From Methanobacteriota archaeon (GTDB lineage Archaea; Thermoplasmatota; E2; DHVEG-1), in NCBI GenBank assembly GCA_963769885.1, contig CAVYNH010000006.1:576001-640000 (forward strand): a stretch of DNA of 64,000 bases. Reading direction: 5' to 3'. Each line of letters opens with the position of its first letter. Within the stretch, counting starts at the first letter, position 1. The notes under the pieces are model-generated. The model had not been told where the DNA came from, ran no database searches, and saw nothing but the letters and a program-made list of their open reading frames with translations. Shown in pieces: positions 1 to 64,000 of the stretch. Position numbers and translations under genes: made by a program.

Positions 1-46
1 ACTACCTTTATGACCCACCCGCCGGATAATCCATCTGGACCTTCAA

Positions 47-1099
47 ATGACGACCACGGACGAGATCACCATCCAAGGCGCCGGGCCCGCCGGGCTCTCC
101 GCCGCCATCACGCTCGCATCGCGCGGCAGGCGCGTCACCGTCTATGAGAAAAACCCGGACTGCGGCATGCGCTTCCGCGGCGACTTCCAAGGCTTCGAAA
201 ACTGGTCCTCCCCCACCGACATCTTCGACACCCTCCACGGCATCGGCATCGCCACCGACTTCTGGCACACCCCCGTCCTCCAGGCCCAGATCTTCGACTA
301 CAAACGCAACGCCCGCACCATCCACTTCGAACGCCCCGCCCTCTACCTCATCAAACGCGGCGCCATCCCCGGCAGCCTCGACCAAAGCCTCAAACAACAG
401 GCCACGAACAAGGGCGTCACCCTCGTCTTCAACACCAAGGTCACCGACACCGAGGCCGACATCATCGCCAGCGGGCCCACCCGCGCCGACGGCATCGTCC
501 GCGGCATCACCTTCCAGACCACCTTCGCCCACGAGCCCACCCTGATCCTCGACGATACCCTCGCCCCGAAAGCCTTCGCCTACCTGCTCGTTGCCGACGG
601 CCGCGGCTGCCTCGGCACCGGAATGACGAAGCACTACAACCGCGCTGACGAGTACCTCGACCGGACCATCCAGGCCTTCACCGACATCTACCACCTCGAC
701 ATCCAGAACCCAAAACGATTCACCGGCTACGGCAACTTCTCGCTACGGACACGATACTACGAAGACGGCAAATACTACGTTGGCGAGCGGGCAGGTCTGC
801 AGGACTTCCTCTTCGCCTTCGGCCTGCGGCAGGCCATCCTCTCCGGCCACCTCGCCGCGACCAGCATCCTCGACAACAAAGACTACGACAGCCTCATGCA
901 AGAGACCCTGGTGCCTCAACTACGGGTCTCCCTGGTGAACCGCTTCCTCTTCAGCCTGCTGGGCAACCGCGGCTACAGCCAGGCCCTCGAACGCGGCAAG
1001 AAAATCACCAAACCCCTGGCACGAGCGAACAGGATCTACAACAGCCACCTCCTGCCCAAGGTCCTCCTTCCGATCTCACGGCTCGCCTACAAGAAATAG
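47..1099 (+). CDS. NAD(P)/FAD-dependent oxidoreductase, geranylgeranyl reductase-like
   Basis: N-terminal GAGPAGLSAA dinucleotide-binding motif; C-terminal VGERAG..D..FAFG flavin motif. Confidence 0.75.
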   Translation: MTTTDEITIQGAGPAGLSAAITLASRGRRVTVYEKNPDCGMRFRGDFQGFENWSSPTDIFDTLHGIGIATDFWHTPVLQAQIFDYKRNARTIHFERPALYLIKRGAIPGSLDQSLKQQATNKGVTLVFNTKVTDTEADIIASGPTRADGIVRGITFQTTFAHEPTLILDDTLAPKAFAYLLVADGRGCLGTGMTKHYNRADEYLDRTIQAFTDIYHLDIQNPKRFTGYGNFSLRTRYYEDGKYYVGERAGLQDFLFAFGLRQAILSGHLAATSILDNKDYDSLMQETLVPQLRVSLVNRFLFSLLGNRGYSQALERGKKITKPLARANRIYNSHLLPKVLLPISRLAYKK

Positions 1100-1203
1100 C
1101 CGTGATGAATTCTCCCCTCTTATTTGATATAATATAAATTGAATAAGAAGTTTAAAATAACAGAGAGCCGTATTCAGAAGGAGACACGTCGAGGGAAGGA
1201 AAA

Positions 1204-2793
1204 ATGAAACGAACATACACTTTCTGCATACTCTGCATTCTATCGATCGCCCTCACCCTCATGATGATCCCCGAAGCCATCGCGGCCGTACACACCAGCG
1301 GGACCTCAGATCCGATGCCCCTTAACAGAGGCAGCGTCCTCTATGTCGGCGGCAGCGGACCCGGGAACTACACCAGCATCCAGGACGCCATCGACAACGC
1401 CACCACCGGCGATACCGTCTACGTCTACGACGACTCCTCACCCTACCTCGAAAGACTCACCATCAACACTACCCTCTCCCTCATCGGGGAGAACCAAACC
1501 ACGACCGTCATCAACTTGACCGGCAATAACTACAAGACCAGGGTGACCATCAACGCCAACGACGTCCGCCTCAGCGGCTTCACCATCATCGTCTACGGCG
1601 ACCCCGCAGTCAAGGTCCTCGCCAACCACACCATGATCAGCAACCTGACCATCCACCCCGGCTTTGACGGATGGAGCGGCTACGGAATTCAACTCTACAA
1701 AGTTCATGACGCCACCATCACTGATACTCTCATCAGATACACCTTCACCGCCGTCGAACTCATCGACGCGACGAACGTAACCGTCTCCCACAATATCATC
1801 ATCGAGCCCTACGATAGTGGCATCACCGTATTTTCCTCCGACGACACCGTCTCCGAGAACTCTATCATGATCAATTACGACCAATATGTCAAACCGCTGG
1901 GCATCCATCTGGAAGGCGCTCACAACCGCATCTCCAATAACCATATCAAGGCCATGGTCGGGAACGCGACCGGCGGCATCTATGTGTGGAAATCAACCGA
2001 CAACGTCATCGAAGGAAACACCCTCTCCAACACAGGCTTCGAATGTTACAAATCAGAAGCGAACACCTACCTCAACAACACCGTCAACTCTCGACCATTT
2101 GTGTTCCTCGTCGGCCACTCCGACCAGGTCATCGACGACGCCGGACAGGTGATCCTTGTCAACTGCACGCACATGACTATCAAAAACCTCACGCTCTCCA
2201 ACGCACGCTATGGAATCTACCTCGACGGGACCACGGACTCCGTGATCCAGAACTGCCACATCTCCTCATGCTGGTACGGCATCAACCTCGAGGCATCACA
2301 AGGGAACACCATCAGAAACACAACCATCACCGACAGCGCGTACGGCATTGATATCAACCGAGGCCGCACGAACCACATCGAGAACACCACCATCGCTCAC
2401 TGCATGTACAACGGGATGTTGATCAGCTCACGCAACACCCTCGTGTCGCATACCCAGATCAGCCGTAGCGCCGTCGGAATCGTGGTCTGTGGATTCCTCC
2501 ACTGCACCGTACAAACGAACACGATTCAGAACTGCACGTGGGGCCTCTACCTCGAGTTCACCTTCGCCAACACCGTCGCCGAAAACAACTTCATCAACAA
2601 CACCCTCAACGCCGCCTTCTACACCTCCCTCATCAATCACTGGAAAGGCAATTACTGGGGCCGACCCCTGCTCCATCCCAAAATCATCCCCGGCGCGATT
2701 CTGCTCTTCGAATCATCGTTCCCCTACTACTTCCCGACCATCATCATCCCCTGGCTCAACGTCGACTGGCACCCAGCCGCACACCCGTACTAA
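1204..2793 (+). CDS. Secreted right-handed parallel beta-helix (NosD/pectin lyase-like) protein
   Basis: Signal peptide; YVGGSGPGNYTSIQDAIDNA motif; repeated N-x-I..YGIYL beta-helix units; NYW...DWHPA..PY tail. Confidence 0.8.
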   Translation: MKRTYTFCILCILSIALTLMMIPEAIAAVHTSGTSDPMPLNRGSVLYVGGSGPGNYTSIQDAIDNATTGDTVYVYDDSSPYLERLTINTTLSLIGENQTTTVINLTGNNYKTRVTINANDVRLSGFTIIVYGDPAVKVLANHTMISNLTIHPGFDGWSGYGIQLYKVHDATITDTLIRYTFTAVELIDATNVTVSHNIIIEPYDSGITVFSSDDTVSENSIMINYDQYVKPLGIHLEGAHNRISNNHIKAMVGNATGGIYVWKSTDNVIEGNTLSNTGFECYKSEANTYLNNTVNSRPFVFLVGHSDQVIDDAGQVILVNCTHMTIKNLTLSNARYGIYLDGTTDSVIQNCHISSCWYGINLEASQGNTIRNTTITDSAYGIDINRGRTNHIENTTIAHCMYNGMLISSRNTLVSHTQISRSAVGIVVCGFLHCTVQTNTIQNCTWGLYLEFTFANTVAENNFINNTLNAAFYTSLINHWKGNYWGRPLLHPKIIPGAILLFESSFPYYFPTIIIPWLNVDWHPAAHPY

Positions 2794-2997
2794 AACCCAC
2801 TCACACCCACGGAAAAAACCACCCGGTTCCTCAAAAATCGGAACGTCCTTCCCCTGACCTATGAGGCGCCTCGTTTTCACAGTCAGAGCCAACAGCAAGA
2901 ACGTATTATCCGACAAAAAAATCGGTTGCTTCTCTTAGAAACCATCGATACGTATATGAGCGGCCACACCCTACCAAACCTCCGAGGGGAACGCCAC

Positions 2998-3447
2998 ATG
3001 GGAAAACACGCCGCACCATCACGAACCGTCAGCCCACTCGAACTCGTCACCAGCGAAATCGTCGGACCCAGCAGCTCCCACACCGCCGGCGTCATGCGCA
3101 TCGGCCGCGCCATCGCCATAAAAACAAAGCCCATCGGCACCATCAAAATCCTCCTCTATAACAGCCTCGCCGACACCGGCGACGCCCACATGACCAAAAG
3201 CGCCCTCGTCGCGGGCCTCCTCGGCTGGCAAGACGACGACCCCCGCATCCCCTTCTCCTTCCGCTACGCCGAAGACCAAGGCCTCACCATCAAATGGAGC
3301 CACAAACGAGACGAAACCACCCACCCCAACACCCTCACCATCACCCTCATCGACAACCACGGCATCCCACAAACCTACAAAGGCATCAGCCTCGGCGGCG
3401 GCCGATACAAAATCACCCACCTCCACCACCCAGAGGCCACCCCATGA
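2998..3447 (+). CDS. sdaAB: Fe-S L-serine dehydratase beta subunit (short, no ACT domain)
   Basis: IVGPSSSHTAG, HPNT and GISLGGG motifs; ATGA overlap with the alpha subunit; start codon uncertain. Confidence 0.85.
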   Translation: MGKHAAPSRTVSPLELVTSEIVGPSSSHTAGVMRIGRAIAIKTKPIGTIKILLYNSLADTGDAHMTKSALVAGLLGWQDDDPRIPFSFRYAEDQGLTIKWSHKRDETTHPNTLTITLIDNHGIPQTYKGISLGGGRYKITHLHHPEATP

Positions 3448-4415
3448 CCGACTACATCCTCCGCACCTTCACCACCACCGCAAAACAACACAAAAAAACC
3501 CTCGGCGACATCATCCTCGACTACGAAGAAACCTACTTCCACCGAAAAAAAACAGACATCCTCAAACGCCTCCAACACTCCTTCACCATCTTCCAAAACG
3601 CAATCGACAAAGGCCTCAGCGCCGACTACACCTTCACCAACCTCATGTTCACCCAAGACAGCAAAAAACTCCAGGCCACCCACCACCGCATCCTCGGCGG
3701 CCCCCTCCACACCGCCTGCGTCTACGCCCTCGCCATCACCGAAAACAACCTCAACATGGGCCAGGTCATCGCCTGCCCCACCGCCGGCTCCTCCGGCATC
3801 GTCCCCGCCTGCATCTTCGCCATCGCCGAAGACTACGGCAGCACCGACCTCGAAAAATACAAAGCGCTCCTCGCCGCCGCAGCCGTCGAACTCTCCATCG
3901 TCAAAAACGCCTCCATCTCCGGCGCCGTCCACGGCTGCCAGGCAGAATGCGGATCCGCCTCCGCCATGGCCGCCGCCGCCATCGTCCAACTCCTCAACCC
4001 CCATCCCTTCACCAACCCGGACATGATCGACAACGCCGCCGCCCTCGCCCTGAAGAACTCACTTGGCCTCGTCTGCGACCCCGTCGCCGGCGTCGTCTCC
4101 GTCCCCTGCCGCAAACGCAACGCGACCGCCGTCGGCACCGCCTTCATCTCCGCCCAGCTCGCCCTCGCTGGCATCACCTCCTACATCCCCTTCGACGAAG
4201 TCGCCAGCGCCATGCACGACGTCGGCGACCGCATGGACACCCGGCTCAAAGAGACCGCCCGCGGCGGCCTCGCCCGCACGAAGACCGGTCGGGAGTGGGA
4301 AGCAGTGAAGGACGCCCTCATCCACGAGGCCATCAAGAAAAAGAAGAGCTACGCCGACATCCTCCTTGAAAAAACAAAGGAGAATCTGGGACCCAGACGC
4401 CGTCCCCGAATCTAG
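3444..4415 (+). CDS. sdaAA: Fe-S L-serine dehydratase alpha subunit
   Basis: CPTAGSSG, GCQAEC, GLVCDPVAG..VPC and LKETARGGLA motifs; start ATG at 3444 overlaps the beta-subunit stop. Confidence 0.9.
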   Translation: MTDYILRTFTTTAKQHKKTLGDIILDYEETYFHRKKTDILKRLQHSFTIFQNAIDKGLSADYTFTNLMFTQDSKKLQATHHRILGGPLHTACVYALAITENNLNMGQVIACPTAGSSGIVPACIFAIAEDYGSTDLEKYKALLAAAAVELSIVKNASISGAVHGCQAECGSASAMAAAAIVQLLNPHPFTNPDMIDNAAALALKNSLGLVCDPVAGVVSVPCRKRNATAVGTAFISAQLALAGITSYIPFDEVASAMHDVGDRMDTRLKETARGGLARTKTGREWEAVKDALIHEAIKKKKSYADILLEKTKENLGPRRRPRI

Positions 4416-4420
4416 TGTTT

Positions 4421-5455
4421 TTATGGCTGGAAATTGGTGGCGAGCAGTTCCATGTCGACGCCTTTCAGGAACGGGAGTGACTCGTTGAACGAGCCCTTCA
4501 TCCGGACATAATAGCCAGCATCCGGCGCATAGTAGACCCTCCCGCCGCCGGCCACGGTCGTGATGTTGTACACGGTGTACGTCCCTGCAGGCACTGTCAA
4601 CAGCTCGGTGTTGTTGCAGATGAGGACTGGGGGGATCTCCGGGATGGCGATCGTATTGCCATTGAGGTAGGTGTTCATGACATGGGCGATGTCTACCGTC
4701 GGCAGAATATCGTCGAGAATATCCGAGACATTCTGCAGGTTCTCCTTGGAAGTATTCAGGATGTTGGCGATCGGCCCGATGAGGTGAAACCCGCGCACGA
4801 TCCGGTTGATGAAGTTGACGAACCTGAACCAGGGGGAGTCGATGGTGCCTGACAGGGTCACATTGTTCGCTGGGATGCCCCAGTTGGCACCGACCTCGAG
4901 GGGGAAGGCGATGAGGCCGTACGGCGCGTCGAATACGAACTGGCTGTCGATGACCGCGGAGAAGGTGTACGTCCGCGAGAGGGGTTCGAAGTACGGCTGA
5001 TCGTGAACCTCTATCGTCATCTTGCCGTTGATGGTCAGGTTAATGCTTTTCATGCCGAGGCTAGCCTTTGAGACCTGGAGGATGCCTTCAAGGGTGATTT
5101 CTTTGAGATCCCCAGTGATGTTGATCGGTCCGTCGCCGAAGTCAGCGTAGACCGCGTAATCGCCGGTGATGGTGGTGGGCTTGATGTGGACGATGTACGC
5201 GTCCGGGGTCTCGTTGTCGACTACGAGGGTGAGGTTGGTGACGGCCGCATGGATACTGAGCATGAAATCTGTTTCGTTGATGTCGACGCTGAGGTCGTTG
5301 ATGCGATAGGTCCAGGTGTTCCCCACGGACCAGACCGGGACGTCCACGCTGGTCGATGCCGTCGCATTCGGATGCGTCTTCGGGATGCTTTGAGCGAGGC
5401 TCAGCGGCGCAAGGAGTAGCGTACAGAGAAGCAGTATCGTTAGTTGTTTCTTCAT
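4421..5455 (-). CDS. Secreted hypothetical beta-rich protein; paralog of the N-terminal domain of 5625-7100
   Basis: Signal peptide; VPVWSVGNTWTY, FPLEVGANW and TVPAGTY motifs. Confidence 0.7.
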   Translation of the reverse strand: MKKQLTILLLCTLLLAPLSLAQSIPKTHPNATASTSVDVPVWSVGNTWTYRINDLSVDINETDFMLSIHAAVTNLTLVVDNETPDAYIVHIKPTTITGDYAVYADFGDGPINITGDLKEITLEGILQVSKASLGMKSINLTINGKMTIEVHDQPYFEPLSRTYTFSAVIDSQFVFDAPYGLIAFPLEVGANWGIPANNVTLSGTIDSPWFRFVNFINRIVRGFHLIGPIANILNTSKENLQNVSDILDDILPTVDIAHVMNTYLNGNTIAIPEIPPVLICNNTELLTVPAGTYTVYNITTVAGGGRVYYAPDAGYYVRMKGSFNESLPFLKGVDMELLATNFQP

Positions 5456-5624
5456 TTATTATTCCTCCAGTAAAATCAAGGCATATAGAGGGGCCCTGGC
5501 TTTAAATAATTAACCCTGCCCCGGAGCCTCCCTCCTCCTAAGACTGTCAACAGGCGTCTATTATTTGTCTCCAAACATTTAAAAGCGGCAGGGTCGTTGA
5601 CTATCTATTGGAGGATAACGGTCT

Positions 5625-7100
5625 ATGAAATATATCACCTTCTTCAGCCTATGCTGTATCTTCGTCTGCTGTTCCTCTAGTATCGCGGTCGATGTCCCAG
5701 CTCCGGGCCATCAGCAAGCAGTCTTGGATGCTGCGTCTATTCCCACGTGGTATCCCGGCGATATGTGGACCTACCGCGTCGACCCCTTCTCCTTCAGCAG
5801 CGTCAACGCATCCTTCACGGGAGTCATCACTAACCTTCAGGAAACCGTCACAGGTGTGTATGATGACACGTATAATTTGAGTATCACGGGGCAGATTAGT
5901 GGGGCCTTAATTTACAGTGGCATCGTCGGCGACCTTACCGGGGTCATCACCGGGTCCTCAAGCATGAGGCGCTCCGACCTCGCCCAGGGACCGACGCATA
6001 TCGCCTCCTCGGGATCAATTCTTGTTATTGTCGTCCCGGTACCGTATTCGGCAGATATTCAGTATGGCTCAATCCCGCTATTGGAAGCCTTTGATTTCCC
6101 CCTCGCAGTCGGTGACCAGTGGCGCCTCCAGGGTCTCACGACGACGACAGGGTACGTGTCCATTGAGGGGATCATGAACCAGTCAATGAACAGCGTGCAA
6201 GTTGTTGATGGCGAAGTCACGTGCCCGCAGCAGTCGACGATCACGTGCCCAGCAGGGAGCTTCACTGCCTACGAGGTTGGCCGAGAAGGGTCCGACGCGT
6301 GGTATGCCCCCATAGTCGACAACCTCGTGAAATCCACCATCGACCAGGTAGGCACGAACGGTACGATTCATGCGGTGACAATCCTGCAGTCCTTTTCCCG
6401 TGCAACGCAGCCGTTGTCGGTCAGCGAGCATCTTTCGCCTGACGTCGCCTTCCCCGGCGACCCCATCGTCGTGTCCGGGCAGGTCCTCAATTCTCAAACG
6501 CATGCCCCAGTGGCCGATGGGGCTGTGACCGTGCGGATTCCTGCAACGGGGGATTCTTGGACGACGACGACGAACAGCACCGGCGGCTATAGCGTCTCCT
6601 TCCCTGCGCCGATAATGGTGGACGATAGCCCGGTAGTCCATGAGACCGGCTCAGGGGGTGTTGTCGTCAGTTGTAGCAAGGATGGCCAGGAGGGTTATCA
6701 GGTATGTACCTTGACGACCCTAGTCAACAATCCGCCGGCGGCGCCACGGATCACCGGCCCTGCTCAGGGGAAGCCTCGCGTCGAGCACAACTACGTCGTC
6801 TGCAGCGTCGACTCTGATAATGACACGGTGTCGTATTTCGTGGACTGGGGGGATAATACCACGAGTGACTGGGTGGGCCCAAGCGCGTCTGGGGTGGATG
6901 TCACGCTTACCCATAAATATGCGAAGAGGGGAACGTACGTGATCCGGGCGAAGGCGAAGGATACCTGGGGTTCGGCGGAGAGTGAATGGGGGACGATGCA
7001 GGTGAAGATGCCGTATGTGTTCCATCCCCTGCAGTGGCTCTTCGGGCGGTTCCCGCATGCCTTCCCACTGCTTCGCTTGCTTCTCGTGATATTGAAATAA
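5625..7100 (+). CDS. Secreted protein with Ig-like/PKD domains and an amphipathic C-terminal tail
   Basis: GGAGG RBS; signal peptide; YFVDWGD PKD motif; tail LQWLFGRFPHAFPLLRLLL. Confidence 0.75.
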   Translation: MKYITFFSLCCIFVCCSSSIAVDVPAPGHQQAVLDAASIPTWYPGDMWTYRVDPFSFSSVNASFTGVITNLQETVTGVYDDTYNLSITGQISGALIYSGIVGDLTGVITGSSSMRRSDLAQGPTHIASSGSILVIVVPVPYSADIQYGSIPLLEAFDFPLAVGDQWRLQGLTTTTGYVSIEGIMNQSMNSVQVVDGEVTCPQQSTITCPAGSFTAYEVGREGSDAWYAPIVDNLVKSTIDQVGTNGTIHAVTILQSFSRATQPLSVSEHLSPDVAFPGDPIVVSGQVLNSQTHAPVADGAVTVRIPATGDSWTTTTNSTGGYSVSFPAPIMVDDSPVVHETGSGGVVVSCSKDGQEGYQVCTLTTLVNNPPAAPRITGPAQGKPRVEHNYVVCSVDSDNDTVSYFVDWGDNTTSDWVGPSASGVDVTLTHKYAKRGTYVIRAKAKDTWGSAESEWGTMQVKMPYVFHPLQWLFGRFPHAFPLLRLLLVILK

Positions 7101-7323
7101 AGCGACCTTGGTCCGTTGGAAACTAGGGGGCCGGCCGTGGAGCGGGCCGCTGTGCCGGGGTCGACTCAGCAGCGAGCCGTCGAGCGCGAGGGATGGCGTT
7201 CGCGGGTTGAGGGGATTCTCTGGTGAAACATCACGGGTTTCGTTCGCAAGCCCGCCTCCTTTTATTAAATTTAATAGATAGATTTAAATTGTATATCGGT
7301 AATTATTCTTCTCAGGAGGAAGC

Positions 7324-8844
7324 ATGGTTATGGTAAAAACATGTGCGTTTGGAAAGGCTGTTGTCGTGGAAATTGTTGTCATGGTTCTTGCGAGCATTCT
7401 CGCCGCTGGCGGGTGCCTCGGGGCGACGGCGGACACCAGAGGATCGGCGTCGCCGCTTTCAGGCCGTGATGATGTCCTCATGATCCCGGATTGGACCGCG
7501 GACCGCGTGTGCGCGTTCGACCCCTACAACGGATCGTACGTGGGCGATATCGTCCCGACGAGCTCGTATCTGCAGAGTCCAAAGTGCGCGCTGATCAGCC
7601 CACGTAGCACGATCTTCGTCTCCGATCAGGTTTCGGACGGGGTGTTCGAGTACAGCTCGAGCGGGGCTTACATCGCGACGATCACGAGCCTGGCGACGAG
7701 CGGCATCGACAACGTCCGAGGCATCAGGATATATAATGATTTGTTGTACGTGACGGTCTACCAGGGGACCTATGCGAATACGGTGCAGCGGTTCGACTGC
7801 AACGGCGCCGGCCAGATGACGTGGGCGTCGGCGAACAACCCCTTCGACCTAATCTTCCGCAGCGGCGATGCGCTGGTGACCAGCTTCGGTTCGCACAAGG
7901 TGGAGCGGTACAGTCTCACCGGCACCTATCTGGGGACGCTGATCAGCGGCATCAATTATCCCCAGCAGATCTTTGAGCGGGCGAACGGGAACCTATACGT
8001 CGCCGGCACAATCACGAATCAGGGGATCTATGAATACACAGATACCGGGACGCAGCTGAATTACTATCCCATCAGTCAGGGGACGCTTCGGGGCGTCTAC
8101 GAGCTTGGGAACGGGAAGCTGCTCGTCTCCACCAGCGACTCGGTCGGGACCTACGACACATCCACGTACCAGTTCCAGGTCGTGTACAGCGGCGGCAACT
8201 TCCAGTTCATCAATCTCTTTGGCGCGGGTGCCAACTCGCCTCCCTATGAGCCTTCGGACCCTGATCCAGCGGATGGGGCGGTGAACATTACCGTGGACAG
8301 CTCGCTGTCCTGGGTCGGCGGGGATCCTGACGGAGACCCGGTCACCTACGATGTCTACCTCGGGACCACGAGCCCGCCGGGCAAGGTCGCAAGCAACGTC
8401 ACCAACACCACGTACCAGCCCGCATCGCTGGCGTATGACACCACGTACTACTGGAAGATCGTGGCCTGGGACAACCACTATGCGTCCACGGCCGGCCCCA
8501 TCTGGCAGTTCACGACGGTGGAGGAGCTCGCCCCCGTCCTGGAAGTCTCGTTCATCCCCGGCTCGGTCGGCGTCACCGTCCAGGTGAAGAATAACGGGAC
8601 GGCAGCGGCTACCAACGTCTCCGTAGCGTTCACGGTCGACGGCGGCCTCATCATCATCCCCGGCGGCGGGCATAAACAGGTGGAAGTAGGGTCCCTCGAG
8701 CAAGGGAAGACCGGGACGGCGAAGCTGCTGTTGGTCGGCCTGGGGAAACCTACGATAACGGCGCAGGCCAGCTGCTCGGAAGGTGCGACGGCGGAGGCAT
8801 CGCACACTGTGCGATTCCTGTTCCTGATCTTCGTCATCTACTAA
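7324..8844 (+). CDS. Secreted beta-propeller protein with an FN3-like domain and the shared C-terminal domain
   Basis: AGGAGG RBS; NHL/SMP-30-like repeats; PSDPDPADGA...YYWKIVA module. Confidence 0.7.
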   Translation: MVMVKTCAFGKAVVVEIVVMVLASILAAGGCLGATADTRGSASPLSGRDDVLMIPDWTADRVCAFDPYNGSYVGDIVPTSSYLQSPKCALISPRSTIFVSDQVSDGVFEYSSSGAYIATITSLATSGIDNVRGIRIYNDLLYVTVYQGTYANTVQRFDCNGAGQMTWASANNPFDLIFRSGDALVTSFGSHKVERYSLTGTYLGTLISGINYPQQIFERANGNLYVAGTITNQGIYEYTDTGTQLNYYPISQGTLRGVYELGNGKLLVSTSDSVGTYDTSTYQFQVVYSGGNFQFINLFGAGANSPPYEPSDPDPADGAVNITVDSSLSWVGGDPDGDPVTYDVYLGTTSPPGKVASNVTNTTYQPASLAYDTTYYWKIVAWDNHYASTAGPIWQFTTVEELAPVLEVSFIPGSVGVTVQVKNNGTAAATNVSVAFTVDGGLIIIPGGGHKQVEVGSLEQGKTGTAKLLLVGLGKPTITAQASCSEGATAEASHTVRFLFLIFVIY

Positions 8845-8875
8845 AGAAGTCTAGTCTCTGACAACGAAAGCGAGA

Positions 8876-8932
8876 TGGGCAGCGCTCCGCCCCTTTCGGC
8901 CGTTTGCCCCTTCTTTTTTTCCTTTTTTCACT
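8876..8932 (+). terminator. GC-rich hairpin followed by a T-rich tract
   Basis: gggca...tgccc followed by ttcttttttttccttttttca after the stop codon. Confidence 0.45.
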
Positions 8933-9019
8933 TGTCCACTTAATAACCTGGTAGAACGATGGTGTTAGGTAAATTTAAATATAAATTGCCACATGTATTT
9001 TAATCAGAGGGCTAATATT

Positions 9020-11740
9020 ATGAAGAAAACAAATAATTTAGTAATGGGGATAGTAGTCCTGGCAATGTTATTTGCCACATTCTCAAGTGCAAACGGAATA
9101 ATGACAAAGAAAGGCTCTGAGACGCTCAACGAACGGTACATCAGCGTCTCGGACTCAACGATTTTGCTCAAATTATGGGACGTAAAAACCGGCGCGGAAG
9201 TCGTGCCCTATTACGCCATCAGCCTTAATGATGGAGCCACGTACGTCAGAACCGTCCAGGCGTCGTACGAGCTGGGGCTGCGGTATGCGCATTTCGATCC
9301 CTTGGTCAGCACCCCAACCGTTCGATCCATGCTGTCGTCCGGCCCGGATACTCATCTCTACATCGTGCAATTCGTGTGCCAGCCTCTAGAGAACTTCAAG
9401 AGCGCGATCGAGTCCCTTGGCGGGCATGTCCGGCAGTATATCGCCCAATACGCCTACCTGGTTGACATGAGCCAGACCGTGAAGACTCAGGTCCAGTCCT
9501 TGCCCTATGTGAGATGGATCGGCCCGTACCAGCCCGCGTATAAGCTTGACGAGTTCATGCTGCAGAACCTCGACAACGCACAGACCGCGTACCCGTCACA
9601 AAGCTACAACATCCAAGTTCATTCTCTCGAGATGAAAGAAGTGGTTGCCGACAAGATCGCCGCGCTCGGCGGCACGCAGGTCTGGGCAGATGCCGGCAAA
9701 GTACTCGTCCAGGCGACGCTCACTCCGGAGCAGCTGTTCCAAGTCGCCCGCTACGATGAAGTGAACTTCATCGACCGCTGGAGCCCCTACGAGCAGGATA
9801 TGGATATCACCCGCGTCATCAGCGGCGCAAACTACATCGAGACTGCCGGCGGCTTCAACGGCACAGGCGTCCGCGGAGAGGTCTTCGACGGGGGCGTCAA
9901 CCGCAACCACGTCGACTTCCAACTCCATCCCTTGATCGTGCACGGGCCCTCCTGCGGCAGCGACTCCCATGGGTCAGCGACCACGGGCATCTGCTTTGGG
10001 ACGGGAACAGGCGACCCCAAGGGTCGCGGGCTGTGCCCCGACGGCCAGGGGATTGTGGCTGATTACAATGTGATTGGTCTGTCAGGCGCTAGCCGGTACG
10101 CTCATGATCTCGAGATGGCGCAGGATCCCTGGGACTGCGTCTTCCAATCCTCAAGCGTCGGGGACGCTCAAGTGACCCAATACACGACCATCTCCGCGGA
10201 CACGGATGCCGCGATCTTCGATTCCGATGTTGTTCACTGCCAGTCCCAAAGCAATATGGGAACTCAGTATTCCCGTCCGCAGGCCTGGGCGAAAAACATG
10301 ATCTCCGTCGGCGCAGTTTACCATTATGACACGCTAACCCGGACTGACGATATGTGGAACGGCGGGGCGAGCATCGGTCCCGCAAGCGACAATAGGATCA
10401 AGCCGGACCTGTTGTTCTTCTATGACATGATTTACACCGTCGGCTACCCAGGCAACACTGCTTACACCGCGTCGTTTGGCGGAACTAGCGGCGCGACGCC
10501 GCAGACCGCCGGCTGCGTGGGCCTGTTCTTCCAGATGTGGTCCCAAGGGATCTTCGGCAACCCCGTGACCCCGGGCGCGACCGTCTTCCAGAACAAGTGC
10601 CATTTTACGACCGCCAAGGCGATGATGATTGACACTGCCTACCAGTACCCCTTCAACGGGACGAGCGGCGACAAGATCCGCTGTCACCAGGGATGGGGCA
10701 TGCCGAACCTGACGACCATGTATGACCGACGCAATCAGTTCTATACGGTCGATGAGACCGACATCCTCGCTCCGTTCCAGACCGGCACCCACACGGTCTG
10801 CGTCGCCGCTGGGCAGCCGGAGCTGAAGGTCGTCATGACCTACGCGGACGTACCCGGGAACCCCTCGGTCCAGACCCAGCACCGCATCAACGATCTGACG
10901 CTGAAGGTCACTTCGCCGTCTAGCACGGTCTACTGGGGGAACGGCGGTCTCTATGAGCATATCTATTCCACGCCTGGCGGCAGCGCCGACACGAAGAACA
11001 CCGTGGAGTGCGTGTTCGTCCAGAACCCTGAGCCCGGGGTATGGACGCTTCAGGTCTCTGCCGATGAGATTCTCGCGGACACCCATGTAGAGACCCCCGC
11101 GATGGATGCTGATTATGCCTTGGTCGCCAGCCCCGTGATGGGAGGACCTCAGCCGCCGACCATCAATGGGTCATCAGAAGCCTACGTCGGAATTCCCGCG
11201 AACTACACGGTTGTCTCCAGCGACCCCCTCGGAGGGGACCTCTACTATCGGATCGATTGGGGCGATGGGAATATGACGGACTGGTTCGGACCTTTCGCAT
11301 CAGGCGTCCCGGCTCCTGCCTCCCATACCTGGATGATGGCGGGCGACTACTCGATCATCGCGAAGGTCAAGACCGCGACCGCTGAGAGCGGCAACTCCAC
11401 TCCCTTCCCTGTGACGGTCTACGGTCCCGTCCTCTCCCTGAGCACGATGACGGGCGGGCTGTTTTTTGTAAAGACGAAGATAACGAACATCGGTGAGTTA
11501 GAGGCTCGGAACGTGAGCTGGAGCATCGATCTCGACGGCAAACTCGTCCTCCTCGGAAGGCACTCCAATGGGACCGCCGGCAACATCCCGGTGGGCGGCA
11601 ACGTGACCGTCAAGTCGAAGTTCATCCTCGGCTTTGGGTCGAGCCATTTCACCGCTACCGCAGTCGAATACTACGGGTATACTGCCTCGAGGAAACAGTC
11701 GGGAATGCTCTTGGGCTTCTTCATCAAGGTGAACCCGTAG
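9020..11740 (+). CDS. Secreted S8 (subtilisin-like) serine peptidase with PKD and the shared C-terminal domain
   Basis: Catalytic triad contexts VFDGG, DSHGSATTG and GGTSGATP; RIKPDL; propeptide region; YRIDWGD. Confidence 0.9.
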   Translation: MKKTNNLVMGIVVLAMLFATFSSANGIMTKKGSETLNERYISVSDSTILLKLWDVKTGAEVVPYYAISLNDGATYVRTVQASYELGLRYAHFDPLVSTPTVRSMLSSGPDTHLYIVQFVCQPLENFKSAIESLGGHVRQYIAQYAYLVDMSQTVKTQVQSLPYVRWIGPYQPAYKLDEFMLQNLDNAQTAYPSQSYNIQVHSLEMKEVVADKIAALGGTQVWADAGKVLVQATLTPEQLFQVARYDEVNFIDRWSPYEQDMDITRVISGANYIETAGGFNGTGVRGEVFDGGVNRNHVDFQLHPLIVHGPSCGSDSHGSATTGICFGTGTGDPKGRGLCPDGQGIVADYNVIGLSGASRYAHDLEMAQDPWDCVFQSSSVGDAQVTQYTTISADTDAAIFDSDVVHCQSQSNMGTQYSRPQAWAKNMISVGAVYHYDTLTRTDDMWNGGASIGPASDNRIKPDLLFFYDMIYTVGYPGNTAYTASFGGTSGATPQTAGCVGLFFQMWSQGIFGNPVTPGATVFQNKCHFTTAKAMMIDTAYQYPFNGTSGDKIRCHQGWGMPNLTTMYDRRNQFYTVDETDILAPFQTGTHTVCVAAGQPELKVVMTYADVPGNPSVQTQHRINDLTLKVTSPSSTVYWGNGGLYEHIYSTPGGSADTKNTVECVFVQNPEPGVWTLQVSADEILADTHVETPAMDADYALVASPVMGGPQPPTINGSSEAYVGIPANYTVVSSDPLGGDLYYRIDWGDGNMTDWFGPFASGVPAPASHTWMMAGDYSIIAKVKTATAESGNSTPFPVTVYGPVLSLSTMTGGLFFVKTKITNIGELEARNVSWSIDLDGKLVLLGRHSNGTAGNIPVGGNVTVKSKFILGFGSSHFTATAVEYYGYTASRKQSGMLLGFFIKVNP

Positions 11741-11744
11741 GGAA

Positions 11745-11790
11745 GGCTAAAGGGCTCTTTAGCCCCTCTCCTCTTTTTTTCTTTCTTCTG
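11745..11790 (+). terminator. Hairpin followed by a T-tract
   Basis: ggctaaag-ggct-ctttagcc followed by a pyrimidine/T run. Confidence 0.6.
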
Positions 11791-11841
11791 CCTGAGCCAC
11801 AAGCAGTTTCAAAGAAACAATTTTTTTTTTAAAAAAACTAA

Positions 11842-11880
11842 CGGCCAGAGTAGGATAGTGCTAGGCCAATAGGAGGAATC
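11842..11880. repeat. Degenerate att-like junction copy
   Basis: taggatagtgctaggccaataggagga aligns without gaps to caggaagcgacgaggtcaacaggagaa at 22433. Confidence 0.45.
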
Positions 11881-12039
11881 TGAAGGGATAGAACGCACTA
11901 ATTAGCATGCCGGTTCCTGGAGCTGATGAGATTTGACTTTTTCGCTCCTTAAGTATTTACTTTAAAATCATCAGGAAATTAATATAAATACGAAATTAGA
12001 TGATAAAGCATATTTAGTTCAAGGGAGGAATACAAGAAT

Positions 12040-14028
12040 ATGAGAAGGTTATCTGTTGTCTTAATAGTAAGTCTGCTGATGATAAGCTGGGTACCAATCC
12101 TAAGTGCCCAATGGACTTCCAATCCCGCTGAAAACACGGCAATTACCATGATGGGTGGCGAACAGGCGCTGCCGAAGATCGCTGTTGATAGCGCCGGGTA
12201 TGCATACATCTCATGGTTTTCAATAGAAGGGGGGAATTATAATGTGCGGATGCAGCGTCTGGATCGTGATGGCAATGCGCTGTGGGGCGCAAATGGTGTG
12301 TTGGTCAGCGGCCAGCCTCAAGCGAGCTCGCTGACCGACTACGACCTGACCGTTGATTCGGCTGGGTATTCGGTTGTCACCTTTTCCGACATACGCACAG
12401 GTCAACTGAATCCTGTCGGGTATCGAGTTGCTCCGAACGGTACCATGATGTGGGGTCCGACCGGCGTCCTGCTTACAAACGACACCAACTATGACCCGAG
12501 CCCAAAAGTGTGCACCACGCCCGCTGGAAACAGCGTTTTTGCATGGCAAAGCTGTCCGGATACCGGCAACTATCAAGTCCGTCTGCAAAAAGTCTCGCCG
12601 GCCGGACAGAAGTTATGGGGGAACAGCATCATCATGACGCAATCTGGTGTTGATTATGTTTCCCCGTACTTGCAGCCGGCGGAGAACGACAGCGTGTACG
12701 TGATCTGGCATAAGGCGACCGGCTCGCACCTCTATCCCAATCGTGGGCTCTATGTGCAGAAGCTCGATGCGAACGGGAATTTCATGTGGGCATCGGCCCT
12801 GGAAATCTACGCCCCGGTCCCAGAGGGTCCGGTGGTGAATCTCCAGATGTGCAGGGACGATGTCGGAGGAATTATCTTCACTTGGTATCTTTCTACCGAC
12901 ATTAGCCACTTTTACTGTTATGTGCAGCGGATGGATGCCAATGGTACGATCAGCATGCCTGCCAATGGCGTGCTCGCGTCGACGTCGACGGCACGGATTC
13001 ACATGTATCCAACGCCGGCCTTTTTGAGCCAGACCCGTCAGATCGTCCTCTTCTTCAGCGAGCAGGATTTAAACCAGATTATGCGCGGCATGTATGCTCA
13101 GAAATTCGACCTTCAGGGCAACCGACTGTGGGGTGACGAAGGGAAAGAGTTGATTGGGCTTTCGAATAATGATTACTTCCTCCTGTTTGCTGGTGGGAAT
13201 GACAACAAGGCGATTTGCACCTATCAGGCTGCTGAACCTGGAAGTAGTCCCTATACCAAAATCCAGGCCGTGATGCTCGACGATTCGGGGAATTTCACGT
13301 GGCCGGGGCATTTCGTTGATCTGTGCACTGTTCTAAGCTCGAAGCTGCACAACGTGATGAGCCAGTATTATATGGGGCAATGGGTCGCGGTGTGGGAAGA
13401 CCTACGCAACGATGACGGGGATATCTATGCCCAGAACATCCAGCCAGACGGCACCCTTGGTCCTGTGGTGAACCAGCCTCCTGTCGCTGATTTCACCTGG
13501 ACGCCGTCCGACCCCTCGCCTGGCGAGGCCGTGCAGTTCACCGACCTTTCGCATGATCCCGTCGGGGATATCGTGAATTGGTCGTGGGATTTCGGCGATG
13601 GCAACACGAGTTTCGCTCAGAATCCGACGCATCTATACACACTGCCGGGGATGTACACGGTCAGCCTGATGGTGACCGATAACGATGGCGCCAATGGCAG
13701 CGTCTCGAAGAACCTTACCGTGATCAATCCGTACCTCAACATCACCATCAAACCCGGTGTCGGTCTTGGCATCACAGTGATTTTCAACAACAGCGGGCCA
13801 ACCGCCGTGCTCAAGGAGCCCTATGAGATCACGGTGAAAGGGGGAGTCCTCGGGCGTATCAACAAGCGTGTGAATGATACCGTCGATATCCCCGCTGGTG
13901 GGTCGACACCCGTCAAGACAGGGATGCTGTTCGGGTTCGGGGCGCTCAAGATCACCGCGAAGCTCGCTGACAAAGAACAGACCGCAACCGGAACGCAGAT
14001 CATCATCTTGACACTGGTGAAGAAATAG
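12040..14028 (+). CDS. Secreted repeat protein with a PKD domain and the shared C-terminal domain
   Basis: Signal peptide; repeated YxQR/KLDxxGNxLW units; WSWDFGDG PKD motif. Confidence 0.8.
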   Translation: MRRLSVVLIVSLLMISWVPILSAQWTSNPAENTAITMMGGEQALPKIAVDSAGYAYISWFSIEGGNYNVRMQRLDRDGNALWGANGVLVSGQPQASSLTDYDLTVDSAGYSVVTFSDIRTGQLNPVGYRVAPNGTMMWGPTGVLLTNDTNYDPSPKVCTTPAGNSVFAWQSCPDTGNYQVRLQKVSPAGQKLWGNSIIMTQSGVDYVSPYLQPAENDSVYVIWHKATGSHLYPNRGLYVQKLDANGNFMWASALEIYAPVPEGPVVNLQMCRDDVGGIIFTWYLSTDISHFYCYVQRMDANGTISMPANGVLASTSTARIHMYPTPAFLSQTRQIVLFFSEQDLNQIMRGMYAQKFDLQGNRLWGDEGKELIGLSNNDYFLLFAGGNDNKAICTYQAAEPGSSPYTKIQAVMLDDSGNFTWPGHFVDLCTVLSSKLHNVMSQYYMGQWVAVWEDLRNDDGDIYAQNIQPDGTLGPVVNQPPVADFTWTPSDPSPGEAVQFTDLSHDPVGDIVNWSWDFGDGNTSFAQNPTHLYTLPGMYTVSLMVTDNDGANGSVSKNLTVINPYLNITIKPGVGLGITVIFNNSGPTAVLKEPYEITVKGGVLGRINKRVNDTVDIPAGGSTPVKTGMLFGFGALKITAKLADKEQTATGTQIIILTLVKK

Positions 14029-14065
14029 GGAAGACGACTTCCCTTTCTCCCTTCTTTTCTTTTTA
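14027..14065 (+). terminator. Hairpin followed by a pyrimidine tract
   Basis: agggaag-acga-cttccct followed by a long T/C run. Confidence 0.6.
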
Positions 14066-14089
14066 AATTTCTTACGATAGCCTAGCTTC

Positions 14090-14146
14090 TTTTCCTGTTG
14101 CAGGAATGGGCCCGGCATGGTCCGGTTCCCGTCAACAGGAGAAAAT
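14090..14146. repeat. att-like junction: tRNA-Ile 3' core inside an inverted repeat
   Basis: tgggcccggca (11 bp identical to the tRNA-Ile 3' end) plus gtcaacaggagaaaat (16 bp identical to 22447-22462); tcctgttg/caacagga inverted repeat. Confidence 0.7.
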
Positions 14147-14414
14147 CGGATCGACAAACCCCTGTTTTTGGCCAGTGTCGATTTGCCAACCTTGGTATCA
14201 ATCTACCCTCTTTTTTTCTTTTTATGTACTTTTCAAAGCGCTTGATATTCCGCAGGGTAATGAGCCAAAATCAAATTCCCATACTGGTTAATAGTCGGGG
14301 GTGGGAGTAATAGAAAAAACCGTCTTCTCCAGTAGAAGGAATTTAATTTCTTCCAAACATTTAAATGAATTAACAGACATTATATCCGTAATGAATAAGG
14401 GCGGGAAAGACCAC

Positions 14415-16730
14415 ATGAGAACTACTCTCTGGACCAAAATAGTTGTTATAAGCATCATCCTCTTTCTCGGCACAGGTGTTGTCCCGGCAATCAACGGAAA
14501 CATCGAGCATAATGTGCAAGGTAGTCAATCAATAAAAACGATGCAACTTTCATCGTCCGCACTTACCTTTGACCAGACCTCTATTGCGTCACTTGCAAAC
14601 CCAGACGAACTGCCAATTGAAAAAATCGTCTCTAACAACGTCTACGTACAATCACCAAATCATCGACCGATTCTCGAATCGAATAACACCATGATTACCC
14701 AACCCTTAGACAACGATATCTATCGCACAGGGGATCTTATCGACATCGAAGGAACCGCAGACGGCGCAAATTTCCAATACTACACCGTCGACTGGGGGAT
14801 TGGCGAAAACCCCAGCCAATGGAACACTACCGGCATCACTCTCACCAACGACGGCCAAGAACCTATCGCCAACAACACCCTCGCCACCTGGAACACCAAC
14901 TTCGCCACCACCGCCAACTACTACACCCTCAGACTCACCGTCAATTACACCACCTCCCAAGACACCGCCCTCATCATCGACATCTACATCGACCCTGCCC
15001 TCAAACAAGGATGGCCACAACACATCCCCTTCGAATGGACCCCAGACGGCTTAACCTATTACTGGGCCGGATTACTTGAACCTGCCGTCGCTGACATCAA
15101 CAACGACGGCTACTCTGAAATCATCGCCTACAAAGGCGGAAACCCACCGAAACTGGATTGCTTCAGCCAAGACGGCACACTCCTCTGGGAAGCCCCCGTC
15201 GGAAACACAGATTCACCTGGTGGGAACCTCAACTACCCCGTCATCGGAGACGTCAATAACGACGGCTACGATGAAATCGTCGTCTTCCATTTCCTGCACT
15301 TCGACTTCGACCATTCACAAGTCTACGTCTTCGGCCACAACGGAGCAGTCCTACTCGGCTGGCCTGTCACACTCCCCAAAGAATTTCACGCGACAATCAT
15401 CATCGCCGATGTTAATAACGACGGATACCGGGATATCATTTTCAAAGGAAACGACGCCAAAAACCGAATGCTCATCGTCCTCGACCACACAGGATCAATA
15501 ATCACCCAATTTCCACTTTACCACGTAAATTGGGGAAGCTTCATCGAACCCTGCCCAACCGTCGGAAACTTCGACAGCGACCCAGAACTTGAAATTGTCA
15601 CCGCCGATCCTAGTGAATACGCCGGCTACAACTCGACCTCAGGACAATGGAACAACACCGGCGTCATTCACGTCTACAACCTCGACGGCACCGAAGTACC
15701 CGGATGGCCAGTTTACACCCCTGGTGTCATCTTCTCCTCGCCAGTTACTGCAGACATCAACAACGACGGCTACCCCGAAATCATCGTCGGACTCGAATTC
15801 GCCGGCGACGCACCCAACCCAGACTATGGCGGCCTCTACGTCTATGACCACAACGGCTATGTCCTCCCCGGCTTCCCCTTCGAAAAAGGCTGGAACTTCG
15901 CCTCCACACCCGCCGTCGCAGACTTCGACAACGACGGCTACCTCGAAATCACCGCCAGCCGACTCGGATTCTACACCTACGTCATCCACCACGACGGAAC
16001 ACTCGCAGCCGGATGGCCACAAACCACAATCTGGAACGACTACTACTCTACTATAGCCGGAGATGTCGACGGCGATCATATTCCCGACATCGTAACCACT
16101 GCTGGCAATGGATTCTGCCCCATCTACCAACCCGGCGGCGTCTATGCCTGGAAATACGACGGCACACCCATCCCCGGATTCCCCAAAGTCACTGAAGGCG
16201 ACGCACAAGCACCAGCCACTATCGCCGACATCGACAACGACGGCAAAGTCGAAATCATCGCCAGCTCCGACTGGGATATGGACTTCCAGACAGCCTCCTT
16301 CAAAGAACGAGGAACACTCTACGTTTGGGACATCAACACCACCTACAATCAAACCACGATGCTCTGGCCAACCTTCCACCTCAACACAGAACGCACCGGC
16401 ATGATCCCAACATCACCCATGCCATACCTCATAATTGGAAACATCACCGGAGGATTCTTTAAAATCAAATCAACCATCAACAATATAGGCACCGCACCAG
16501 CAACCACTATCCAATGGAACATCACGCTAACAGGCGGACTCATCCTCATAGGACGAAAAACAACCAGAACCATCTCAACGCTCAATCCCAGCATGGAACA
16601 AATCATTATGTCGAAAGCCATTATTGGTTTCGGAAAAACAGTGATCACCATCACGGCCGCCATACCAAGGATGACCGTGACAAAGCAACAGAACGCAACC
16701 GTGAGGTTGTTTTTCATTCACACGAACTAA
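14415..16730 (+). CDS. Secreted FG-GAP/VCBS-repeat beta-propeller protein with the shared C-terminal domain
   Basis: About seven P.xADINNDGYxEI repeats with GWP motifs; WPTFHLNTERTG. Confidence 0.85.
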   Translation: MRTTLWTKIVVISIILFLGTGVVPAINGNIEHNVQGSQSIKTMQLSSSALTFDQTSIASLANPDELPIEKIVSNNVYVQSPNHRPILESNNTMITQPLDNDIYRTGDLIDIEGTADGANFQYYTVDWGIGENPSQWNTTGITLTNDGQEPIANNTLATWNTNFATTANYYTLRLTVNYTTSQDTALIIDIYIDPALKQGWPQHIPFEWTPDGLTYYWAGLLEPAVADINNDGYSEIIAYKGGNPPKLDCFSQDGTLLWEAPVGNTDSPGGNLNYPVIGDVNNDGYDEIVVFHFLHFDFDHSQVYVFGHNGAVLLGWPVTLPKEFHATIIIADVNNDGYRDIIFKGNDAKNRMLIVLDHTGSIITQFPLYHVNWGSFIEPCPTVGNFDSDPELEIVTADPSEYAGYNSTSGQWNNTGVIHVYNLDGTEVPGWPVYTPGVIFSSPVTADINNDGYPEIIVGLEFAGDAPNPDYGGLYVYDHNGYVLPGFPFEKGWNFASTPAVADFDNDGYLEITASRLGFYTYVIHHDGTLAAGWPQTTIWNDYYSTIAGDVDGDHIPDIVTTAGNGFCPIYQPGGVYAWKYDGTPIPGFPKVTEGDAQAPATIADIDNDGKVEIIASSDWDMDFQTASFKERGTLYVWDINTTYNQTTMLWPTFHLNTERTGMIPTSPMPYLIIGNITGGFFKIKSTINNIGTAPATTIQWNITLTGGLILIGRKTTRTISTLNPSMEQIIMSKAIIGFGKTVITITAAIPRMTVTKQQNATVRLFFIHTN

Positions 16731-16747
16731 ACCAAACCCGAGCAACA

Positions 16748-16783
16748 AAAGAGATGCGGTCGGCAGGAAGCAGACAGGCGACC
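16748..16783. repeat. Degenerate att-like junction copy
   Basis: aaagagatgcggtcggcaggaagc versus aaatagatgggcccggcaggaagc at 22417; 11/14 match to the tRNA core. Confidence 0.55.
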
Positions 16784-16919
16784 GAGAGTAAGAGGAGGTG
16801 AAATATTCTGCTGCGTTGTGTGTTCTACTGCGTTTTTAAACCAATCAGGTTAAATATCACCGGAGGATTATAGATGTTTTACCCTTCAAGTTTTCTAGAA
16901 AATAAGGGAGGTAATATCA

Positions 16920-18189
16920 TTGTCCCTTGAAAGTCGACAGAGATTATTAATCGATAAAAAGCGGGTTGATGAAGTCAATGCTTTTTTTATGGATCCATCG
17001 AATAAGCTCATTCAAGATCTACTGGTGCTAGTAGAAAAATATGGAGGACCTGAGGAGATCAATCGAAAAGCACGGGAGAATGGCTCCATTGAATCGCTTC
17101 TGTCCCGTCTTCAAACGAAACACTCGCCGTATGTCAAGGATTTAGAATGGCTTTATAAACAGCGGGAAAAGCAGTCGTTCATTAGCGTGGATGAATACCG
17201 ACGGAGAATCCTCGGAGATCGAGTGAAGAAAATAACTGTTGATGAAGACTATGCAGTTACCCTTGAAATAAGCGCGTGTCAATATTTCCCTTTTTTTATG
17301 GTGGAAGCACGACAAGCACTTGAAAAAGAACAGTTGTTGCCAGGTCGTTTCATCCGTGTGCGTCGCATGAAGGAACAGGAACAAGACGACGACCTGCTCG
17401 CGATAAATGCTGCGATGCAGATTATTGGGGCGAGCTGGTGCGATACCTTGGATACGCGTGGAACTGATGGATCAAATGTTCATCTCGGAGGCCCAGAGAC
17501 CATTACAGGGTATTTTGGGGGTGTTGGGCAGCCAAATGACCATGCGATCCGCTGGGTAAATGAACTCCTCTACTACTACACCAACTATGGTGTACGTCAG
17601 GGTACTGAATGTCAATTCAGGGACGATTCTGTTGGGATATCTGCTCCATAAGCTCGGCATTGATATCGAGTTTAAGATTTCTGTCTTCATGGGGAATGAT
17701 AACCCGTATGCCGTGTTCTGGACGCTGATGGCTGCTCGGCTGTTTTCCCGGGATGACGGTTCCACCTCGTTAATCGGGTTCAACTTTTCAAACTCCGTGG
17801 ATAATCTCAGTATTGAGATGAGTGCTGACATCCGACGGTCTCTTGGGCTGGAGAGATACGTTCGATTTGAGCATCATATTCTGGAGACTTGGAAAAGCAT
17901 CGTCGTGCAACCGTATGATCGTCGGGAGGAGCTGTTAGATCTCGCCACAAAGGTGAAGAACATCAGCGCCAAGCATGAGGGTGGGGAACTCGTGGTGGAA
18001 CAACAACGGGCCCATCCCTCCGATATCCTTGACTATTTCCTTTCTAAGGAGGAAATCAACGAGAAAGGATTGATGTCCGATCTCCTCCAAAATTATCTGG
18101 ATAAACATGAGGCGATTAACAATACCGCGAAGGCGTTGACTGAAAAAGGTCTAGCATTTATTGCTGCATCAAAACTGCATCACAGGTAA
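16920..18189 (+). pseudogene. Uncharacterised enzyme-like gene of about 422 aa, split by one extra G at about 17600-17602
   Basis: GGAGGT RBS with TTG start; the two overlapping ORFs join as ...NYGVRQ|VLNVNSGT if one G of cag-g-gta is removed. Confidence 0.7.
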
Positions 18190-18199
18190 GGGATAATAC

Positions 18200-19243
18200 A
18201 TGCATTTCAAATTAGCGTTTATTGGCTTTGGAACCGTTGGACAAGGACTGGCTGAGATATTAGTAGAAAAAAAAGAGATGCTCTCGAAAAAATATGATTT
18301 CCAGTATACGGTTGTAGCCATTTCTGATATCATGAAAGGCTCTGTCTATGAGAAAGATGGTCTTGATTTGAAAAAGATCCTCGAACTCGTGAAAAAAGGG
18401 AAAAAGTTGGATGAGTACCCCGCCGGTAAGAAAGGTATGGATGGTCTCACGACAATCAAGGAAACGAATGCTGATACCATTATCGAGGTGACGTACACTG
18501 ATATAAAAACAGGTGAACCAGCGACGACGCACATCAAGACAGCTCTGAACGCTGGGAAGAATGTTGTCTCCACAAACAAAGGTCCGGTTGTTCGAGAGGC
18601 GAACGCTCTGTTAGATTTAGCTAGAAAGAAGGAGGTTCACTATGGTTTTGAGGGAGTTGTCCTCGCTGGAACACCTGCGTTAAATCTAGTCAAATACACT
18701 CTTGCAGGTACTAACATTAGGGGGTTCAAAGGGATATTGAATGGTACAACCAACTACATTTTAACCCGCATGGGCGAAGGCATGTCCTATGAAGATGCTT
18801 TGAAAAAAGCCCAAGCCCTTGGGTATGCTGAGGCCGATCCAACAGCAGATGTGGAAGGTATTGACGCAATGGGCAAAGTCGTTATTTTGACAAACGTCGT
18901 GTTAGAAAAAAATATTACAGTGAACGATGTACAAAGGAAAGGTATTACTGAAGTTACACAAAAGGATATCAAGGATGCAGCATCTGAAGGGAAATGCTGG
19001 AAATTAATTGGTAGTGCAGAGGTGCAAGCAAATGGCTCAGTGAAGGCAAGAGTCTGGCCTGAGAAACTGCCTTTGAGCGATCCGCTTGCAGGTGTGAGAG
19101 GTGCGACAAATGCGCTGACCTATTCCACTGATGAACTCGGTCCGGTCACGATTGTCGGACCCGGTGCTGGTCGCCGTGAGACAGGGTTTGCGTTGCTAAT
19201 CGATCTCTTAAACCTCAATCGCGAAATGCAAAAAACCCCTTGA
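18200..19243 (+). CDS. hom: Homoserine dehydrogenase (no ACT domain)
   Basis: IGFGTVGQG, VVSTNKGP, GILNGTTNYIL, GYAEADPTADVEGID and GPGAG..ET motifs. Confidence 0.92.
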   Translation: MHFKLAFIGFGTVGQGLAEILVEKKEMLSKKYDFQYTVVAISDIMKGSVYEKDGLDLKKILELVKKGKKLDEYPAGKKGMDGLTTIKETNADTIIEVTYTDIKTGEPATTHIKTALNAGKNVVSTNKGPVVREANALLDLARKKEVHYGFEGVVLAGTPALNLVKYTLAGTNIRGFKGILNGTTNYILTRMGEGMSYEDALKKAQALGYAEADPTADVEGIDAMGKVVILTNVVLEKNITVNDVQRKGITEVTQKDIKDAASEGKCWKLIGSAEVQANGSVKARVWPEKLPLSDPLAGVRGATNALTYSTDELGPVTIVGPGAGRRETGFALLIDLLNLNREMQKTP

Positions 19244-19295
19244 GAGAAAAAAGAATTCGCCCTTGGAGGATAGATAGAATGGACGGGGAAACTAC

Positions 19296-21131
19296 ATGAC
19301 CGGCGGATACACTGGGACAACCCTTATCGTTGATCTCTCGACACAACAAACCAGAAGAGAAAGCACAAGGATAGATGATGCCAAACTGTTCATTGGTGCA
19401 AAAGGCCTTGGTGCAAAACTGCTCATCGATCGCCTTCCTAAGGGTACCGATCCTTTCTCCCCGGTGAACCTCCTGATGTTTGGAACCGGGCCATTAACAG
19501 GGACGTCAGCACAAACGTCTGGCCGAGGAACAGTGATCACCAAATCACCACAGACTGGATTGTTTGTGGATTCCCATTTCGGTGGCGCGTTTGCCATGGA
19601 GATGAAACGATGCGGCTATGATATGATCGTGTTCTCTGGCAAATCGAAAACCCCGACCTATATCACCATAGCAGATGACCATATCGAATTCAAAGACGCC
19701 GCACACCTCTGGGGAATGGAGTGCCTGAAAACCCACGAATGGCTGCAACAAAATGAAGGGCGCGTGAAAACCGCGGTGATTGGTCCAGCAGGGGAACATC
19801 TCGTAAAGTTTTCTGCGATTACCTTTGATGGTCACCGTCATGCGGGTCGCTGTGGCACTGGGGCAGTGATGGGGTCGAAACTCTTGAAAGCCGTGACTAC
19901 GCAGGGGACGTACAACATACCACTGCATGACCCTCAGCAGTTTCAAGAGCTCTCAAAAAGAGTTCTACAAAAAATCCAAGAACATCCATTTGTCCCTATC
20001 CGAAGGGAATATGGGACGCCATTCTGGGTGAAACCAATCAATGACGGGGGGCTGCTCCCCACACAGAATTTTCAGGAAGGCGTATTTGATCATGCACAGG
20101 GGATTACCGCAGAAACCATGCAAGATCGTGTTGTCGACAAGGGTGGCGCCTGTTGGAACTGCGTGATTGCCTGTTGGAACAGATCCAGCGTGAAATCAGG
20201 GCCGTTCAAAGGAACCTCGCTGGTGGGCCCAGAGTATGAGACCTTGGCGTTGATGGGATCAAATTGCGGCGTCGCAAGTGTTGAAGAAGTCGCGTATTTG
20301 AATGAACGATGTAATGAGCTTGGGATGGATACGATCTCCCTAGGTAATGTGCTTGCGTTCACCATTGAATGCGTTGAAAAAGGTATTCTTTCAACAAAGG
20401 ATCTGTTAGGCATCAATATCGGCTGGGGGAAAACAAGAGAACTCGCTCAGCTGATAGAGGCAATTGCCTATCGGAAAAATGCCGCCTGTGATGCCCTAGC
20501 GGATGGTGTCTATATAGCGTCTCGTCGGTTCGGAAAAAAGGCTGAGCGTATCGCGGTGCATGTGAAAGGCCTTGAGGTACCAGGATATGATCCTCGAGGG
20601 AGCGTTGGCATGGGTCTTGCGTATGCCACCTCTGATCGCGGTGCCTGTCATCAGCGCGCGTGGACGGTGACCACCGAGATGAATAATCCAGAGTATCAGC
20701 GATTTTCTTTTACAAAGAAAGCGGAGTTGGTGAAACGGATTCAGGATGAACGTGCCGCTTTTTTTTCTTTGGTATTCTGTGATTTTGCACCTATTTCTGA
20801 GGAGGATTGCGTTGGATTGTGGAATCATGCAGCAGGTTTTAATCACACCGTTGAGAGCTATCTATTAGCGGGTGAGAGGATTTGGAATCTCATTCGACTG
20901 TTTAACCTCCGGGAGGGGATGAACCCAGGAACTGATCGATTACCACCGCGTTTTCATAAAGACGCTTTCACGAAAGGCCCTGCAAAAGACAGAGTCCTCA
21001 ATGAAAATGAGTTCAACAAAAGTCTTCAAGAATATTACGCGCTTCGTGGATGGAATGAAAAAGGGATTCCCACCAAAGAAAAACTCAATCAATTAGGGTT
21101 GACATCGTATGCGAAGTCCATTGGTCTGTAA
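19296..21131 (+). CDS. aor: Tungsten/molybdopterin aldehyde:ferredoxin oxidoreductase family protein
   Basis: KSPQTG, AGRCGTGAVMGSK, CWNCVIAC, GPEYET, GMDTIS, YDPRG and RGACH motifs. Confidence 0.92.
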   Translation: MTGGYTGTTLIVDLSTQQTRRESTRIDDAKLFIGAKGLGAKLLIDRLPKGTDPFSPVNLLMFGTGPLTGTSAQTSGRGTVITKSPQTGLFVDSHFGGAFAMEMKRCGYDMIVFSGKSKTPTYITIADDHIEFKDAAHLWGMECLKTHEWLQQNEGRVKTAVIGPAGEHLVKFSAITFDGHRHAGRCGTGAVMGSKLLKAVTTQGTYNIPLHDPQQFQELSKRVLQKIQEHPFVPIRREYGTPFWVKPINDGGLLPTQNFQEGVFDHAQGITAETMQDRVVDKGGACWNCVIACWNRSSVKSGPFKGTSLVGPEYETLALMGSNCGVASVEEVAYLNERCNELGMDTISLGNVLAFTIECVEKGILSTKDLLGINIGWGKTRELAQLIEAIAYRKNAACDALADGVYIASRRFGKKAERIAVHVKGLEVPGYDPRGSVGMGLAYATSDRGACHQRAWTVTTEMNNPEYQRFSFTKKAELVKRIQDERAAFFSLVFCDFAPISEEDCVGLWNHAAGFNHTVESYLLAGERIWNLIRLFNLREGMNPGTDRLPPRFHKDAFTKGPAKDRVLNENEFNKSLQEYYALRGWNEKGIPTKEKLNQLGLTSYAKSIGL

Positions 21132-21150
21132 CACAGGTCTCTGAGGAGTA

Positions 21151-22320
21151 GTGCGAAACATGGTGAGCGTAAGCGAGGGAGCGAAACGGATTTATGGTGA
21201 GGCTGCCTTCGAAGTCCTTGCCAGGGCTCAAGAACTCGAGCGACAAGGGAGGCACGTGCTTCATTTTGAAATCGGCGAGCCGGACATGGAAACTCCTCGA
21301 AACATCGTCCAGGCGGGAATCAAGGCGATTCGTCAGAGAAAAACCCATTACACTCCCTCCGTCGGCATTGCGGAGCTTCGAAAGGCTGTGCAAGATGAGG
21401 TGGAAAAAACACGGAGGTTTCGCCCTGATTTCGATCAGGTCGTGATTACTCCTGGGTTGAAACCAGGTATCTTTTTTTCCATGCTCGCGCTTGTGAACCC
21501 TGGAGATGAAGTGATCTTTCAGGATCCAGGGTATCCCACCTACGGCTCTGTCACCGAGTTTCTTGGAGCAACAAGCGTTCGTATTCCACTGCTAGAAGAA
21601 AATGAGTTCCGTATGAACCCTGACGATGTTCAACAGCGGATTACACACAAAACAAAAGGAATCATCGTCAACTCTCCACAGAACCCCACAGGATCGGTCA
21701 TGACCCAGAAGGAACTCGAGGAGATTGCAGAGATTGCTGAAGAACATGATCTGTTTATCATTTCAGATGAAATCTATTCGAAGATGATTTATGATATGGA
21801 CCATTATTCTCCTGCTGTGAGAGATGAAGCAAAAGAACGTTCTGTGTTATTAGAGGGATTTTCCAAGTATTACGCGATGACTGGGTGGCGCCTTGGATAC
21901 GTGATAGCACCAGTGGAGGTGGCCCATCGATTAGCGGATTTTTTAGTCAGTGCAGTCTCGTGCACCGCTTCGTTTACCCAGTGGGCAGGTATTGAAGCTT
22001 TGACCGGTGATCAAGCCTTTATTTCTCAGATGATGACCCGCTTTAGAAAAAAACGTGATCGTATCGTCAAAGGGTTGAACTCCATTCAAGGCTTTCACTG
22101 CCTCACTCCTCAGGGTGCATTTTACGCGTTTCCAAATATCACAAAAACAGGGCTACATTCAAAGGAGTGTGCCGAAAAAATTTTGTCTGAGGCTGGGGTC
22201 GCCTGTCTTCCTGGGACGGCGTTTGGTCCTTATGGCGAAGGATATCTTCGATTTTCCTATGCGACTTCATTAAAAACCATTGATGAGGGGATTAGGAGAA
22301 TCAAAGAATTGTTTGAATAG
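21151..22320 (+). CDS. PLP-dependent class I/II (aspartate-type) aminotransferase
   Basis: IGEPD, NSPQNPTG, SDEIY and GFSKYYAMTGWRLG motifs. Confidence 0.92.
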   Translation: MRNMVSVSEGAKRIYGEAAFEVLARAQELERQGRHVLHFEIGEPDMETPRNIVQAGIKAIRQRKTHYTPSVGIAELRKAVQDEVEKTRRFRPDFDQVVITPGLKPGIFFSMLALVNPGDEVIFQDPGYPTYGSVTEFLGATSVRIPLLEENEFRMNPDDVQQRITHKTKGIIVNSPQNPTGSVMTQKELEEIAEIAEEHDLFIISDEIYSKMIYDMDHYSPAVRDEAKERSVLLEGFSKYYAMTGWRLGYVIAPVEVAHRLADFLVSAVSCTASFTQWAGIEALTGDQAFISQMMTRFRKKRDRIVKGLNSIQGFHCLTPQGAFYAFPNITKTGLHSKECAEKILSEAGVACLPGTAFGPYGEGYLRFSYATSLKTIDEGIRRIKELFE

Positions 22321-22369
22321 AAGATAGAGGCCCTCCAGAAAATAAACATGGCGACATACGGGAATCTGA

Positions 22370-22495
22370 AGATTGTTTGGTGGAAAATCGTCAATCTTCT
22401 ATATTTTCTCCGAGAAAAATAGATGGGCCCGGCAGGAAGCGACGAGGTCAACAGGAGAAAATTTTTTAGATTGTTTGCCGATTTTCGCTCAATCT
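22370..22495. repeat. Symmetric attP-like site centred on a 14-bp copy of the tRNA-Ile 3' end
   Basis: AGATTG-N16-CAATCT arms at 22370-22397 and 22468-22495; attttctcc/ggagaaaat inverted repeat; core tgggcccggcagga at 22424-22437 identical to 23796-23809. Confidence 0.85.
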
Positions 22496-22766
22496 AAATT
22501 TTGAAGAATGGTTCTTTTTTCACTAAAACATACTCTATTTTTTCTTCCCTTTTTCTAAATTTTTGATGCTTCTATTGGGAAAACCTACTAATTGTAAAAT
22601 GCTCCTAGGTTGAAGGATTTTTCACCAATTGCTAGACTGTTCTCCGAGGAAGTTGTTCGCTAAATCTTCAAGGCTTAGCTACCGAAGGCCGCAGGAGGGG
22701 AGAGATAGATCTACTGTGAAATCTCTGCATACAAATTATTGCCGTAAACAAGTATTTTTTCTATGC

Positions 22767-23210
22767 TTATACCAATCGATAATCCTCTTTAACCACCTCT
22801 AACACCACATGTGTGTTTGTTCTTTCTACGTACGGTATGGAAAGAACAGTCTTTGTAAATTCACTGAGTGTTTTTCTGTTCTTGAACTTCGCAATTGCAA
22901 CTGCATCAAATTCTCCTGTGACATCATACATTGCACACACATTGGAAATCTTGGCAATTTCATTTTCGACTTCAAGTAATTTTCCTTTTGATACGATGAT
23001 TTCCGTGATAGCGGTCAGTTCGTAACCAAGCTTCTCGTAATCTGTTATCGCCGAATATCTGCGTATGATTCCAGCGTTTTCCATTTTCTTTATTTTCATA
23101 ATAACAGTTCCGACTGAGACTTTCACTTTTTTAGCTATTTTCCTGTTTGAGACTCTCGCATTTTCAAGAAGATTTTTTAGTATATTGACGTCTGTCTTAT
23201 CCAAATCCAT
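22767..23210 (-). CDS. Lrp/AsnC family transcriptional regulator
   Basis: MDLDKTD..IL..L..NAR HTH start; YDVTGEFD RAM-domain motif. Confidence 0.92.
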   Translation of the reverse strand: MDLDKTDVNILKNLLENARVSNRKIAKKVKVSVGTVIMKIKKMENAGIIRRYSAITDYEKLGYELTAITEIIVSKGKLLEVENEIAKISNVCAMYDVTGEFDAVAIAKFKNRKTLSEFTKTVLSIPYVERTNTHVVLEVVKEDYRLV

Positions 23211-23255
23211 AATGAACCTCTGCCATTATACATATTTCCAATATTTATTAAATTT

Positions 23256-23271
23256 TTGGACAATTGTTCAA
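23256..23271. promoter_or_regulatory. Palindromic candidate operator in the divergent Lrp promoter
   Basis: ttggacaattgttcaa, a near-perfect palindrome in the AT-rich divergent intergenic region. Confidence 0.4.
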
Positions 23272-23356
23272 TATTTTTAAAAATAGCTTTATATGTATTC
23301 ATATTTATTAATGCTTTCAAAATTATTAACAAGAATCAAGGAGAGGTGAAACATCT

Positions 23357-23731
23357 ATGAAAACCATCGGGTATTTAGAAGGAACAGATCCGGAGTTCTT
23401 AACGACGCTTGTATGTAAGGGCTATCGAACGTTACCAATTGGGAACGATACCGATAACCATGGAAAAAACATCGCATTCATATCAATCGCAGATAAAATC
23501 GATCTCATCGTCGGATATCTCCACAAGGTATCCCCACTCCCAGGAATGACCAAATCCCTCAGCGAGTTCCTCACACCAGGGATTCTCCATCAAATACCAA
23601 TTCTCTTACTCGCCCCCAAAGACCTGTTCCCTGAAGCAAAGAAGATAGTATCAAAAGCGACCATGAGTAAAAATATCAAAGTGGTTGATCCAAAAAATCT
23701 TAGGACCGAAGCATTAAAAATCCTCCGTTAA
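23357..23731 (+). CDS. Small alpha/beta hypothetical protein
   Basis: GAGGTGA RBS; 124-aa ORF with GYLEGTD, DNHGK and VGYLHK segments. Confidence 0.75.
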   Translation: MKTIGYLEGTDPEFLTTLVCKGYRTLPIGNDTDNHGKNIAFISIADKIDLIVGYLHKVSPLPGMTKSLSEFLTPGILHQIPILLLAPKDLFPEAKKIVSKATMSKNIKVVDPKNLRTEALKILR

Positions 23732-23795
23732 AACTATTCTATATGTAATTCAAAAAAGAATAGCAATCTATCACGTTTTTTCCGAGAGAAAAAGG

Positions 23796-23869
23796 TGGGC
23801 CCGGCAGGATTTGAACCTGCGACCAACTGGTTATGAGCCAGTCGCTCCACCGGTCTAAGCTACGAGCCC
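23796..23869 (-). tRNA. tRNA-Ile2(CAU); elongator Met is less likely
   Basis: GGGCTCGTAGCTTAG...CTGGCT-CAT-AACCAG...GGTTCAAATCCTGCCGGGCCCA; GGGC acceptor stem typical of archaeal Ile tRNAs. Confidence 0.85.
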
Positions 23870-23931
23870 CAAGGAAAATTTCAGACCTAATCACACTGCT
23901 ACTACTTAAAATTTCTAAAGACAAACCACCC

Positions 23932-24582
23932 TCATAACCAGGAGACGACCCGTCGCGGATCCGGTCGCCGCACCGCCGCCGGCGTCTCACCCGCGTACCC
24001 CAGCAGACACCCATCCAACACATGCCCACCCATGGGAAGACCCAGCAGCCGACAGAACTCAGCGTCATCCGTCATCCTCTGCGTCGCCGTCACCAGCTGA
24101 AACCCCAGCCCCAGCGCCGTCGCCTCCAGCCACATGTTCTGCAGACAATGCGCCAGCGAACAATGCTCCACATGCGGGATCCCCCGCTGCTCACCCACCA
24201 CCAGATAATACGGTGCCTTCGCCAACAGCGGCACCTCCTCCCGGGCCGCCATCTGCAGCACCCGCAGGTACGCCTGGCCGCCCGCCTTCACCGCAGGGTC
24301 GCGCGCCATCTCCGCCTCCAGCTGCTGCCGCGACGCCACGATGCCGCGACGCAGCAGCGCCGTCGCCTCCGCCATCGCCGGGCTCTCCCGAGGAATGACG
24401 ATTATTCGGCGGAACTCCTCGCCGGAGACGCCGAGCCCCGAATACGGCGCAAGCAACCCCGCACGCACGACACGTTCCACCAGTTCCCGGGCCGGCGCCT
24501 GCGCGGTAAACCGCCGGACCGTCCGACGAGCCGCGATGATCTCCTCCAACACCGTCGCTTTATCATTCACCATAGCAGCCAT
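23932..24582 (-). CDS. Nitroreductase family protein
   Basis: RRTVRRF, APYS and QNMWLEATALGLG motifs. Confidence 0.85.
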   Translation of the reverse strand: MAAMVNDKATVLEEIIAARRTVRRFTAQAPARELVERVVRAGLLAPYSGLGVSGEEFRRIIVIPRESPAMAEATALLRRGIVASRQQLEAEMARDPAVKAGGQAYLRVLQMAAREEVPLLAKAPYYLVVGEQRGIPHVEHCSLAHCLQNMWLEATALGLGFQLVTATQRMTDDAEFCRLLGLPMGGHVLDGCLLGYAGETPAAVRRPDPRRVVSWL

Positions 24583-24724
24583 ATCCAGAACTCACCTCAC
24601 GAATACCACGATTCACAAGACCTACGCCCTACTTATGCTTTATCCCGATAGAGAAATAGAAAAGAAGAGAAAGGAAAGGAGATGGGGTGGAAGGCCGTCG
24701 GCCCACCTCCTCTTCCCAAACGGT

Positions 24725-26596
24725 TTATCCGTACTGATGGAACAGATGCTCAAGCCAGGGGAAGTGGGTCAGCAGCCAGTCCCAGAACGGGTGCGATACG
24801 CCCTGGTTCACCGGGGTCTTCAGGGAGATCGGGATGAGGACGTAGTCGCTGCCGTTCTCCTCATTCACAACTTTCACATTACCCGTGAACGTCTGGTATT
24901 TCTGGGTTGGGGCAACGACCGAAACCTGGATGGTCTTCGATCCATCCTCAGGCTTGAGGTTATCGCCTCTTAACGGTGTGAACGTCCAGTTCCCCCAATC
25001 ATGAGGATAATCAGCGACTTTCCAATCCAACCGGGAGGTCGGATCGCCGATGTTTCTGATTGTGAAGTTGCCCGTGACCGTACCGCCGACATGCACATCC
25101 GTCCACGTCAGGCTGCTCTGACTGTCCAGGTTCGGATTAAGATTATGCAGCGGGCAGACAATCACTGCGGATTCCACGACCGTGTAGTTCGCCGTCACCG
25201 GGTACCCTTGAATGTACCACGTGCAGTGGATCCCTGGATCCGGTGAGCCGATAACAACATTGTACTGATCGTGCGAGACGTTCTTCGTGTCGTTATGATC
25301 CGTTACCCCAGGCGTATTCACGTTGAAGTCCGGGTCCGAGAACGCGATCTTCAGGTTCTGCGTGTCGACCCCGGCGCAGGTCACGAAATGCCCCGCGCCC
25401 TTTTCCACGATCGGGTTGTAGTACAGGGTCTTGAACGTCCAGTCGAACCACGTCGGCCCCGGGACCCCGTCCTTCCAGCCCATCCCAGGCGGATACGGGT
25501 CCCCGGTCGCCTGCACGTAGAACCACTCGTAGTAGTTCACATCAGGGCTGGGGACTTCTCGGACATCGAAGTAGTAGGTGCTGCCAGCAGTGAGGGGGAC
25601 TGCCGGGAATGGGAATCGGACCCAGGTTGCCGCTGCGAAGTAGCCGGGGTTAAGAGTTGAGGTTGCGATGGGCACCGCAGGCGAGGGCGCGTTGTAGAGG
25701 CTTACCCGGACGTCACAGGTGGCATGCGCTCCATTGTTATTCACGAGGCAAACGTCAATGGCGTCGAGACGGTTGACGCTGGGCACGAAGCTTTGGTAGT
25801 CCCACCAGTTCATCGGCTGCAGGTTGTCATTGCTCGACTGCACCACCGGCATTTGTTGGTCGATGAGGAGGTTCCCGAGGTTTCGGGTGTAGTCGCTGAG
25901 GAGCAGGATGACGTCCTGGCAGGCAGTAATATTCGCCGCGACGCTAGCGAAGGTCAGATTGCCGTAGGTGTGCTCGGAGAACATGCTGGTCAGGCCGGTG
26001 GTCGTAAACCAGTTCGTCAATGCGGTCTGCATGTCGCTGACGTAGGTGGTGCCTTTGCTGGTGGTCTGCATCGCACGGGCGAGGGACTCGATGAGGAGCG
26101 GGACGTTGGCCTTGGCGTGATCGTCGCCGGCGCCGTAGTTCTTCACGAGGTCGAACTCGTTCAGACCGTCGCCTGGCGTGCCGTTCGGATCCTCGAACCG
26201 AGAATCAAGCCACCACAGGCAGTTGGCGACCGCGACGGGACCGCAGAAGCACCATGCAGCGACGTCGTCGCCCGCCACCACGCTGTCAAGGTGGGCGTTC
26301 GGTCCGGGGGCGATGCAGTTCTCCGCGACGTTGAGGATGTCGTCCCCCGCGACCACGGAGTTGAGAACGCCGTTGGGACCAGCCGTGATCTTCTTCCAGG
26401 CATCCTGTTTCTGATCGAAGTCCGGCATCCCGCCCGGGGTGTGCGGCGCGTAGTTGGGGTACGGCGGCTTCCAGTACCAGCCCCGTGCCATGTCTTTAGG
26501 TCCAACGCTGAGTGCGATCGGCATCCCCGAAACGAGGAGGACGCTGATAAGCAGCATGCTAACAACTATCTTTTTCTGTGTCTGATGGTAGACCAT
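24725..26596 (-). CDS. Secreted papain-like (C39/C1-like) cysteine peptidase with an amphipathic tail
   Basis: GGAGG RBS; DFDQ...FCGPVAVAN (Cys), GHFVT (His), FSDP (Asp); tail FWDWLLTHFPWLEHLF. Confidence 0.65.
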   Translation of the reverse strand: MVYHQTQKKIVVSMLLISVLLVSGMPIALSVGPKDMARGWYWKPPYPNYAPHTPGGMPDFDQKQDAWKKITAGPNGVLNSVVAGDDILNVAENCIAPGPNAHLDSVVAGDDVAAWCFCGPVAVANCLWWLDSRFEDPNGTPGDGLNEFDLVKNYGAGDDHAKANVPLLIESLARAMQTTSKGTTYVSDMQTALTNWFTTTGLTSMFSEHTYGNLTFASVAANITACQDVILLLSDYTRNLGNLLIDQQMPVVQSSNDNLQPMNWWDYQSFVPSVNRLDAIDVCLVNNNGAHATCDVRVSLYNAPSPAVPIATSTLNPGYFAAATWVRFPFPAVPLTAGSTYYFDVREVPSPDVNYYEWFYVQATGDPYPPGMGWKDGVPGPTWFDWTFKTLYYNPIVEKGAGHFVTCAGVDTQNLKIAFSDPDFNVNTPGVTDHNDTKNVSHDQYNVVIGSPDPGIHCTWYIQGYPVTANYTVVESAVIVCPLHNLNPNLDSQSSLTWTDVHVGGTVTGNFTIRNIGDPTSRLDWKVADYPHDWGNWTFTPLRGDNLKPEDGSKTIQVSVVAPTQKYQTFTGNVKVVNEENGSDYVLIPISLKTPVNQGVSHPFWDWLLTHFPWLEHLFHQYG

Positions 26597-26855
26597 CTTA
26601 ATTGCCTCCCTATACAATACCTTTTACTAATACGCTTATAATATAATAAACTTTTCACCCGCCTTCGTCAGGCGCCGAAAAAACGCCCTGAAAACGCAAC
26701 GTCCTGTGACAAGCGACGAAAAAATCTCCCTGTGACGTCCTCCGAGCAGATATTTAAACCAGAACCTCCCCCATCCAGGAAGCCACCCCCGCCGCGGGAG
26801 CCGGCAGAAAGAAAGATTAATACCCGCCCGCGCACTGCCACCCACACGGACCATC

Positions 26856-27884
26856 ATGCGGGAGCTGCCGACCCTTGCGAAATACCCCTTCCTCTCTGAG
26901 ACACGCCAGTACATCAAAGACCACGGCCCTGCCATCCCCGACCTCCTCCACAACCTGCCCTACGAACGCGCCCGCCTCACCAGCATCGAACGCCTCGACA
27001 ACGCCCTCAAAGACAGTGACGTCGGCGAACGCAGCCTCGCCACCGACGCCGACTGCATCATGGAGATCCTCAGCTACCCCCTCGCCCGCATGATCACCGC
27101 GTGCATCAACGACCCCTATTTCAAACGCCGCTACGCCCTCGGCGAAGCCTACCACACCTACAAATACCTCCTCACCGAGCCCACCTCCTTCCTCGCCGCC
27201 ATCGCCATCGAACTTGGCCTCCACGTCCACTACACCCCCGAGACCCGCCTCCAACTCCATTTCAAAGACTACCTCAGGTACGCCCCCACCACCTACAAAG
27301 AATGGAAGATGGTCAACCGCGAACTCACCAAAGGCTATGTCGCCCTCTCACACAAAGACCTCACCAGAGTCGTCCAAGAGACTCTCCGAGCCCGCATCAA
27401 CACCGAGCTCGCCGACCGCCCCTGCGACGACGACGTCACCCGCGCCTTCGCCGACGACATCCGTCGCCTCCAAGCCGTCCTGCAGCAACGCCACCAGCGC
27501 CAGGACGCCGCCCCCGTCGGCACACTCCAACCTTCCTGCCTCCCCCCCTGCATGACCGACCTCCTCGTCGCCACCCAAGCCGGCGAGAACGTCCCCCACA
27601 TGGGCCGCTTCGCCCTCGTCGCCTTCTTCAACAGCCTCAAACTCAGCCCCGCCGACATCCAACGCCTCTTCAGCACCGCCCCCGACTTCGAAGAAGAAAA
27701 AACCCGCTACCAGATTGACCACATCACCGGCGCAACCAGCAGCACCTCGTACAAATGCCCCGGCTGCGACAAGATGCGGACCTACGGCATCTGCCCCATC
27801 GACAAGATGGACGGCCTCTGCCGTCGAATCCGCCACCCCCTCAACTACTACACCGCCAAATGGCGCCAGGAGCAGCATAAATGA
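26856..27884 (+). CDS. priL: DNA primase large subunit
   Basis: KYPFL, LSYPLAR, LPPCM, HMGRF, TRYQIDHI, YKCPGCDKM and HPLNYY motifs. Confidence 0.93.
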   Translation: MRELPTLAKYPFLSETRQYIKDHGPAIPDLLHNLPYERARLTSIERLDNALKDSDVGERSLATDADCIMEILSYPLARMITACINDPYFKRRYALGEAYHTYKYLLTEPTSFLAAIAIELGLHVHYTPETRLQLHFKDYLRYAPTTYKEWKMVNRELTKGYVALSHKDLTRVVQETLRARINTELADRPCDDDVTRAFADDIRRLQAVLQQRHQRQDAAPVGTLQPSCLPPCMTDLLVATQAGENVPHMGRFALVAFFNSLKLSPADIQRLFSTAPDFEEEKTRYQIDHITGATSSTSYKCPGCDKMRTYGICPIDKMDGLCRRIRHPLNYYTAKWRQEQHK

Positions 27885-28480
27885 GCCTTTTCATCACCTT
27901 CGAAGGAATTGACGGCTCCGGGAAATCAACCATCAGCCGCCGTGTACACCAATTGCTCTGGGACCGCGGCATTACCAGCATCCTGACCGTTGAGCCCACC
28001 AAGACCCAGATAGGCGAGTTCGTCAACACCTGCATCCGCACCGACGCCGACCCCTCGCTCACCGCGTTTGCCTTCATCGCCGATCGCATCCAGCACTGCG
28101 CCCAAATCAAAGGCTGGCTCGCCGACGGCGCCGTCGTCCTCTGCGATCGCTACGCCGAATCCACCTACGCCTACCAAGGCGCCCAGCTCCAGGGCACCAT
28201 GCGCCGCCCGATCCATTGGCTGCAGGACCTCTCCAAAGGCCGCATCCTGACCCCTGATCGGACCTTCCTCTTCGTCATCCGCCCCGCGGCGGCGCTCACC
28301 CGCATCCAGCAGCGCCCTGAGCTCATCCCCTTCGAACGCCAGGCGTTCCTTGAACGCGTGCACCGCAACTACCTGCGTCTCTGCACCGGGCCCCGGTTCA
28401 CCCGCCTGGATGCCACCCAACCCGTCGAGCCACTCGCCGACGCCTGCGTCGATGCGATCCTCGCAGAAACACACCAATGA
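27881..28480 (+). CDS. tmk: Thymidylate kinase
   Basis: FITFEGIDGSGKST P-loop; LCDRYAES..AYQG. Confidence 0.95.
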   Translation: MSLFITFEGIDGSGKSTISRRVHQLLWDRGITSILTVEPTKTQIGEFVNTCIRTDADPSLTAFAFIADRIQHCAQIKGWLADGAVVLCDRYAESTYAYQGAQLQGTMRRPIHWLQDLSKGRILTPDRTFLFVIRPAAALTRIQQRPELIPFERQAFLERVHRNYLRLCTGPRFTRLDATQPVEPLADACVDAILAETHQ

Positions 28481-28538
28481 AAAATAACATATTTGATATG
28501 AAAATTAGACTCACGTTTATATCACATTTGATATAAAC
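28481..28538. promoter_or_regulatory. Tandem TATATCA-N4-TGATATA palindromes
   Basis: gtttatatca-catt-tgatataaac at 28515-28538 (perfect 10-bp arms) plus a degenerate copy 35 bp upstream. Confidence 0.6.
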
Positions 28539-28555
28539 TATGATGGAGCCCCGCT

Positions 28556-29227
28556 ATGACCTATCCCTACAAACTCATCATCTTTGACATGGACGGCACG
28601 CTGCTGCAAGACCATTTTATCTATGCTTACGCCGCCCAATGCGGCTTCCGCCCCCGGCTGATGGAGCTCATGACCCGCACTCGGGCCGAGCCGTACCAAA
28701 CCAGCCTTGACGTCGCCCGACTCCTCACCGGCCGGGACAGCAAGGAGATGCTCTCCGTCTTTGAGACAATCCCCACCCAGGCGCACCTCCTGCTTCTCCT
28801 CGATGCCATTTCCCACGCAGGCATGAAGACCGCGATCGTCAGCGCCAGCTACCACTTTATCATCGAACGTCTCCGAGCCAAACTTAATCTGACGTATGGC
28901 TTTTCCAACACCCTCATCCTCGACAACGACATCGCGACCGGCGAGCTGCAGATTCATAACCAAGAAAAGATCCCGTACCGCGGCCGAGTCTATTCCATCA
29001 ACAAGGGTGAAATCCTTGCCGATTTATGCCGCAGGATGAACATCCAGCCTGCGGAAGTCATCGCGATTGGCGACGGTCCAATTGATCGCAGCATGATCGA
29101 AGCCGCCGGCCTCGGTGTCGCCTACAACGCTAGACCCGAAGTACAACAAGTCGCAAGTCTCAGTACAACAGACTTGCGCGAGATAATTCCCTATATTTTG
29201 GGTCAAAAACAGGGTGGGACCGTCTAG
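28556..29227 (+). CDS. HAD-family phosphatase, phosphoserine phosphatase-like
   Basis: IFDMDGTL, IVSAS, NKG and IGDGPID motifs. Confidence 0.85.
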   Translation: MTYPYKLIIFDMDGTLLQDHFIYAYAAQCGFRPRLMELMTRTRAEPYQTSLDVARLLTGRDSKEMLSVFETIPTQAHLLLLLDAISHAGMKTAIVSASYHFIIERLRAKLNLTYGFSNTLILDNDIATGELQIHNQEKIPYRGRVYSINKGEILADLCRRMNIQPAEVIAIGDGPIDRSMIEAAGLGVAYNARPEVQQVASLSTTDLREIIPYILGQKQGGTV

Positions 29228-29457
29228 TCTTCTTTATTCTTTCTCGCCAGGGATCGTGCATGCTGGCCGACGATAAACAACCGCGCGATAAACGTGATTT
29301 CATTCGCTTCCTCCTGACTTGAGGCCTGGCCGACGATCATCATCGACACCAAGGTTATCCTCAAGTATTAAAGCGTTTGTTGTACATCCCATACCAAGAT
29401 ATAAGTAAAGAAAAGAACCGAGAATGTAACTCTACCATCTTTGATATAAAAGAATGG

Positions 29458-32328
29458 CTACATCCATGAATCAAGTCCTTTCTGTTCGGTCGCCACCAAG
29501 TTCGAAAGCCCAAAGGCTCCTTGGATGTAGTTCTCAATCATTTTCTTGTACCACTCGAGGTCGATCTCACTGCGGTCCTTCAGCAAATCCACTGGATACA
29601 TGTAATCAATGGGCTTGACTCCGCTTTTCGATGGTTTCGGGATGCCGGGCAACGGTTTTTTTGTGACGACGAACCGCAATTTCATGCGCCCTCGAATTCG
29701 CTGTTTGAGAAGCTTCTCCAACGCCTCCGAGCGAACGCTGAACGCACTGCTTGAGCCGTTCTTCGTGGGCTTATATTGTCGCTCCGGCTGCACCGACTGA
29801 ATCAATGTCAGGTCATTGAGGTCGACTTTGCTGAGGTCTAGGCAGGCGATGGTCTCCTTCGTCGCTGACTTGATGCTGTTCTTGACTGCTGCGCGTGCCG
29901 TCTCCTCTTCGTCCCATTCGGGGTTCTCCAGCAGGACCCGGCGCATGATGTCCTCTAGGGCGATCCGTGCGATGTTCGCTTTGTCTGACCCCTTGAAATT
30001 GTTGCCCTTGGTCACCATCTCGACCTGGTTCTTGTACACATCAAAGATGAGGTAGTTCTTATGCTTCACGAAGATCATCGCGTCGTGGGTTTCGGCCTCT
30101 AACTCGAATTCCGGGTACTGCAGGAGACCTTGCCATTTCGTATTACAGTCTTTGATTGCCTGATACGCAGTCTGAGGTTTCGTAATCCATTTGCTTTCCT
30201 CAGGCTTCATGTCAAGGCCGAGGGCTGTGACGAACTCGGGGAGGTTACCTGCCGATTTCGAACAGCCAAGGTAGATGCCGTCAGTATCGCCGTAGACTAC
30301 CCGGATGCCCTGGGCATTGAGGGTGTGAAGGGTGTCGGCGAGGATCATCTGCCCACGGGTCGTGATCGCGGCAGCACCCCAGAGGTTGAACTGCCGGCCA
30401 CTGACCAACGGCGCGGCAAGGATCCCATGGGTCCCGGCGTTGCGTGCGCCTTTCATTGCTTGGTACATCATCTGGAGGCGGCTGAGGTCTGTGGTCTTGC
30501 CCTTGCTTTGGGCGGTTTTTAACTCGCGTTTGATGCCCTTAATCATGTTCATGATGCCAGTCATGGAGCGGTTGACGACGCCCGGGGCGCTGTCAATGCA
30601 GATGCCGATCATGACGCCGGTGTCCGCGTACGGGTCCTCGGGGCCGATGGGCCGCCAGAGGACGTCTGTGGTCTCCAGGAAGTTTTGGGGGATTTTTTTC
30701 AGCCAGACCCAGGCATCCGGCTTGTCGTCTCTCTTGGCGAGTTTGACGGTGTCGGCGCCGATGTTCATGGCTTTGAGGATGGTGGGGTACATGGCGCCGA
30801 CGTCGGCCACCACGACGTTGTACCAAGGGATAAAGTGGGATTTTGCCTCGGTGTCGGGTTTGAGAGTCATGCCGCCGGGCATATGGTAGTTGACCGATTC
30901 CTCGTCGTCATCAGAGGTGTGTTCCTTGTAGATGACGTGGGGGTATTGGACCCAGTCTGGCATCTCGTCGCCGTACTTGAGGACGCGGATGAAGTCTTTG
31001 CTGAGCTGGTCGCGTTTCTTGCGGGCTTCGCGGTCGATGTCTGTTTTGGTTCGGCATCCGGGGAGCTGGTGGACGAGGGTCTGGGCGATGGATTTGACGC
31101 GGCAGATGGGGGGCATGATTTTTTTGAGGTAGGCGCCGCGGAGCATCGCCATGTGGTCCCAGAGGTTGACAGCGCCGGCGGGCAGGACCATGTCGAAGGG
31201 CAGGCCGGTGGTGAAGGCCAACGGCAGACTTTGTTCGAGGAGGTTGATGGTGACGCCGAGTTGTTCTAGGATGTCGTGGCGGTTGTAGGCGAGCGTGCGG
31301 TCGTCGAGTTTGATTTCGTTGGGGGTGAGGTAGATGCGGTCTTTGATGGTGATGCCGAGGAAGGGGGCGAGGGCTTTGAGGCGGTAGTCGTCGAGGAAGG
31401 GGTAGAATTTGCGGGCGGCGACGTAGGTGTCGAAGCAGCTGGGGTAGAATTGGATGAGGTCGTTGCGCATGACGCCGTAGTGGAAGCTGCGGTCGGCGCG
31501 GCAGTGGGCGGTGGTGAAGGTGGTGAAGACTTGTTGTTCTTGTGTGGTGAGCTGGTCGGCGCAGTGTTGGAGGAGCCAGGTGATGCGGCCGTAGAGGTGG
31601 ACGTTGTCGAAGCTGAGGATGTTGTGGCCGGAGAGGATGTCGCAGGTTTGGAGTTGTGTGCAGAAGTCGTGGAGGTGGTGGATTTCTTCGTCGACCGTGG
31701 TGGCCATGGTCTGGGTGATGGGGATGTCGTTCCAGTATGGTGGGGGGGTCGGGATGTCGAACTGGAAGTCTTCGGCTTCGAGGTCGTGGTGGGAGGTGAT
31801 GGTGAGGGTGAAGGGGGCGTAGCCGATGATGTCGATGGGGACGTCGGTGCGTCCTTCTTGGTAGTTGATGGTTTCGATGTCGTAAACCATGATTTTGAGT
31901 GTTTTTTTCTGGGCGTGGGTGTCGAGGATCCAGGCTTTGTTTTGGGCGGCGAGGTCGAGGAGGGCGCGTTGTTGGTAGGGGATGTCGTGTTCGGCGGTGT
32001 TGAGGTGGCAGTCGAAGTAGAGGTAGTCGCTGATTTCTGGGACGAGGTAGGATTCGGTGGTGTAGACTTTGAAGACGTCGCGTGTTTTGGTGTAGTCGCT
32101 GAAGCTGCGGTAGGGTTCGGGGTCGCCGATGTCGGTGATTTTGCTGAGTTTGGGGTGGGTGTCGCGTTGTTGTATCCAGGCTTTGTGGAGGGCGGCGCGG
32201 GCGGCTTCGGTTTTGTTGTCTGGGGCGTAGGCGAGGAAGTAGGGGCGGTGGAGGTCGCGGAGTGGTCGGGGTGGCGTGTTCTGGTAGTAGAGGAATTCTG
32301 GGGATGCCCCGAGGAGAAGATCTGTCAT
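29458..32328 (-). CDS. polB: Family B DNA polymerase with divergent motifs and a C-terminal PIP box
   Basis: Exonuclease motifs YDIET, GHNILSFD and YNRHD; polymerase motifs DVGAMYP, YGDTDG and KHKNY; C-terminal QKGLDSWM. Confidence 0.9.
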   Translation of the reverse strand: MTDLLLGASPEFLYYQNTPPRPLRDLHRPYFLAYAPDNKTEAARAALHKAWIQQRDTHPKLSKITDIGDPEPYRSFSDYTKTRDVFKVYTTESYLVPEISDYLYFDCHLNTAEHDIPYQQRALLDLAAQNKAWILDTHAQKKTLKIMVYDIETINYQEGRTDVPIDIIGYAPFTLTITSHHDLEAEDFQFDIPTPPPYWNDIPITQTMATTVDEEIHHLHDFCTQLQTCDILSGHNILSFDNVHLYGRITWLLQHCADQLTTQEQQVFTTFTTAHCRADRSFHYGVMRNDLIQFYPSCFDTYVAARKFYPFLDDYRLKALAPFLGITIKDRIYLTPNEIKLDDRTLAYNRHDILEQLGVTINLLEQSLPLAFTTGLPFDMVLPAGAVNLWDHMAMLRGAYLKKIMPPICRVKSIAQTLVHQLPGCRTKTDIDREARKKRDQLSKDFIRVLKYGDEMPDWVQYPHVIYKEHTSDDDEESVNYHMPGGMTLKPDTEAKSHFIPWYNVVVADVGAMYPTILKAMNIGADTVKLAKRDDKPDAWVWLKKIPQNFLETTDVLWRPIGPEDPYADTGVMIGICIDSAPGVVNRSMTGIMNMIKGIKRELKTAQSKGKTTDLSRLQMMYQAMKGARNAGTHGILAAPLVSGRQFNLWGAAAITTRGQMILADTLHTLNAQGIRVVYGDTDGIYLGCSKSAGNLPEFVTALGLDMKPEESKWITKPQTAYQAIKDCNTKWQGLLQYPEFELEAETHDAMIFVKHKNYLIFDVYKNQVEMVTKGNNFKGSDKANIARIALEDIMRRVLLENPEWDEEETARAAVKNSIKSATKETIACLDLSKVDLNDLTLIQSVQPERQYKPTKNGSSSAFSVRSEALEKLLKQRIRGRMKLRFVVTKKPLPGIPKPSKSGVKPIDYMYPVDLLKDRSEIDLEWYKKMIENYIQGAFGLSNLVATEQKGLDSWM

Positions 32329-32442
32329 GGTGTCGTTTTTACCTCCCTGAAAGTGGTGTGGGGTAATGTGTTGTATCTACTTAAACCTTCGAAGGGGGGG
32401 TTTATTAAGGTGGATGTGGGTCAGTGGTGCGGTGTTGGTTTT

Positions 32443-33447
32443 ATGGTGACGCAGGTGGCGTTTTCGACGGCGTTTGATGCGCATGATACGGCGGATCATC
32501 CGGAGAATGCGGATCGGACGGCGGTGATGATGGATGAGTTGTCGTCGTCGCCGTTGTCCTCGTTTGTTTTGATGGTGGCGCCGGAGATTTTGCCGGAGTG
32601 GCTGTTGTATGAGGTGCATTCCGCGGAGATGGTTGAGCGGGTGAAGGAGGCGAGTGTGGAGGGGAGCTGGATTGATTTGGATACGTATGTGTCGAAGGGG
32701 GATGATGTGACGGCCAGGCTTGCGGCTGGGGCGGTCTTAGCCTTGTGTGAAAATGTGGTGGGTGGTCGGGCGTCGAATGGTTATGGGGTGGTGCGGCCGC
32801 CGGGGCATCATGCGTCGGGGGAGCGGTCGATGGGGTTCTGTTTGTTCAACAATGCGGCGTTGGCGGCGCATGCGCTGTCAAAGCGGGGGAAGCGGGTGTT
32901 GTTGTTTGATCATGATGTGCATCATGGGAATGGAACGGAGTCGATTTTCTACCGCCGCCGTGATGTCATGTATATGTCGTTTCATCTGTCGCCGCATTAT
33001 CCGGGGACGGGGAGCGTGCAGGAGGTCGGGGAGGGGGCGGGCTGTGGGTATACGGTGAATGCGCCGTTGGGGTTCGGGATGGGGGACGAGGCTGTGCGGC
33101 GGTTGTTCGACGAGGTGTTCATCCCGGTGGCGCGGCAGTTCAAGCCGGACCTGATCATCGTGTCCGCTGGGTATGATTCGCATCACACGGATCCGCTGGG
33201 GGGTCTGCGGTTGACCGCGGGCTTCTTTGGGGAGATGATCCGGCGGTTGATGGAGGTGCAGCCGCGTCTGGTCTGCACGTTGGAAGGAGGGTATAACTTG
33301 GCGTGGATCGGGCGGTGTTTCCTGTCGCAGCTCGGGGTGCTGACGGGTCGTCCTCAGGTGTTTGAAGACGAGGCTGTTGGCACGGGTAACGTGAAGCCTT
33401 TGATCAGGGATATAAAAAATGCGTTGTCGCCGTATTGGCGGGTTTAG
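32443..33447 (+). CDS. Histone deacetylase family (Zn-dependent deacetylase) protein
   Basis: HPE..DR, RPPGHHA, GFCLFNN, DHDVHHGNG, SAGYD..H..D and LEGGY motifs; start taken at ATG 32443. Confidence 0.92.
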   Translation: MVTQVAFSTAFDAHDTADHPENADRTAVMMDELSSSPLSSFVLMVAPEILPEWLLYEVHSAEMVERVKEASVEGSWIDLDTYVSKGDDVTARLAAGAVLALCENVVGGRASNGYGVVRPPGHHASGERSMGFCLFNNAALAAHALSKRGKRVLLFDHDVHHGNGTESIFYRRRDVMYMSFHLSPHYPGTGSVQEVGEGAGCGYTVNAPLGFGMGDEAVRRLFDEVFIPVARQFKPDLIIVSAGYDSHHTDPLGGLRLTAGFFGEMIRRLMEVQPRLVCTLEGGYNLAWIGRCFLSQLGVLTGRPQVFEDEAVGTGNVKPLIRDIKNALSPYWRV

Positions 33448-33743
33448 TCAAAGATCATGCCCATACCGGTGGCGGCTTCGTTTTCTTCCTGCTTGATTTT
33501 ATCGTTGATTTCTTTTGCTTTTTTTTCAGGGACAGTGGCGAAGCCGAGTTCTTTGGCGACTGCTTCTGCGTGTTTGACGCCTTCGGGGCTTCCTTCGATT
33601 TGAACGTATGTAACGTCTTCTTTGATGCCGAGTGCTTTGGCGTCGCGGATCACGATGCTTTGGCGGCTAGTCATGTCGTCTTTGAGCAGGTCCTGGATTT
33701 TCGCGGTATCCGGGGTTTTGACTTCGAAGATGACGAACGGCAT
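33444..33743 (-). CDS. Small hypothetical protein
   Basis: 99-aa ORF with plausible composition ending AATGMGMIFD; overlaps the deacetylase stop. Confidence 0.7.
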   Translation of the reverse strand: MPFVIFEVKTPDTAKIQDLLKDDMTSRQSIVIRDAKALGIKEDVTYVQIEGSPEGVKHAEAVAKELGFATVPEKKAKEINDKIKQEENEAATGMGMIFD

Positions 33744-33786
33744 GGTGTCTCACTGTCCTGTGGGCATACCGTTCCGATATTTAAAA

Positions 33787-34248
33787 TTACCCATGACGGG
33801 CAGGGGTTCCGTCGGGATGGATTTCGTGATGTCGGATCCGGGTGGAGCTGATCGGCCGGCCGTCCGCGGCGAGGACGAAAGGGATTTCAACGATTCGGAG
33901 GGGTGGTTTTCCGTGCTGCTGCCGAAGCCTGTTGATGTGCTCCGCCGTGGTGCGGGTGTCCGGGGAGACGACGATGGCGTCGAGGTCTGCATCGACAGCA
34001 GGACCATACGCGTCAGTCAGAGGGACCATAGTCACTGAGACGTCGGTCCCCTGCTCCTCGATGAACGCGGTGAGCCGGGCGACCCGCTCATGGTAGGGGG
34101 CAGGCGTGCCTTTGCCCGCGATGAACTCGTCCGTCGTGACGCCGATGAGGAGGCTCCCGGCGGAGCCGGCTAGCTGCAGCGCGGTGCGAAGCAGCCGCTG
34201 ATGACCCGCATGGAAGAAGTCAAAGGTGCCCCCGAGGCAGACGCGCAT
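33787..34248 (-). CDS. coaD: Archaeal phosphopantetheine adenylyltransferase
   Basis: GGTFD.FHAGH, GVTTDEF, D.YGP, IVVS and ISSTRIR motifs. Confidence 0.9.
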   Translation of the reverse strand: MRVCLGGTFDFFHAGHQRLLRTALQLAGSAGSLLIGVTTDEFIAGKGTPAPYHERVARLTAFIEEQGTDVSVTMVPLTDAYGPAVDADLDAIVVSPDTRTTAEHINRLRQQHGKPPLRIVEIPFVLAADGRPISSTRIRHHEIHPDGTPARHG

Positions 34249-34362
34249 CGAAATTCTCCTCCGGCATTCACCAGCCTGCTAATAAGGTTGGCGCCGCCCC
34301 CCTGTTTGGTCTGAAGAAAACTATTTAATTCGACTATGGGATATCAGCCTTGGATGGGACCT

Positions 34363-36465
34363 ATGCACACACAACGCTTCGTTATCGTTTTACTCCTGGG
34401 GCTATTGCTCGTACAAAGCATCGCCACGCTCGTCCAGGAACCTCTCCGGGCCGCCAGCCGAGAGATCTATGTGGATGACACGTTACACTTGGACCAGGAC
34501 GGGACCGCCGAGCATCCCTACCGCTTCATCAGAGACGCCATCGCGGCTGCCAACGACGGGGACACGATCTACCTCTTCGGCGGCGTCTACAACGAAAGCA
34601 TCACCGTCACCAAACACGTCTCCCTCATCGGCAGTATCGACGAAGGCATTACAATCATCGACTACACCTACCCCCACGACTACACCGTCAGCATCGAGAC
34701 CAACTTCGCAAGCCTGGAGAACATCACGGTCAGAGACAGCCTCAACTACCTCACCAACCCCAACGACGCCCTGATCCGCGTCGCCGCCCACAGCGTCATC
34801 CTCCAGAAAAACACCTGCAACCAGTCCACCTGCTGGGGCATCCTCCTGGACCACGCCGGCGACAACACCATCGTCGGCAACACCGTCAACATCACCAAAG
34901 GCATCTCCGTCCAATACTCAGACAACAACGTCTTCTCCGACAACATCCTCCTCAACGCGACCAATACCGGCATCACAATCCTCAACTCAAACCACAACAT
35001 CCTCTTCAACAACCGGTTCGAGAACTGCAGCTACGGCATCTACACCCGCACCACCCAATACTCGAACATCAGCAACAACACCCTGATAAACATCAGCCTC
35101 GACGGCATCTACCTCAACCAAGACCAGGGGTCCCTCCTGAAGAACAACACGATTATGCACACCACCATTGGAATGCGACTCACCTCGACGGGCGCCACTA
35201 TCAAATGGAACACCCTTGACAAAAACCAGATGGGCATGTCCCTGACCCTCACCGACAGCCTCGTCATCGGCAACCGAGTCAAGAACTCCAGCTCCACCGG
35301 CATGGCGGTCGACGTCTGGAGCCACGGCAACCTCTTCACCGAGAACCACCTCAACAACAACACCCCCAACGCCCGAGACGATGGAGGCAACGCCTGGAAC
35401 AACGACAGCCACGGCAACTACTGGGGTGACTACAACAACATCGACCTCAACCACGACACCATCGGCGACGTCCCCTACCGTTTCACCACTGGCCGAGATG
35501 AGTTCCCGCTCGGCGACTTCCTCAAAGCCCCACAGAAACCCTGCCGCCCCTCCCCCGCGGACGACAAAGAAAACATCGGCCTGAAAGTCACCCTCTACGT
35601 CCACGTCAACGACACCGACAGCCCCTTCCTCACCGTCAGCTTCTTTAACGCGGCGAACGACCAGAAACTCGGAACCGCCCGCTACGTGAGGAACAATACC
35701 AACGCCTCCTGCTTATACATCCTACCATTCGACACCACCTTTGCCTGGTACGCAATCTCCAACGACTCCATGCAAGAAAACCGGTCGAACATCTGGTTCT
35801 TTACGACCCGCCAGCGCCCGCCATTGAACAAAAAACCGATCGCCGACCCCGGCGGACCGTACCGGGTGCGAAGGGACCAGCTCTTTGCCTTTGACGGGTC
35901 GGGCAGCTACGACCCCGATTCGAACGCGTCGCTCCTGTTCTATCGGTGGAACTTTGGGGACGGCACCAGCGAGATTCTCGCGAAAAACCCTGTGCATAAT
36001 TACACCAAAACCGGACTCTACACCGTGACCTTGACCGTCGTTGATGTGGACGGCCGTAGCAACTTCTCTACGACAACGGTGACCGTAGCCGGCAACCTGT
36101 CTGAAAACCTGCCACCAGTTGCGGTCATCGCAGCGGTCCCTCACTTCTTGACGAACCAACTGGTGCTGTTCAACGCCTCCGGCAGCTACGACACTGATGG
36201 GACGGTTGTCGCCTACCACTGGGATTTCAATGGGGACGGCGTCTATGAGACTGACTGGAACTCTGCTCCCTACGGGTCGTATGTGTTTTCGAAAGCCGGC
36301 AGCTATACTGTCGTCCTTCAGGTCAAAGATGACACGGGGACGGTGACGACGGCGAACGCAGCGGCGGTAGTCGCGGCGCCGCCGAAGAAGACCCCGGGAT
36401 TTGAGGTCGCGGGGGTGCTAGCGGCGACCGCGGTTGCCTTGGTGTTGCTTCGAAAAAGGAAATAG
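34363..36465 (+). CDS. Surface protein: beta-helix (NosD-like), two PKD domains and PGF-CTERM
   Basis: YVDD...GTAEHPY, GNYWGD, WNFGDG and WDFNGDG; KKTPGFE, transmembrane segment and RKRK tail. Confidence 0.88.
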   Translation: MHTQRFVIVLLLGLLLVQSIATLVQEPLRAASREIYVDDTLHLDQDGTAEHPYRFIRDAIAAANDGDTIYLFGGVYNESITVTKHVSLIGSIDEGITIIDYTYPHDYTVSIETNFASLENITVRDSLNYLTNPNDALIRVAAHSVILQKNTCNQSTCWGILLDHAGDNTIVGNTVNITKGISVQYSDNNVFSDNILLNATNTGITILNSNHNILFNNRFENCSYGIYTRTTQYSNISNNTLINISLDGIYLNQDQGSLLKNNTIMHTTIGMRLTSTGATIKWNTLDKNQMGMSLTLTDSLVIGNRVKNSSSTGMAVDVWSHGNLFTENHLNNNTPNARDDGGNAWNNDSHGNYWGDYNNIDLNHDTIGDVPYRFTTGRDEFPLGDFLKAPQKPCRPSPADDKENIGLKVTLYVHVNDTDSPFLTVSFFNAANDQKLGTARYVRNNTNASCLYILPFDTTFAWYAISNDSMQENRSNIWFFTTRQRPPLNKKPIADPGGPYRVRRDQLFAFDGSGSYDPDSNASLLFYRWNFGDGTSEILAKNPVHNYTKTGLYTVTLTVVDVDGRSNFSTTTVTVAGNLSENLPPVAVIAAVPHFLTNQLVLFNASGSYDTDGTVVAYHWDFNGDGVYETDWNSAPYGSYVFSKAGSYTVVLQVKDDTGTVTTANAAAVVAAPPKKTPGFEVAGVLAATAVALVLLRKRK

Positions 36466-36517
36466 GCGTCGAATAAGGTATTTATAGGTCGGAGGTCAGC
36501 CTCTCGTGTAGAGATAC

Positions 36518-37135
36518 ATGAGAGATCGTGTGCTGTCCTCTGTCCTGCTCCTTGCTGGCGTGGCCGGGGTCCTCGTTCCTGTGACGTTGTTCCTCGGCGT
36601 CGTGTTCGCGCTGCAGGCTGCCCCGTGGTTTTCGTGGACGGTGAACGCGATCAGCGATCTGGGTATCGCCCCTGGCTCCTGCCTGCTTTTTAACGGGACG
36701 ATGGTCTGTACCGGTGTGCTTCTGTTCCTGTTTTCCATAGGTATCCGATTGCGGGTTTCTCGGATTGGGGGGATGATATTGGGTCTTGCCGCCGTCCTGC
36801 TTGTTGGGGTCGGGTTCGTTCCTGAGTCGATCTATTGGGTTCACTGGCTGATTTCAGTGTCGTTCTTCCTTCTGCTCGTTGGTGTTTTTCTTTTCCTCTG
36901 GTTCCATCCCTCCGTCGGAGATCAGGTGTTCGTGAAAAGCTCGCGGGGGGTGTCCTGTATCGCCCTGGTCGCGACCGGGTGGTTCTGGTTGTTCCCTGGC
37001 GCCGCCATCCCCGAGATCTGCGTGTTAGCCCCTGCCTTCCTCTGGTGCGCGGGCGTTGGTGCCAAGACCTTTATCTTGCCGGCCCTGTCTGAGAAGAGGA
37101 CCCGTAGGCACAAAACGCCGGCTGTCAGCGGCTGA
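36518..37135 (+). CDS. DUF998-like membrane protein
   Basis: PWFSW..NAISDLG, FN, GVGFVPE and AIPE motifs; multiple transmembrane segments. Confidence 0.75.
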   Translation: MRDRVLSSVLLLAGVAGVLVPVTLFLGVVFALQAAPWFSWTVNAISDLGIAPGSCLLFNGTMVCTGVLLFLFSIGIRLRVSRIGGMILGLAAVLLVGVGFVPESIYWVHWLISVSFFLLLVGVFLFLWFHPSVGDQVFVKSSRGVSCIALVATGWFWLFPGAAIPEICVLAPAFLWCAGVGAKTFILPALSEKRTRRHKTPAVSG

Positions 37136-37352
37136 ACAATCAACCGCAGGCTTGACTGGTTTTCGGGTGGTCGGGAACGTTGCAATGCAATCGATTCCGA
37201 CCAGGAAGCTAGGATAGAATGAAGTTAATCAAGCATAACTCCCAGGACAATGGGTAGGGATGACCTGCATTCTACCCTTCTCTTTTTACCTGCTTCTGTA
37301 GCTAGAAGAGGACCCGCAGGCACAGCACGCCCGCAATCACCGGCTGGTGAAT
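37092..37352. repeat. Degenerate 49-bp direct repeat (37092-37140 and 37304-37352)
   Basis: 39/49 identical; a copy of the 3' end of the 37302-38063 gene. Confidence 0.75.
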
Positions 37353-38063
37353 AAGATAAATCGAGAGGGTATGCCGTCCGCACCAGGAGCAGAACTTCGC
37401 AGGACTGGAGCCTGACAGCTCCGGGATTCTGAACTGCCTGGTATTGTTCTTATACAGCAGACTGCCGATAGCGACGCCCAGCATCGTGACCCCAAACCAG
37501 GGGAGCAGTGGGAAGTAGTCAATGGTATGTCTCATGACGTCCGCTTGGTGCAGGCCGACCATCAATTGAAGGTAGTTCGGTGCCAGGACGGTGATGTTTC
37601 CCAGAACGATGCCCGCGGCGATGCAGGGCAGCGCCACGAGGATCGCCTTCTCCCGCAGCCACAGCAGCGGGATGCTCAGCAGGATGGAGCAGCCGATGCA
37701 GTGCAGCACGCCGAAGAAGATCGGCCGGTCCGGCATGACCACGAGGGTCGCCAGGGAGAGGGCCATCCCCAAGCCAAGGATGTACAACCCGCGGGTCGCC
37801 ATCTTCCAGGTCTTCTTCCGACGCTGTTCGGCCGTGAGATCCCCGGTGTTGGCCTTCAGCGACTGGCAGACGCCGACGATGGAGAAGAAGAGGACTTGGA
37901 CGATTACGTTGGACTGGTAGAATCCGGTATTGAGCTTCAGGATGCCGAAATAATCCAGGTCCCACATGAGATGCAACAGGATCATGAACATGAGGGCGAA
38001 CCCTCGGAGGACGTCAAGCTCGATGAAGCGGGTTGACGACGGCTTCGTGATCTTCCAGGGCAC
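37302..38063 (-). CDS. DUF1624 / heparan-alpha-glucosaminide N-acetyltransferase-like membrane protein
   Basis: RFIELDVLRG, FGVLHCIG, DYFPLLPW and GRHTL.IYLIHQP motifs. Confidence 0.85.
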   Translation of the reverse strand: MPWKITKPSSTRFIELDVLRGFALMFMILLHLMWDLDYFGILKLNTGFYQSNVIVQVLFFSIVGVCQSLKANTGDLTAEQRRKKTWKMATRGLYILGLGMALSLATLVVMPDRPIFFGVLHCIGCSILLSIPLLWLREKAILVALPCIAAGIVLGNITVLAPNYLQLMVGLHQADVMRHTIDYFPLLPWFGVTMLGVAIGSLLYKNNTRQFRIPELSGSSPAKFCSWCGRHTLSIYLIHQPVIAGVLCLRVLF

Positions 38064-38230
38064 GGTGCTCTTCTCACCTCTCCAAAGGCTGTTGCCTGTT
38101 AACTTGTGTCATTGAGGGTATTTAAGCATGCCCTGACAGAATCACAGAACGACCACAACACCGTCCTCTAGCACTTACTCAAAAAACAGAGAATAGATCC
38201 TTAGATACCAGGGAAGAAAAAAAGGATGAG

Positions 38231-38620
38231 TTAGGGATGAGGCGTCCGGGGCTTCTCCTCAAGCGTCCGCAGCGTCTCGTCAATCTCCAGATGGAGCTCC
38301 TCGTCGCACAACGCCTTCCCGAGGGTCGTCATCGGCTCTTCCATCTCGGGTGCCGGCTGGGGAGGATCAGCAAGACTGCAGTCCGAGGGCAGCCCGGAGA
38401 CGTGGAGCGCCGCGGCCTTCCACTCGGCCGCCTCCTTCTTCAGATGCTCGATGTACTCCTGCAGGTACGGTTGGTTCGCGGTGCCGGACGACAGCATCTG
38501 CCGCTGCAGAGCGTCCTGCACGGCCTTGGTGATGTACTCCGTTCGATTATCACAGACTGAATCCACCTGTTGCATCAACGGTATCGGTAACCGAAAATTA
38601 TACAACTTCTTTGTTGTCAT
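38231..38620 (-). CDS. Small ribbon-helix-helix-like DNA-binding protein
   Basis: KKLYNFRLP..LMQQVD....NRTEYITKAV pattern followed by a coiled/acidic region. Confidence 0.6.
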   Translation of the reverse strand: MTTKKLYNFRLPIPLMQQVDSVCDNRTEYITKAVQDALQRQMLSSGTANQPYLQEYIEHLKKEAAEWKAAALHVSGLPSDCSLADPPQPAPEMEEPMTTLGKALCDEELHLEIDETLRTLEEKPRTPHP

Positions 38621-38896
38621 CCAGCATCCCAATCCGAGCCAACGGAATCCCCTCAAACCTTATAAAGACATCGGTGAACTACGCCCGCTCCCTCCCCCCG
38701 CATAAAGGAAGAATATCCTCTTGTGCGGGAACCGGGAGTAAAGCTGTTTTCGCACCAAAACCCTAAATATCAATCAACAGGAATATTTAAATAAAAATTC
38801 AAGCATTCTTACTATAGAAGGGAAGGTTTTCTCCAAGTGACGTCGACACAACACCGTCGACTCTCAGCAACATCCCTTACCGGAGGTACCACCAAC

Positions 38897-40675
38897 ATGA
38901 AGAAAATACTAGGAATTTGTATCGTAGGCCTATTCATCCTAGGCGCGGTCGTCGTACCAGCTAATGGACCTACCACGCCGACAGCCAACCAATCACAACA
39001 AAATCGGGTATTCACCCACAAGGTTCTCGTAGAAGACGGAACCAGAGTATCATGCCCCTACTGCCCCTACGCCCGTCAAGCCCTCAGCTGGCTCTACAAC
39101 AACGGGAACTACCCCTTCTACTACATCTGCCTCGTCTTCTCGTATGGAAGCCCCCCCGTGGGCAATACTCATGCGTCGCAACGCTGCAGCGAATACAATC
39201 TCTATGGAGCTCCCACCGCCTATTTCGATGGAGGATACAAAGTCTCCGTCGGAGCAGGCTCGGAGCCCTCTGCTGAATCAGGATACCGCACCTACCTCAA
39301 CCAAAGCGGCGCCAGGGTTCCCGCCAACGTCGACATCCAACTCACCGTTAACTGGCTGGGTTCTGCGACTATGGACATCACCGCAAAAGTCTGGAACAAC
39401 GACACCACCCCCTACACGGGGCACATCCGCGTCTACGTCTGCGAAGATCTGTCCACTCTCGGCTGGGTCGACACCCAAAGCCACCCCTTCACCATGGCCT
39501 TCCTCGACTACGCCCAAAACCAGGACCTCAACATCCCAGTCAGCGGCACCTGGACGAACACCAACACGTGGATCGGCGCGAACCACAACGACGGCAACGG
39601 CCATACCTTTGGGTCCATCCAGAGCGGCAACATCATGGTCATCGGCGCCCTCTTCAATCCTGAACAACACACGGGCTACTCCTACCCACCCAGCGGATAC
39701 CCCTTCAACGCCTACTACGTCGATGACGCCACCGCCGTCCAAGTCGGCACTTATGTCAACACCCCCCCAGGCACCCCCAGCAACCCGAATCCAGCCAACG
39801 GCTCCACCAATGTCCTGATTAACACACAACTTAGCTGCACCTGCACGAACACCGACCACGACTTCACGAAATACAATATCTACTTCGGAACCACCAACCC
39901 ACCACCATTCAAGGCACAGCAAACCACACTGACCTACAGCCCAGGGACCTTGCTACACAACACCACCTATTATTGGAAAGTCGCCGCAACCGACGAATGG
40001 GGAGCGACCACTGCGGGCCCCGTCTGGTCCTTCACGACGATACCCAACCGCCCACCCAACGCCCCCTCCAGTCCCAACCCCGCGAACGGCGCTACCAATG
40101 TCCCCATCAACAAAGACCTCAGCTGGACCTGCAGCGACCCTGACGGCGAGACACTCTACTACGACGTCTACTTCGGAACCACCAATCCACCGCCGCGCCG
40201 CTCCACACATCAAACTACCACCACCTGGGATACCGGCAACATGGACTTCGAAACCACCTACTACTGGAAGATCGTCGCCTCGGATAACGACTTGAACACC
40301 TCAAGTCCCGTCTGGTCGTTTACCACCGGCGCCATCCCCGATACGACTCCACCGACAGTGAGAATCCTAAAGCCACTCAACGGCTACCTCTACTTTAACG
40401 ACAACGACGGCTTCTCACGCATCCTCTTTACTACCACACTTATCATCAAGAAAATTACGATCACTGTCAACGCCACCGATTACGGCAGCGGTATCGGGAA
40501 GATCCAGTTCTTCATCGACGATAAGATTGTAGGCAATGCGACCAGCGAACCTTACCAATATGTCTGGGACATAAGCGGAGGATTCCTACCCAAGCCGCAC
40601 GTCATCAAAGTCACCGCCTATGACCAGGCCAGCAACCTAGCTAATGCGACGATCTCCGTGAAGAAGATGCTCTAA
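38897..40675 (+). CDS. Secreted thioredoxin-like (Omp28-like, CPYC) protein with two FN3-like repeats and an Ig-like domain
   Basis: GGAGGT RBS; signal peptide; VLVEDGT..SCPYCP; two PSxPNPANG..NV...YYWK repeats; DTTPPTV...YQYVW. Confidence 0.8.
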   Translation: MKKILGICIVGLFILGAVVVPANGPTTPTANQSQQNRVFTHKVLVEDGTRVSCPYCPYARQALSWLYNNGNYPFYYICLVFSYGSPPVGNTHASQRCSEYNLYGAPTAYFDGGYKVSVGAGSEPSAESGYRTYLNQSGARVPANVDIQLTVNWLGSATMDITAKVWNNDTTPYTGHIRVYVCEDLSTLGWVDTQSHPFTMAFLDYAQNQDLNIPVSGTWTNTNTWIGANHNDGNGHTFGSIQSGNIMVIGALFNPEQHTGYSYPPSGYPFNAYYVDDATAVQVGTYVNTPPGTPSNPNPANGSTNVLINTQLSCTCTNTDHDFTKYNIYFGTTNPPPFKAQQTTLTYSPGTLLHNTTYYWKVAATDEWGATTAGPVWSFTTIPNRPPNAPSSPNPANGATNVPINKDLSWTCSDPDGETLYYDVYFGTTNPPPRRSTHQTTTTWDTGNMDFETTYYWKIVASDNDLNTSSPVWSFTTGAIPDTTPPTVRILKPLNGYLYFNDNDGFSRILFTTTLIIKKITITVNATDYGSGIGKIQFFIDDKIVGNATSEPYQYVWDISGGFLPKPHVIKVTAYDQASNLANATISVKKML

Positions 40676-40688
40676 GTAGGCCTCCATC

Positions 40689-40725
40689 GGGGCATCCAGG
40701 ATGCCCCCCCCCTTCTATTTTTTTT
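40689..40725 (+). terminator. Hairpin followed by a T-tract
   Basis: ggggcatcc-a-ggatgcccc followed by ttctatttttttt. Confidence 0.6.
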
Positions 40726-40886
40726 ATTAAAAAGAAATTATCTTAATATGCCCATGCCATCCCTTGCTCGTATTTTCATACAATTTCTTTCCCTGTTCCG
40801 GTTTTTTTTGCTGTTTGAATATTTTCTGTAATAAAGAAGAGTCGAGATTGGATTCCGAGCCTTACTAAAGCATCACAGATGATGAA

Positions 40887-41021
40887 TCATAGGCCTCCTT
40901 CTTCGTAGTAGGATGTTGAACCGCAAGAGGTTCGATTTTTCCTTGCGTCCACCTGCTGCATCAGGGGTATCGGGAACCAAAAAATATATGGCTTCTCTGC
41001 CGTCATCCCACATCCCAATCC
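40887..41021 (-). pseudogene. Degenerate copy of the 5' end of the RHH gene at 38231-38620
   Basis: 40948-41021 matches 38562-38635 at 60/74; translates as MTAEKPYIFWFPIPLMQQVD. Confidence 0.75.
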
Positions 41022-41109
41022 AATCATCCGCAATCCAGCGATACTTAATAAAAAACCTCGTTGACGCCAATAATCTACGGAAGAAAAACAAGCGAGGGGG
41101 GACTCGTGG

Positions 41110-41712
41110 TCACGCCTTGGGTTTTTGCACCCACCAATCCCATTCTTGACTATGGAAATCCCAGCCGAAACGCTCAACCACCGCTCGGATGATGCCCGGG
41201 CATCCGGCAGTGAAGTCATGGCCTGCCAAGACACCGCCGGGAGCCACCTTCGGCCACCATAAGTCAATGTCTTCTAAGACATACTCATATTCATGATTTC
41301 CGTCAAGGTAGACAAAGTCTAATGGCTCCTGGATGACGGCGGCTGCTTCTTTGCTCGTCTGACGGAGGAACACGACCGACCTATGCTTCCGCTCCAGCTT
41401 CTTCAACTTGTTGACGCACCCTGAGAAATCCGATGGCTTCCCTTCCTGATCGACGTATGGCGTCAGCGGATCGACGAGGTAGTACTTCCCGAGGTTCAAC
41501 AATTTCAGGTTCGCCTGAGCGTTGAACCCGCCAGCCACGCCAACCTCCACCGCCGTCAAAGGATGATCTATCTTCAGATTTTTGACGAAGAGCGTGGCGG
41601 GGCGTGGGTCAAGGACGATAGGGGAGAACGAGCTCTGGTATTTGTGATATCCCATCAGCAGCTTTATCCCGATATCGATGGCCTGCAGAGGCTTCTTCTT
41701 TAAGGGAAGCAC
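41110..41712 (-). CDS. Class I SAM-dependent methyltransferase (Methyltransf_24-like)
   Basis: AVEVGV..G, LVDP, DFVYLDGNH.Y and GGVLAGHDF motifs. Confidence 0.85.
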   Translation of the reverse strand: MLPLKKKPLQAIDIGIKLLMGYHKYQSSFSPIVLDPRPATLFVKNLKIDHPLTAVEVGVAGGFNAQANLKLLNLGKYYLVDPLTPYVDQEGKPSDFSGCVNKLKKLERKHRSVVFLRQTSKEAAAVIQEPLDFVYLDGNHEYEYVLEDIDLWWPKVAPGGVLAGHDFTAGCPGIIRAVVERFGWDFHSQEWDWWVQKPKA

Positions 41713-41823
41713 GGAGCCGTACTCCTCGGATCAACTTTCTTCACAGTCTCTTGAAGGCACCTGCCCGGATTATGGATTTTCATCACTACGGAAATTCAGT
41801 GAGGGATTTTAACCTTACTTGTA

Positions 41824-41897
41824 AGCCGCTGGAGGGATTTGGACCCCCGGCCTGCTGATTACAAATCAGCCGCTCTTCCGGGCTAAGCTACAGCGGC
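41824..41897 (-). tRNA. tRNA-Thr(UGU)
   Basis: GCCGCTGTAGCTTAG...GCTGA-TT-TGT-AA-TCAGC...GGTCCAAATCC...CAGCGGCT; U73 discriminator; atypical T-loop. Confidence 0.88.
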
Positions 41898-42932
41898 AGG
41901 CTCTTTCGTAGCGGTAATGTCCATTCCTATATAAAATTCTCTAGCCGAATAGGATTTGAGCCGACGCGCCCGGTCCCGTTCGATGCGAAACCCCGTGCCG
42001 GCAGCGGTCGTCGTCAACGCACGCCATCGTGCCTCGATCGCCTCCTCCGCGAGGATATCATAATAATGAAGAATACACTCATCCGCCGCGACCGACAGCG
42101 CCGCTCCCAGGAAGGCATGCGCGGAGAACGGCAGGTTCATGATGATCCGATCGACCTTCCCTGGGACGAGCCGCGCCACATCCCGCGCGTCGCCCTGGAT
42201 GACCTCTACGCGGTCTCCCACCTGGTTCAAGACGACGTTTCGCCGCGCGAACTCAACAGCCCTCTCGTTCTTATCGATCGCATACACCACCACCGGATGC
42301 GCGTATTTCGCGATCATGATGCTGAACGGGGCGACCCCCGCAAAAAGATCCACGATTCGTTCCCCATCCGCTACGCAGCCAGCGACGCGCCGCCGCTCAT
42401 TCGACAACCGAGGGGAGAAGTAGATGGACCCGACGTCGACCATGAACCGCACCCCGTACTCAAGATGCGTCGTCACCGTGTCCTGGGCGCCGGCGATGAC
42501 CCGGCATCCGCGGACCCGCAGCTCCCCGGTGACTGGCTCGACCTGGCAGACGCTCCTCAGATGAGGGTTTGTCTTCAACATGGCCTCTCCGACCCTTAAG
42601 GCATAGCGGTCCAGTTCCTCGGGGAGCTTCACCAGGGCGATCGCGCCCACAATATCATAGGAGGTGGGGAGGAGGCCTTTCAAGGCGGCAGGGATGGCCG
42701 CAGCATCCTGGTACGACGGGGTCCTTTCCTGTCGCGGCTCGAAGGCATGCTCGATGATCTCCCCAAAAGGAGCCGGCGATGGCCGACGGGAGATGGGGAA
42801 GAAGATGTGATGCTTGGATGTAATCAGGCGGAGGTCGTGGCGGAGCAACCCTTGGCTCTGGAGCAGCCGGCGCGCCTCCTCCGCTTGCAGGAGGGGGACG
42901 CGGAGCCCAACGCTTCGTACCTTCGCCATCAC
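41883..42932 (-). CDS. trm5: Trm5/Met10-family tRNA (G37) methyltransferase
   Basis: SYDIVG.IA, H.EYG..F.VD...YFSPRL..ER, DLFAGVAPF and DRIIMNLP motifs. Confidence 0.85.
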   Translation of the reverse strand: MMAKVRSVGLRVPLLQAEEARRLLQSQGLLRHDLRLITSKHHIFFPISRRPSPAPFGEIIEHAFEPRQERTPSYQDAAAIPAALKGLLPTSYDIVGAIALVKLPEELDRYALRVGEAMLKTNPHLRSVCQVEPVTGELRVRGCRVIAGAQDTVTTHLEYGVRFMVDVGSIYFSPRLSNERRRVAGCVADGERIVDLFAGVAPFSIMIAKYAHPVVVYAIDKNERAVEFARRNVVLNQVGDRVEVIQGDARDVARLVPGKVDRIIMNLPFSAHAFLGAALSVAADECILHYYDILAEEAIEARWRALTTTAAGTGFRIERDRARRLKSYSAREFYIGMDITATKEPAAVA

Positions 42933-42985
42933 CCCGGGTAATCTCCCCGGGGTATTTCAAATGAACCACCGTGAAAAAGAGGGAG

Positions 42986-43075
42986 TCCCGCCTCCCGGAT
43001 TTGAACCGGGGACCTGCCGGTCACGGCCGATAGGGTCTACAGCCGGCCGCTCCAGCCAGACTGAGCTAAGGCGGG
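42986..43075 (-). tRNA. tRNA-Tyr(GUA) with a 15-nt intron at position 37/38 (about 43022-43036)
   Basis: CCCGCCTTAGCTCAG...GCCGG-CT-GTA-G[ACCCTATCGGCCGTG]A-CCGGC...GGTTCAAATCCGGGAGGCGGGA; C1-G72 pair. Confidence 0.9.
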
Positions 43076-43529
43076 GGGATAGCACCGAGAATACAATAGA
43101 TGTATTTATTCATTTCAGGTCTTGTACGGTGCACCGGCTCTGGCATGAACGCGGTCAATCAAAACGCTGTACCATAAAGGATTAAGTATCGTCCAAGCCT
43201 CGTTCCAGAACTCCTTAATAGAAACGGAGTGATTGCTGTGCCCATGGCTGCACGCGAGGTGGCGCACAATGTTTTGATAACAACCCAAAATCAACGCAGG
43301 CCAGTCTATAATAATCTAAATTTTGTACCAATAACGGTTTATAAGATAAGGAAAAGCGCAACCTATATAAGGAGGGTTGTGAATAACCTCCGGTGAGGTC
43401 CGGTGAGACTATAGATATAAGTTGACGTGGTTACAGTAGGTCAACTTATCTTGGTTCACGGTGTGAACCGTTTTGCCGGCGCTCAACTGGAAAAGTATGA
43501 AAACCAACAGATTTAGGAGGAAACAAAAG

Positions 43530-46500
43530 ATGAAAGCAAACAAAATGATGGCTATGATTGTCGTCAGCCTTATGCTGTTCTCGACCTTCATAGTTTTAAA
43601 TAGTCATAACGTACGGGCTGCCCCAGTGCTCACACCTGGTGTGAATATCTACGGTAACGCCACGACCGACATTGTCTACGGACAATCCTACGCAAGCGGT
43701 GCCATTAAAATCAACTCATCACAGTTCACGGACACAGCGGGCGGGAACCCGTACGGTGCACACACCTACCGTCTCTTCTACCCCGTATACCAAAACTACA
43801 GCAACTCTGCCTATTTTATGACCTGGAAACCCTTCTACATCGGCAACGACCCGGACCAAACCGTCGAGGTCAGCGAGATTAAGAACAGCACCGCCCTAGA
43901 CACCGGCGGCTCAGCCATCACCTTCAACCGTTCCGGTCTCTGGATCTTCGACAACAACGCTATCCACGCATCCGACGACCCCACCTCATTCACGGGATTC
44001 ATCTGGGTCAACACCAGCACCGTCTACTCCATTGAGTCCATCCCTAATATCTACTACGACCAGTCCGGCTCTCTGACCGTCACCGTCGACACCAAAGGGG
44101 ACACCGGCTGCATGGTCTCCATCACAGACCCCGGCAACGCCACCATCTACCACAGCTGGCGGTCCAACGGACAATCCATCGCCCTCGACTACCAGGATTA
44201 CTTTGGCATGGTCGGGACCTACACCGTCAAGGCCTACCGCGACCTCGATACATCCGTCGCCTACCGCTACCCAGACCAGAACGGTGAGAACTACAGCGCC
44301 CAATATGGAAACATCGGGGCACCGGACTTCCCAGCGAACTACACCTACAGCGATATGGGCCCCTGGAACCCCCCTGAGAAGAACGCCAGCCAAGTCACCT
44401 TCGATGTGAAGACCGCGGCCAAAGCGCCCTACCTCAACATCGTGCTCTCCAACACCAGCTTCTACTGGGGATACCCCATCCACATTGACGTCAACGTCAC
44501 GAACCAGACAGGAATAGGGCTAGACCCGGGTATCGGCGCCATTCGCCTCAAGAAAGGCGGTCACCTCTACCTCGACCATACCAGCGGCGCTTTCACCATC
44601 ACGGATGAAACACTCGGCAACTACACCATCACCATGCCCTGGTTCGGCGACAACCCGACCCCCTGGACCAACCTCTACACCATCACGCACGCCGCATCAC
44701 AGACCGTGAATGGATCGTGGAGCGTCGTGTTTGCCGACGGTGACAACTTCAACGGTTCCGCCGGATTCACCATCAGCAGCTCACACCCACCCGTCCAACT
44801 CCTCCTCAACAGCCCCAGCAACAAGAAGATCGACGTCCCCACTTACATACCCGCCTCTGGCCATGCAACAATCACGACCATCGACTTCTCCATCTACGGC
44901 AAGAACAGCGAATGGCCCTACTACGGCTTCAGCGCCAAGGACGATGAGCAGAACATCACCATCAGCGGCGACATCCTCTACCCCGTCGACGCATACCCAG
45001 GCGCAGGCCATGGCGAATGGAAGGCGGATGTCACCCCGACCAAGCCTGGCGGCCATATCACCGTCACCATCGACTGGCCGGACAACGGGACCGCCTCACA
45101 GACCATCAACATCATCAACGGGACGACCGTCACCCCCGCCGCGTCGAAATTCACGGTCGGCAATGACTTCAACCTCACCGTCACCGTCACCGATGTCGAC
45201 GGCGACAACGTGAAAACAGCGCATGTCTACGCAATGTGGGAAAACGATATTCTTGGTGAATTCAATGACACAACTGGCGATAACACAGCTGGAAACGGAA
45301 AGAATGGCGAATACACCTTCTGGATCATCGCTGACGACCAGCCCGACGTAGCCCCGCAGAACATCACCATTGCTGCGATCATGACCACAGGGTATTGGGG
45401 CTACGCAACGGTGCTCATGGACAGGAACCACGACATGACCGTCAACTGCACGCCAACCACCTCCTACGCCGGCAACGCAACCACCTACAACATCACCGTC
45501 GGACGGACCGGTGGCGGACACCCAGCCTCAAGCGGCCTCACCATCGCCCTCTATAACGAGACCGGCGCCCTCGTCACCGGCGACGATGCCTGGGACAACA
45601 CCGGCGACTACAGCCTCACCGACGTGGAGATCCCGCTCTCCGGCGGCGTGTTCCACCTCTTCGCCTACAACGACACCGACGACAGCCAGGACAACAACGC
45701 GACCATCACCGTCACCAAATACAGCGTCGCCAGCTCCCCCAGCGCCCTCGCCTGGCACATCGACAACGACACCAACATCACCTTCCAAGTCACCCCCGCC
45801 TACAGCGGACTGCTGACCCTCAACAACGTCACCAGCGCGCCCAGCGGAGCAGACCCCAACGAGACCAGCCCACTCCAGATCACCATTGAGGATGGTGTCG
45901 GAACCGTCACCGGGTTCAACGCCGACATGCTCGGCAACATCACCTACAGCTTCGAACCCAGCGATGGAGAAGACCGACCCGCCGACGGGCTGACCCGCGT
46001 CACCACCGCCACAGCGACCCCCGTGCCCGCCAACATCTACATCAACGAGGCGATCACCGTCGTGATCACGGTCACCCACCCCGCCACGCACCAGCCGATC
46101 GCCGACGTCTGGGTAAGCCTTGACCGCTACAACAGCACCAACCTCACCAGCGTCCTGGCGAAACTCCCGACCGGCAAGAAGACCGACTCCGCAGGCCAAG
46201 TCAGCTTCGCGGTCAACGCCCTCGCCAGCGGGAACGTCACCATCTTCATCGAGAACGCCTCCGACCCGGACAACCCGTTCTACATCATCGCCGGCGGCCG
46301 CAACCCGATGAGCATCATCCTGACGTCACCCTCAGTCGACGAAGGCAAGCAGATCACCGCTGACATCAAGAGCGGCAGCACCCTCGTCACCGGCGTCAAC
46401 GTCACTATAACCTTCGCCGGGACCACGACCACGACCACGGACGGCCACATCACCCTCACCGCACCCAGCGTCGCCACGAACATCCCCTACACCATCACCG

Positions 46501-46883
46501 CCACCGCCGTCGGCTACGCCGACGCCACCGCCCAAGTGACGGTCTTGAACGTGCCGAAGCTGATCATCGCGGTGCTCACCAGCAACATCAAGGCTGGACA
46601 AGACTTCCAGATCGCCGTCGCTGACGACACCGGCACCGCGATCATCGGTGCCACTGTGACCCTGCAAGGCACGACAGTACACACGGGAGCAGGCGGAGTC
46701 GTCACCATGAAGGCCCCATCGACACAGGGTAACTACACCATCACGGCGACCTTCGGGAACTACGAATCGGCCAGCCAGAGCATCAGCGTCGGACCCGGCG
46801 GAGGCATCCCCGGCTTCGAACTGGTCACCCTGCTCATCGCAGCCGGCATCGCCTTCCTGCTCATCCGCAGGCGGCGCAACTAG
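43530..46883 (+). CDS. Large cell-surface (S-layer-like) glycoprotein with PGF-CTERM
   Basis: AGGAGG RBS; signal peptide; Thr-rich beta domains with many N-x-S/T sequons; IPGFE, transmembrane segment and RRRRN tail. Confidence 0.85.
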   Translation: MKANKMMAMIVVSLMLFSTFIVLNSHNVRAAPVLTPGVNIYGNATTDIVYGQSYASGAIKINSSQFTDTAGGNPYGAHTYRLFYPVYQNYSNSAYFMTWKPFYIGNDPDQTVEVSEIKNSTALDTGGSAITFNRSGLWIFDNNAIHASDDPTSFTGFIWVNTSTVYSIESIPNIYYDQSGSLTVTVDTKGDTGCMVSITDPGNATIYHSWRSNGQSIALDYQDYFGMVGTYTVKAYRDLDTSVAYRYPDQNGENYSAQYGNIGAPDFPANYTYSDMGPWNPPEKNASQVTFDVKTAAKAPYLNIVLSNTSFYWGYPIHIDVNVTNQTGIGLDPGIGAIRLKKGGHLYLDHTSGAFTITDETLGNYTITMPWFGDNPTPWTNLYTITHAASQTVNGSWSVVFADGDNFNGSAGFTISSSHPPVQLLLNSPSNKKIDVPTYIPASGHATITTIDFSIYGKNSEWPYYGFSAKDDEQNITISGDILYPVDAYPGAGHGEWKADVTPTKPGGHITVTIDWPDNGTASQTINIINGTTVTPAASKFTVGNDFNLTVTVTDVDGDNVKTAHVYAMWENDILGEFNDTTGDNTAGNGKNGEYTFWIIADDQPDVAPQNITIAAIMTTGYWGYATVLMDRNHDMTVNCTPTTSYAGNATTYNITVGRTGGGHPASSGLTIALYNETGALVTGDDAWDNTGDYSLTDVEIPLSGGVFHLFAYNDTDDSQDNNATITVTKYSVASSPSALAWHIDNDTNITFQVTPAYSGLLTLNNVTSAPSGADPNETSPLQITIEDGVGTVTGFNADMLGNITYSFEPSDGEDRPADGLTRVTTATATPVPANIYINEAITVVITVTHPATHQPIADVWVSLDRYNSTNLTSVLAKLPTGKKTDSAGQVSFAVNALASGNVTIFIENASDPDNPFYIIAGGRNPMSIILTSPSVDEGKQITADIKSGSTLVTGVNVTITFAGTTTTTTDGHITLTAPSVATNIPYTITATAVGYADATAQVTVLNVPKLIIAVLTSNIKAGQDFQIAVADDTGTAIIGATVTLQGTTVHTGAGGVVTMKAPSTQGNYTITATFGNYESASQSISVGPGGGIPGFELVTLLIAAGIAFLLIRRRRN

Positions 46884-46894
46884 TGCCAACCACT

Positions 46895-46937
46895 AGGGGG
46901 AACCTCTTCCCCCTTCTCACCCCTTTTTTAACTATTT
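46895..46937 (+). terminator. Hairpin followed by a T-tract
   Basis: agggggaa-cctc-ttccccct followed by T-runs. Confidence 0.6.
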
Positions 46938-46995
46938 TTCTCCACGTAACCCTTTTAATCCCTGATTCAATGTAGCCTCCCTGGAGGACCCAAGC

Positions 46996-47697
46996 TTGAA
47001 GATCAGCATCGTCATCCCCGCCCTCAACGAGGAAACCGGCATCGGGAAAACCATCGATGCCATCCAGACCAACGCCCTACAGACCAACGGCTGGGAGCTT
47101 GAGATCCTCGTCGTCGACGGCAACTCGACAGACCGTACCCGCGCCATCGCGGCCGCAAAAGGAGCCCAAGTCATCATCGAGCCGCGCAAAGGCTACGGCC
47201 GCGCCTACAAGACCGGCATCGCCAAGGCCACCGGAGACATCATCGTGACCGGCGACGCGGACGCCACCTACCCCTTCGACCGAATCCACGACTACGTCAC
47301 CCTGCTTCTGGACCAGCACCTCGACTTCATCACCACCGACCGCTTCGCCCACATCAGCCACGGCGCCATGACCCTGAAACACCGATTCGGCAACCTCACC
47401 CTCAACCTCGCCCTAGACGTCCTCTTTCTCACCCACATCCGCGACTCCCAGTCTGGCATGTGGGTCTTCCGCGCCGACGCCCTTAAGAAGATCCCGTCCC
47501 TGGAGACCTTCAACGACGGCATGCCGTTCTCCGAGGAAATCAAGATCAGCATGTTCACCGCCAAAGACGTTAAGGCCAAAGAGATCCCCGCCACCCTCTA
47601 CACGCGCGAAGGACAGGTGAAGCTCGAAAGCTTCAAGGACGGCCTTAAGAACCTACGGTTCCTCTTCATCAAACGCGTCAACCCACACAATAAATAA
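46996..47697 (+). CDS. GT2 glycosyltransferase (DPM1-like)
   Basis: SIVIPALNE, VVDGNSTD, GYGRA, DADATY and DSQSG motifs. Confidence 0.9.
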   Translation: MKISIVIPALNEETGIGKTIDAIQTNALQTNGWELEILVVDGNSTDRTRAIAAAKGAQVIIEPRKGYGRAYKTGIAKATGDIIVTGDADATYPFDRIHDYVTLLLDQHLDFITTDRFAHISHGAMTLKHRFGNLTLNLALDVLFLTHIRDSQSGMWVFRADALKKIPSLETFNDGMPFSEEIKISMFTAKDVKAKEIPATLYTREGQVKLESFKDGLKNLRFLFIKRVNPHNK

Positions 47698-47736
47698 CTC
47701 ACTTTTTACTCAACAGGCCCTTCGATTGATCAAGAC

Positions 47737-47796
47737 AAATATATCATATTTGGTATAAACGACGAGAATCGAAAATATATCATATTTGATATAAAC
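47737..47796. repeat. Tandem 24-bp direct repeat of the TATATCA-N4-TGATATA palindrome between convergent genes
   Basis: aaatatatcatatttggtataaac and aaatatatcatatttgatataaac, 36-bp period. Confidence 0.75.
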
Positions 47797-47809
47797 AGGG
47801 TCCTGCCGC

Positions 47810-48961
47810 CTACCCGACGACGGAGAGCTCTCTGTCCATGGAGCCCCCTTTGAATCGGTCAAGCCGCAGGCTTTCTAGAACTTCAGGGGTCTTCCCATCC
47901 ACGATATGCTCAGTCAACAGCTTCGTCACCATCGGCGAGATCATGAACCCATGGCCGCTGAACCCATTGCACTGCACGAACCCCTTCACCGACGGAACCT
48001 CACCCAGGATCGGCCGCGCATCCGGCGTCACATCATAGAAACTCGTCCAATGCCGCAGCATATTCACGTGCCGCAGCACTGGCGCATACCGCGTCAACGT
48101 CCTCGACATATGCTGCAAAAACGCAAACGTCGGCATCGTCCGAAACCCGCTGTGCTCCTCCGGAATCGGGATCCCGCCGACGATCTGCCCCTCCTTCTGC
48201 TGACTAAAATAAATACCATCCTTAAACGAAATCACCATCGCTTCAAACAACGGCTCCAGCCGCTCCGTCGCCATAATCTCCTTCCGAAACGGCGTCAACG
48301 GCAACGACACACCCACCAGCTCCGCAATCTCCTTCGACGCAACCCCCGCCGCATTCACCACGACCGGAGCACCTATCTCCCCCTTTTCCGTCGTCACAGA
48401 CGCAATCGCCTTCTTCCGCACCGTCAGCTTCGTCACCGCCGTATGGGTCAGGAACGTCGCCCCATGCCGCTTCGCCGCGTTCGCATACGCAAACGTCGTC
48501 AGAAACGGATTCGCATGCCCATCCGTCGGACAAAACGTCGCCGCCACCACCCGCATCCCCTCCACATCCAGCAACGGCGCAATCCGCGGGATTTCCCCCG
48601 GAGACAACACGTTGACCTTCAACCCCAGTGACCGCTGCATTTCCACATTCCGCTCCGCCTGCACAAGCTCCTTCTCGTCATGCACCGCTATCAAATACCC
48701 ACCCTGACGGAACTCGATGTCCTCCCCCAATTCTTTACTCAACCCCTCAAAAATCTTTACACTCTGAATCGCAAGCAACGCATTCTCCCGCGTCGACCAC
48801 TGCTGACGGATCCCCGCCCCACACGCCCCCGTCGCCCCAGAACTCAAATACCCCTTCTCCACCACCACGACATCCAGCTTCCGCTTCGCCAGCTGATACG
48901 CCAGAGAACAGCCGTTCACCCCCCCACCGATAATCACAACGTCAGCCTTGCTTTTCATCAT
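47810..48961 (-). CDS. Proline dehydrogenase/sarcosine oxidase beta-type FAD oxidoreductase
   Basis: IIGGGVNG, GATGACGAGIRQQ, YDVTPDARP and GFSGHGFM motifs. Confidence 0.88.
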   Translation of the reverse strand: MMKSKADVVIIGGGVNGCSLAYQLAKRKLDVVVVEKGYLSSGATGACGAGIRQQWSTRENALLAIQSVKIFEGLSKELGEDIEFRQGGYLIAVHDEKELVQAERNVEMQRSLGLKVNVLSPGEIPRIAPLLDVEGMRVVAATFCPTDGHANPFLTTFAYANAAKRHGATFLTHTAVTKLTVRKKAIASVTTEKGEIGAPVVVNAAGVASKEIAELVGVSLPLTPFRKEIMATERLEPLFEAMVISFKDGIYFSQQKEGQIVGGIPIPEEHSGFRTMPTFAFLQHMSRTLTRYAPVLRHVNMLRHWTSFYDVTPDARPILGEVPSVKGFVQCNGFSGHGFMISPMVTKLLTEHIVDGKTPEVLESLRLDRFKGGSMDRELSVVG

Positions 48962-49220
48962 CCTCACACGCCAAAGTACCAAGTGAAACCGGAACAAGCG
49001 GCGACCGCACCGTCGGCATCCGCATTTGACCAACCGGGAACCCTGTCTCCCTTTCAAGGATCTTCGCCACGAGCTGCACACACACCCGGCCCTGGCACGG
49101 CCCCATCCCAATCCGCAGCTTCTTGCGCAGCTCCTCGATATCAGTATATCCGCTGCGAATCGCTTTCAATACATCCTCCTCACTGATATCCTCGCAGCGG
49201 CACACAATACAGCGTTTCAT
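48942..49220 (-). CDS. BFD-like [2Fe-2S] subunit
   Basis: IVCRCEDI...GMGPCQGRVC and RSP motifs. Confidence 0.88.
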   Translation of the reverse strand: MKRCIVCRCEDISEEDVLKAIRSGYTDIEELRKKLRIGMGPCQGRVCVQLVAKILERETGFPVGQMRMPTVRSPLVPVSLGTLACEDDEKQG

Positions 49221-49687
49221 ACCCGCACCCGAATATTCCGCACATCCATTACAAGAGATGGATCAACCTCGACCGTAATCAGTATCGTCTTCTTCGCCTT
49301 CACTACACGAGTCACGACAGCAAAACCGCGTGACGCTCCTTCACGGTCCAATGCCTCGACACGATCGCCGACCGCAGGAACCGGGAGAAACTCAGAAGGA
49401 ACCGTGACCCACCCCTTCCCATCCTTCACCTTCACCAAGAAGATCGCCAGGCCAGGGCAGACACCGAGACATTTTAAACAACTCGTGCATCGATCAAAAT
49501 CAACATATGGCGGCGCATTGATATCCTTCATGCTAATCGCATGTACCGGACAGGCATCCACACACGGATTACACGGGATTTCCTGCACACACTCGATGAA
49601 AGCAACACCCTTCTCCAGCTGCTTCGCGCTTGGAATCTGCAAGAGATCTTCTTTCAAAAGGACACCGGTGCGAGTATACTCAGGCAT
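49217..49687 (-). CDS. 4Fe-4S ferredoxin subunit
   Basis: ECVQEIPCNPCVDACP and CTSCLKCLGVCPGLAIF motifs. Confidence 0.9.
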   Translation of the reverse strand: MPEYTRTGVLLKEDLLQIPSAKQLEKGVAFIECVQEIPCNPCVDACPVHAISMKDINAPPYVDFDRCTSCLKCLGVCPGLAIFLVKVKDGKGWVTVPSEFLPVPAVGDRVEALDREGASRGFAVVTRVVKAKKTILITVEVDPSLVMDVRNIRVRV

Positions 49688-51140
49688 GCTGCTCCCTCAT
49701 CAACGCCTCGATACGAGCCTTCGCCCGACGAGGCTTCTCACCGAAAGGTCCGGCACGCAACCGGTCAACTTCCTCCTGAAAACGTGCCAGGACCCCCGCA
49801 TCAACTGAATATCCCAAGGCGTTCGCAGCGTCGCATCCCGCGATCTTCCCCTCAACCATCGCGGTTGACGCCTCCTCAATCCCCGAAGCATCCCCCGCAA
49901 CATAGATACGTGGCTTATGGGTCTGCAATGCATCGTCATGGAGAGCGACGAATCCACCAGCCTCAGGAACCTGTGTCAGTGACACACCAAGCTGAGACAA
50001 TAGCCGGGTCGACGGCGTCAGCCCAACCGCAAGGCAGATCGTGTCACACGGGACATCCTCTTCGGTCCCAGGAATCGGCTTCCACTTGGAATCAAGCGTG
50101 ACAACGACAGCGCCCTCGACCGAAGAATCCCCGTAGACTTCTTGAATGGAATGCGAGGTATGAATCGGGACCCCGCAGCGGCGAAGTTTAGCCGCATGAA
50201 CATGATACCCGCCGATTGTAGATGCCGCTTCGACAACCCGATCAACCACGATACCCGCCTGGAGAAGCTGGTACGAGACAATGAGACCGACGTTCCCAGC
50301 ACCGACCATAAGCACGCGTTCGCCGGGTTTCACCCCGTAGACATTCATCAATGTCTGAACCGCGCCCGCACCGTAGACACCAGGGAGGTCATTCCCAGGG
50401 AACAATAGCATGTTCTCCATAGCGCCGCATGCAAGAATCGCAGCCCCGCACCGAACATCATAGAGCCGGGAATTATAGTTAATACGCTCAACAACCCCGA
50501 ACCGGTAGCCTTCTGAGGTTTCGTAAGCACCAATCGCTGTGGATTCAGCCATAATCACGAGTTTGCCTTCAGCCTCATATTTACGGGCATCTGCCTCGAG
50601 CTGTGTAGCGATATCGATACCCCGTGTCCCAGCACGCTCCTGCCGAGATCCAAAGAACTTATGAGTCTGTTTTATGAGCTGCCCCCCGAGTCGGGGATTC
50701 TCATCGACAAGGAGGACCTTGGCCCCTTGAGACGCGGCCTGGATCGCTGCACAGAGCCCCGCGGGGCCTGCGCCAACGATGAAGACATCAGTCGTTATCT
50801 TCCGTGTTCCCAGGCCATGGAATGGTGCGGCCGGGGGCGCTGCGCGCTCCTGTTGGCGTTCAACCTCGATGCCTTTTTGCAAAGGCGCAATGCATGTCCG
50901 CACGTTTGGGATTCCGTTAACCCGCATGAGGCAGGAGGAGCATTTGCCGATGCCGCAGAAGAAGCCTCTAGGGCTGTGATACGTCTGGCTGATAGTCAGT
51001 TCTTTGACGCCGGCGGCGTGCAGAGCTGAGGCGATGGTATCACCTTGTTCACCGGTGATTGGTTTATGGTCGAAGGTGAAGGGGAGTGGTTCCCGCGCTG
51101 AAAAATCAAGGATGGGGTGTTGACGGATACGCACAACCAA
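49680..51140 (-). CDS. Proline dehydrogenase/sarcosine oxidase alpha-type subunit (2Fe-2S and FAD)
   Basis: RGFFCGIGKCSSC, GAGPAGL, LGGQLIKQTHKFFG and FPGNDLPGV motifs. Confidence 0.88.
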   Translation of the reverse strand: MVVRIRQHPILDFSAREPLPFTFDHKPITGEQGDTIASALHAAGVKELTISQTYHSPRGFFCGIGKCSSCLMRVNGIPNVRTCIAPLQKGIEVERQQERAAPPAAPFHGLGTRKITTDVFIVGAGPAGLCAAIQAASQGAKVLLVDENPRLGGQLIKQTHKFFGSRQERAGTRGIDIATQLEADARKYEAEGKLVIMAESTAIGAYETSEGYRFGVVERINYNSRLYDVRCGAAILACGAMENMLLFPGNDLPGVYGAGAVQTLMNVYGVKPGERVLMVGAGNVGLIVSYQLLQAGIVVDRVVEAASTIGGYHVHAAKLRRCGVPIHTSHSIQEVYGDSSVEGAVVVTLDSKWKPIPGTEEDVPCDTICLAVGLTPSTRLLSQLGVSLTQVPEAGGFVALHDDALQTHKPRIYVAGDASGIEEASTAMVEGKIAGCDAANALGYSVDAGVLARFQEEVDRLRAGPFGEKPRRAKARIEALMREQHA

Positions 51141-51209
51141 GGCCTCACTTTAACAGGGAATGTTCTTCCCTATAAAAGTATTACCGAGCCCAACAGAGAG
51201 AGGAAGTGG

Positions 51210-51635
51210 CTAGATGACTTGGACGTCGCGTATGGGGTGGTGTCGTTTGGCGATTTTTCGGATCATGTTGATGTTTCGTCCGCCTTTGCCGATGAGTTTG
51301 GATTTGTCTCGGGGGTTGACCTCGATTTTGGCGACGGTGTCGTCGCCTTCTCCTTCGAAGGTGACGTTGGTGATTTGGTATGGTTTGCAGAGGTTTTGGA
51401 CGAAGGCTTTGGGGTCGTCGTTGTATTCGATGAATTTGACTGTTTTTTTGATGAGGTAGCGGAGTTTTTCGAGGTTTTTGGCTTTGGTGCCGATGGCGAT
51501 GCCGAGTTGGCCTTTTTCGACGACGAAAACGATGAGGTCGCTTTCGACGATGCAGTCGCGGATGCCGGCGCCGGTTTGTTTGCTGGCCAGGTTGATGAAT
51601 TGGACGGTGTCGTTACTGAGGGTTATCTCGGTCAT
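51210..51635 (-). CDS. nusA: Archaeal NusA
   Basis: DCI...VFVVEKG..GIAIG and KSKLIGKGGRNI KH motifs; operon position; start ATG 51635. Confidence 0.92.
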   Translation of the reverse strand: MTEITLSNDTVQFINLASKQTGAGIRDCIVESDLIVFVVEKGQLGIAIGTKAKNLEKLRYLIKKTVKFIEYNDDPKAFVQNLCKPYQITNVTFEGEGDDTVAKIEVNPRDKSKLIGKGGRNINMIRKIAKRHHPIRDVQVI

Positions 51636-51642
51636 TGTGGTC

Positions 51643-51945
51643 TTATTTCCTGGGTTTGATAAGGGAGAGGATGTTGGATTCTCCTTCGTCGAGGATGGCG
51701 ATGGCGGCGACAGCGTAGTTTTTGCCGCAGCTGTGGCCGAGGTCGACCCCGGAGTTGGGGTAGGTGTAGGTGGGGATGTTCTTTTGGTCGGCGAGGGGGG
51801 CGAGGGTGTCGGCATAGGGGCAGTTTTTGGCGATGATGATGGCTTTGGCCGTGTTTTTTTGGATGGCGGCCTTGGTTTGTTTTTCGCCGATGATGATGGT
51901 GCCTTTTTTTGCGACGTCTTTGAGTGCTTTGTTGATGTCTACCAT
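51643..51945 (-). CDS. rpl30e: 50S ribosomal protein L30e
   Basis: G.IIIGEKQT.K, IIAKNCP and GVDLG..CGK motifs. Confidence 0.93.
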   Translation of the reverse strand: MVDINKALKDVAKKGTIIIGEKQTKAAIQKNTAKAIIIAKNCPYADTLAPLADQKNIPTYTYPNSGVDLGHSCGKNYAVAAIAILDEGESNILSLIKPRK

Positions 51946-51946
51946 A

Positions 51947-56039
<4,093 letters not shown>

Positions 56040-56046
56040 AGTCTCC

Positions 56047-59000
56047 TCACACCAGTGATTCTAATTTGATTCGTGGCACGACCACAAGCGAATTGAGCTC
56101 GTCGATGAGCAGCTTGAAGGCGTAGCTCATCTCGACCGGGTGGATGTCCGCCTTGTCCCCGCAGACGGTGCAGTGGAGGCGGCCATGGCGGTCGATCATG
56201 GCGATGTGCCCGCAGTTGTTACAGACGTATTTCATCGTGATGTCGGATTCATCGAGGAGGCGGTCCTTGATGACCATGGAGGCGCCGTGGCCGATGAGGC
56301 AGTCGCGCTCCATCTCCCCGAACCGCAGTCCTCCCTCTCGGGCGCGGCCTTCGGTGGGCTGGCGGGTGAGGATCTGGACGGGGCCGCGGGATCGGGCGTG
56401 GATCTTGCCGGCGACCATGTGGTGGAGTTTCTGGTAGTAGATGCAGCCGACGAAGATGTCAAAATGCAGGGGCTTGCCGGTCATGCCATCGTAGAAGATC
56501 TCCTTGCCGTTGTGTGTGAACCCGTTCTTGATCAATGCGGAGCGGAGGTTGTCCTCGGATTCGCCGCTGAAGGCGGTGCCGTCGACGGTGCGGCCTTCCA
56601 GGGAGCCGACCTTGCCGCCGATCATTTCGAGGACGTGGGCGACGGTCATCCTGGAGGGGATCGCGTGGGGGTTGATGATGAGGTCCGGGCTCATGCCGGA
56701 CTCGGTGAATGGCATGTTCTCGGTGGGGACGATGTAGCCGATGACGCCTTTCTGGCCGTGTTTGCTGGCGAACTTGTCGCCGAGCTCTGGGATGCGCTGT
56801 TCGCGGACCTTGATCTTGACCATGCGGGAGCCGTTGACGGACTCGGAGAGCATGACCTTGTCGACGATGCCGCCCTCGCCGTGCTGGACGGTGACGGAGG
56901 TCTCACGGCGTTTCTGGGGCGTCAGGAAGTCGGTGGGTTCCTCGAGGAACCGGGGCGGTGAGGTCTTGCCGATGAGGACGTCGCCGCCGTTGACCCCGCT
57001 CTCAGGTGAGATGAGGCCGTCTTCGCCGAGGTTGTTGTAGGAGTCTTCGCTGCGGACGCCGCGGCAGTCGGGGTTGGGGATTTCGAAGTGGTCTTCCTGG
57101 CCGCCGGGGTAGCGTTTCTCTTCGCTGCTGTAGGTACGGATGAAGGTGCTGCGGGCTAGCCCGCGTTCGATGGCCGCCTTGCTCATGACGAGGGCGTCTT
57201 CCATGTTGTAGCCCTGGAAGCTGGCGACGGCGACGATGAAGTTCTGGCCGGCGGGTCGCTCGCGGAACTTGATGTAGCGGATGGCATGCGTCTGGACTAA
57301 GGGGACTTGCGGGTAATGAAGAAGATGCCCGCGGGTGTCGGGGCGGATTCGGTAGTTGGAGGCGCCGAAGCCCAGGGACTGTTTGCCCATGCCTGCGCCC
57401 ATGGTGATACGCGGCGAGCTGTTGTGCTCGGGGTAGGGAACGAGGCTGGAGCCGATCCCCAGGATACACATGGGGTCGAGCTCCATATGGGTGTGATCCG
57501 GGGTGAGGTCTTCTTTGGTGAGGGCGATGAGGGCGTTCTCCTCCTCTTCGGCGTCAATGTATTCGACGATGCCGTCGTTGATGAGGTCGGTCCAGCGTTT
57601 CTTGCCGGCGTTGAGTTCCTCGATGTACTTGGGGGAGAGCGTCATCTTGCCGTTCTCGGTGACGAGGAGCGGGCGGCGCAGTCTGCCGCAGTCGCAGTTG
57701 ACGATGACGTCGTTGCCTTCAACGTCGTAGCAGATGTTGATCTCGTTGGAGAGGAGGCCCTTGCGGCGGCGGTCTCGGAGTTTCTTGACGAGGTCTGCGC
57801 CGTTGGGGTGCATGCCGATGAGGTCCCCGTTGAGGTAGACGCGGGCGCCGGTGACGTGCTTGGTGATTTCCTTGATGCCGAACTCGCGTAGGACGGTTTC
57901 GACATCCTTCTCATTGAATCCTTCTGAGATTTCGACGGTGAGGGCGAGGTTCTTGACCAACCCGCAGTTGGGCCCCTCAGGGGTCTCGTTGGGGCAGAGC
58001 CGGCCCCATTGCGTGGAATGTAAGTCTCGTGCTTCGAAGTGTGGTTGGGATCGGGTCAGTGGGGATGTCACGCGGCGTAGGTGACTCAGCACCGCGAGAT
58101 TGCTCGTGCGGTCCAGGAGTTGTGAGACGCCGGCGCGGCCGCCGACCCAGTTGCCGGTGGCGAGCGCGTGATGAATCCGCTGACTGAGCACATCGGAGCG
58201 CAATGAGCTGGAGATTTTGATTTCCTTGCCCTTAGCGTTGATGCGCTCGATCTGGTACTTGAGGTCTTTGCAGAGGGCGGTGAAGGCGACGCGGAACAGA
58301 TCCTCCATGAGGTCGCCGGCGAGCTTGAGCCGCTTGTTGGCGTAGTGGTCCTTGTCATCAGGCTCACGCCTCCCGAGGGCGAGCTCGAGGACGGCCATGC
58401 CCATGCGGGCCATGAAGATAGCCTTCGTGAGCCGGTCATCCGGCTCGTTGCCCAGATGGGCGAGGAGGTGCCGGTCCATGATGGTCTCGACGCGCTTGAT
58501 ACGGTATTCTTTGGCCTGGCCGCCCGCGAACTTCTTTCCGAGGTACGCGATGGCCTCTTCCTTGGTGGTGATGCCGTATTCCTTGGCGCATTCCTCGATG
58601 TTCGCGAACACGTAGGGCTCCATCTTGGGGTCGGAGCAGATGACGTCGACGATCTCCTTGTCGTTCTCCATGCCAAGGGACCGGAGTAAGACGATGAGCG
58701 GGATCTGCCCGTAGGTGGTGGGCAGGCTGACCATGAGCATGCCGTCCTTGCGTTTCTCAACGACGGTCAGCGCGCGGTAGCCTTCGCGCTGGGAGAAGAC
58801 CTTGGCGACTTCGACGTCCGTACCGTAGCGGCTGGACCGCTCGACCAGGACACGGTTCGGCGCGAGGTCTTCGACGGTGATTAAAACACGCTCGGTGCCG
58901 TTGGAGATGAAGTACCCGCCGGGGTCCAGGGGGTCCTCCTGCAGCTGCTGCAGTTCGGCGATATACTCGTTATCCGTGATAGGATGTTCGAGGCGCTCCT

Positions 59001-59412
59001 CAAGGACATGACGGCTGATGTTGCAGCGCATGCTCTTGACCATGATCGGCAGCTCGCCGATCCGGACCATCTCCGGTTCGTACTCGACCTCGTTCTTCAC
59101 GGGGATGAACTCAAGCTCGATAGGCGCTTCATACGTCAAATCACGGAGGCGCGCTTCCATGGGGGTGAGCGGCCGCTCCGTGCCGTCCGCCTCCTTGACC
59201 TGCGGCAGGCCGACCTTGAGCTTGCCGAACTTGATCTTGTAGCCTTCGATTTCGGGGTAAATGTACCCCTTGTCCATCCCCTCTTCCTCCTGGCCGATGA
59301 CGGTGCTGTCGACGATGCGTTGCAGCCGATGGGCCAGGAAGTCGTCGTAGGACGCGATCTGATGGTTGACGATGCTGCGCTCTCGATAAAAAGCATCAAC
59401 TAACTCTCTCAT
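56047..59412 (-). CDS. rpoB: RNA polymerase subunit B (Rpo2, unsplit)
   Basis: [23 protein letters not shown] and CPNETPEG motifs. Confidence 0.98.
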
Positions 59413-59437
59413 ACCCTACCCCTTTTCATTCTCCCTT

Positions 59438-59761
59438 TTACATCTCGTCACTTGACATGGAAAAATCTTCACTTGGCTCGGTGAAGATGGATAATTCGCT
59501 CGCTTCGCTCTCCACGACCAGTCGGTACGCAGTCGTGTACTTGGCAGTAGGACTCTTCCTCTTGACCTTGATGATGTTACCCGGCTTAGCGTCCACCGCC
59601 ACCGCTGCAGGATCATTGGCCAGGATCCGAGGCAGCTGCTCCGCTCGAATCTTGAAGCGCGTCAGGAGATCCTTGCGTTCTTTCTCTGAGAGTATCATAT
59701 GGTCTGGTACAAGTGTGTGTCCAAGGATGTCGTAGTGCTTCTTCGATGGGGTCGCGGCGAT
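59438..59761 (-). CDS. rpoH: RNA polymerase subunit H (Rpo5), probable ATC start
   Basis: HTLVPDH..LSE, LPRI...DP and RKSPTA motifs; GGAGG 8 nt before the in-frame ATC, with an in-frame stop just upstream. Confidence 0.88.
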   Translation of the reverse strand: MAATPSKKHYDILGHTLVPDHMILSEKERKDLLTRFKIRAEQLPRILANDPAAVAVDAKPGNIIKVKRKSPTAKYTTAYRLVVESEASELSIFTEPSEDFSMSSDEM

Positions 59762-59797
59762 TGTTCATTCCTCCCGGGCTTTTTTTGAGGAATTAGG

Positions 59798-59871
59798 CGG
59801 GCCTGAAGGGATTCGAACCCTTGGCCACCTGGTTAAAAGCCAGATGCTCTACCTAACTGAGCTACAGGCCC
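59798..59871 (-). tRNA. tRNA-Lys(UUU)
   Basis: GGGCCTGTAGCTCAG...CTGG-CT-TTT-AA-CCAG...GGTTCGAATCCCTTCAGGCCCG. Confidence 0.93.
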
Positions 59872-60049
59872 ATACATATAGGGCCTACTGCCCGATAGAT
59901 TCAATATATATTCTACTCTAATCATAGTAGCGGTCGGACGGCTTACCCGTAATACAATTTCCCCTATAAATACTTTTATTTATTTTTCTCGGGGATAGAC
60001 GGAGTCACCGCTCGCTTTATTACGGAGTCGGCGGATATCACCAGACTAT

Positions 60050-60679
60050 ATGAAGGTTGCGGAGCTGTTCTACTCGCTTCAGGGTGAAGGCTGCCTGAGC
60101 GGCCGGCCCACCGTCTTCATTCGCACCACCGGCTGCAACCTCCGCTGCCGCTACTGCGACACCGCCTACGCCTATGAAGGCGGCACCCCGATGACGCCGG
60201 ATGAGATCCTCCGGGCGCTCGCGCAGTACCCCTGCCGGACCTGCTGCGTCACTGGCGGCGAGCCGCTCCTGCAGCCCGACCTCGAGACCCTCATCTCCGC
60301 CCTGGTCCTCAACCGCTACCAGGTCAGCATCGAAACCAACGGCAGCCGCCCTATTACCCCTTTCATCGAGGATGACCCGGTCATGGTCTCATTGGACATC
60401 AAATGCCCCTCATCGGGGATGCAACAGTACAACGACTACGACAACCTCGCCAGGCTGCGCGACCAGGATCAACTGAAGTTCATCGTCGGCGACCGCGTGG
60501 ACTACGACTTCGCCAAAGAGGTCCTGCGCCGACATCGGCCCCGCGGCACCGTATTTCTTCAGCCGGTCTGGGGCACCGACCCCGCGAAACTGGCGGGCTG
60601 GATACTCGATGACGCACTTGAGGTGCGGCTTGGCATCCAATTGCACAAATGCCTGTGGGGAACAGCGCGAAAAAAATGA
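60050..60679 (+). CDS. queE: 7-carboxy-7-deazaguanine synthase (radical SAM)
   Basis: SLQGEG, GCNLRCRYCDT, TGGEPL, ETNG and QLHK motifs. Confidence 0.88.
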   Translation: MKVAELFYSLQGEGCLSGRPTVFIRTTGCNLRCRYCDTAYAYEGGTPMTPDEILRALAQYPCRTCCVTGGEPLLQPDLETLISALVLNRYQVSIETNGSRPITPFIEDDPVMVSLDIKCPSSGMQQYNDYDNLARLRDQDQLKFIVGDRVDYDFAKEVLRRHRPRGTVFLQPVWGTDPAKLAGWILDDALEVRLGIQLHKCLWGTARKK

Positions 60680-60809
60680 TTTCCTCCATATAAAAAAAGT
60701 CTTTGTGAACACAAAGTATATACACCAAAAGCGCATTCAGTCTTGAATTCTACCGAGGAAAAAACCCCCCAGGAGTAATTCTCCAGAATATTTGAGGTGA
60801 AGATAGTCT

Positions 60810-61529
60810 ATGCAACCATCCAACATGGCGTATGATAGAGCGATTACCGTGTTCTCCCCCGACGGTCGCCTCTTCCAAGTCGAGTATGCGCGAGAGGCCG
60901 TGAAACGTGGGACGACCACCGTCGGCGTGAAATTCAAGGATGGCGTCATCCTCATCGTGGACAAGCGCATCTCCTCACGCCTCATCGAACCGGACTCCAT
61001 CGAGAAGATCTTCGTGATTGACGATCACATCGGCTGCGCGACCTCTGGGCTCGTCGCCGATGCCCGCGCGCTCATCGACAAGGCGCGGCTCGACGCCCAG
61101 ATCAACGAGATCACCTACAGCGAGAAGATCCCGGTCCAGACCCTCGTCAAACGCATCTGCGACTTCAAACAAACCTACACCCAGTACGGCGGCGTCCGCC
61201 CCTTCGGAACCGCCCTCCTAATCGCTGGCGTGGATGAGACCGGTGCCCGGCTGTTCTCCACCGACCCCTCCGGGGCCCTCATGGAGTACAAGGCGGCCAG
61301 CGAAGGCGCCGGCCGCACCGGAGCCATGTCCTATTTCGAAGAGCAATACAAGGACAACATGAGCATGGATGACGCCATCGACATGGGCATCAAGGCCCTG
61401 CACAAAGGCACCGAAGGCAAACTCAACCCCGACGCCATCGAGATCGGGGCGGTCCGCAAAGGCGTCAAGTTTCACATCCTGTCGCCGAACGAGACCAAGA
61501 CCTACGTTTCTAAAGCTATCGGGAAGTAA
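60810..61529 (+). CDS. psmA: Proteasome alpha subunit
   Basis: [20 protein letters not shown] and GVRPFG motifs. Confidence 0.97.
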
Positions 61530-61532
61530 GAT

Positions 61533-62228
61533 ATGGTCAGCCTCGAAGACGCCGTCGTCGCCCGCCTGAAGAAAGGCACAGACCATTTTGAGATCCTCGT
61601 CGATCCCTACGAAGCAGAACACATCATCGAAGGAAAGACCGACGCGATCCTGAAAGCCCTGGCCATCGACGCGATCTTCAGCGACTCCCGCAAAGGCACC
61701 CACGCCTCCACCGAGCTCCTCCAGAAACACTTCAACACCACCAGCGTCGAGCCCATCGCCAAGGAGATCATCCTGAAGGGCGAGATCCAGCTCACCACCG
61801 ACCAACGACGAGAACTCCAAGAGCAGAAGCGCAAACGCATCATTGATATGATTGTCAAGAACGCCATGGATCCCCGGACCAAGGCGCCGCACCCTCGGAC
61901 CCGCATCGAACTCGCCATGGACCAGGCCCGCATCCACATCGACCCTTTCAAATCCGTCAACCAACAAATGAAAAGCATCCTCGAAGCGCTCCGACCCCTA
62001 CTGCCCATCTCCATGGAGGCCTCCCGGGTCTCTATCAAGATCCCCGCGCAGTTCGTCGGCCCCGCGTACGGCGCCGTCAGAAGCATCGCCACCATCGAAC
62101 GGGAAGACTGGCAGTCCGACGGCACCTGGATCGGTATCGTCAAACTCCCCGCCGGTCTCCAAAGCGAGCTTTTCGACAAGCTCAACAGTCTCACCAAAGG
62201 CAACGTAGAAACCAGACTACTCAAATAA
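61533..62228 (+). CDS. SBDS/Sdo1 ribosome maturation factor
   Basis: FEILVDP, KGEIQLT and DPRTKAPHP..RIE motifs; operon context. Confidence 0.95.
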   Translation: MVSLEDAVVARLKKGTDHFEILVDPYEAEHIIEGKTDAILKALAIDAIFSDSRKGTHASTELLQKHFNTTSVEPIAKEIILKGEIQLTTDQRRELQEQKRKRIIDMIVKNAMDPRTKAPHPRTRIELAMDQARIHIDPFKSVNQQMKSILEALRPLLPISMEASRVSIKIPAQFVGPAYGAVRSIATIEREDWQSDGTWIGIVKLPAGLQSELFDKLNSLTKGNVETRLLK

Positions 62229-62254
62229 ACCCCATAGAAAAGAAGGCAGTTTTT

Positions 62255-62935
62255 ATGGAACAAAAAACCCGCCATGTCGTAATTCCCAGCGAATGCATCG
62301 GCGACGCCACCCGGCTCAAAGCCGGACGCGGCACCTTCGTCGACCACGGGAAGATCTACAGCGAACACCTCGGCATCCTCAACCAGCAGGGCAACGTCCT
62401 GCAGGTCATGCCGCTCAAAGGCCGTTATAACCCCATCCCCGGCGACTTCGTCATCGCCATCGTCCTGGAGGCCATGCAGTCGAGCTGGCTCGTGGACATT
62501 AACGCCCCCTACCCCGCAGTCCTCCACGTCAACGAGGCGCCCTGGGAAGTCGAGTTCGGCGACACCGCCCGGTACCTCAACGCCGGCGACTCGCTCCTTG
62601 CCAAGGTCCTCTCCGTGGACGAATCCAAGAAGCTCCAAGTCACCCTCAAGGACCGCAATCTCTATAAAATCAAGGGCGGTAACATCATCGAAGTGGACCC
62701 CTCCATCGTCCCCCGCATCATCGGCAAGCAGGGCTCGATGATCGCCAACATCAAGAAATACTCCCGCAGCCGCATCTTCGTCGGGCAGAACGGGCGTATC
62801 TGGATTGACGGCCCGGTGGACGGCATCGAACTCGTCCTCCTTGCCATCAACAAGATTGAGAGTGAAGCCATCTCGTATGGGCTTACCGACAGAGTCGAAG
62901 AACTCTTAAGAGAACACGCAAAGGATGTACGATAA
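62255..62935 (+). CDS. rrp4: Exosome RNA-binding subunit Rrp4
   Basis: [21 protein letters not shown] and GQNGRIWI motifs. Confidence 0.95.
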
Positions 62936-63662
62936 CATGAAGCCAGAAAAACTCATCGTAGACGGCCGCCGGCTCGATGGCCGCGGCCCCAGCGATCTAC
63001 GGAAGATCAAAATCGAGGCAGGCGTCCTGCATCGAGCAGACGGCTCTGCCTATTTGGAATGGGGCGGCAACAAGGTGTTTGCCGCGGTGTACGGGCCTCG
63101 TGAGGCCGTGCCCCGCCACATCCAGAACCCCCTCAGGGCCATCGTCAACGCCCGGTACAACATGGCGGCGTTCAGCGTTGAGGACCGCAAGCGTCCCGGG
63201 CCGGACCGCCGCAGCGTCGAGATCTCCAAGGTCATCTCCGAGGCGTTGCAACGCTGTATTCTCACCGAGCAGTTCCCCCGCGCGTCCGTGGACGTCAACA
63301 TCGAGGTCCTGGATGCAGAGGCGGGCACCCGGTGCGCCGGGCTGACCGCCGCCGCGGTCGCGCTCGTGGACGCGGGGATTCCCATGCGGGACATCCCGGT
63401 GGCCTGCGCGGCCGGCAAGATCGACGGGCAGGTCGTCGTCGACCTCGGCAAGGAAGAGGACAACTTCGGTCAGGCTGACCTGCCGATGGCGATTGCGCCC
63501 CGGACTGGTGAAGTGCTTCTCCTGCAGATGGATGGGCATCTCACGGTCGAGGAGTTCAACAAGGCCTTTGATATGGCCGTCGAAGGGTGCTGTAAGGTCT
63601 CCGAGATTCAGAAGAAGGCGATTATGCAGCGTTATCACGTGGTCGACGAGGTGATCGAATGA
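62925..63662 (+). CDS. rrp41: Exosome subunit Rrp41
   Basis: [21 protein letters not shown] and DAEAGTR motifs. Confidence 0.96.
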
Positions 63663-64000
63663 CGGTCATTCCGGTGTTGAAGAAGGAGTACGTCACGAAG
63701 CTTGCCGAGGAGGGTAAGCGCGTTGACGGCAGGGCCTTTGGCCACTATCGGCCCATCTCGATTGAGACGAACTGCGTCAACAAGGCTGAGGGTAGTGCCC
63801 GTGTGAAGATCGGGAACACCCAGGTCATCGTCGGCATCAAGATGGATGTTGGTGAGCCATTCCCGGACACGCCTGATTGTGGAGTCTTGAGCACGGCCGC
63901 GGAGCTTATCCCGCTGGCCTCGCCCGATTTCGAGGCTGGGCCGCCGCAGCGTAATGCGATCGAGCTGGCGCGGGTCGTGGACCGAGGCGTCCGCGAATCC
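63659..64000 (+). CDS. rrp42: Exosome subunit Rrp42 (truncated by the window edge)
   Basis: ATG 63659 overlaps the rrp41 stop; MTVIPVLKK...KRVDGR...[11 protein letters not shown]...PFPDTPD...FEAGPP...[14 protein letters not shown]. Confidence 0.93.

Follow-up and report, generated by a model that had tools for sequence, protein, structure and literature searches.

How did copies of the 3' end of a single tRNA gene come to lie between unlike blocks of genes in the chromosome of a Thermoplasmatota archaeon? In the window (the whole stretch of DNA analyzed, 64,000 nucleotides), a tRNA gene with anticodon CAT (23794 to 23869, minus strand; ARAGORN) anchors an array of such blocks as its putative attB. 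A sequence-only reading of the locus had proposed an integron-like system, in which at least four cassettes without their own recombinase were captured in turn by a recombinase acting in trans. The tRNA is probably tRNA-Ile2(CAU); it shares 83% identity and the same 3' acceptor strand with the tRNA-Ile(GAT) of the same genome (2.09 Mb, 92% complete), and the next-best tRNA reaches 72%. The gene at 26856 to 27884 is linked to tRNA-Ile2(CAU) in nearly all relatives.

Junctions and cargo of the array

The tRNA gene is intact and direct repeats of its 3' end bound the inserts, with cores at 23796, 22424, 22327, 16755, and 14107. Within the tRNA, the 14-nt core (23796 to 23809) comprises the discriminator base and the 3' strands of the acceptor and T stems. 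All sequences quoted in the earlier reading lie where it had placed them, and its two principal junctions are secure. The core at 22424 to 22437 matches the tRNA 3' end at 14 of 14 positions and that at 14107 to 14120 is exact over its first 11 nt, a string with only three copies in the 2.09-Mb genome (the tRNA, 22424, and 14107). Both are followed, 9 to 10 nt past the 14-nt core position, by a 16-nt right arm that has no other copy genome-wide, a combination beyond chance. The left flank shared by 22424 and the tRNA, with caatct 32 nt upstream of the core, is also borne out. At 14107 the arm motif also occurs inverted ahead of the core (14090 to 14100; junction region 14090 to 14120), and this inverted copy is equally placed at the junctions of genomes G020 and G088. 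The arm motif was also considered as a ribosome-binding site or coding sequence and rejected; it is not consistently followed by an ORF or start codon, and its frame varies between copies.

The remaining junctions are weaker. An nhmmer profile of the kind the earlier reading had suggested, built from junctions of other genomes without any sequence from this one, matches 22424 at E=3.6e-10; profiling with 11 to 13 junctions recovers neither 16755 nor 11842. The core at 16755 to 16768, between the FG-GAP gene and the operon, agrees with the tRNA at 11 of 14 positions, and such a 14-mer alone is at chance level (8 matches with up to three mismatches in the window versus 9.3 expected); the extended match, 14 of 17, has only 11 such sites genome-wide. 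It is nonetheless a real, eroded junction because it is positionally orthologous to an intact junction of metagenome contig L171 (core at 5611 to 5624). A further eroded core, which the earlier reading overlooked, lies at 22327 to 22340 (9 of 14), 6 nt past the stop codon of the aminotransferase gene aat, and is orthologous to intact cores in L172 and L171; in L171 that core forms the 3' end of the tRNA itself. Both of these junctions are eroding, and at least those are thus no longer maintained. The degenerate junction claimed at 11842 to 11878 is not beyond chance, as 350 genome sites match its composite of core, gap, and arm (11842/11864) equally well or better. Sequential capture stands for the other cassettes; for the fourth, with the PKD gene, the boundary lacks support.

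Outward from the tRNA, the units are the Lrp/ORF124 cassette, a cargo-less stump, the hom-aor-aminotransferase operon, the FG-GAP cassette, and, as possibly older material, the PKD gene (cargo domains assigned by Pfam). Cassette 1 (22438 to 23763) has a long P arm (~22438 to 22560), an Lrp/AsnC regulator (22767 to 23210, minus strand), and an unknown 124-aa ORF, ORF124 (23357 to 23731, plus strand), and no integrase. Its P arm is 81 to 84% identical to arms in L143 and L172, which hold different cargo. Its short P' arm, adjoining the tRNA (23764 to 23795), consists of caatct and then a T-rich/A-rich palindrome around CCGAGA, with the layout and spacing of 22392 to 22423; L171 and L173 have similar arms at their junctions, and a similar arm also follows tRNA-Pro(TGG). 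Homologues of ORF124 in G014 and G018 are linked neither to a tRNA nor to lrp. The vestigial unit (22341 to 22423) retains remnants of a P arm, whose AGATTG-N16-CAATCT hairpin is a direct repeat of that in the cassette 1 P arm, and of a P' arm. Present here and in L173 and absent in L171 and L172, it is probably the stump of a deleted element.

Cassette 2 (16769 to 22326, plus strand) carries an unknown ~424-aa gene (16920 to 18189, frameshifted near 17600), hom (18200 to 19243), aor (19296 to 21131), and the aminotransferase gene (21151 to 22320), again with no integrase. Cassette 3 (14121 to 16754, plus strand) codes for an FG-GAP repeat surface protein (14301 to 16730), which is flanked on the left by a P arm (16-nt motif, 14131 to 14146) and on the right by an eroded P' arm. 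The PKD-domain protein gene (12040 to 14028) lies beyond, in the block at 11842 to 14089 (plus strand). The cassettes span 1.4 to 5.6 kb, lie on either strand, and have long upstream non-coding stretches. The compositional differences between blocks noted earlier are confirmed: GC3 is 0.37 to 0.46 in cassette 1, 0.42 to 0.48 in cassette 2, and 0.62 in cassette 3 versus a genome median of 0.68, and it climbs from 0.37 to 0.76 moving away from the tRNA. Synteny with a genome of the same genus, G001, picks up only left of ~7064.

Gain, loss, and transfer among relatives

Comparison of tRNA-Ile(CAU) loci across relatives, another suggestion of the earlier reading, shows cassettes gained and lost exactly at the core. 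In L171 the junction, operon, and tRNA follow one another without an Lrp cassette, the operon directly adjoining the tRNA. In L172 the operon end and core are as in L171, and a different integrase-free cassette of 4.1 kb and a second junction come next, in the position held here by the Lrp cassette. The breakpoints of presence and absence among these two, L173, and the studied genome all fall at the att core. Together with the GC3 gradient, these arrangements support a reading in which site-specific recombination added modules in succession at the tRNA 3' end, the tRNA-adjacent module being the youngest. The proposed chronological array holds in that respect, but the junctions do not become progressively more degraded away from the tRNA, 14107 being better preserved than 16755. 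In a strain ~98% identical, from another study, the cassette 1 arrangement is as here; the contigs of this strain (runs X1 and X2) give little or no cover over 7001 to 17144, which is not readable as absence. At the FG-GAP position L171 carries other genes.

The operon cassette is 82.7% identical to that of L171 over 5582 nt, and in L171 the cassette lies between an intact junction and the tRNA. Its proteins are 88 to 90% identical except for hom (70%), versus 65% for the host gene beside the tRNA, and the usual (ancestral) chromosomal site of the operon is empty both here and in G001; this indicates that an integrase-free cassette has moved between genera. The host DNA of L171 has 44% GC, the value of the cassette, and GC3, the protein identities, and the empty ancestral site all mark the inserts as foreign. 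Thus a whole operon of amino-acid and aldehyde metabolism is off its usual site and now sits in an att-bounded tRNA cassette, with a closely similar cassette at the same tRNA in another genus. Cassettes of G075 and G077, which belong to different genera, are likewise 91.6% identical over 3.7 kb, with homology stopping at the core. We note that in G015 the operon lies 2 kb from tRNA-Ile2(CAU), with no recognizable junction.

These junctions belong to a family found beyond the studied genome. The core-plus-arm pattern has five matches in 108 family genomes and none in a reversed control, exact non-tRNA core copies occur in 7 of the 108, representing seven genera, with none in the control, and a core-plus-arm junction at tRNA-Ile2(CAU) is found in seven genera. 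Within the studied genome, sister arrays at several other tRNAs carry the same arm motif and include one 8.4-kb element with an integrase. Broader scans were less informative: the 67 matches among all species genomes are mostly chance and in GC-rich bacteria, and the sole IMG/VR match, L154, is a chance match in apparent coding sequence.

Integrases and the route of the integrase-free modules

The claim that the window has no integrase is upheld. PF00589 and PF16795, and PF00239 nearby, have no match in the window; no IntI-type integrase accompanies the array, and the nearest PF00589 match is 37 kb beyond the window end. The sole serine recombinase is far off, on another contig. PF16795 has no match in the whole genome and no ORF spans the cores, so that no SSV-type integrase was found. 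A tyrosine integrase does adjoin tRNA-Ile2(CAU) in two of the seven genera, as a 436-aa protein with PF00589 in G088 and a 306-aa protein in G069. Among solved structures no relative of the G088 integrase is detectable by sequence, and its best homologues in the studied genome, at tRNA-Pro and tRNA-Arg, are 37% and 31% identical; no cognate integrase was found in this 92%-complete genome. G088 also carries with its integrase a restriction-modification (R-M) module that is 86.7% identical to one without an integrase in G020, from another genus, bounded by the same arm and core.

The explanation we favor, with moderate confidence, is tandem site-specific accretion of integrase-free modules at the tRNA-Ile2(CAU) 3' end, moved by a helper. 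Elements of a single tyrosine-integrase family would recombine the final 14 nt of the tRNA with an attP in which a long P arm (CAACAGGAG motif and hairpin) and a short P' arm flank the tRNA-derived core. Each insertion would restore the tRNA and move earlier inserts outward, with a copy of the core left to mark each boundary. The integrase-free units were presumably moved by a helper from this family that does carry an integrase, either in cis, as a neighbor in a composite that excises and integrates through its outer sites, or, as earlier suggested, in trans. It may since have been excised, as in the state seen in L171, or deleted, and the stump at 22341 to 22423 is possibly what is left of it. 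Several points count against this explanation. No cognate integrase was found in the studied genome, the junctions at 16755 and 22327 are eroding, and the P' arm of the operon cassette is almost missing in all four genomes with that cassette. Public contigs, where rare forms get dropped, contained no joints of excised or circular forms, which the earlier reading had proposed looking for. Survivorship bias could alone enrich integrase-free inserts, since an element with a retained integrase is more likely to leave.

Pure decay is a possible but clearly less probable account. On this view every module is what remains of an autonomous element whose own integrase inserted it and was later deleted, and there is no helper-dependent mobility. 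Archaeal integrated elements are documented to lose their integrase after integration (PMC8371274), and as the integrase lies at the P' end beside the tRNA in G088, G069, and the local tRNA-Pro element, one deletion could remove it. The cargo-less stump and the eroding internal junctions fit such a history, as does L143, in which a cassette 1-type P arm lies at the end of an element that resembles a virus or plasmid and has a Cas4-like nuclease. However, neither this array nor the genome's other integrase-free arrays yielded a PF00589 fragment (E up to 0.01) in a six-frame search that reads through stop codons, and the operon cassette is integrase-free and core-bounded in each of two genera. 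Even the youngest, tRNA-adjacent inserts lack an integrase (in the studied genome, G020, G075, L039, L043, and L171). A search with a second, longer arm pattern, which included viral contigs, matched only L143 and one unrelated contig, with nothing in viral contigs and no autonomous relative of the studied genome's own cassettes.

A dedicated integron-like platform, with a resident integrase elsewhere actively capturing, storing, and reshuffling small cassettes at many tRNAs, each with its own palindromic site, is improbable. At least six tRNAs of the genome do bear arrays, with up to four repeats each, and many of their units are of 1 to 2 kb with toxin-antitoxin, defense, or metabolic cargo. 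Arm motifs are common to the arrays and two resident integrase-bearing elements. The core at 22424 is moreover central to a ~130-bp site with dyad symmetry (22368 to 22498), but this symmetry is largely that of two successive P arms in direct order. The arrays lack a linked integrase, the 16755 and 22327 junctions decay as if neutral, and the Lrp cassette is fixed in the ~98% identical strain. Nor did any cassette recur in identical form, whether at a second position or at another tRNA; the MNT-HEPN toxin-antitoxin cassettes of this genome and G075, considered as one cassette, are only 22% identical. That the repeats are chance matches or a segmental duplication of the tRNA flank, as the chance-level 14-mer matches and the 11842 site might suggest, is scarcely credible given exact motifs unique to the locus genome-wide, identity that ends abruptly at the core edges, the same sites in seven genera with integrases in two, and presence or absence that switches exactly at the core.

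The locus shows cleanly, down to the nucleotide, how accessory genes accumulate in archaeal genomes. Together with the arrays of this type at several other tRNAs of the genome, the relocated operon cassette suggests that much of the gene flow among uncultured Thermoplasmatota runs through helper-dependent cassettes. A wider version, to which we assign a rather low probability, is a lineage-wide helper-dependent cassette economy, in which integrase-free modules of 1 to 8 kb with a long P and a short P' arm are stockpiled by arrival at many tRNA 3' ends and exchanged between genera, including whole metabolic operons lifted from their chromosomal site, as a tRNA-anchored archaeal functional analogue of integrons. 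The conserved arms and two candidate integrases make the mechanism open to in vitro test.

Comparison with known systems

Integrons consist of IntI, attI, and attC cassettes and are reported in archaeal metagenome-assembled genomes too. Their small recombinase-free cassettes are ordered, with the newest by the primary site, toxin-antitoxin cargo is common, and the sites are partly palindromic. The array resembles them in its ordered small recombinase-free cassettes, with the newest next to the primary site, and in its toxin-antitoxin cargo and partly palindromic sites. It differs in having no IntI, attI, or attC; judged by their anatomy, the junctions are a tRNA-derived core (the tRNA 3' end) with family-specific arms, not attC sites, and the cassettes are larger. 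Nor are they, like most integron cassettes, promoterless and in one orientation behind a shared promoter, as lrp and ORF124 are on opposite strands and 150 to 330 nt of non-coding DNA lie between core and next gene. The integron-like label is thus an analogy only; this is a known route of genomic-island building, here in an archaeal variant with clear comparative evidence, and not an integron.

The closest bacterial counterparts are cis-mobilizable elements (CIMEs), such as those of the ICESt1/CIME group of Streptococcus thermophilus, which keep attL and attR, lack integration genes, and lie in tandem at the 3' end of their target gene; they can be co-mobilized with an integrase-bearing neighbor via the outer sites, with chimeric att sites between units (PMC5704250). 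All units here are without an integrase and therefore resemble CIMEs, keeping both att sites without integration or transfer genes. CIMEs are related to autonomous elements that use the same att site; here the R-M module occurs with an integrase in G088 and without one in G020, and the search for an autonomous relative of the studied genome's own cassettes found none. In contrast to CIMEs, the host is an archaeon without known conjugation machinery, each array comprises several units, and a single genome has several arrays.

In archaea, elements with tyrosine recombinases use a single tRNA site repeatedly, line up there in tandem, and end up trapped in the chromosome (Krupovic et al. 2019, PMC6563490; PMC8371274). 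She et al. 2001, as cited in PMC8371274, described "gene capture in archaeal chromosomes." The SSV-type integrases of Sulfolobus and Thermococcus capture split their own gene on integration, whereas the family integrases are intact beside the tRNA. Prochlorococcus tycheposons also lie as adjacent cargo elements separated only by partial tRNA copies, with newcomers pushing older ones inward; older events in their islands are recognizable by degenerate remnants and additional partial tRNAs, and the cargo is adaptive metabolic genes (bioRxiv 10.1101/2020.12.28.424599). The array shares with them side-by-side cargo, partial tRNA copies between units, degenerate remnants, and metabolic cargo, but tycheposons carry their own integrase and a replication module and their activity has been shown by PCR. 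Overall, the array fits a tandem build-up of elements that integrate at tRNA genes and of their derivatives without an integrase, the CIMEs (PMC5704250; PMC8371274; PMC6563490; bioRxiv 10.1101/2020.12.28.424599).

The tRNA(CAT) locus and its junctions

The assembly comprises seven contigs (2.09 Mb, 92% complete), and the row of genes described here ends on the right at a tRNA with anticodon CAT, called by ARAGORN at 23794-23869 on the minus strand. This tRNA is 83% identical to tRNA-Ile(GAT) of the same genome and has the same 3' acceptor strand, the runner-up is 72% identical, and the second CAT tRNA is clearly distinct, so that the assignment to tRNA-Ile2 made in the sequence-only reading is plausible. 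Outward from the tRNA, Pfam annotation gives a hypothetical open reading frame (ORF) of 124 aa (23357-23731), an Lrp/AsnC regulator (22767-23210, minus strand), hom, aor, and an aminotransferase gene (18200-22320), two hypothetical ORFs (16920-18189), an FG-GAP protein (14301-16730), a PKD protein (12040-14028), and an S8 peptidase (8993-11740). GC3 climbs in the same direction, from 0.37-0.46 through 0.42-0.48, 0.62, and 0.66 to 0.76, with a genome median of 0.68 and 0.72-0.85 in the native flanks, bearing out the blocks of differing composition noted earlier. The window was also said to have no integrase, and indeed neither a tyrosine nor an SSV-type recombinase was detected in it, nor a serine recombinase nearby. 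Every protein of the outer island (7324-16730) is of a secreted or surface type (S8, PKD, or FG-GAP), and an ~115-aa C-terminal region of a protein from a genome of the same genus, G001, matches many loci of our genome. Another ARAGORN call, at 42985-43075, is a tRNA of 91 nt whose anticodon is given as four bases (gtag); it probably contains an intron.

The last 14 nt of the tRNA form the core, which recurs exactly at 22424 and with two mismatches at 14107. Its first 11 nt occur three times in the whole 2.09-Mb genome, each time at this locus, and a 16-nt right arm occurs twice genome-wide, at 22424 and 14107, in both cases 9 to 10 nt beyond the position of the 14-nt core; the repeats at these two sites are thus beyond chance. 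When three mismatches are allowed, the window has no more 14-mer matches than chance predicts (8 observed versus 9.3 expected), and the junctions also proposed at 16755 and 11842 are therefore not significant on statistics alone. A profile made from eleven junctions of other genomes matches 22424 (E=3.6e-10), matches 14107 weakly unless sequences from this genome are added, and matches neither 16755 nor 11842. The junction at 11842 is not sustained: 350 genomic sites equal or better its composite of core, gap, and arm. Dyad symmetry spans about 130 bp at 22424, and the long P arm of the att sites carries the motif CAACAGGAG and an AGATTG-N16-CAATCT hairpin. On a contig from public run X6, 14032 is joined to 14208, with 18 other letters replacing the 175 nt (14033-14207) that contain the entire 14107 junction and the PKD and FG-GAP sides still joined; such a contig could come from a variant in which the site was lost or from another organism.

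Cassette gain and loss at the core

A metagenome search with the aminotransferase as the query identified three close relatives of the operon (a hypothetical gene of ~424 aa, hom, aor, and the aminotransferase gene aat), on contigs L171, L172, and L173; only these 3 of 80 operon loci have a junction or tRNA(CAT) within 10 kb, and the other 77 do not. Across 5582 nt the L171 operon is 82.7% identical to that in the window. An intact P'-core-P junction bounds it on the left, with a core aligning exactly to 16755-16768, and 16755 is thus a genuine junction, now eroded in our genome, its insignificant statistics and missing profile match notwithstanding. On the right the L171 operon abuts the tRNA itself, 6 nt past the aat stop codon, and the Lrp cassette is an insertion into the core. 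L172 has the identical aat stop codon and the same 6 nt, then the core, a P arm (84% identical to that in the window), a 4.1-kb cassette with AbiEi-like and FG-GAP_2 proteins and no integrase, and a second junction. Comparison of tRNA loci had been suggested from the sequence alone, and among the window, L171, and L172 cassettes are gained or lost exactly at the core. The window and L173 have in common an additional cargo-less unit, which separates the operon from the core that follows. It is made up of an eroded core (22327-22340), a P arm that has degenerated, and a P' arm, and most of the left "arm" of the symmetric 22424 site is thus the P arm of the stump.

The operon has a different location in two other genomes, G011 and the single-contig G008. 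In both it lies beside an orthologue of C6:761503-761787 (C6 being the contig of the window), and in G008 also beside an orthologue of C6:762195-763385; in our genome these two loci are adjacent, with the operon absent between them. The site is likewise empty in G001 (80% identity across 2954 nt), in which neither hom nor a close aat homologue was found. The operon proteins are 88 to 90% identical to those of L171, except hom (70%), and the host gene next to the tRNA is 65% identical to that of L171 and 85% to that of G001. In L171 the host DNA (44.5% GC) and operon (44.2%) are alike; our genome has 55% GC and its operon copy 47%. Because the usual site is empty, the operon exceeds the host gene in identity, and its GC content resembles that of L171, we conclude that a 5.6-kb integrase-free cassette moved between genera, landing at the same tRNA nucleotide. 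We note that hom (18200-19243, compared with L171:7052-8089) is nearer (76 to 77%) to genera with the operon beside ancestral-site genes (G008 and G011) or on other contigs, and its divergence suggests that the operon may be a mosaic. The first operon gene, a single ORF of 424 to 438 aa in relatives, is split in the window (17560-17651) by one extra G at ~17600 (GGG versus GG in L171), and a contig of run X2, from an ~98% identical strain, has one base fewer at 17600; the gene is either a true pseudogene or was misassembled in this low-coverage MAG.

Run X3 is about 100% identical to the window and is probably the source sample. An ~98% identical strain from a separate study has one contig running uninterrupted across 20334-23811, and the Lrp cassette is thus fixed in that strain as well. 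In the public runs, represented by assembled contigs only and not raw reads, neither excision joints nor circle joints turned up.

Related arrays in the family and in the same genome

The core-plus-arm pattern has 5 matches in 108 family genomes and none in the reversed control, and exact core copies outside the tRNA are present in seven of the 108, from seven genera (control, 0). All relatives keep the gene upstream of the tRNA and vary on the downstream side. In G088 the tRNA is followed by an integrase (436 aa, PF00589), a hypothetical gene, an N6/N4 DNA methylase gene, and arm-core-arm; G020 has the last two of these genes without the integrase, and arm-core. This two-gene module is 86.7% identical in nucleotides (proteins, 85% and 97%), and the 30-nt arm on the tRNA side in G020 is that found beyond the G088 junction. 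In G069 a 306-aa integrase adjoins the tRNA, followed by two further junctions. G075 and G077, the latter with three junctions, have a common 3.7-kb ArsP/DsbD module (91.6% identity) in which homology stops at the core, and no integrase is present in the cassettes seen. On contigs L039 and L043, single genes lie between the tRNA and a degenerate second core ~1.35 kb away. The core and P arm of the window recur (81 to 85% identity) on JAHJDK010000141.1 and CAYYAU010000399.1, binned as Nanoarchaeota and Clostridia, respectively, the former continuing into a PD-(D/E)XK/Cas4-like nuclease and then hypothetical genes; this reflects either mis-binning or a mobile element of wider distribution.

Repeats of tRNA 3' ends lie downstream of many tRNAs in our genome, with arrays at tRNA-Glu(CTC) (four repeats, C6:3273-22246), tRNA-Pro(CGG) (two, C1:42299-46197), tRNA-Leu(CAA) (two, C4:197724-200111), tRNA-Arg(GCG) (two, C7:72971-88962), and tRNA-Pro(TGG) (C7:200081-208517). 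Their cargo, mostly integrase free, includes phosphofructokinase and pyruvate kinase, an MNT-HEPN pair, a nitroreductase, and an IS200 transposase, and none of the eight PF00589 matches in the genome is inside an array of the first four types. The tRNA-Pro(TGG) element (8.4 kb) codes for an integrase 37% identical to that of G088 and a tape-measure-like protein; the arm motif is found again at its terminus, where the distance to the element's own tRNA core is unchanged. Related arm motifs follow several further tRNAs. On contig C1 (77 kb; 50.7% GC, below most of the genome), the arm motif CAACAGGAGA occurs in pairs 103 nt apart at 6725/6828, 12614/12717, and 66417/66520.

Mechanism and relation to known systems

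The layout of the junctions agrees with the standard attP x attB scheme, and the order in the window orientation is B'-core-P ... P'-core-P ... P'-core-tRNA. Every unit, the youngest included, is without an integrase, and we favor helper-dependent movement of integrase-free units, either by composite excision via outer sites, as for bacterial cis-mobilizable elements (CIMEs), or by an integrase acting in trans. Helpers could have had two fates, deletion leaving the cargo-less stump at 22341-22423 and precise excision giving the clean state of L171. Simple decay of once-autonomous elements is a serious rival to helper-dependent movement, because integrase-bearing elements tend to leave and the survivors would be enriched for integrase-free units. 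An active integron-like platform finds no direct support; erosion is under way at the internal junctions, and no cassette was found in two places.

Tyrosine-recombinase elements of archaea and bacteria are known to form tandem arrays at tRNA sites (PMC6563490, PMC8371274), and att-bounded integrase-free units and their accretion have been described as CIMEs (PMC5704250). In Prochlorococcus, tRNA-adjacent islands consist of successive cargo elements with partial tRNAs between them (10.1101/2020.12.28.424599). What is notable here is the transfer between genera of an integrase-free metabolic operon, and the many such arrays in one genome. The units of our array are, like CIMEs, integrase free, att bounded, and accreted, and, as in the Prochlorococcus islands, they stand in succession beside a tRNA with partial tRNA copies between them; with such systems documented and the integron features tested in the array lacking, it is an archaeal variant of tandem tRNA-site accretion and CIME-type systems.

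Follow-up and report, generated by a model that had tools for sequence, protein, structure and literature searches.

A probable composite attachment junction with paired hairpin arms in a tRNA(CAU)-anchored island of a Thermoplasmatota archaeon

The DNA analysed here (the window) was a 64,000-nucleotide stretch of a contig from an archaeon of the Thermoplasmatota. It carried a tRNA(CAU) gene on the minus strand (23796-23869; Met according to ARAGORN), which appeared to serve as an integration target and as the anchor of an array, and a 126-bp symmetric site at 22370-22495. The site was situated between convergent genes, an aminotransferase gene ending at 22320 and, on the minus strand, a gene for an Lrp/AsnC-family regulator (22767-23210; Pfam PF01037 and PF13412) ending at 22767. 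Towards the tRNA followed a 124-aa ORF on the plus strand (ORF124, 23357-23731), for which DNA matches of ~69% were found in genomes G014 and G018 and for which searches of Pfam and PHROG returned no match. Next came a hairpin with a 7-bp stem and a 16-nt loop (23734-23763), corresponding to a tRNA-proximal P' hairpin, and a 46-bp sequence made up of the trailer and the 3' end of the tRNA (23764-23809), the tRNA-proximal copy of a direct repeat whose other copy lay within the 126-bp site. The two copies enclosed only the Lrp/AsnC gene and ORF124, which we regard as the cargo of the last cassette in the array.

A sister species (G001) was syntenic with the window at 3019-6974 and 23759-26500; the interval between these two blocks, 16.8 kb in the window, measured 3.6 kb in G001 and contained other genes. 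Because synteny on both sides enclosed a differing middle, the stretch from ~7 kb up to the tRNA is a variable, tRNA-anchored island, and many contigs diverged from the window precisely at the tRNA 3' end (loose ends at 23794-23796). For annotation, ~7000-23800 can be described as an accreted island and 22370-22495 as one junction within it. An older junction of the same kind was found at 14107-14146, where 11 of 13 core positions were followed by a 13-nt spacer, the 14-nt right-flank motif seen at the 126-bp site and a hairpin, and there was a weaker junction-like copy at 16755.

The 126-bp site had been picked out from the letters alone as an attP-like site with symmetric arms around a tRNA-derived core, and its geometry was exactly as described in that original prediction. 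The outer arms, each AGATTG-N16-CAATCT, occupied 22370-22397 and 22468-22495; an inner 9-bp inverted repeat was present at 22403-22411 and 22454-22462; both pairs shared a centre at 22432.5, inside the 14-bp tRNA core; and the arms contained the loop motifs gaaaatcg (22383-22390) and cgattttc (22479-22486). The core itself (22424-22437) was identical to 23796-23809 at 14 of 14 positions and in direct orientation. It corresponded to the discriminator, the 3' strand of the acceptor stem, the 3' strand of the T-stem and one T-loop base of the tRNA(CAU), whose gene lay 1.37 kb away, the repeat copies being 1372 bp apart. Some of these features proved longer or less regular on closer alignment: the inner inverted repeat sat within a 20-nt pair that was 80% complementary (22392-22411 and 22454-22473), the loop motifs were centred on 22434.5, two bases off the arm centre, and the direct repeat extended without gaps to 46 bp (22392-22437 and 23764-23809, 37/46 or 80% identical) and spanned the CAATCT hexamer, the trailer and the 3' end of the tRNA. 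From shuffles of the window, 0.03 matches to the arm pattern were expected, and none of 100 shuffles contained two; across the whole 2.09-Mb genome, the two arms of this site were its only occurrences. Each arm could form a hairpin with an A+T-rich stem of 8-9 bp and a 16-nt loop, better than shuffled sequence (z -3.2 to -4.8).

Compared with relatives described below, the left outer arm (22368-22399; 8-bp stem, 16-nt loop, z -3.9) corresponded to the P'-arm hairpin of an element family, its stem ending 24 nt from the copy of the tRNA end. The left half of the inner repeat (22403-22411) fell within a P' motif of the same family, TTTTCTCC followed by GAGA or TGTT, which was situated 5-13 nt from the tRNA end in most of the integrase-adjacent P' arms listed and was found in several tRNA(CAU) trailers too. 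After the core, which formed the terminal part of the 46-bp repeat, the P arm began at 22438-22462 with a variable 12 nt and then the right half of the inner repeat, conserved as AACAGGAG(AAAAT). The right outer arm (22465-22498; 9-bp stem, 16-nt loop, z -3.2 and -4.8) corresponded to the family P-arm hairpin, and the rest of the P arm (22499-22563, plus strand) was homologous by alignment to the region upstream of a gene that we call ORF126 in relatives. This last part included a conserved CACTAAAA motif at 22521-22528 that occurs in most P arms. Distances from arm to core were 27 and 30 nt in the window, compared with 28 and 31 nt in G088. The AACAGGAGAAAA motif alone was not diagnostic, having eight exact copies in the genome, a resemblance to ribosome-binding sites and a reversed control only ~2-fold lower. 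Most P arms also had, upstream of ORF126, a CTCACTAAAA-type motif (22520-22529 in the window) at ~75-95 nt from the core; it may be a promoter element on either strand. We also considered whether the 12-nt spacer might be what is left of a T-loop and T-stem, and did not adopt this reading; a T-loop-like heptamer was present in some junctions and a T-stem partner in none.

Junctions of the same kind were found in other genomes. When up to two mismatches were allowed, 16 of 118 genomes from the order had the pattern of a tRNA-end 13-mer, N12 and AACAGGAG, and none had the reversed control pattern. Exact matches to the core-N12-motif pattern were found in five public contigs, four of them labelled Thermoplasmata or Thermoplasmatota and one Clostridia; a search of viral contigs for the exact pattern gave no match. 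The junction was usually 1.4-3.8 kb from a tRNA(CAU) gene and the cargo in between differed case by case, being for example a restriction-modification (R-M) system in G020 and a cluster of permease, thioredoxin and DsbD in G075, while three direct junction copies lay within 10 kb in G077. The right flank of the junction was conserved over ~130 nt across genera, and the 12-nt spacer after the core was not. Homologues of the arms accompanied these cores: sequence matching the right arm over its 5' half and loop was kept beside junction cores in G048, G049, G050 and G051 and at loci L056 and L023, a 10-nt motif in the right-arm loop was common to the window and the P arm of the G008 element, and the left arm of the window had a clear homologue to the left of the second junction copy in G077. 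Arms are thus tied to tRNA cores elsewhere, and a possibility that would have spoken against the original prediction, that arms of this kind are never associated with tRNA cores in other genomes, did not hold. The CAATCT partner was not conserved at L035-L037 and L056, where the right arm retained its 5' half and loop. Three of eight one-mismatch matches to the right-arm motif lay in apparent coding sequence and were taken as chance. At two loci, L038 (G069) and L045 (the third junction copy of G077), two cores were separated by only ~110 nt of gene-free spacer, which contained repeats of a 15-nt palindromic motif; these may be 'empty' units of P and P' arms only.

The same hairpin and inverted-repeat plan flanked elements with a tyrosine integrase adjoining a tRNA gene. 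Eight complete elements were recovered with both ends; they were 3.7-11 kb long and encoded a divergent tyrosine integrase of ~430 aa beside the tRNA. This integrase family was present in 68 of 108 genomes of an uncultured Thermoplasmata family, often in multiple copies or as pseudogenes, adjoining tRNAs for Met, Pro, Arg, Val, Ile, Ala and Lys. Matches to PF00589 were weak (21-41 bits), no named NCBIfam family and no relative in the PDB were found by sequence, and the ~200-aa N-terminal region had no match in Pfam. In G088, a tRNA-Met was followed by a 436-aa integrase (PF00589, 40.8 bits), a restriction enzyme, a methyltransferase and a junction. A longer arrangement on G001:C20 consisted of a three-junction array, ORF126, a 2133-aa ORF, a 467-aa integrase (42% identical to that of G088) and tRNA-Arg(CCT), with the core of the array matching the 3' end of this tRNA. 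Giant ORFs of 1372-2272 aa were a recurrent cargo of the elements and adjoined junctions (for example L059:10093-16494, L047:11993-18811 and the elements in L108, L114 and L115). The R-M pair of G088 was found in G020 at 87% nucleotide identity and without an integrase, both pairs being situated at a tRNA-Met (L062 on G088:C2 and L015 on G020:C113). The 34 nt adjoining the G020 tRNA matched the left flank of the distal junction in G088 (96% over 47 nt including the core), so simple deletion of the integrase does not explain the arrangement in G020.

Most of the eight complete elements shared the order hairpin, inverted repeat, core, inverted repeat, hairpin. Read from the distal end, this comprised a tRNA-end core, a spacer of ~12 nt, an inner motif (AACAGGAG or the complement of CCTCCGAGA), a hairpin, a CACTAAAA-type motif, ORF126 (in at least four of the eight), cargo and integrase. 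At the proximal end, the end of the integrase gene ran into a second hairpin, followed by TTTTCTCC with TGTT or GAGA, a 5-13-nt spacer and the tRNA; in G088 the last codons and stop of the integrase could be seen directly to run into the P' hairpin. We evaluated 28 P' arms, 26 of them integrase-adjacent and two from the window. The best hairpin ended 23-28 nt from the tRNA end in 16 of the 28, mostly with loops of 14-18 nt, and the left arm of the window, 24 nt from its tRNA-end copy, fits this position. Stems of at least 6 bp were present in 71% of the P' arms compared to 21% of shuffles, the corresponding figures for stems in P arms being 83% and 36%. More than ten different sequences made up the P' stems, with position and loop length kept.

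Outer P' and P arms co-varied, being more alike within elements than between them (mean local score 21.3 vs 15.4; permutation p = 0.0004, a value inflated by related elements in the set). The two sides shared one stem in G088, a different one in G076 and AGATTG/CAATCT in the window. The matching was clear in G076, G088, G116 and the window, weak in G016 and G001:C35, and near background in several elements; the P' and junction hairpins of G019 differed, and may belong to different elements. Since arms match within elements, the symmetry of the 126-bp site is a property of the family and not a local accident. The orientation of the inner repeat varied: in the tRNA-Arg element of G016 (L114) it was flipped, the P' side bearing AACAGGAG and the P side the complement, and at the distal junction of G008 (L104) it was direct on both sides of the core, so a simple head-to-head binding model is insufficient.

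In at least four of the eight complete elements, the gene adjoining the P arm was ORF126, which was absent from the window (examples of the gene are L051:1596-1976 in G050, L059:9671-10057 in G001, and L056:6001-6366). In a circular form of such an element, ORF126 and the integrase gene would therefore flank attP. The protein was ~125 aa long, with 588 close relatives and no Pfam family. Its structural model (pLDDT 85.9) weakly resembled Vsr-like/EDxHD homing-endonuclease and T7 endonuclease I folds; the best PDB match was the catalytic domain of I-Bth0305I (E 1.7e-3; TM 0.52 by model and 0.64 by target), and the family matched a PHROG Holliday junction resolvase with E 2.9e-7. Residues D48 and E59 were invariant, with C61 in place of the usual lysine. 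ORF126 may thus have a PD-(D/E)xK nuclease fold, and it is a candidate accessory or directionality factor. In the window, homology to ORF126 loci was restricted to the upstream non-coding part and ended at ~22563. The stretch 22560-22766 was considered as a decayed ORF126 and rejected after a six-frame profile search (best E 0.34), and a relationship between ORF124 and ORF126 was ruled out by comparison. In G048, the ORF126 homologue (L049:1601-1747) matched the first 49 residues only, and a reverse transcriptase ORF (PF00078; L049:2333-3016) was found ~600 nt downstream, possibly belonging to a group II intron.

We consider it likely that the 126-bp site is a composite P'-core-P att junction in a tRNA(CAU)-anchored array built by repeated integration of one element family. 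A first integration would have replaced the tRNA trailer with the P' arm of the incoming element, and a second at the same tRNA would have left the older P' arm, the core and the newer P arm between the two elements, giving the attP-like appearance. At 22370-22495, the left arm, inner motif and trailer would then represent the P' arm and the right side the P arm. The 14-bp core would be the copy of the tRNA 3' end in which strand exchange took place; the inner 9-bp inverted repeat, ~10-16 nt from the core, is probably a pair of core-proximal integrase binding sites; and the outer arms are this lineage's version of the family's paired P' and P hairpin-palindrome modules. The 1.37-kb segment with the Lrp/AsnC gene and ORF124, like the operon to the left, would be an integrase-less cassette; loss of integrases from the cassettes in the window and cassettes that never had one are equally compatible with the data. 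As at other att junctions, the insert was bounded by a direct repeat of the tRNA 3' end (14/14, or 46 bp at 80%) and varied between flanks that are syntenic in G001; an integrase inside the element and beside the tRNA was absent from the window and present in the eight homologous elements. As in lambda-type sites, repeated element-specific sites were present in both P and P', apart from the core. The proposal of a site-specific recombination site around a tRNA 3' end was therefore borne out by recurrence and by integrase-bearing homologues, while its reading as attP needs revision, the site appearing to be no episomal attP and instead a chromosomal P'-core-P junction among integrase-less cassettes.

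The paired hairpin arms are an att feature of the whole family. Judging from sequence, the outer arms would be element-specific recognition or architectural sites, bound by the N-terminal region of the integrase or by an accessory protein; the likeness of arms within elements is as expected of element-specific recognition sites. Consistent with a role in recombination, hairpin position was kept on both sides of the core, stems were matched within an element, and the hairpins outlasted the integrase. Alternatively, the elements may carry the outer arms along as terminators, insulators or hairpins at mRNA 3' ends, with the P' hairpin ending the integrase transcript, the P hairpin stopping read-through into ORF126 or cargo, and neither taking part in recombination. 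The att junction would then stand and its symmetry would be a by-product, which we regard as possible, though doubtful. The stop codon of the G088 integrase fell in the loop of the P' hairpin with a T-rich stretch after it, and other P' arms were similar; junctions in the window and G001 lay 25-133 nt after the 3' ends of plus-strand genes; runs of T or A occurred in many loops and tails; and the stems varied freely with complementarity kept. Terminators, however, would have no need for the same stem on both sides of one element, and hairpins were kept in cassettes without an integrase. A scan of 22250-23900 for canonical intrinsic terminators (G+C-rich stem, 3-8-nt loop and a T run directly after) found no sites, the hairpins here having A+T-rich stems and 16-nt loops that such a scan, which requires G+C-rich stems, would pass over. 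Archaeal termination is generally known to depend on oligo-T rather than on hairpins. Mismatches beside the P' stems were A.C in 12 cases and G.T in one (on the integrase sense strand, in a small and non-independent sample), a poor fit to a plus-strand RNA helix. The arms without CAATCT at L035-L037 and L056 and the flipped or direct inner repeats were a poor fit to both the recombination and the terminator model.

As an att junction, the site is probably an inactive relic. No integrase was found in the window, the nearest PF00589 match being 78 kb away. Two intact family integrases were encoded elsewhere in the genome (G000:C7:200252-201325 and G000:C4:132059-133321), adjoining tRNA-Pro(TGG) and tRNA-Arg(CCG), with arms that differed from those of the 126-bp site; a search for their distal att copies found none within 18 kb at up to two mismatches. 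The genome had no family integrase at this tRNA(CAU), and none of its other integrases had matching arms. Contigs from four metagenome DNA runs contained no joint skipping the cassette, no empty site and no circular joint. In a sister-strain contig (97.8% identical), the layout was kept with five SNPs in the 126 bp (22377, 22382, 22403, 22447 and 22469); the core and AACAGGAG motif were unchanged, and one SNP broke the right hexamer with no compensating change listed. SNPs in the site accumulated at about the intergenic rate. It is the combination of no cognate arm or integrase, no excision joint, the SNPs and the uncompensated right hexamer that points to inactivity.

These observations also bear on the suggestion that cassettes lacking an integrase are still moved in trans by the family integrase, in a cis-mobilizable or integron-like manner, so that the junction is a working site. 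Across the window, G001, G077, G020 and G075, more than ten cassettes had junctions and neither an integrase nor an integrase pseudogene, P' hairpins and inner motifs directly followed unrelated cargo genes, near-empty units of ~110 nt were present in G069 and G077, and the R-M pair occurred both with (G088) and without (G020) an integrase. Set against this are the metagenome runs with neither excision joint nor empty site, the near-intergenic SNP rate, the lack of a cognate arm or integrase in the window's genome, and the boundaries of the DsbD cluster, which differed between G075 and G077 in a way that looks like deletion or rearrangement and not clean cassette movement. On balance we find trans-mobilization at this site unlikely. 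A bolder version is that of a tRNA-anchored, integron-like platform, in which cassettes with symmetric sites form circles that are handled by a tyrosine integrase acting in trans, perhaps with ORF126, and the stems act as an address code. We would give this even less credence; if true, co-varying stems would match each cassette to its integrase.

A small antisense RNA against the tRNA 3' end, encoded by the core together with the right arm and terminating at the right hairpin and T run, is highly improbable. A TATA-like stretch at 22399-22406, the hairpin and TTTT after the core, and a right flank conserved across genera would suit such an RNA. The conserved flank, however, already has an explanation as the region upstream of ORF126, the 12-nt spacer was not conserved, the 140-nt stretch folded no better than shuffles (z -1.2 and -2.0), and 22250-22850 matched no Rfam family even at E up to 10, with tRNAs alone reaching gathering scores across the whole window. 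Least probable is that the arms are operators of the neighbouring regulator: Lrp/AsnC-family proteins bind palindromes and the gene is only 270 nt away, but the site faces the 3' end of that gene and not its promoter, the motif is found nowhere else in the genome, and G088 has the same plan in an element holding only an integrase, a restriction enzyme and a methyltransferase, which makes this reading very unlikely.

Accepting the composite att junction as the likely reading, we compared it to known systems. The attP arms of phage lambda consist of direct sites in asymmetric sets, together with sites for IHF, Xis and Fis. Unlike lambda, the sites described here had one palindromic or hairpin unit per arm, placed in near mirror symmetry at ~27 and 30 nt from the core, as well as an inner inverted repeat, and where lambda arms have Xis and IHF, no arm-binding domain and no Xis or IHF equivalent was identified in this element family. 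Lambda attP likewise has a short core that is identical to its target, long P and P' arms with repeated sites that differ from the core, and a total length well above 100 bp (PMC8371274). The original prediction had proposed an undescribed recombination-site architecture; we see it as a variant of the arm-bearing att sites of tyrosine integrases and not as a new kind. Like the elements of classical class II (lambda/pNOB8-type) archaeal integrases, those found here have an intact integrase beside the tRNA and are bounded by a direct repeat of the tRNA 3' end, and, as here, such elements occur in tandem at one locus with integrase-less remnants persisting (PMC8371274). The same review distinguishes 17 integrase families, covers gene capture and tandem integrated elements in archaea, and reports that archaeal att sites need nucleotides outside the block of identity between attB and attP; the plan of hairpins and inverted repeats around a core with co-varying arms, and the term 'arm-type', are absent from it (PMC8371274).

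Bacterial islands provide further parallels. In the excerpted text of the two reports concerned, streptococcal CIMEs with ICEs and IMEs form tandem islands at tRNA genes through decay and accretion (PMC5704250), and Dehalococcoides ssrA islands lie in tandem downstream of the tmRNA gene with direct repeats of its 3' end (PMC3146451). According to the same excerpts, many of these islands lack integration genes while attL and attR are kept, and a conserved motif adjoins each repeat (PMC5704250, PMC3146451). They differ from the array described here in being bacterial, and in Dehalococcoides in having a serine recombinase as integrase; paired hairpin arms are not mentioned in the excerpts of either report (PMC5704250, PMC3146451). 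Integron attC sites are similar in being imperfect palindromes of 60-140 bp that lie between promoter-less cassettes in one orientation, with no recombinase in the cassette. In contrast to attC, the core motif order here was GTT...AAC instead of AAC...GTT and the centre was a tRNA 3' end; the array ended at a tRNA and not at attI/intI, no IntI/attI head was found, and the linked recombinase was not IntI.

What is new here is the link of the site to an integrase family, to ORF126 and to a plan with co-varying arms. The integrase family, its partner ORF126 and the att-site grammar were all defined by comparison alone. Site recognition by archaeal integrases is little known outside the Sulfolobales, Thermococcales and haloarchaea, and co-varying arms offer a hypothesis for how specificity is encoded. 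Arrays anchored at tRNA genes would also explain the shuffling of metabolic operons, secreted proteins, regulators and R-M systems in these archaea of sediments and wetlands. Elsewhere in the window, ARAGORN identified a 91-nt tRNA with a four-base anticodon on the minus strand at 42985-43075; it scored 51.6 bits against the Rfam tRNA model and probably contains an intron.
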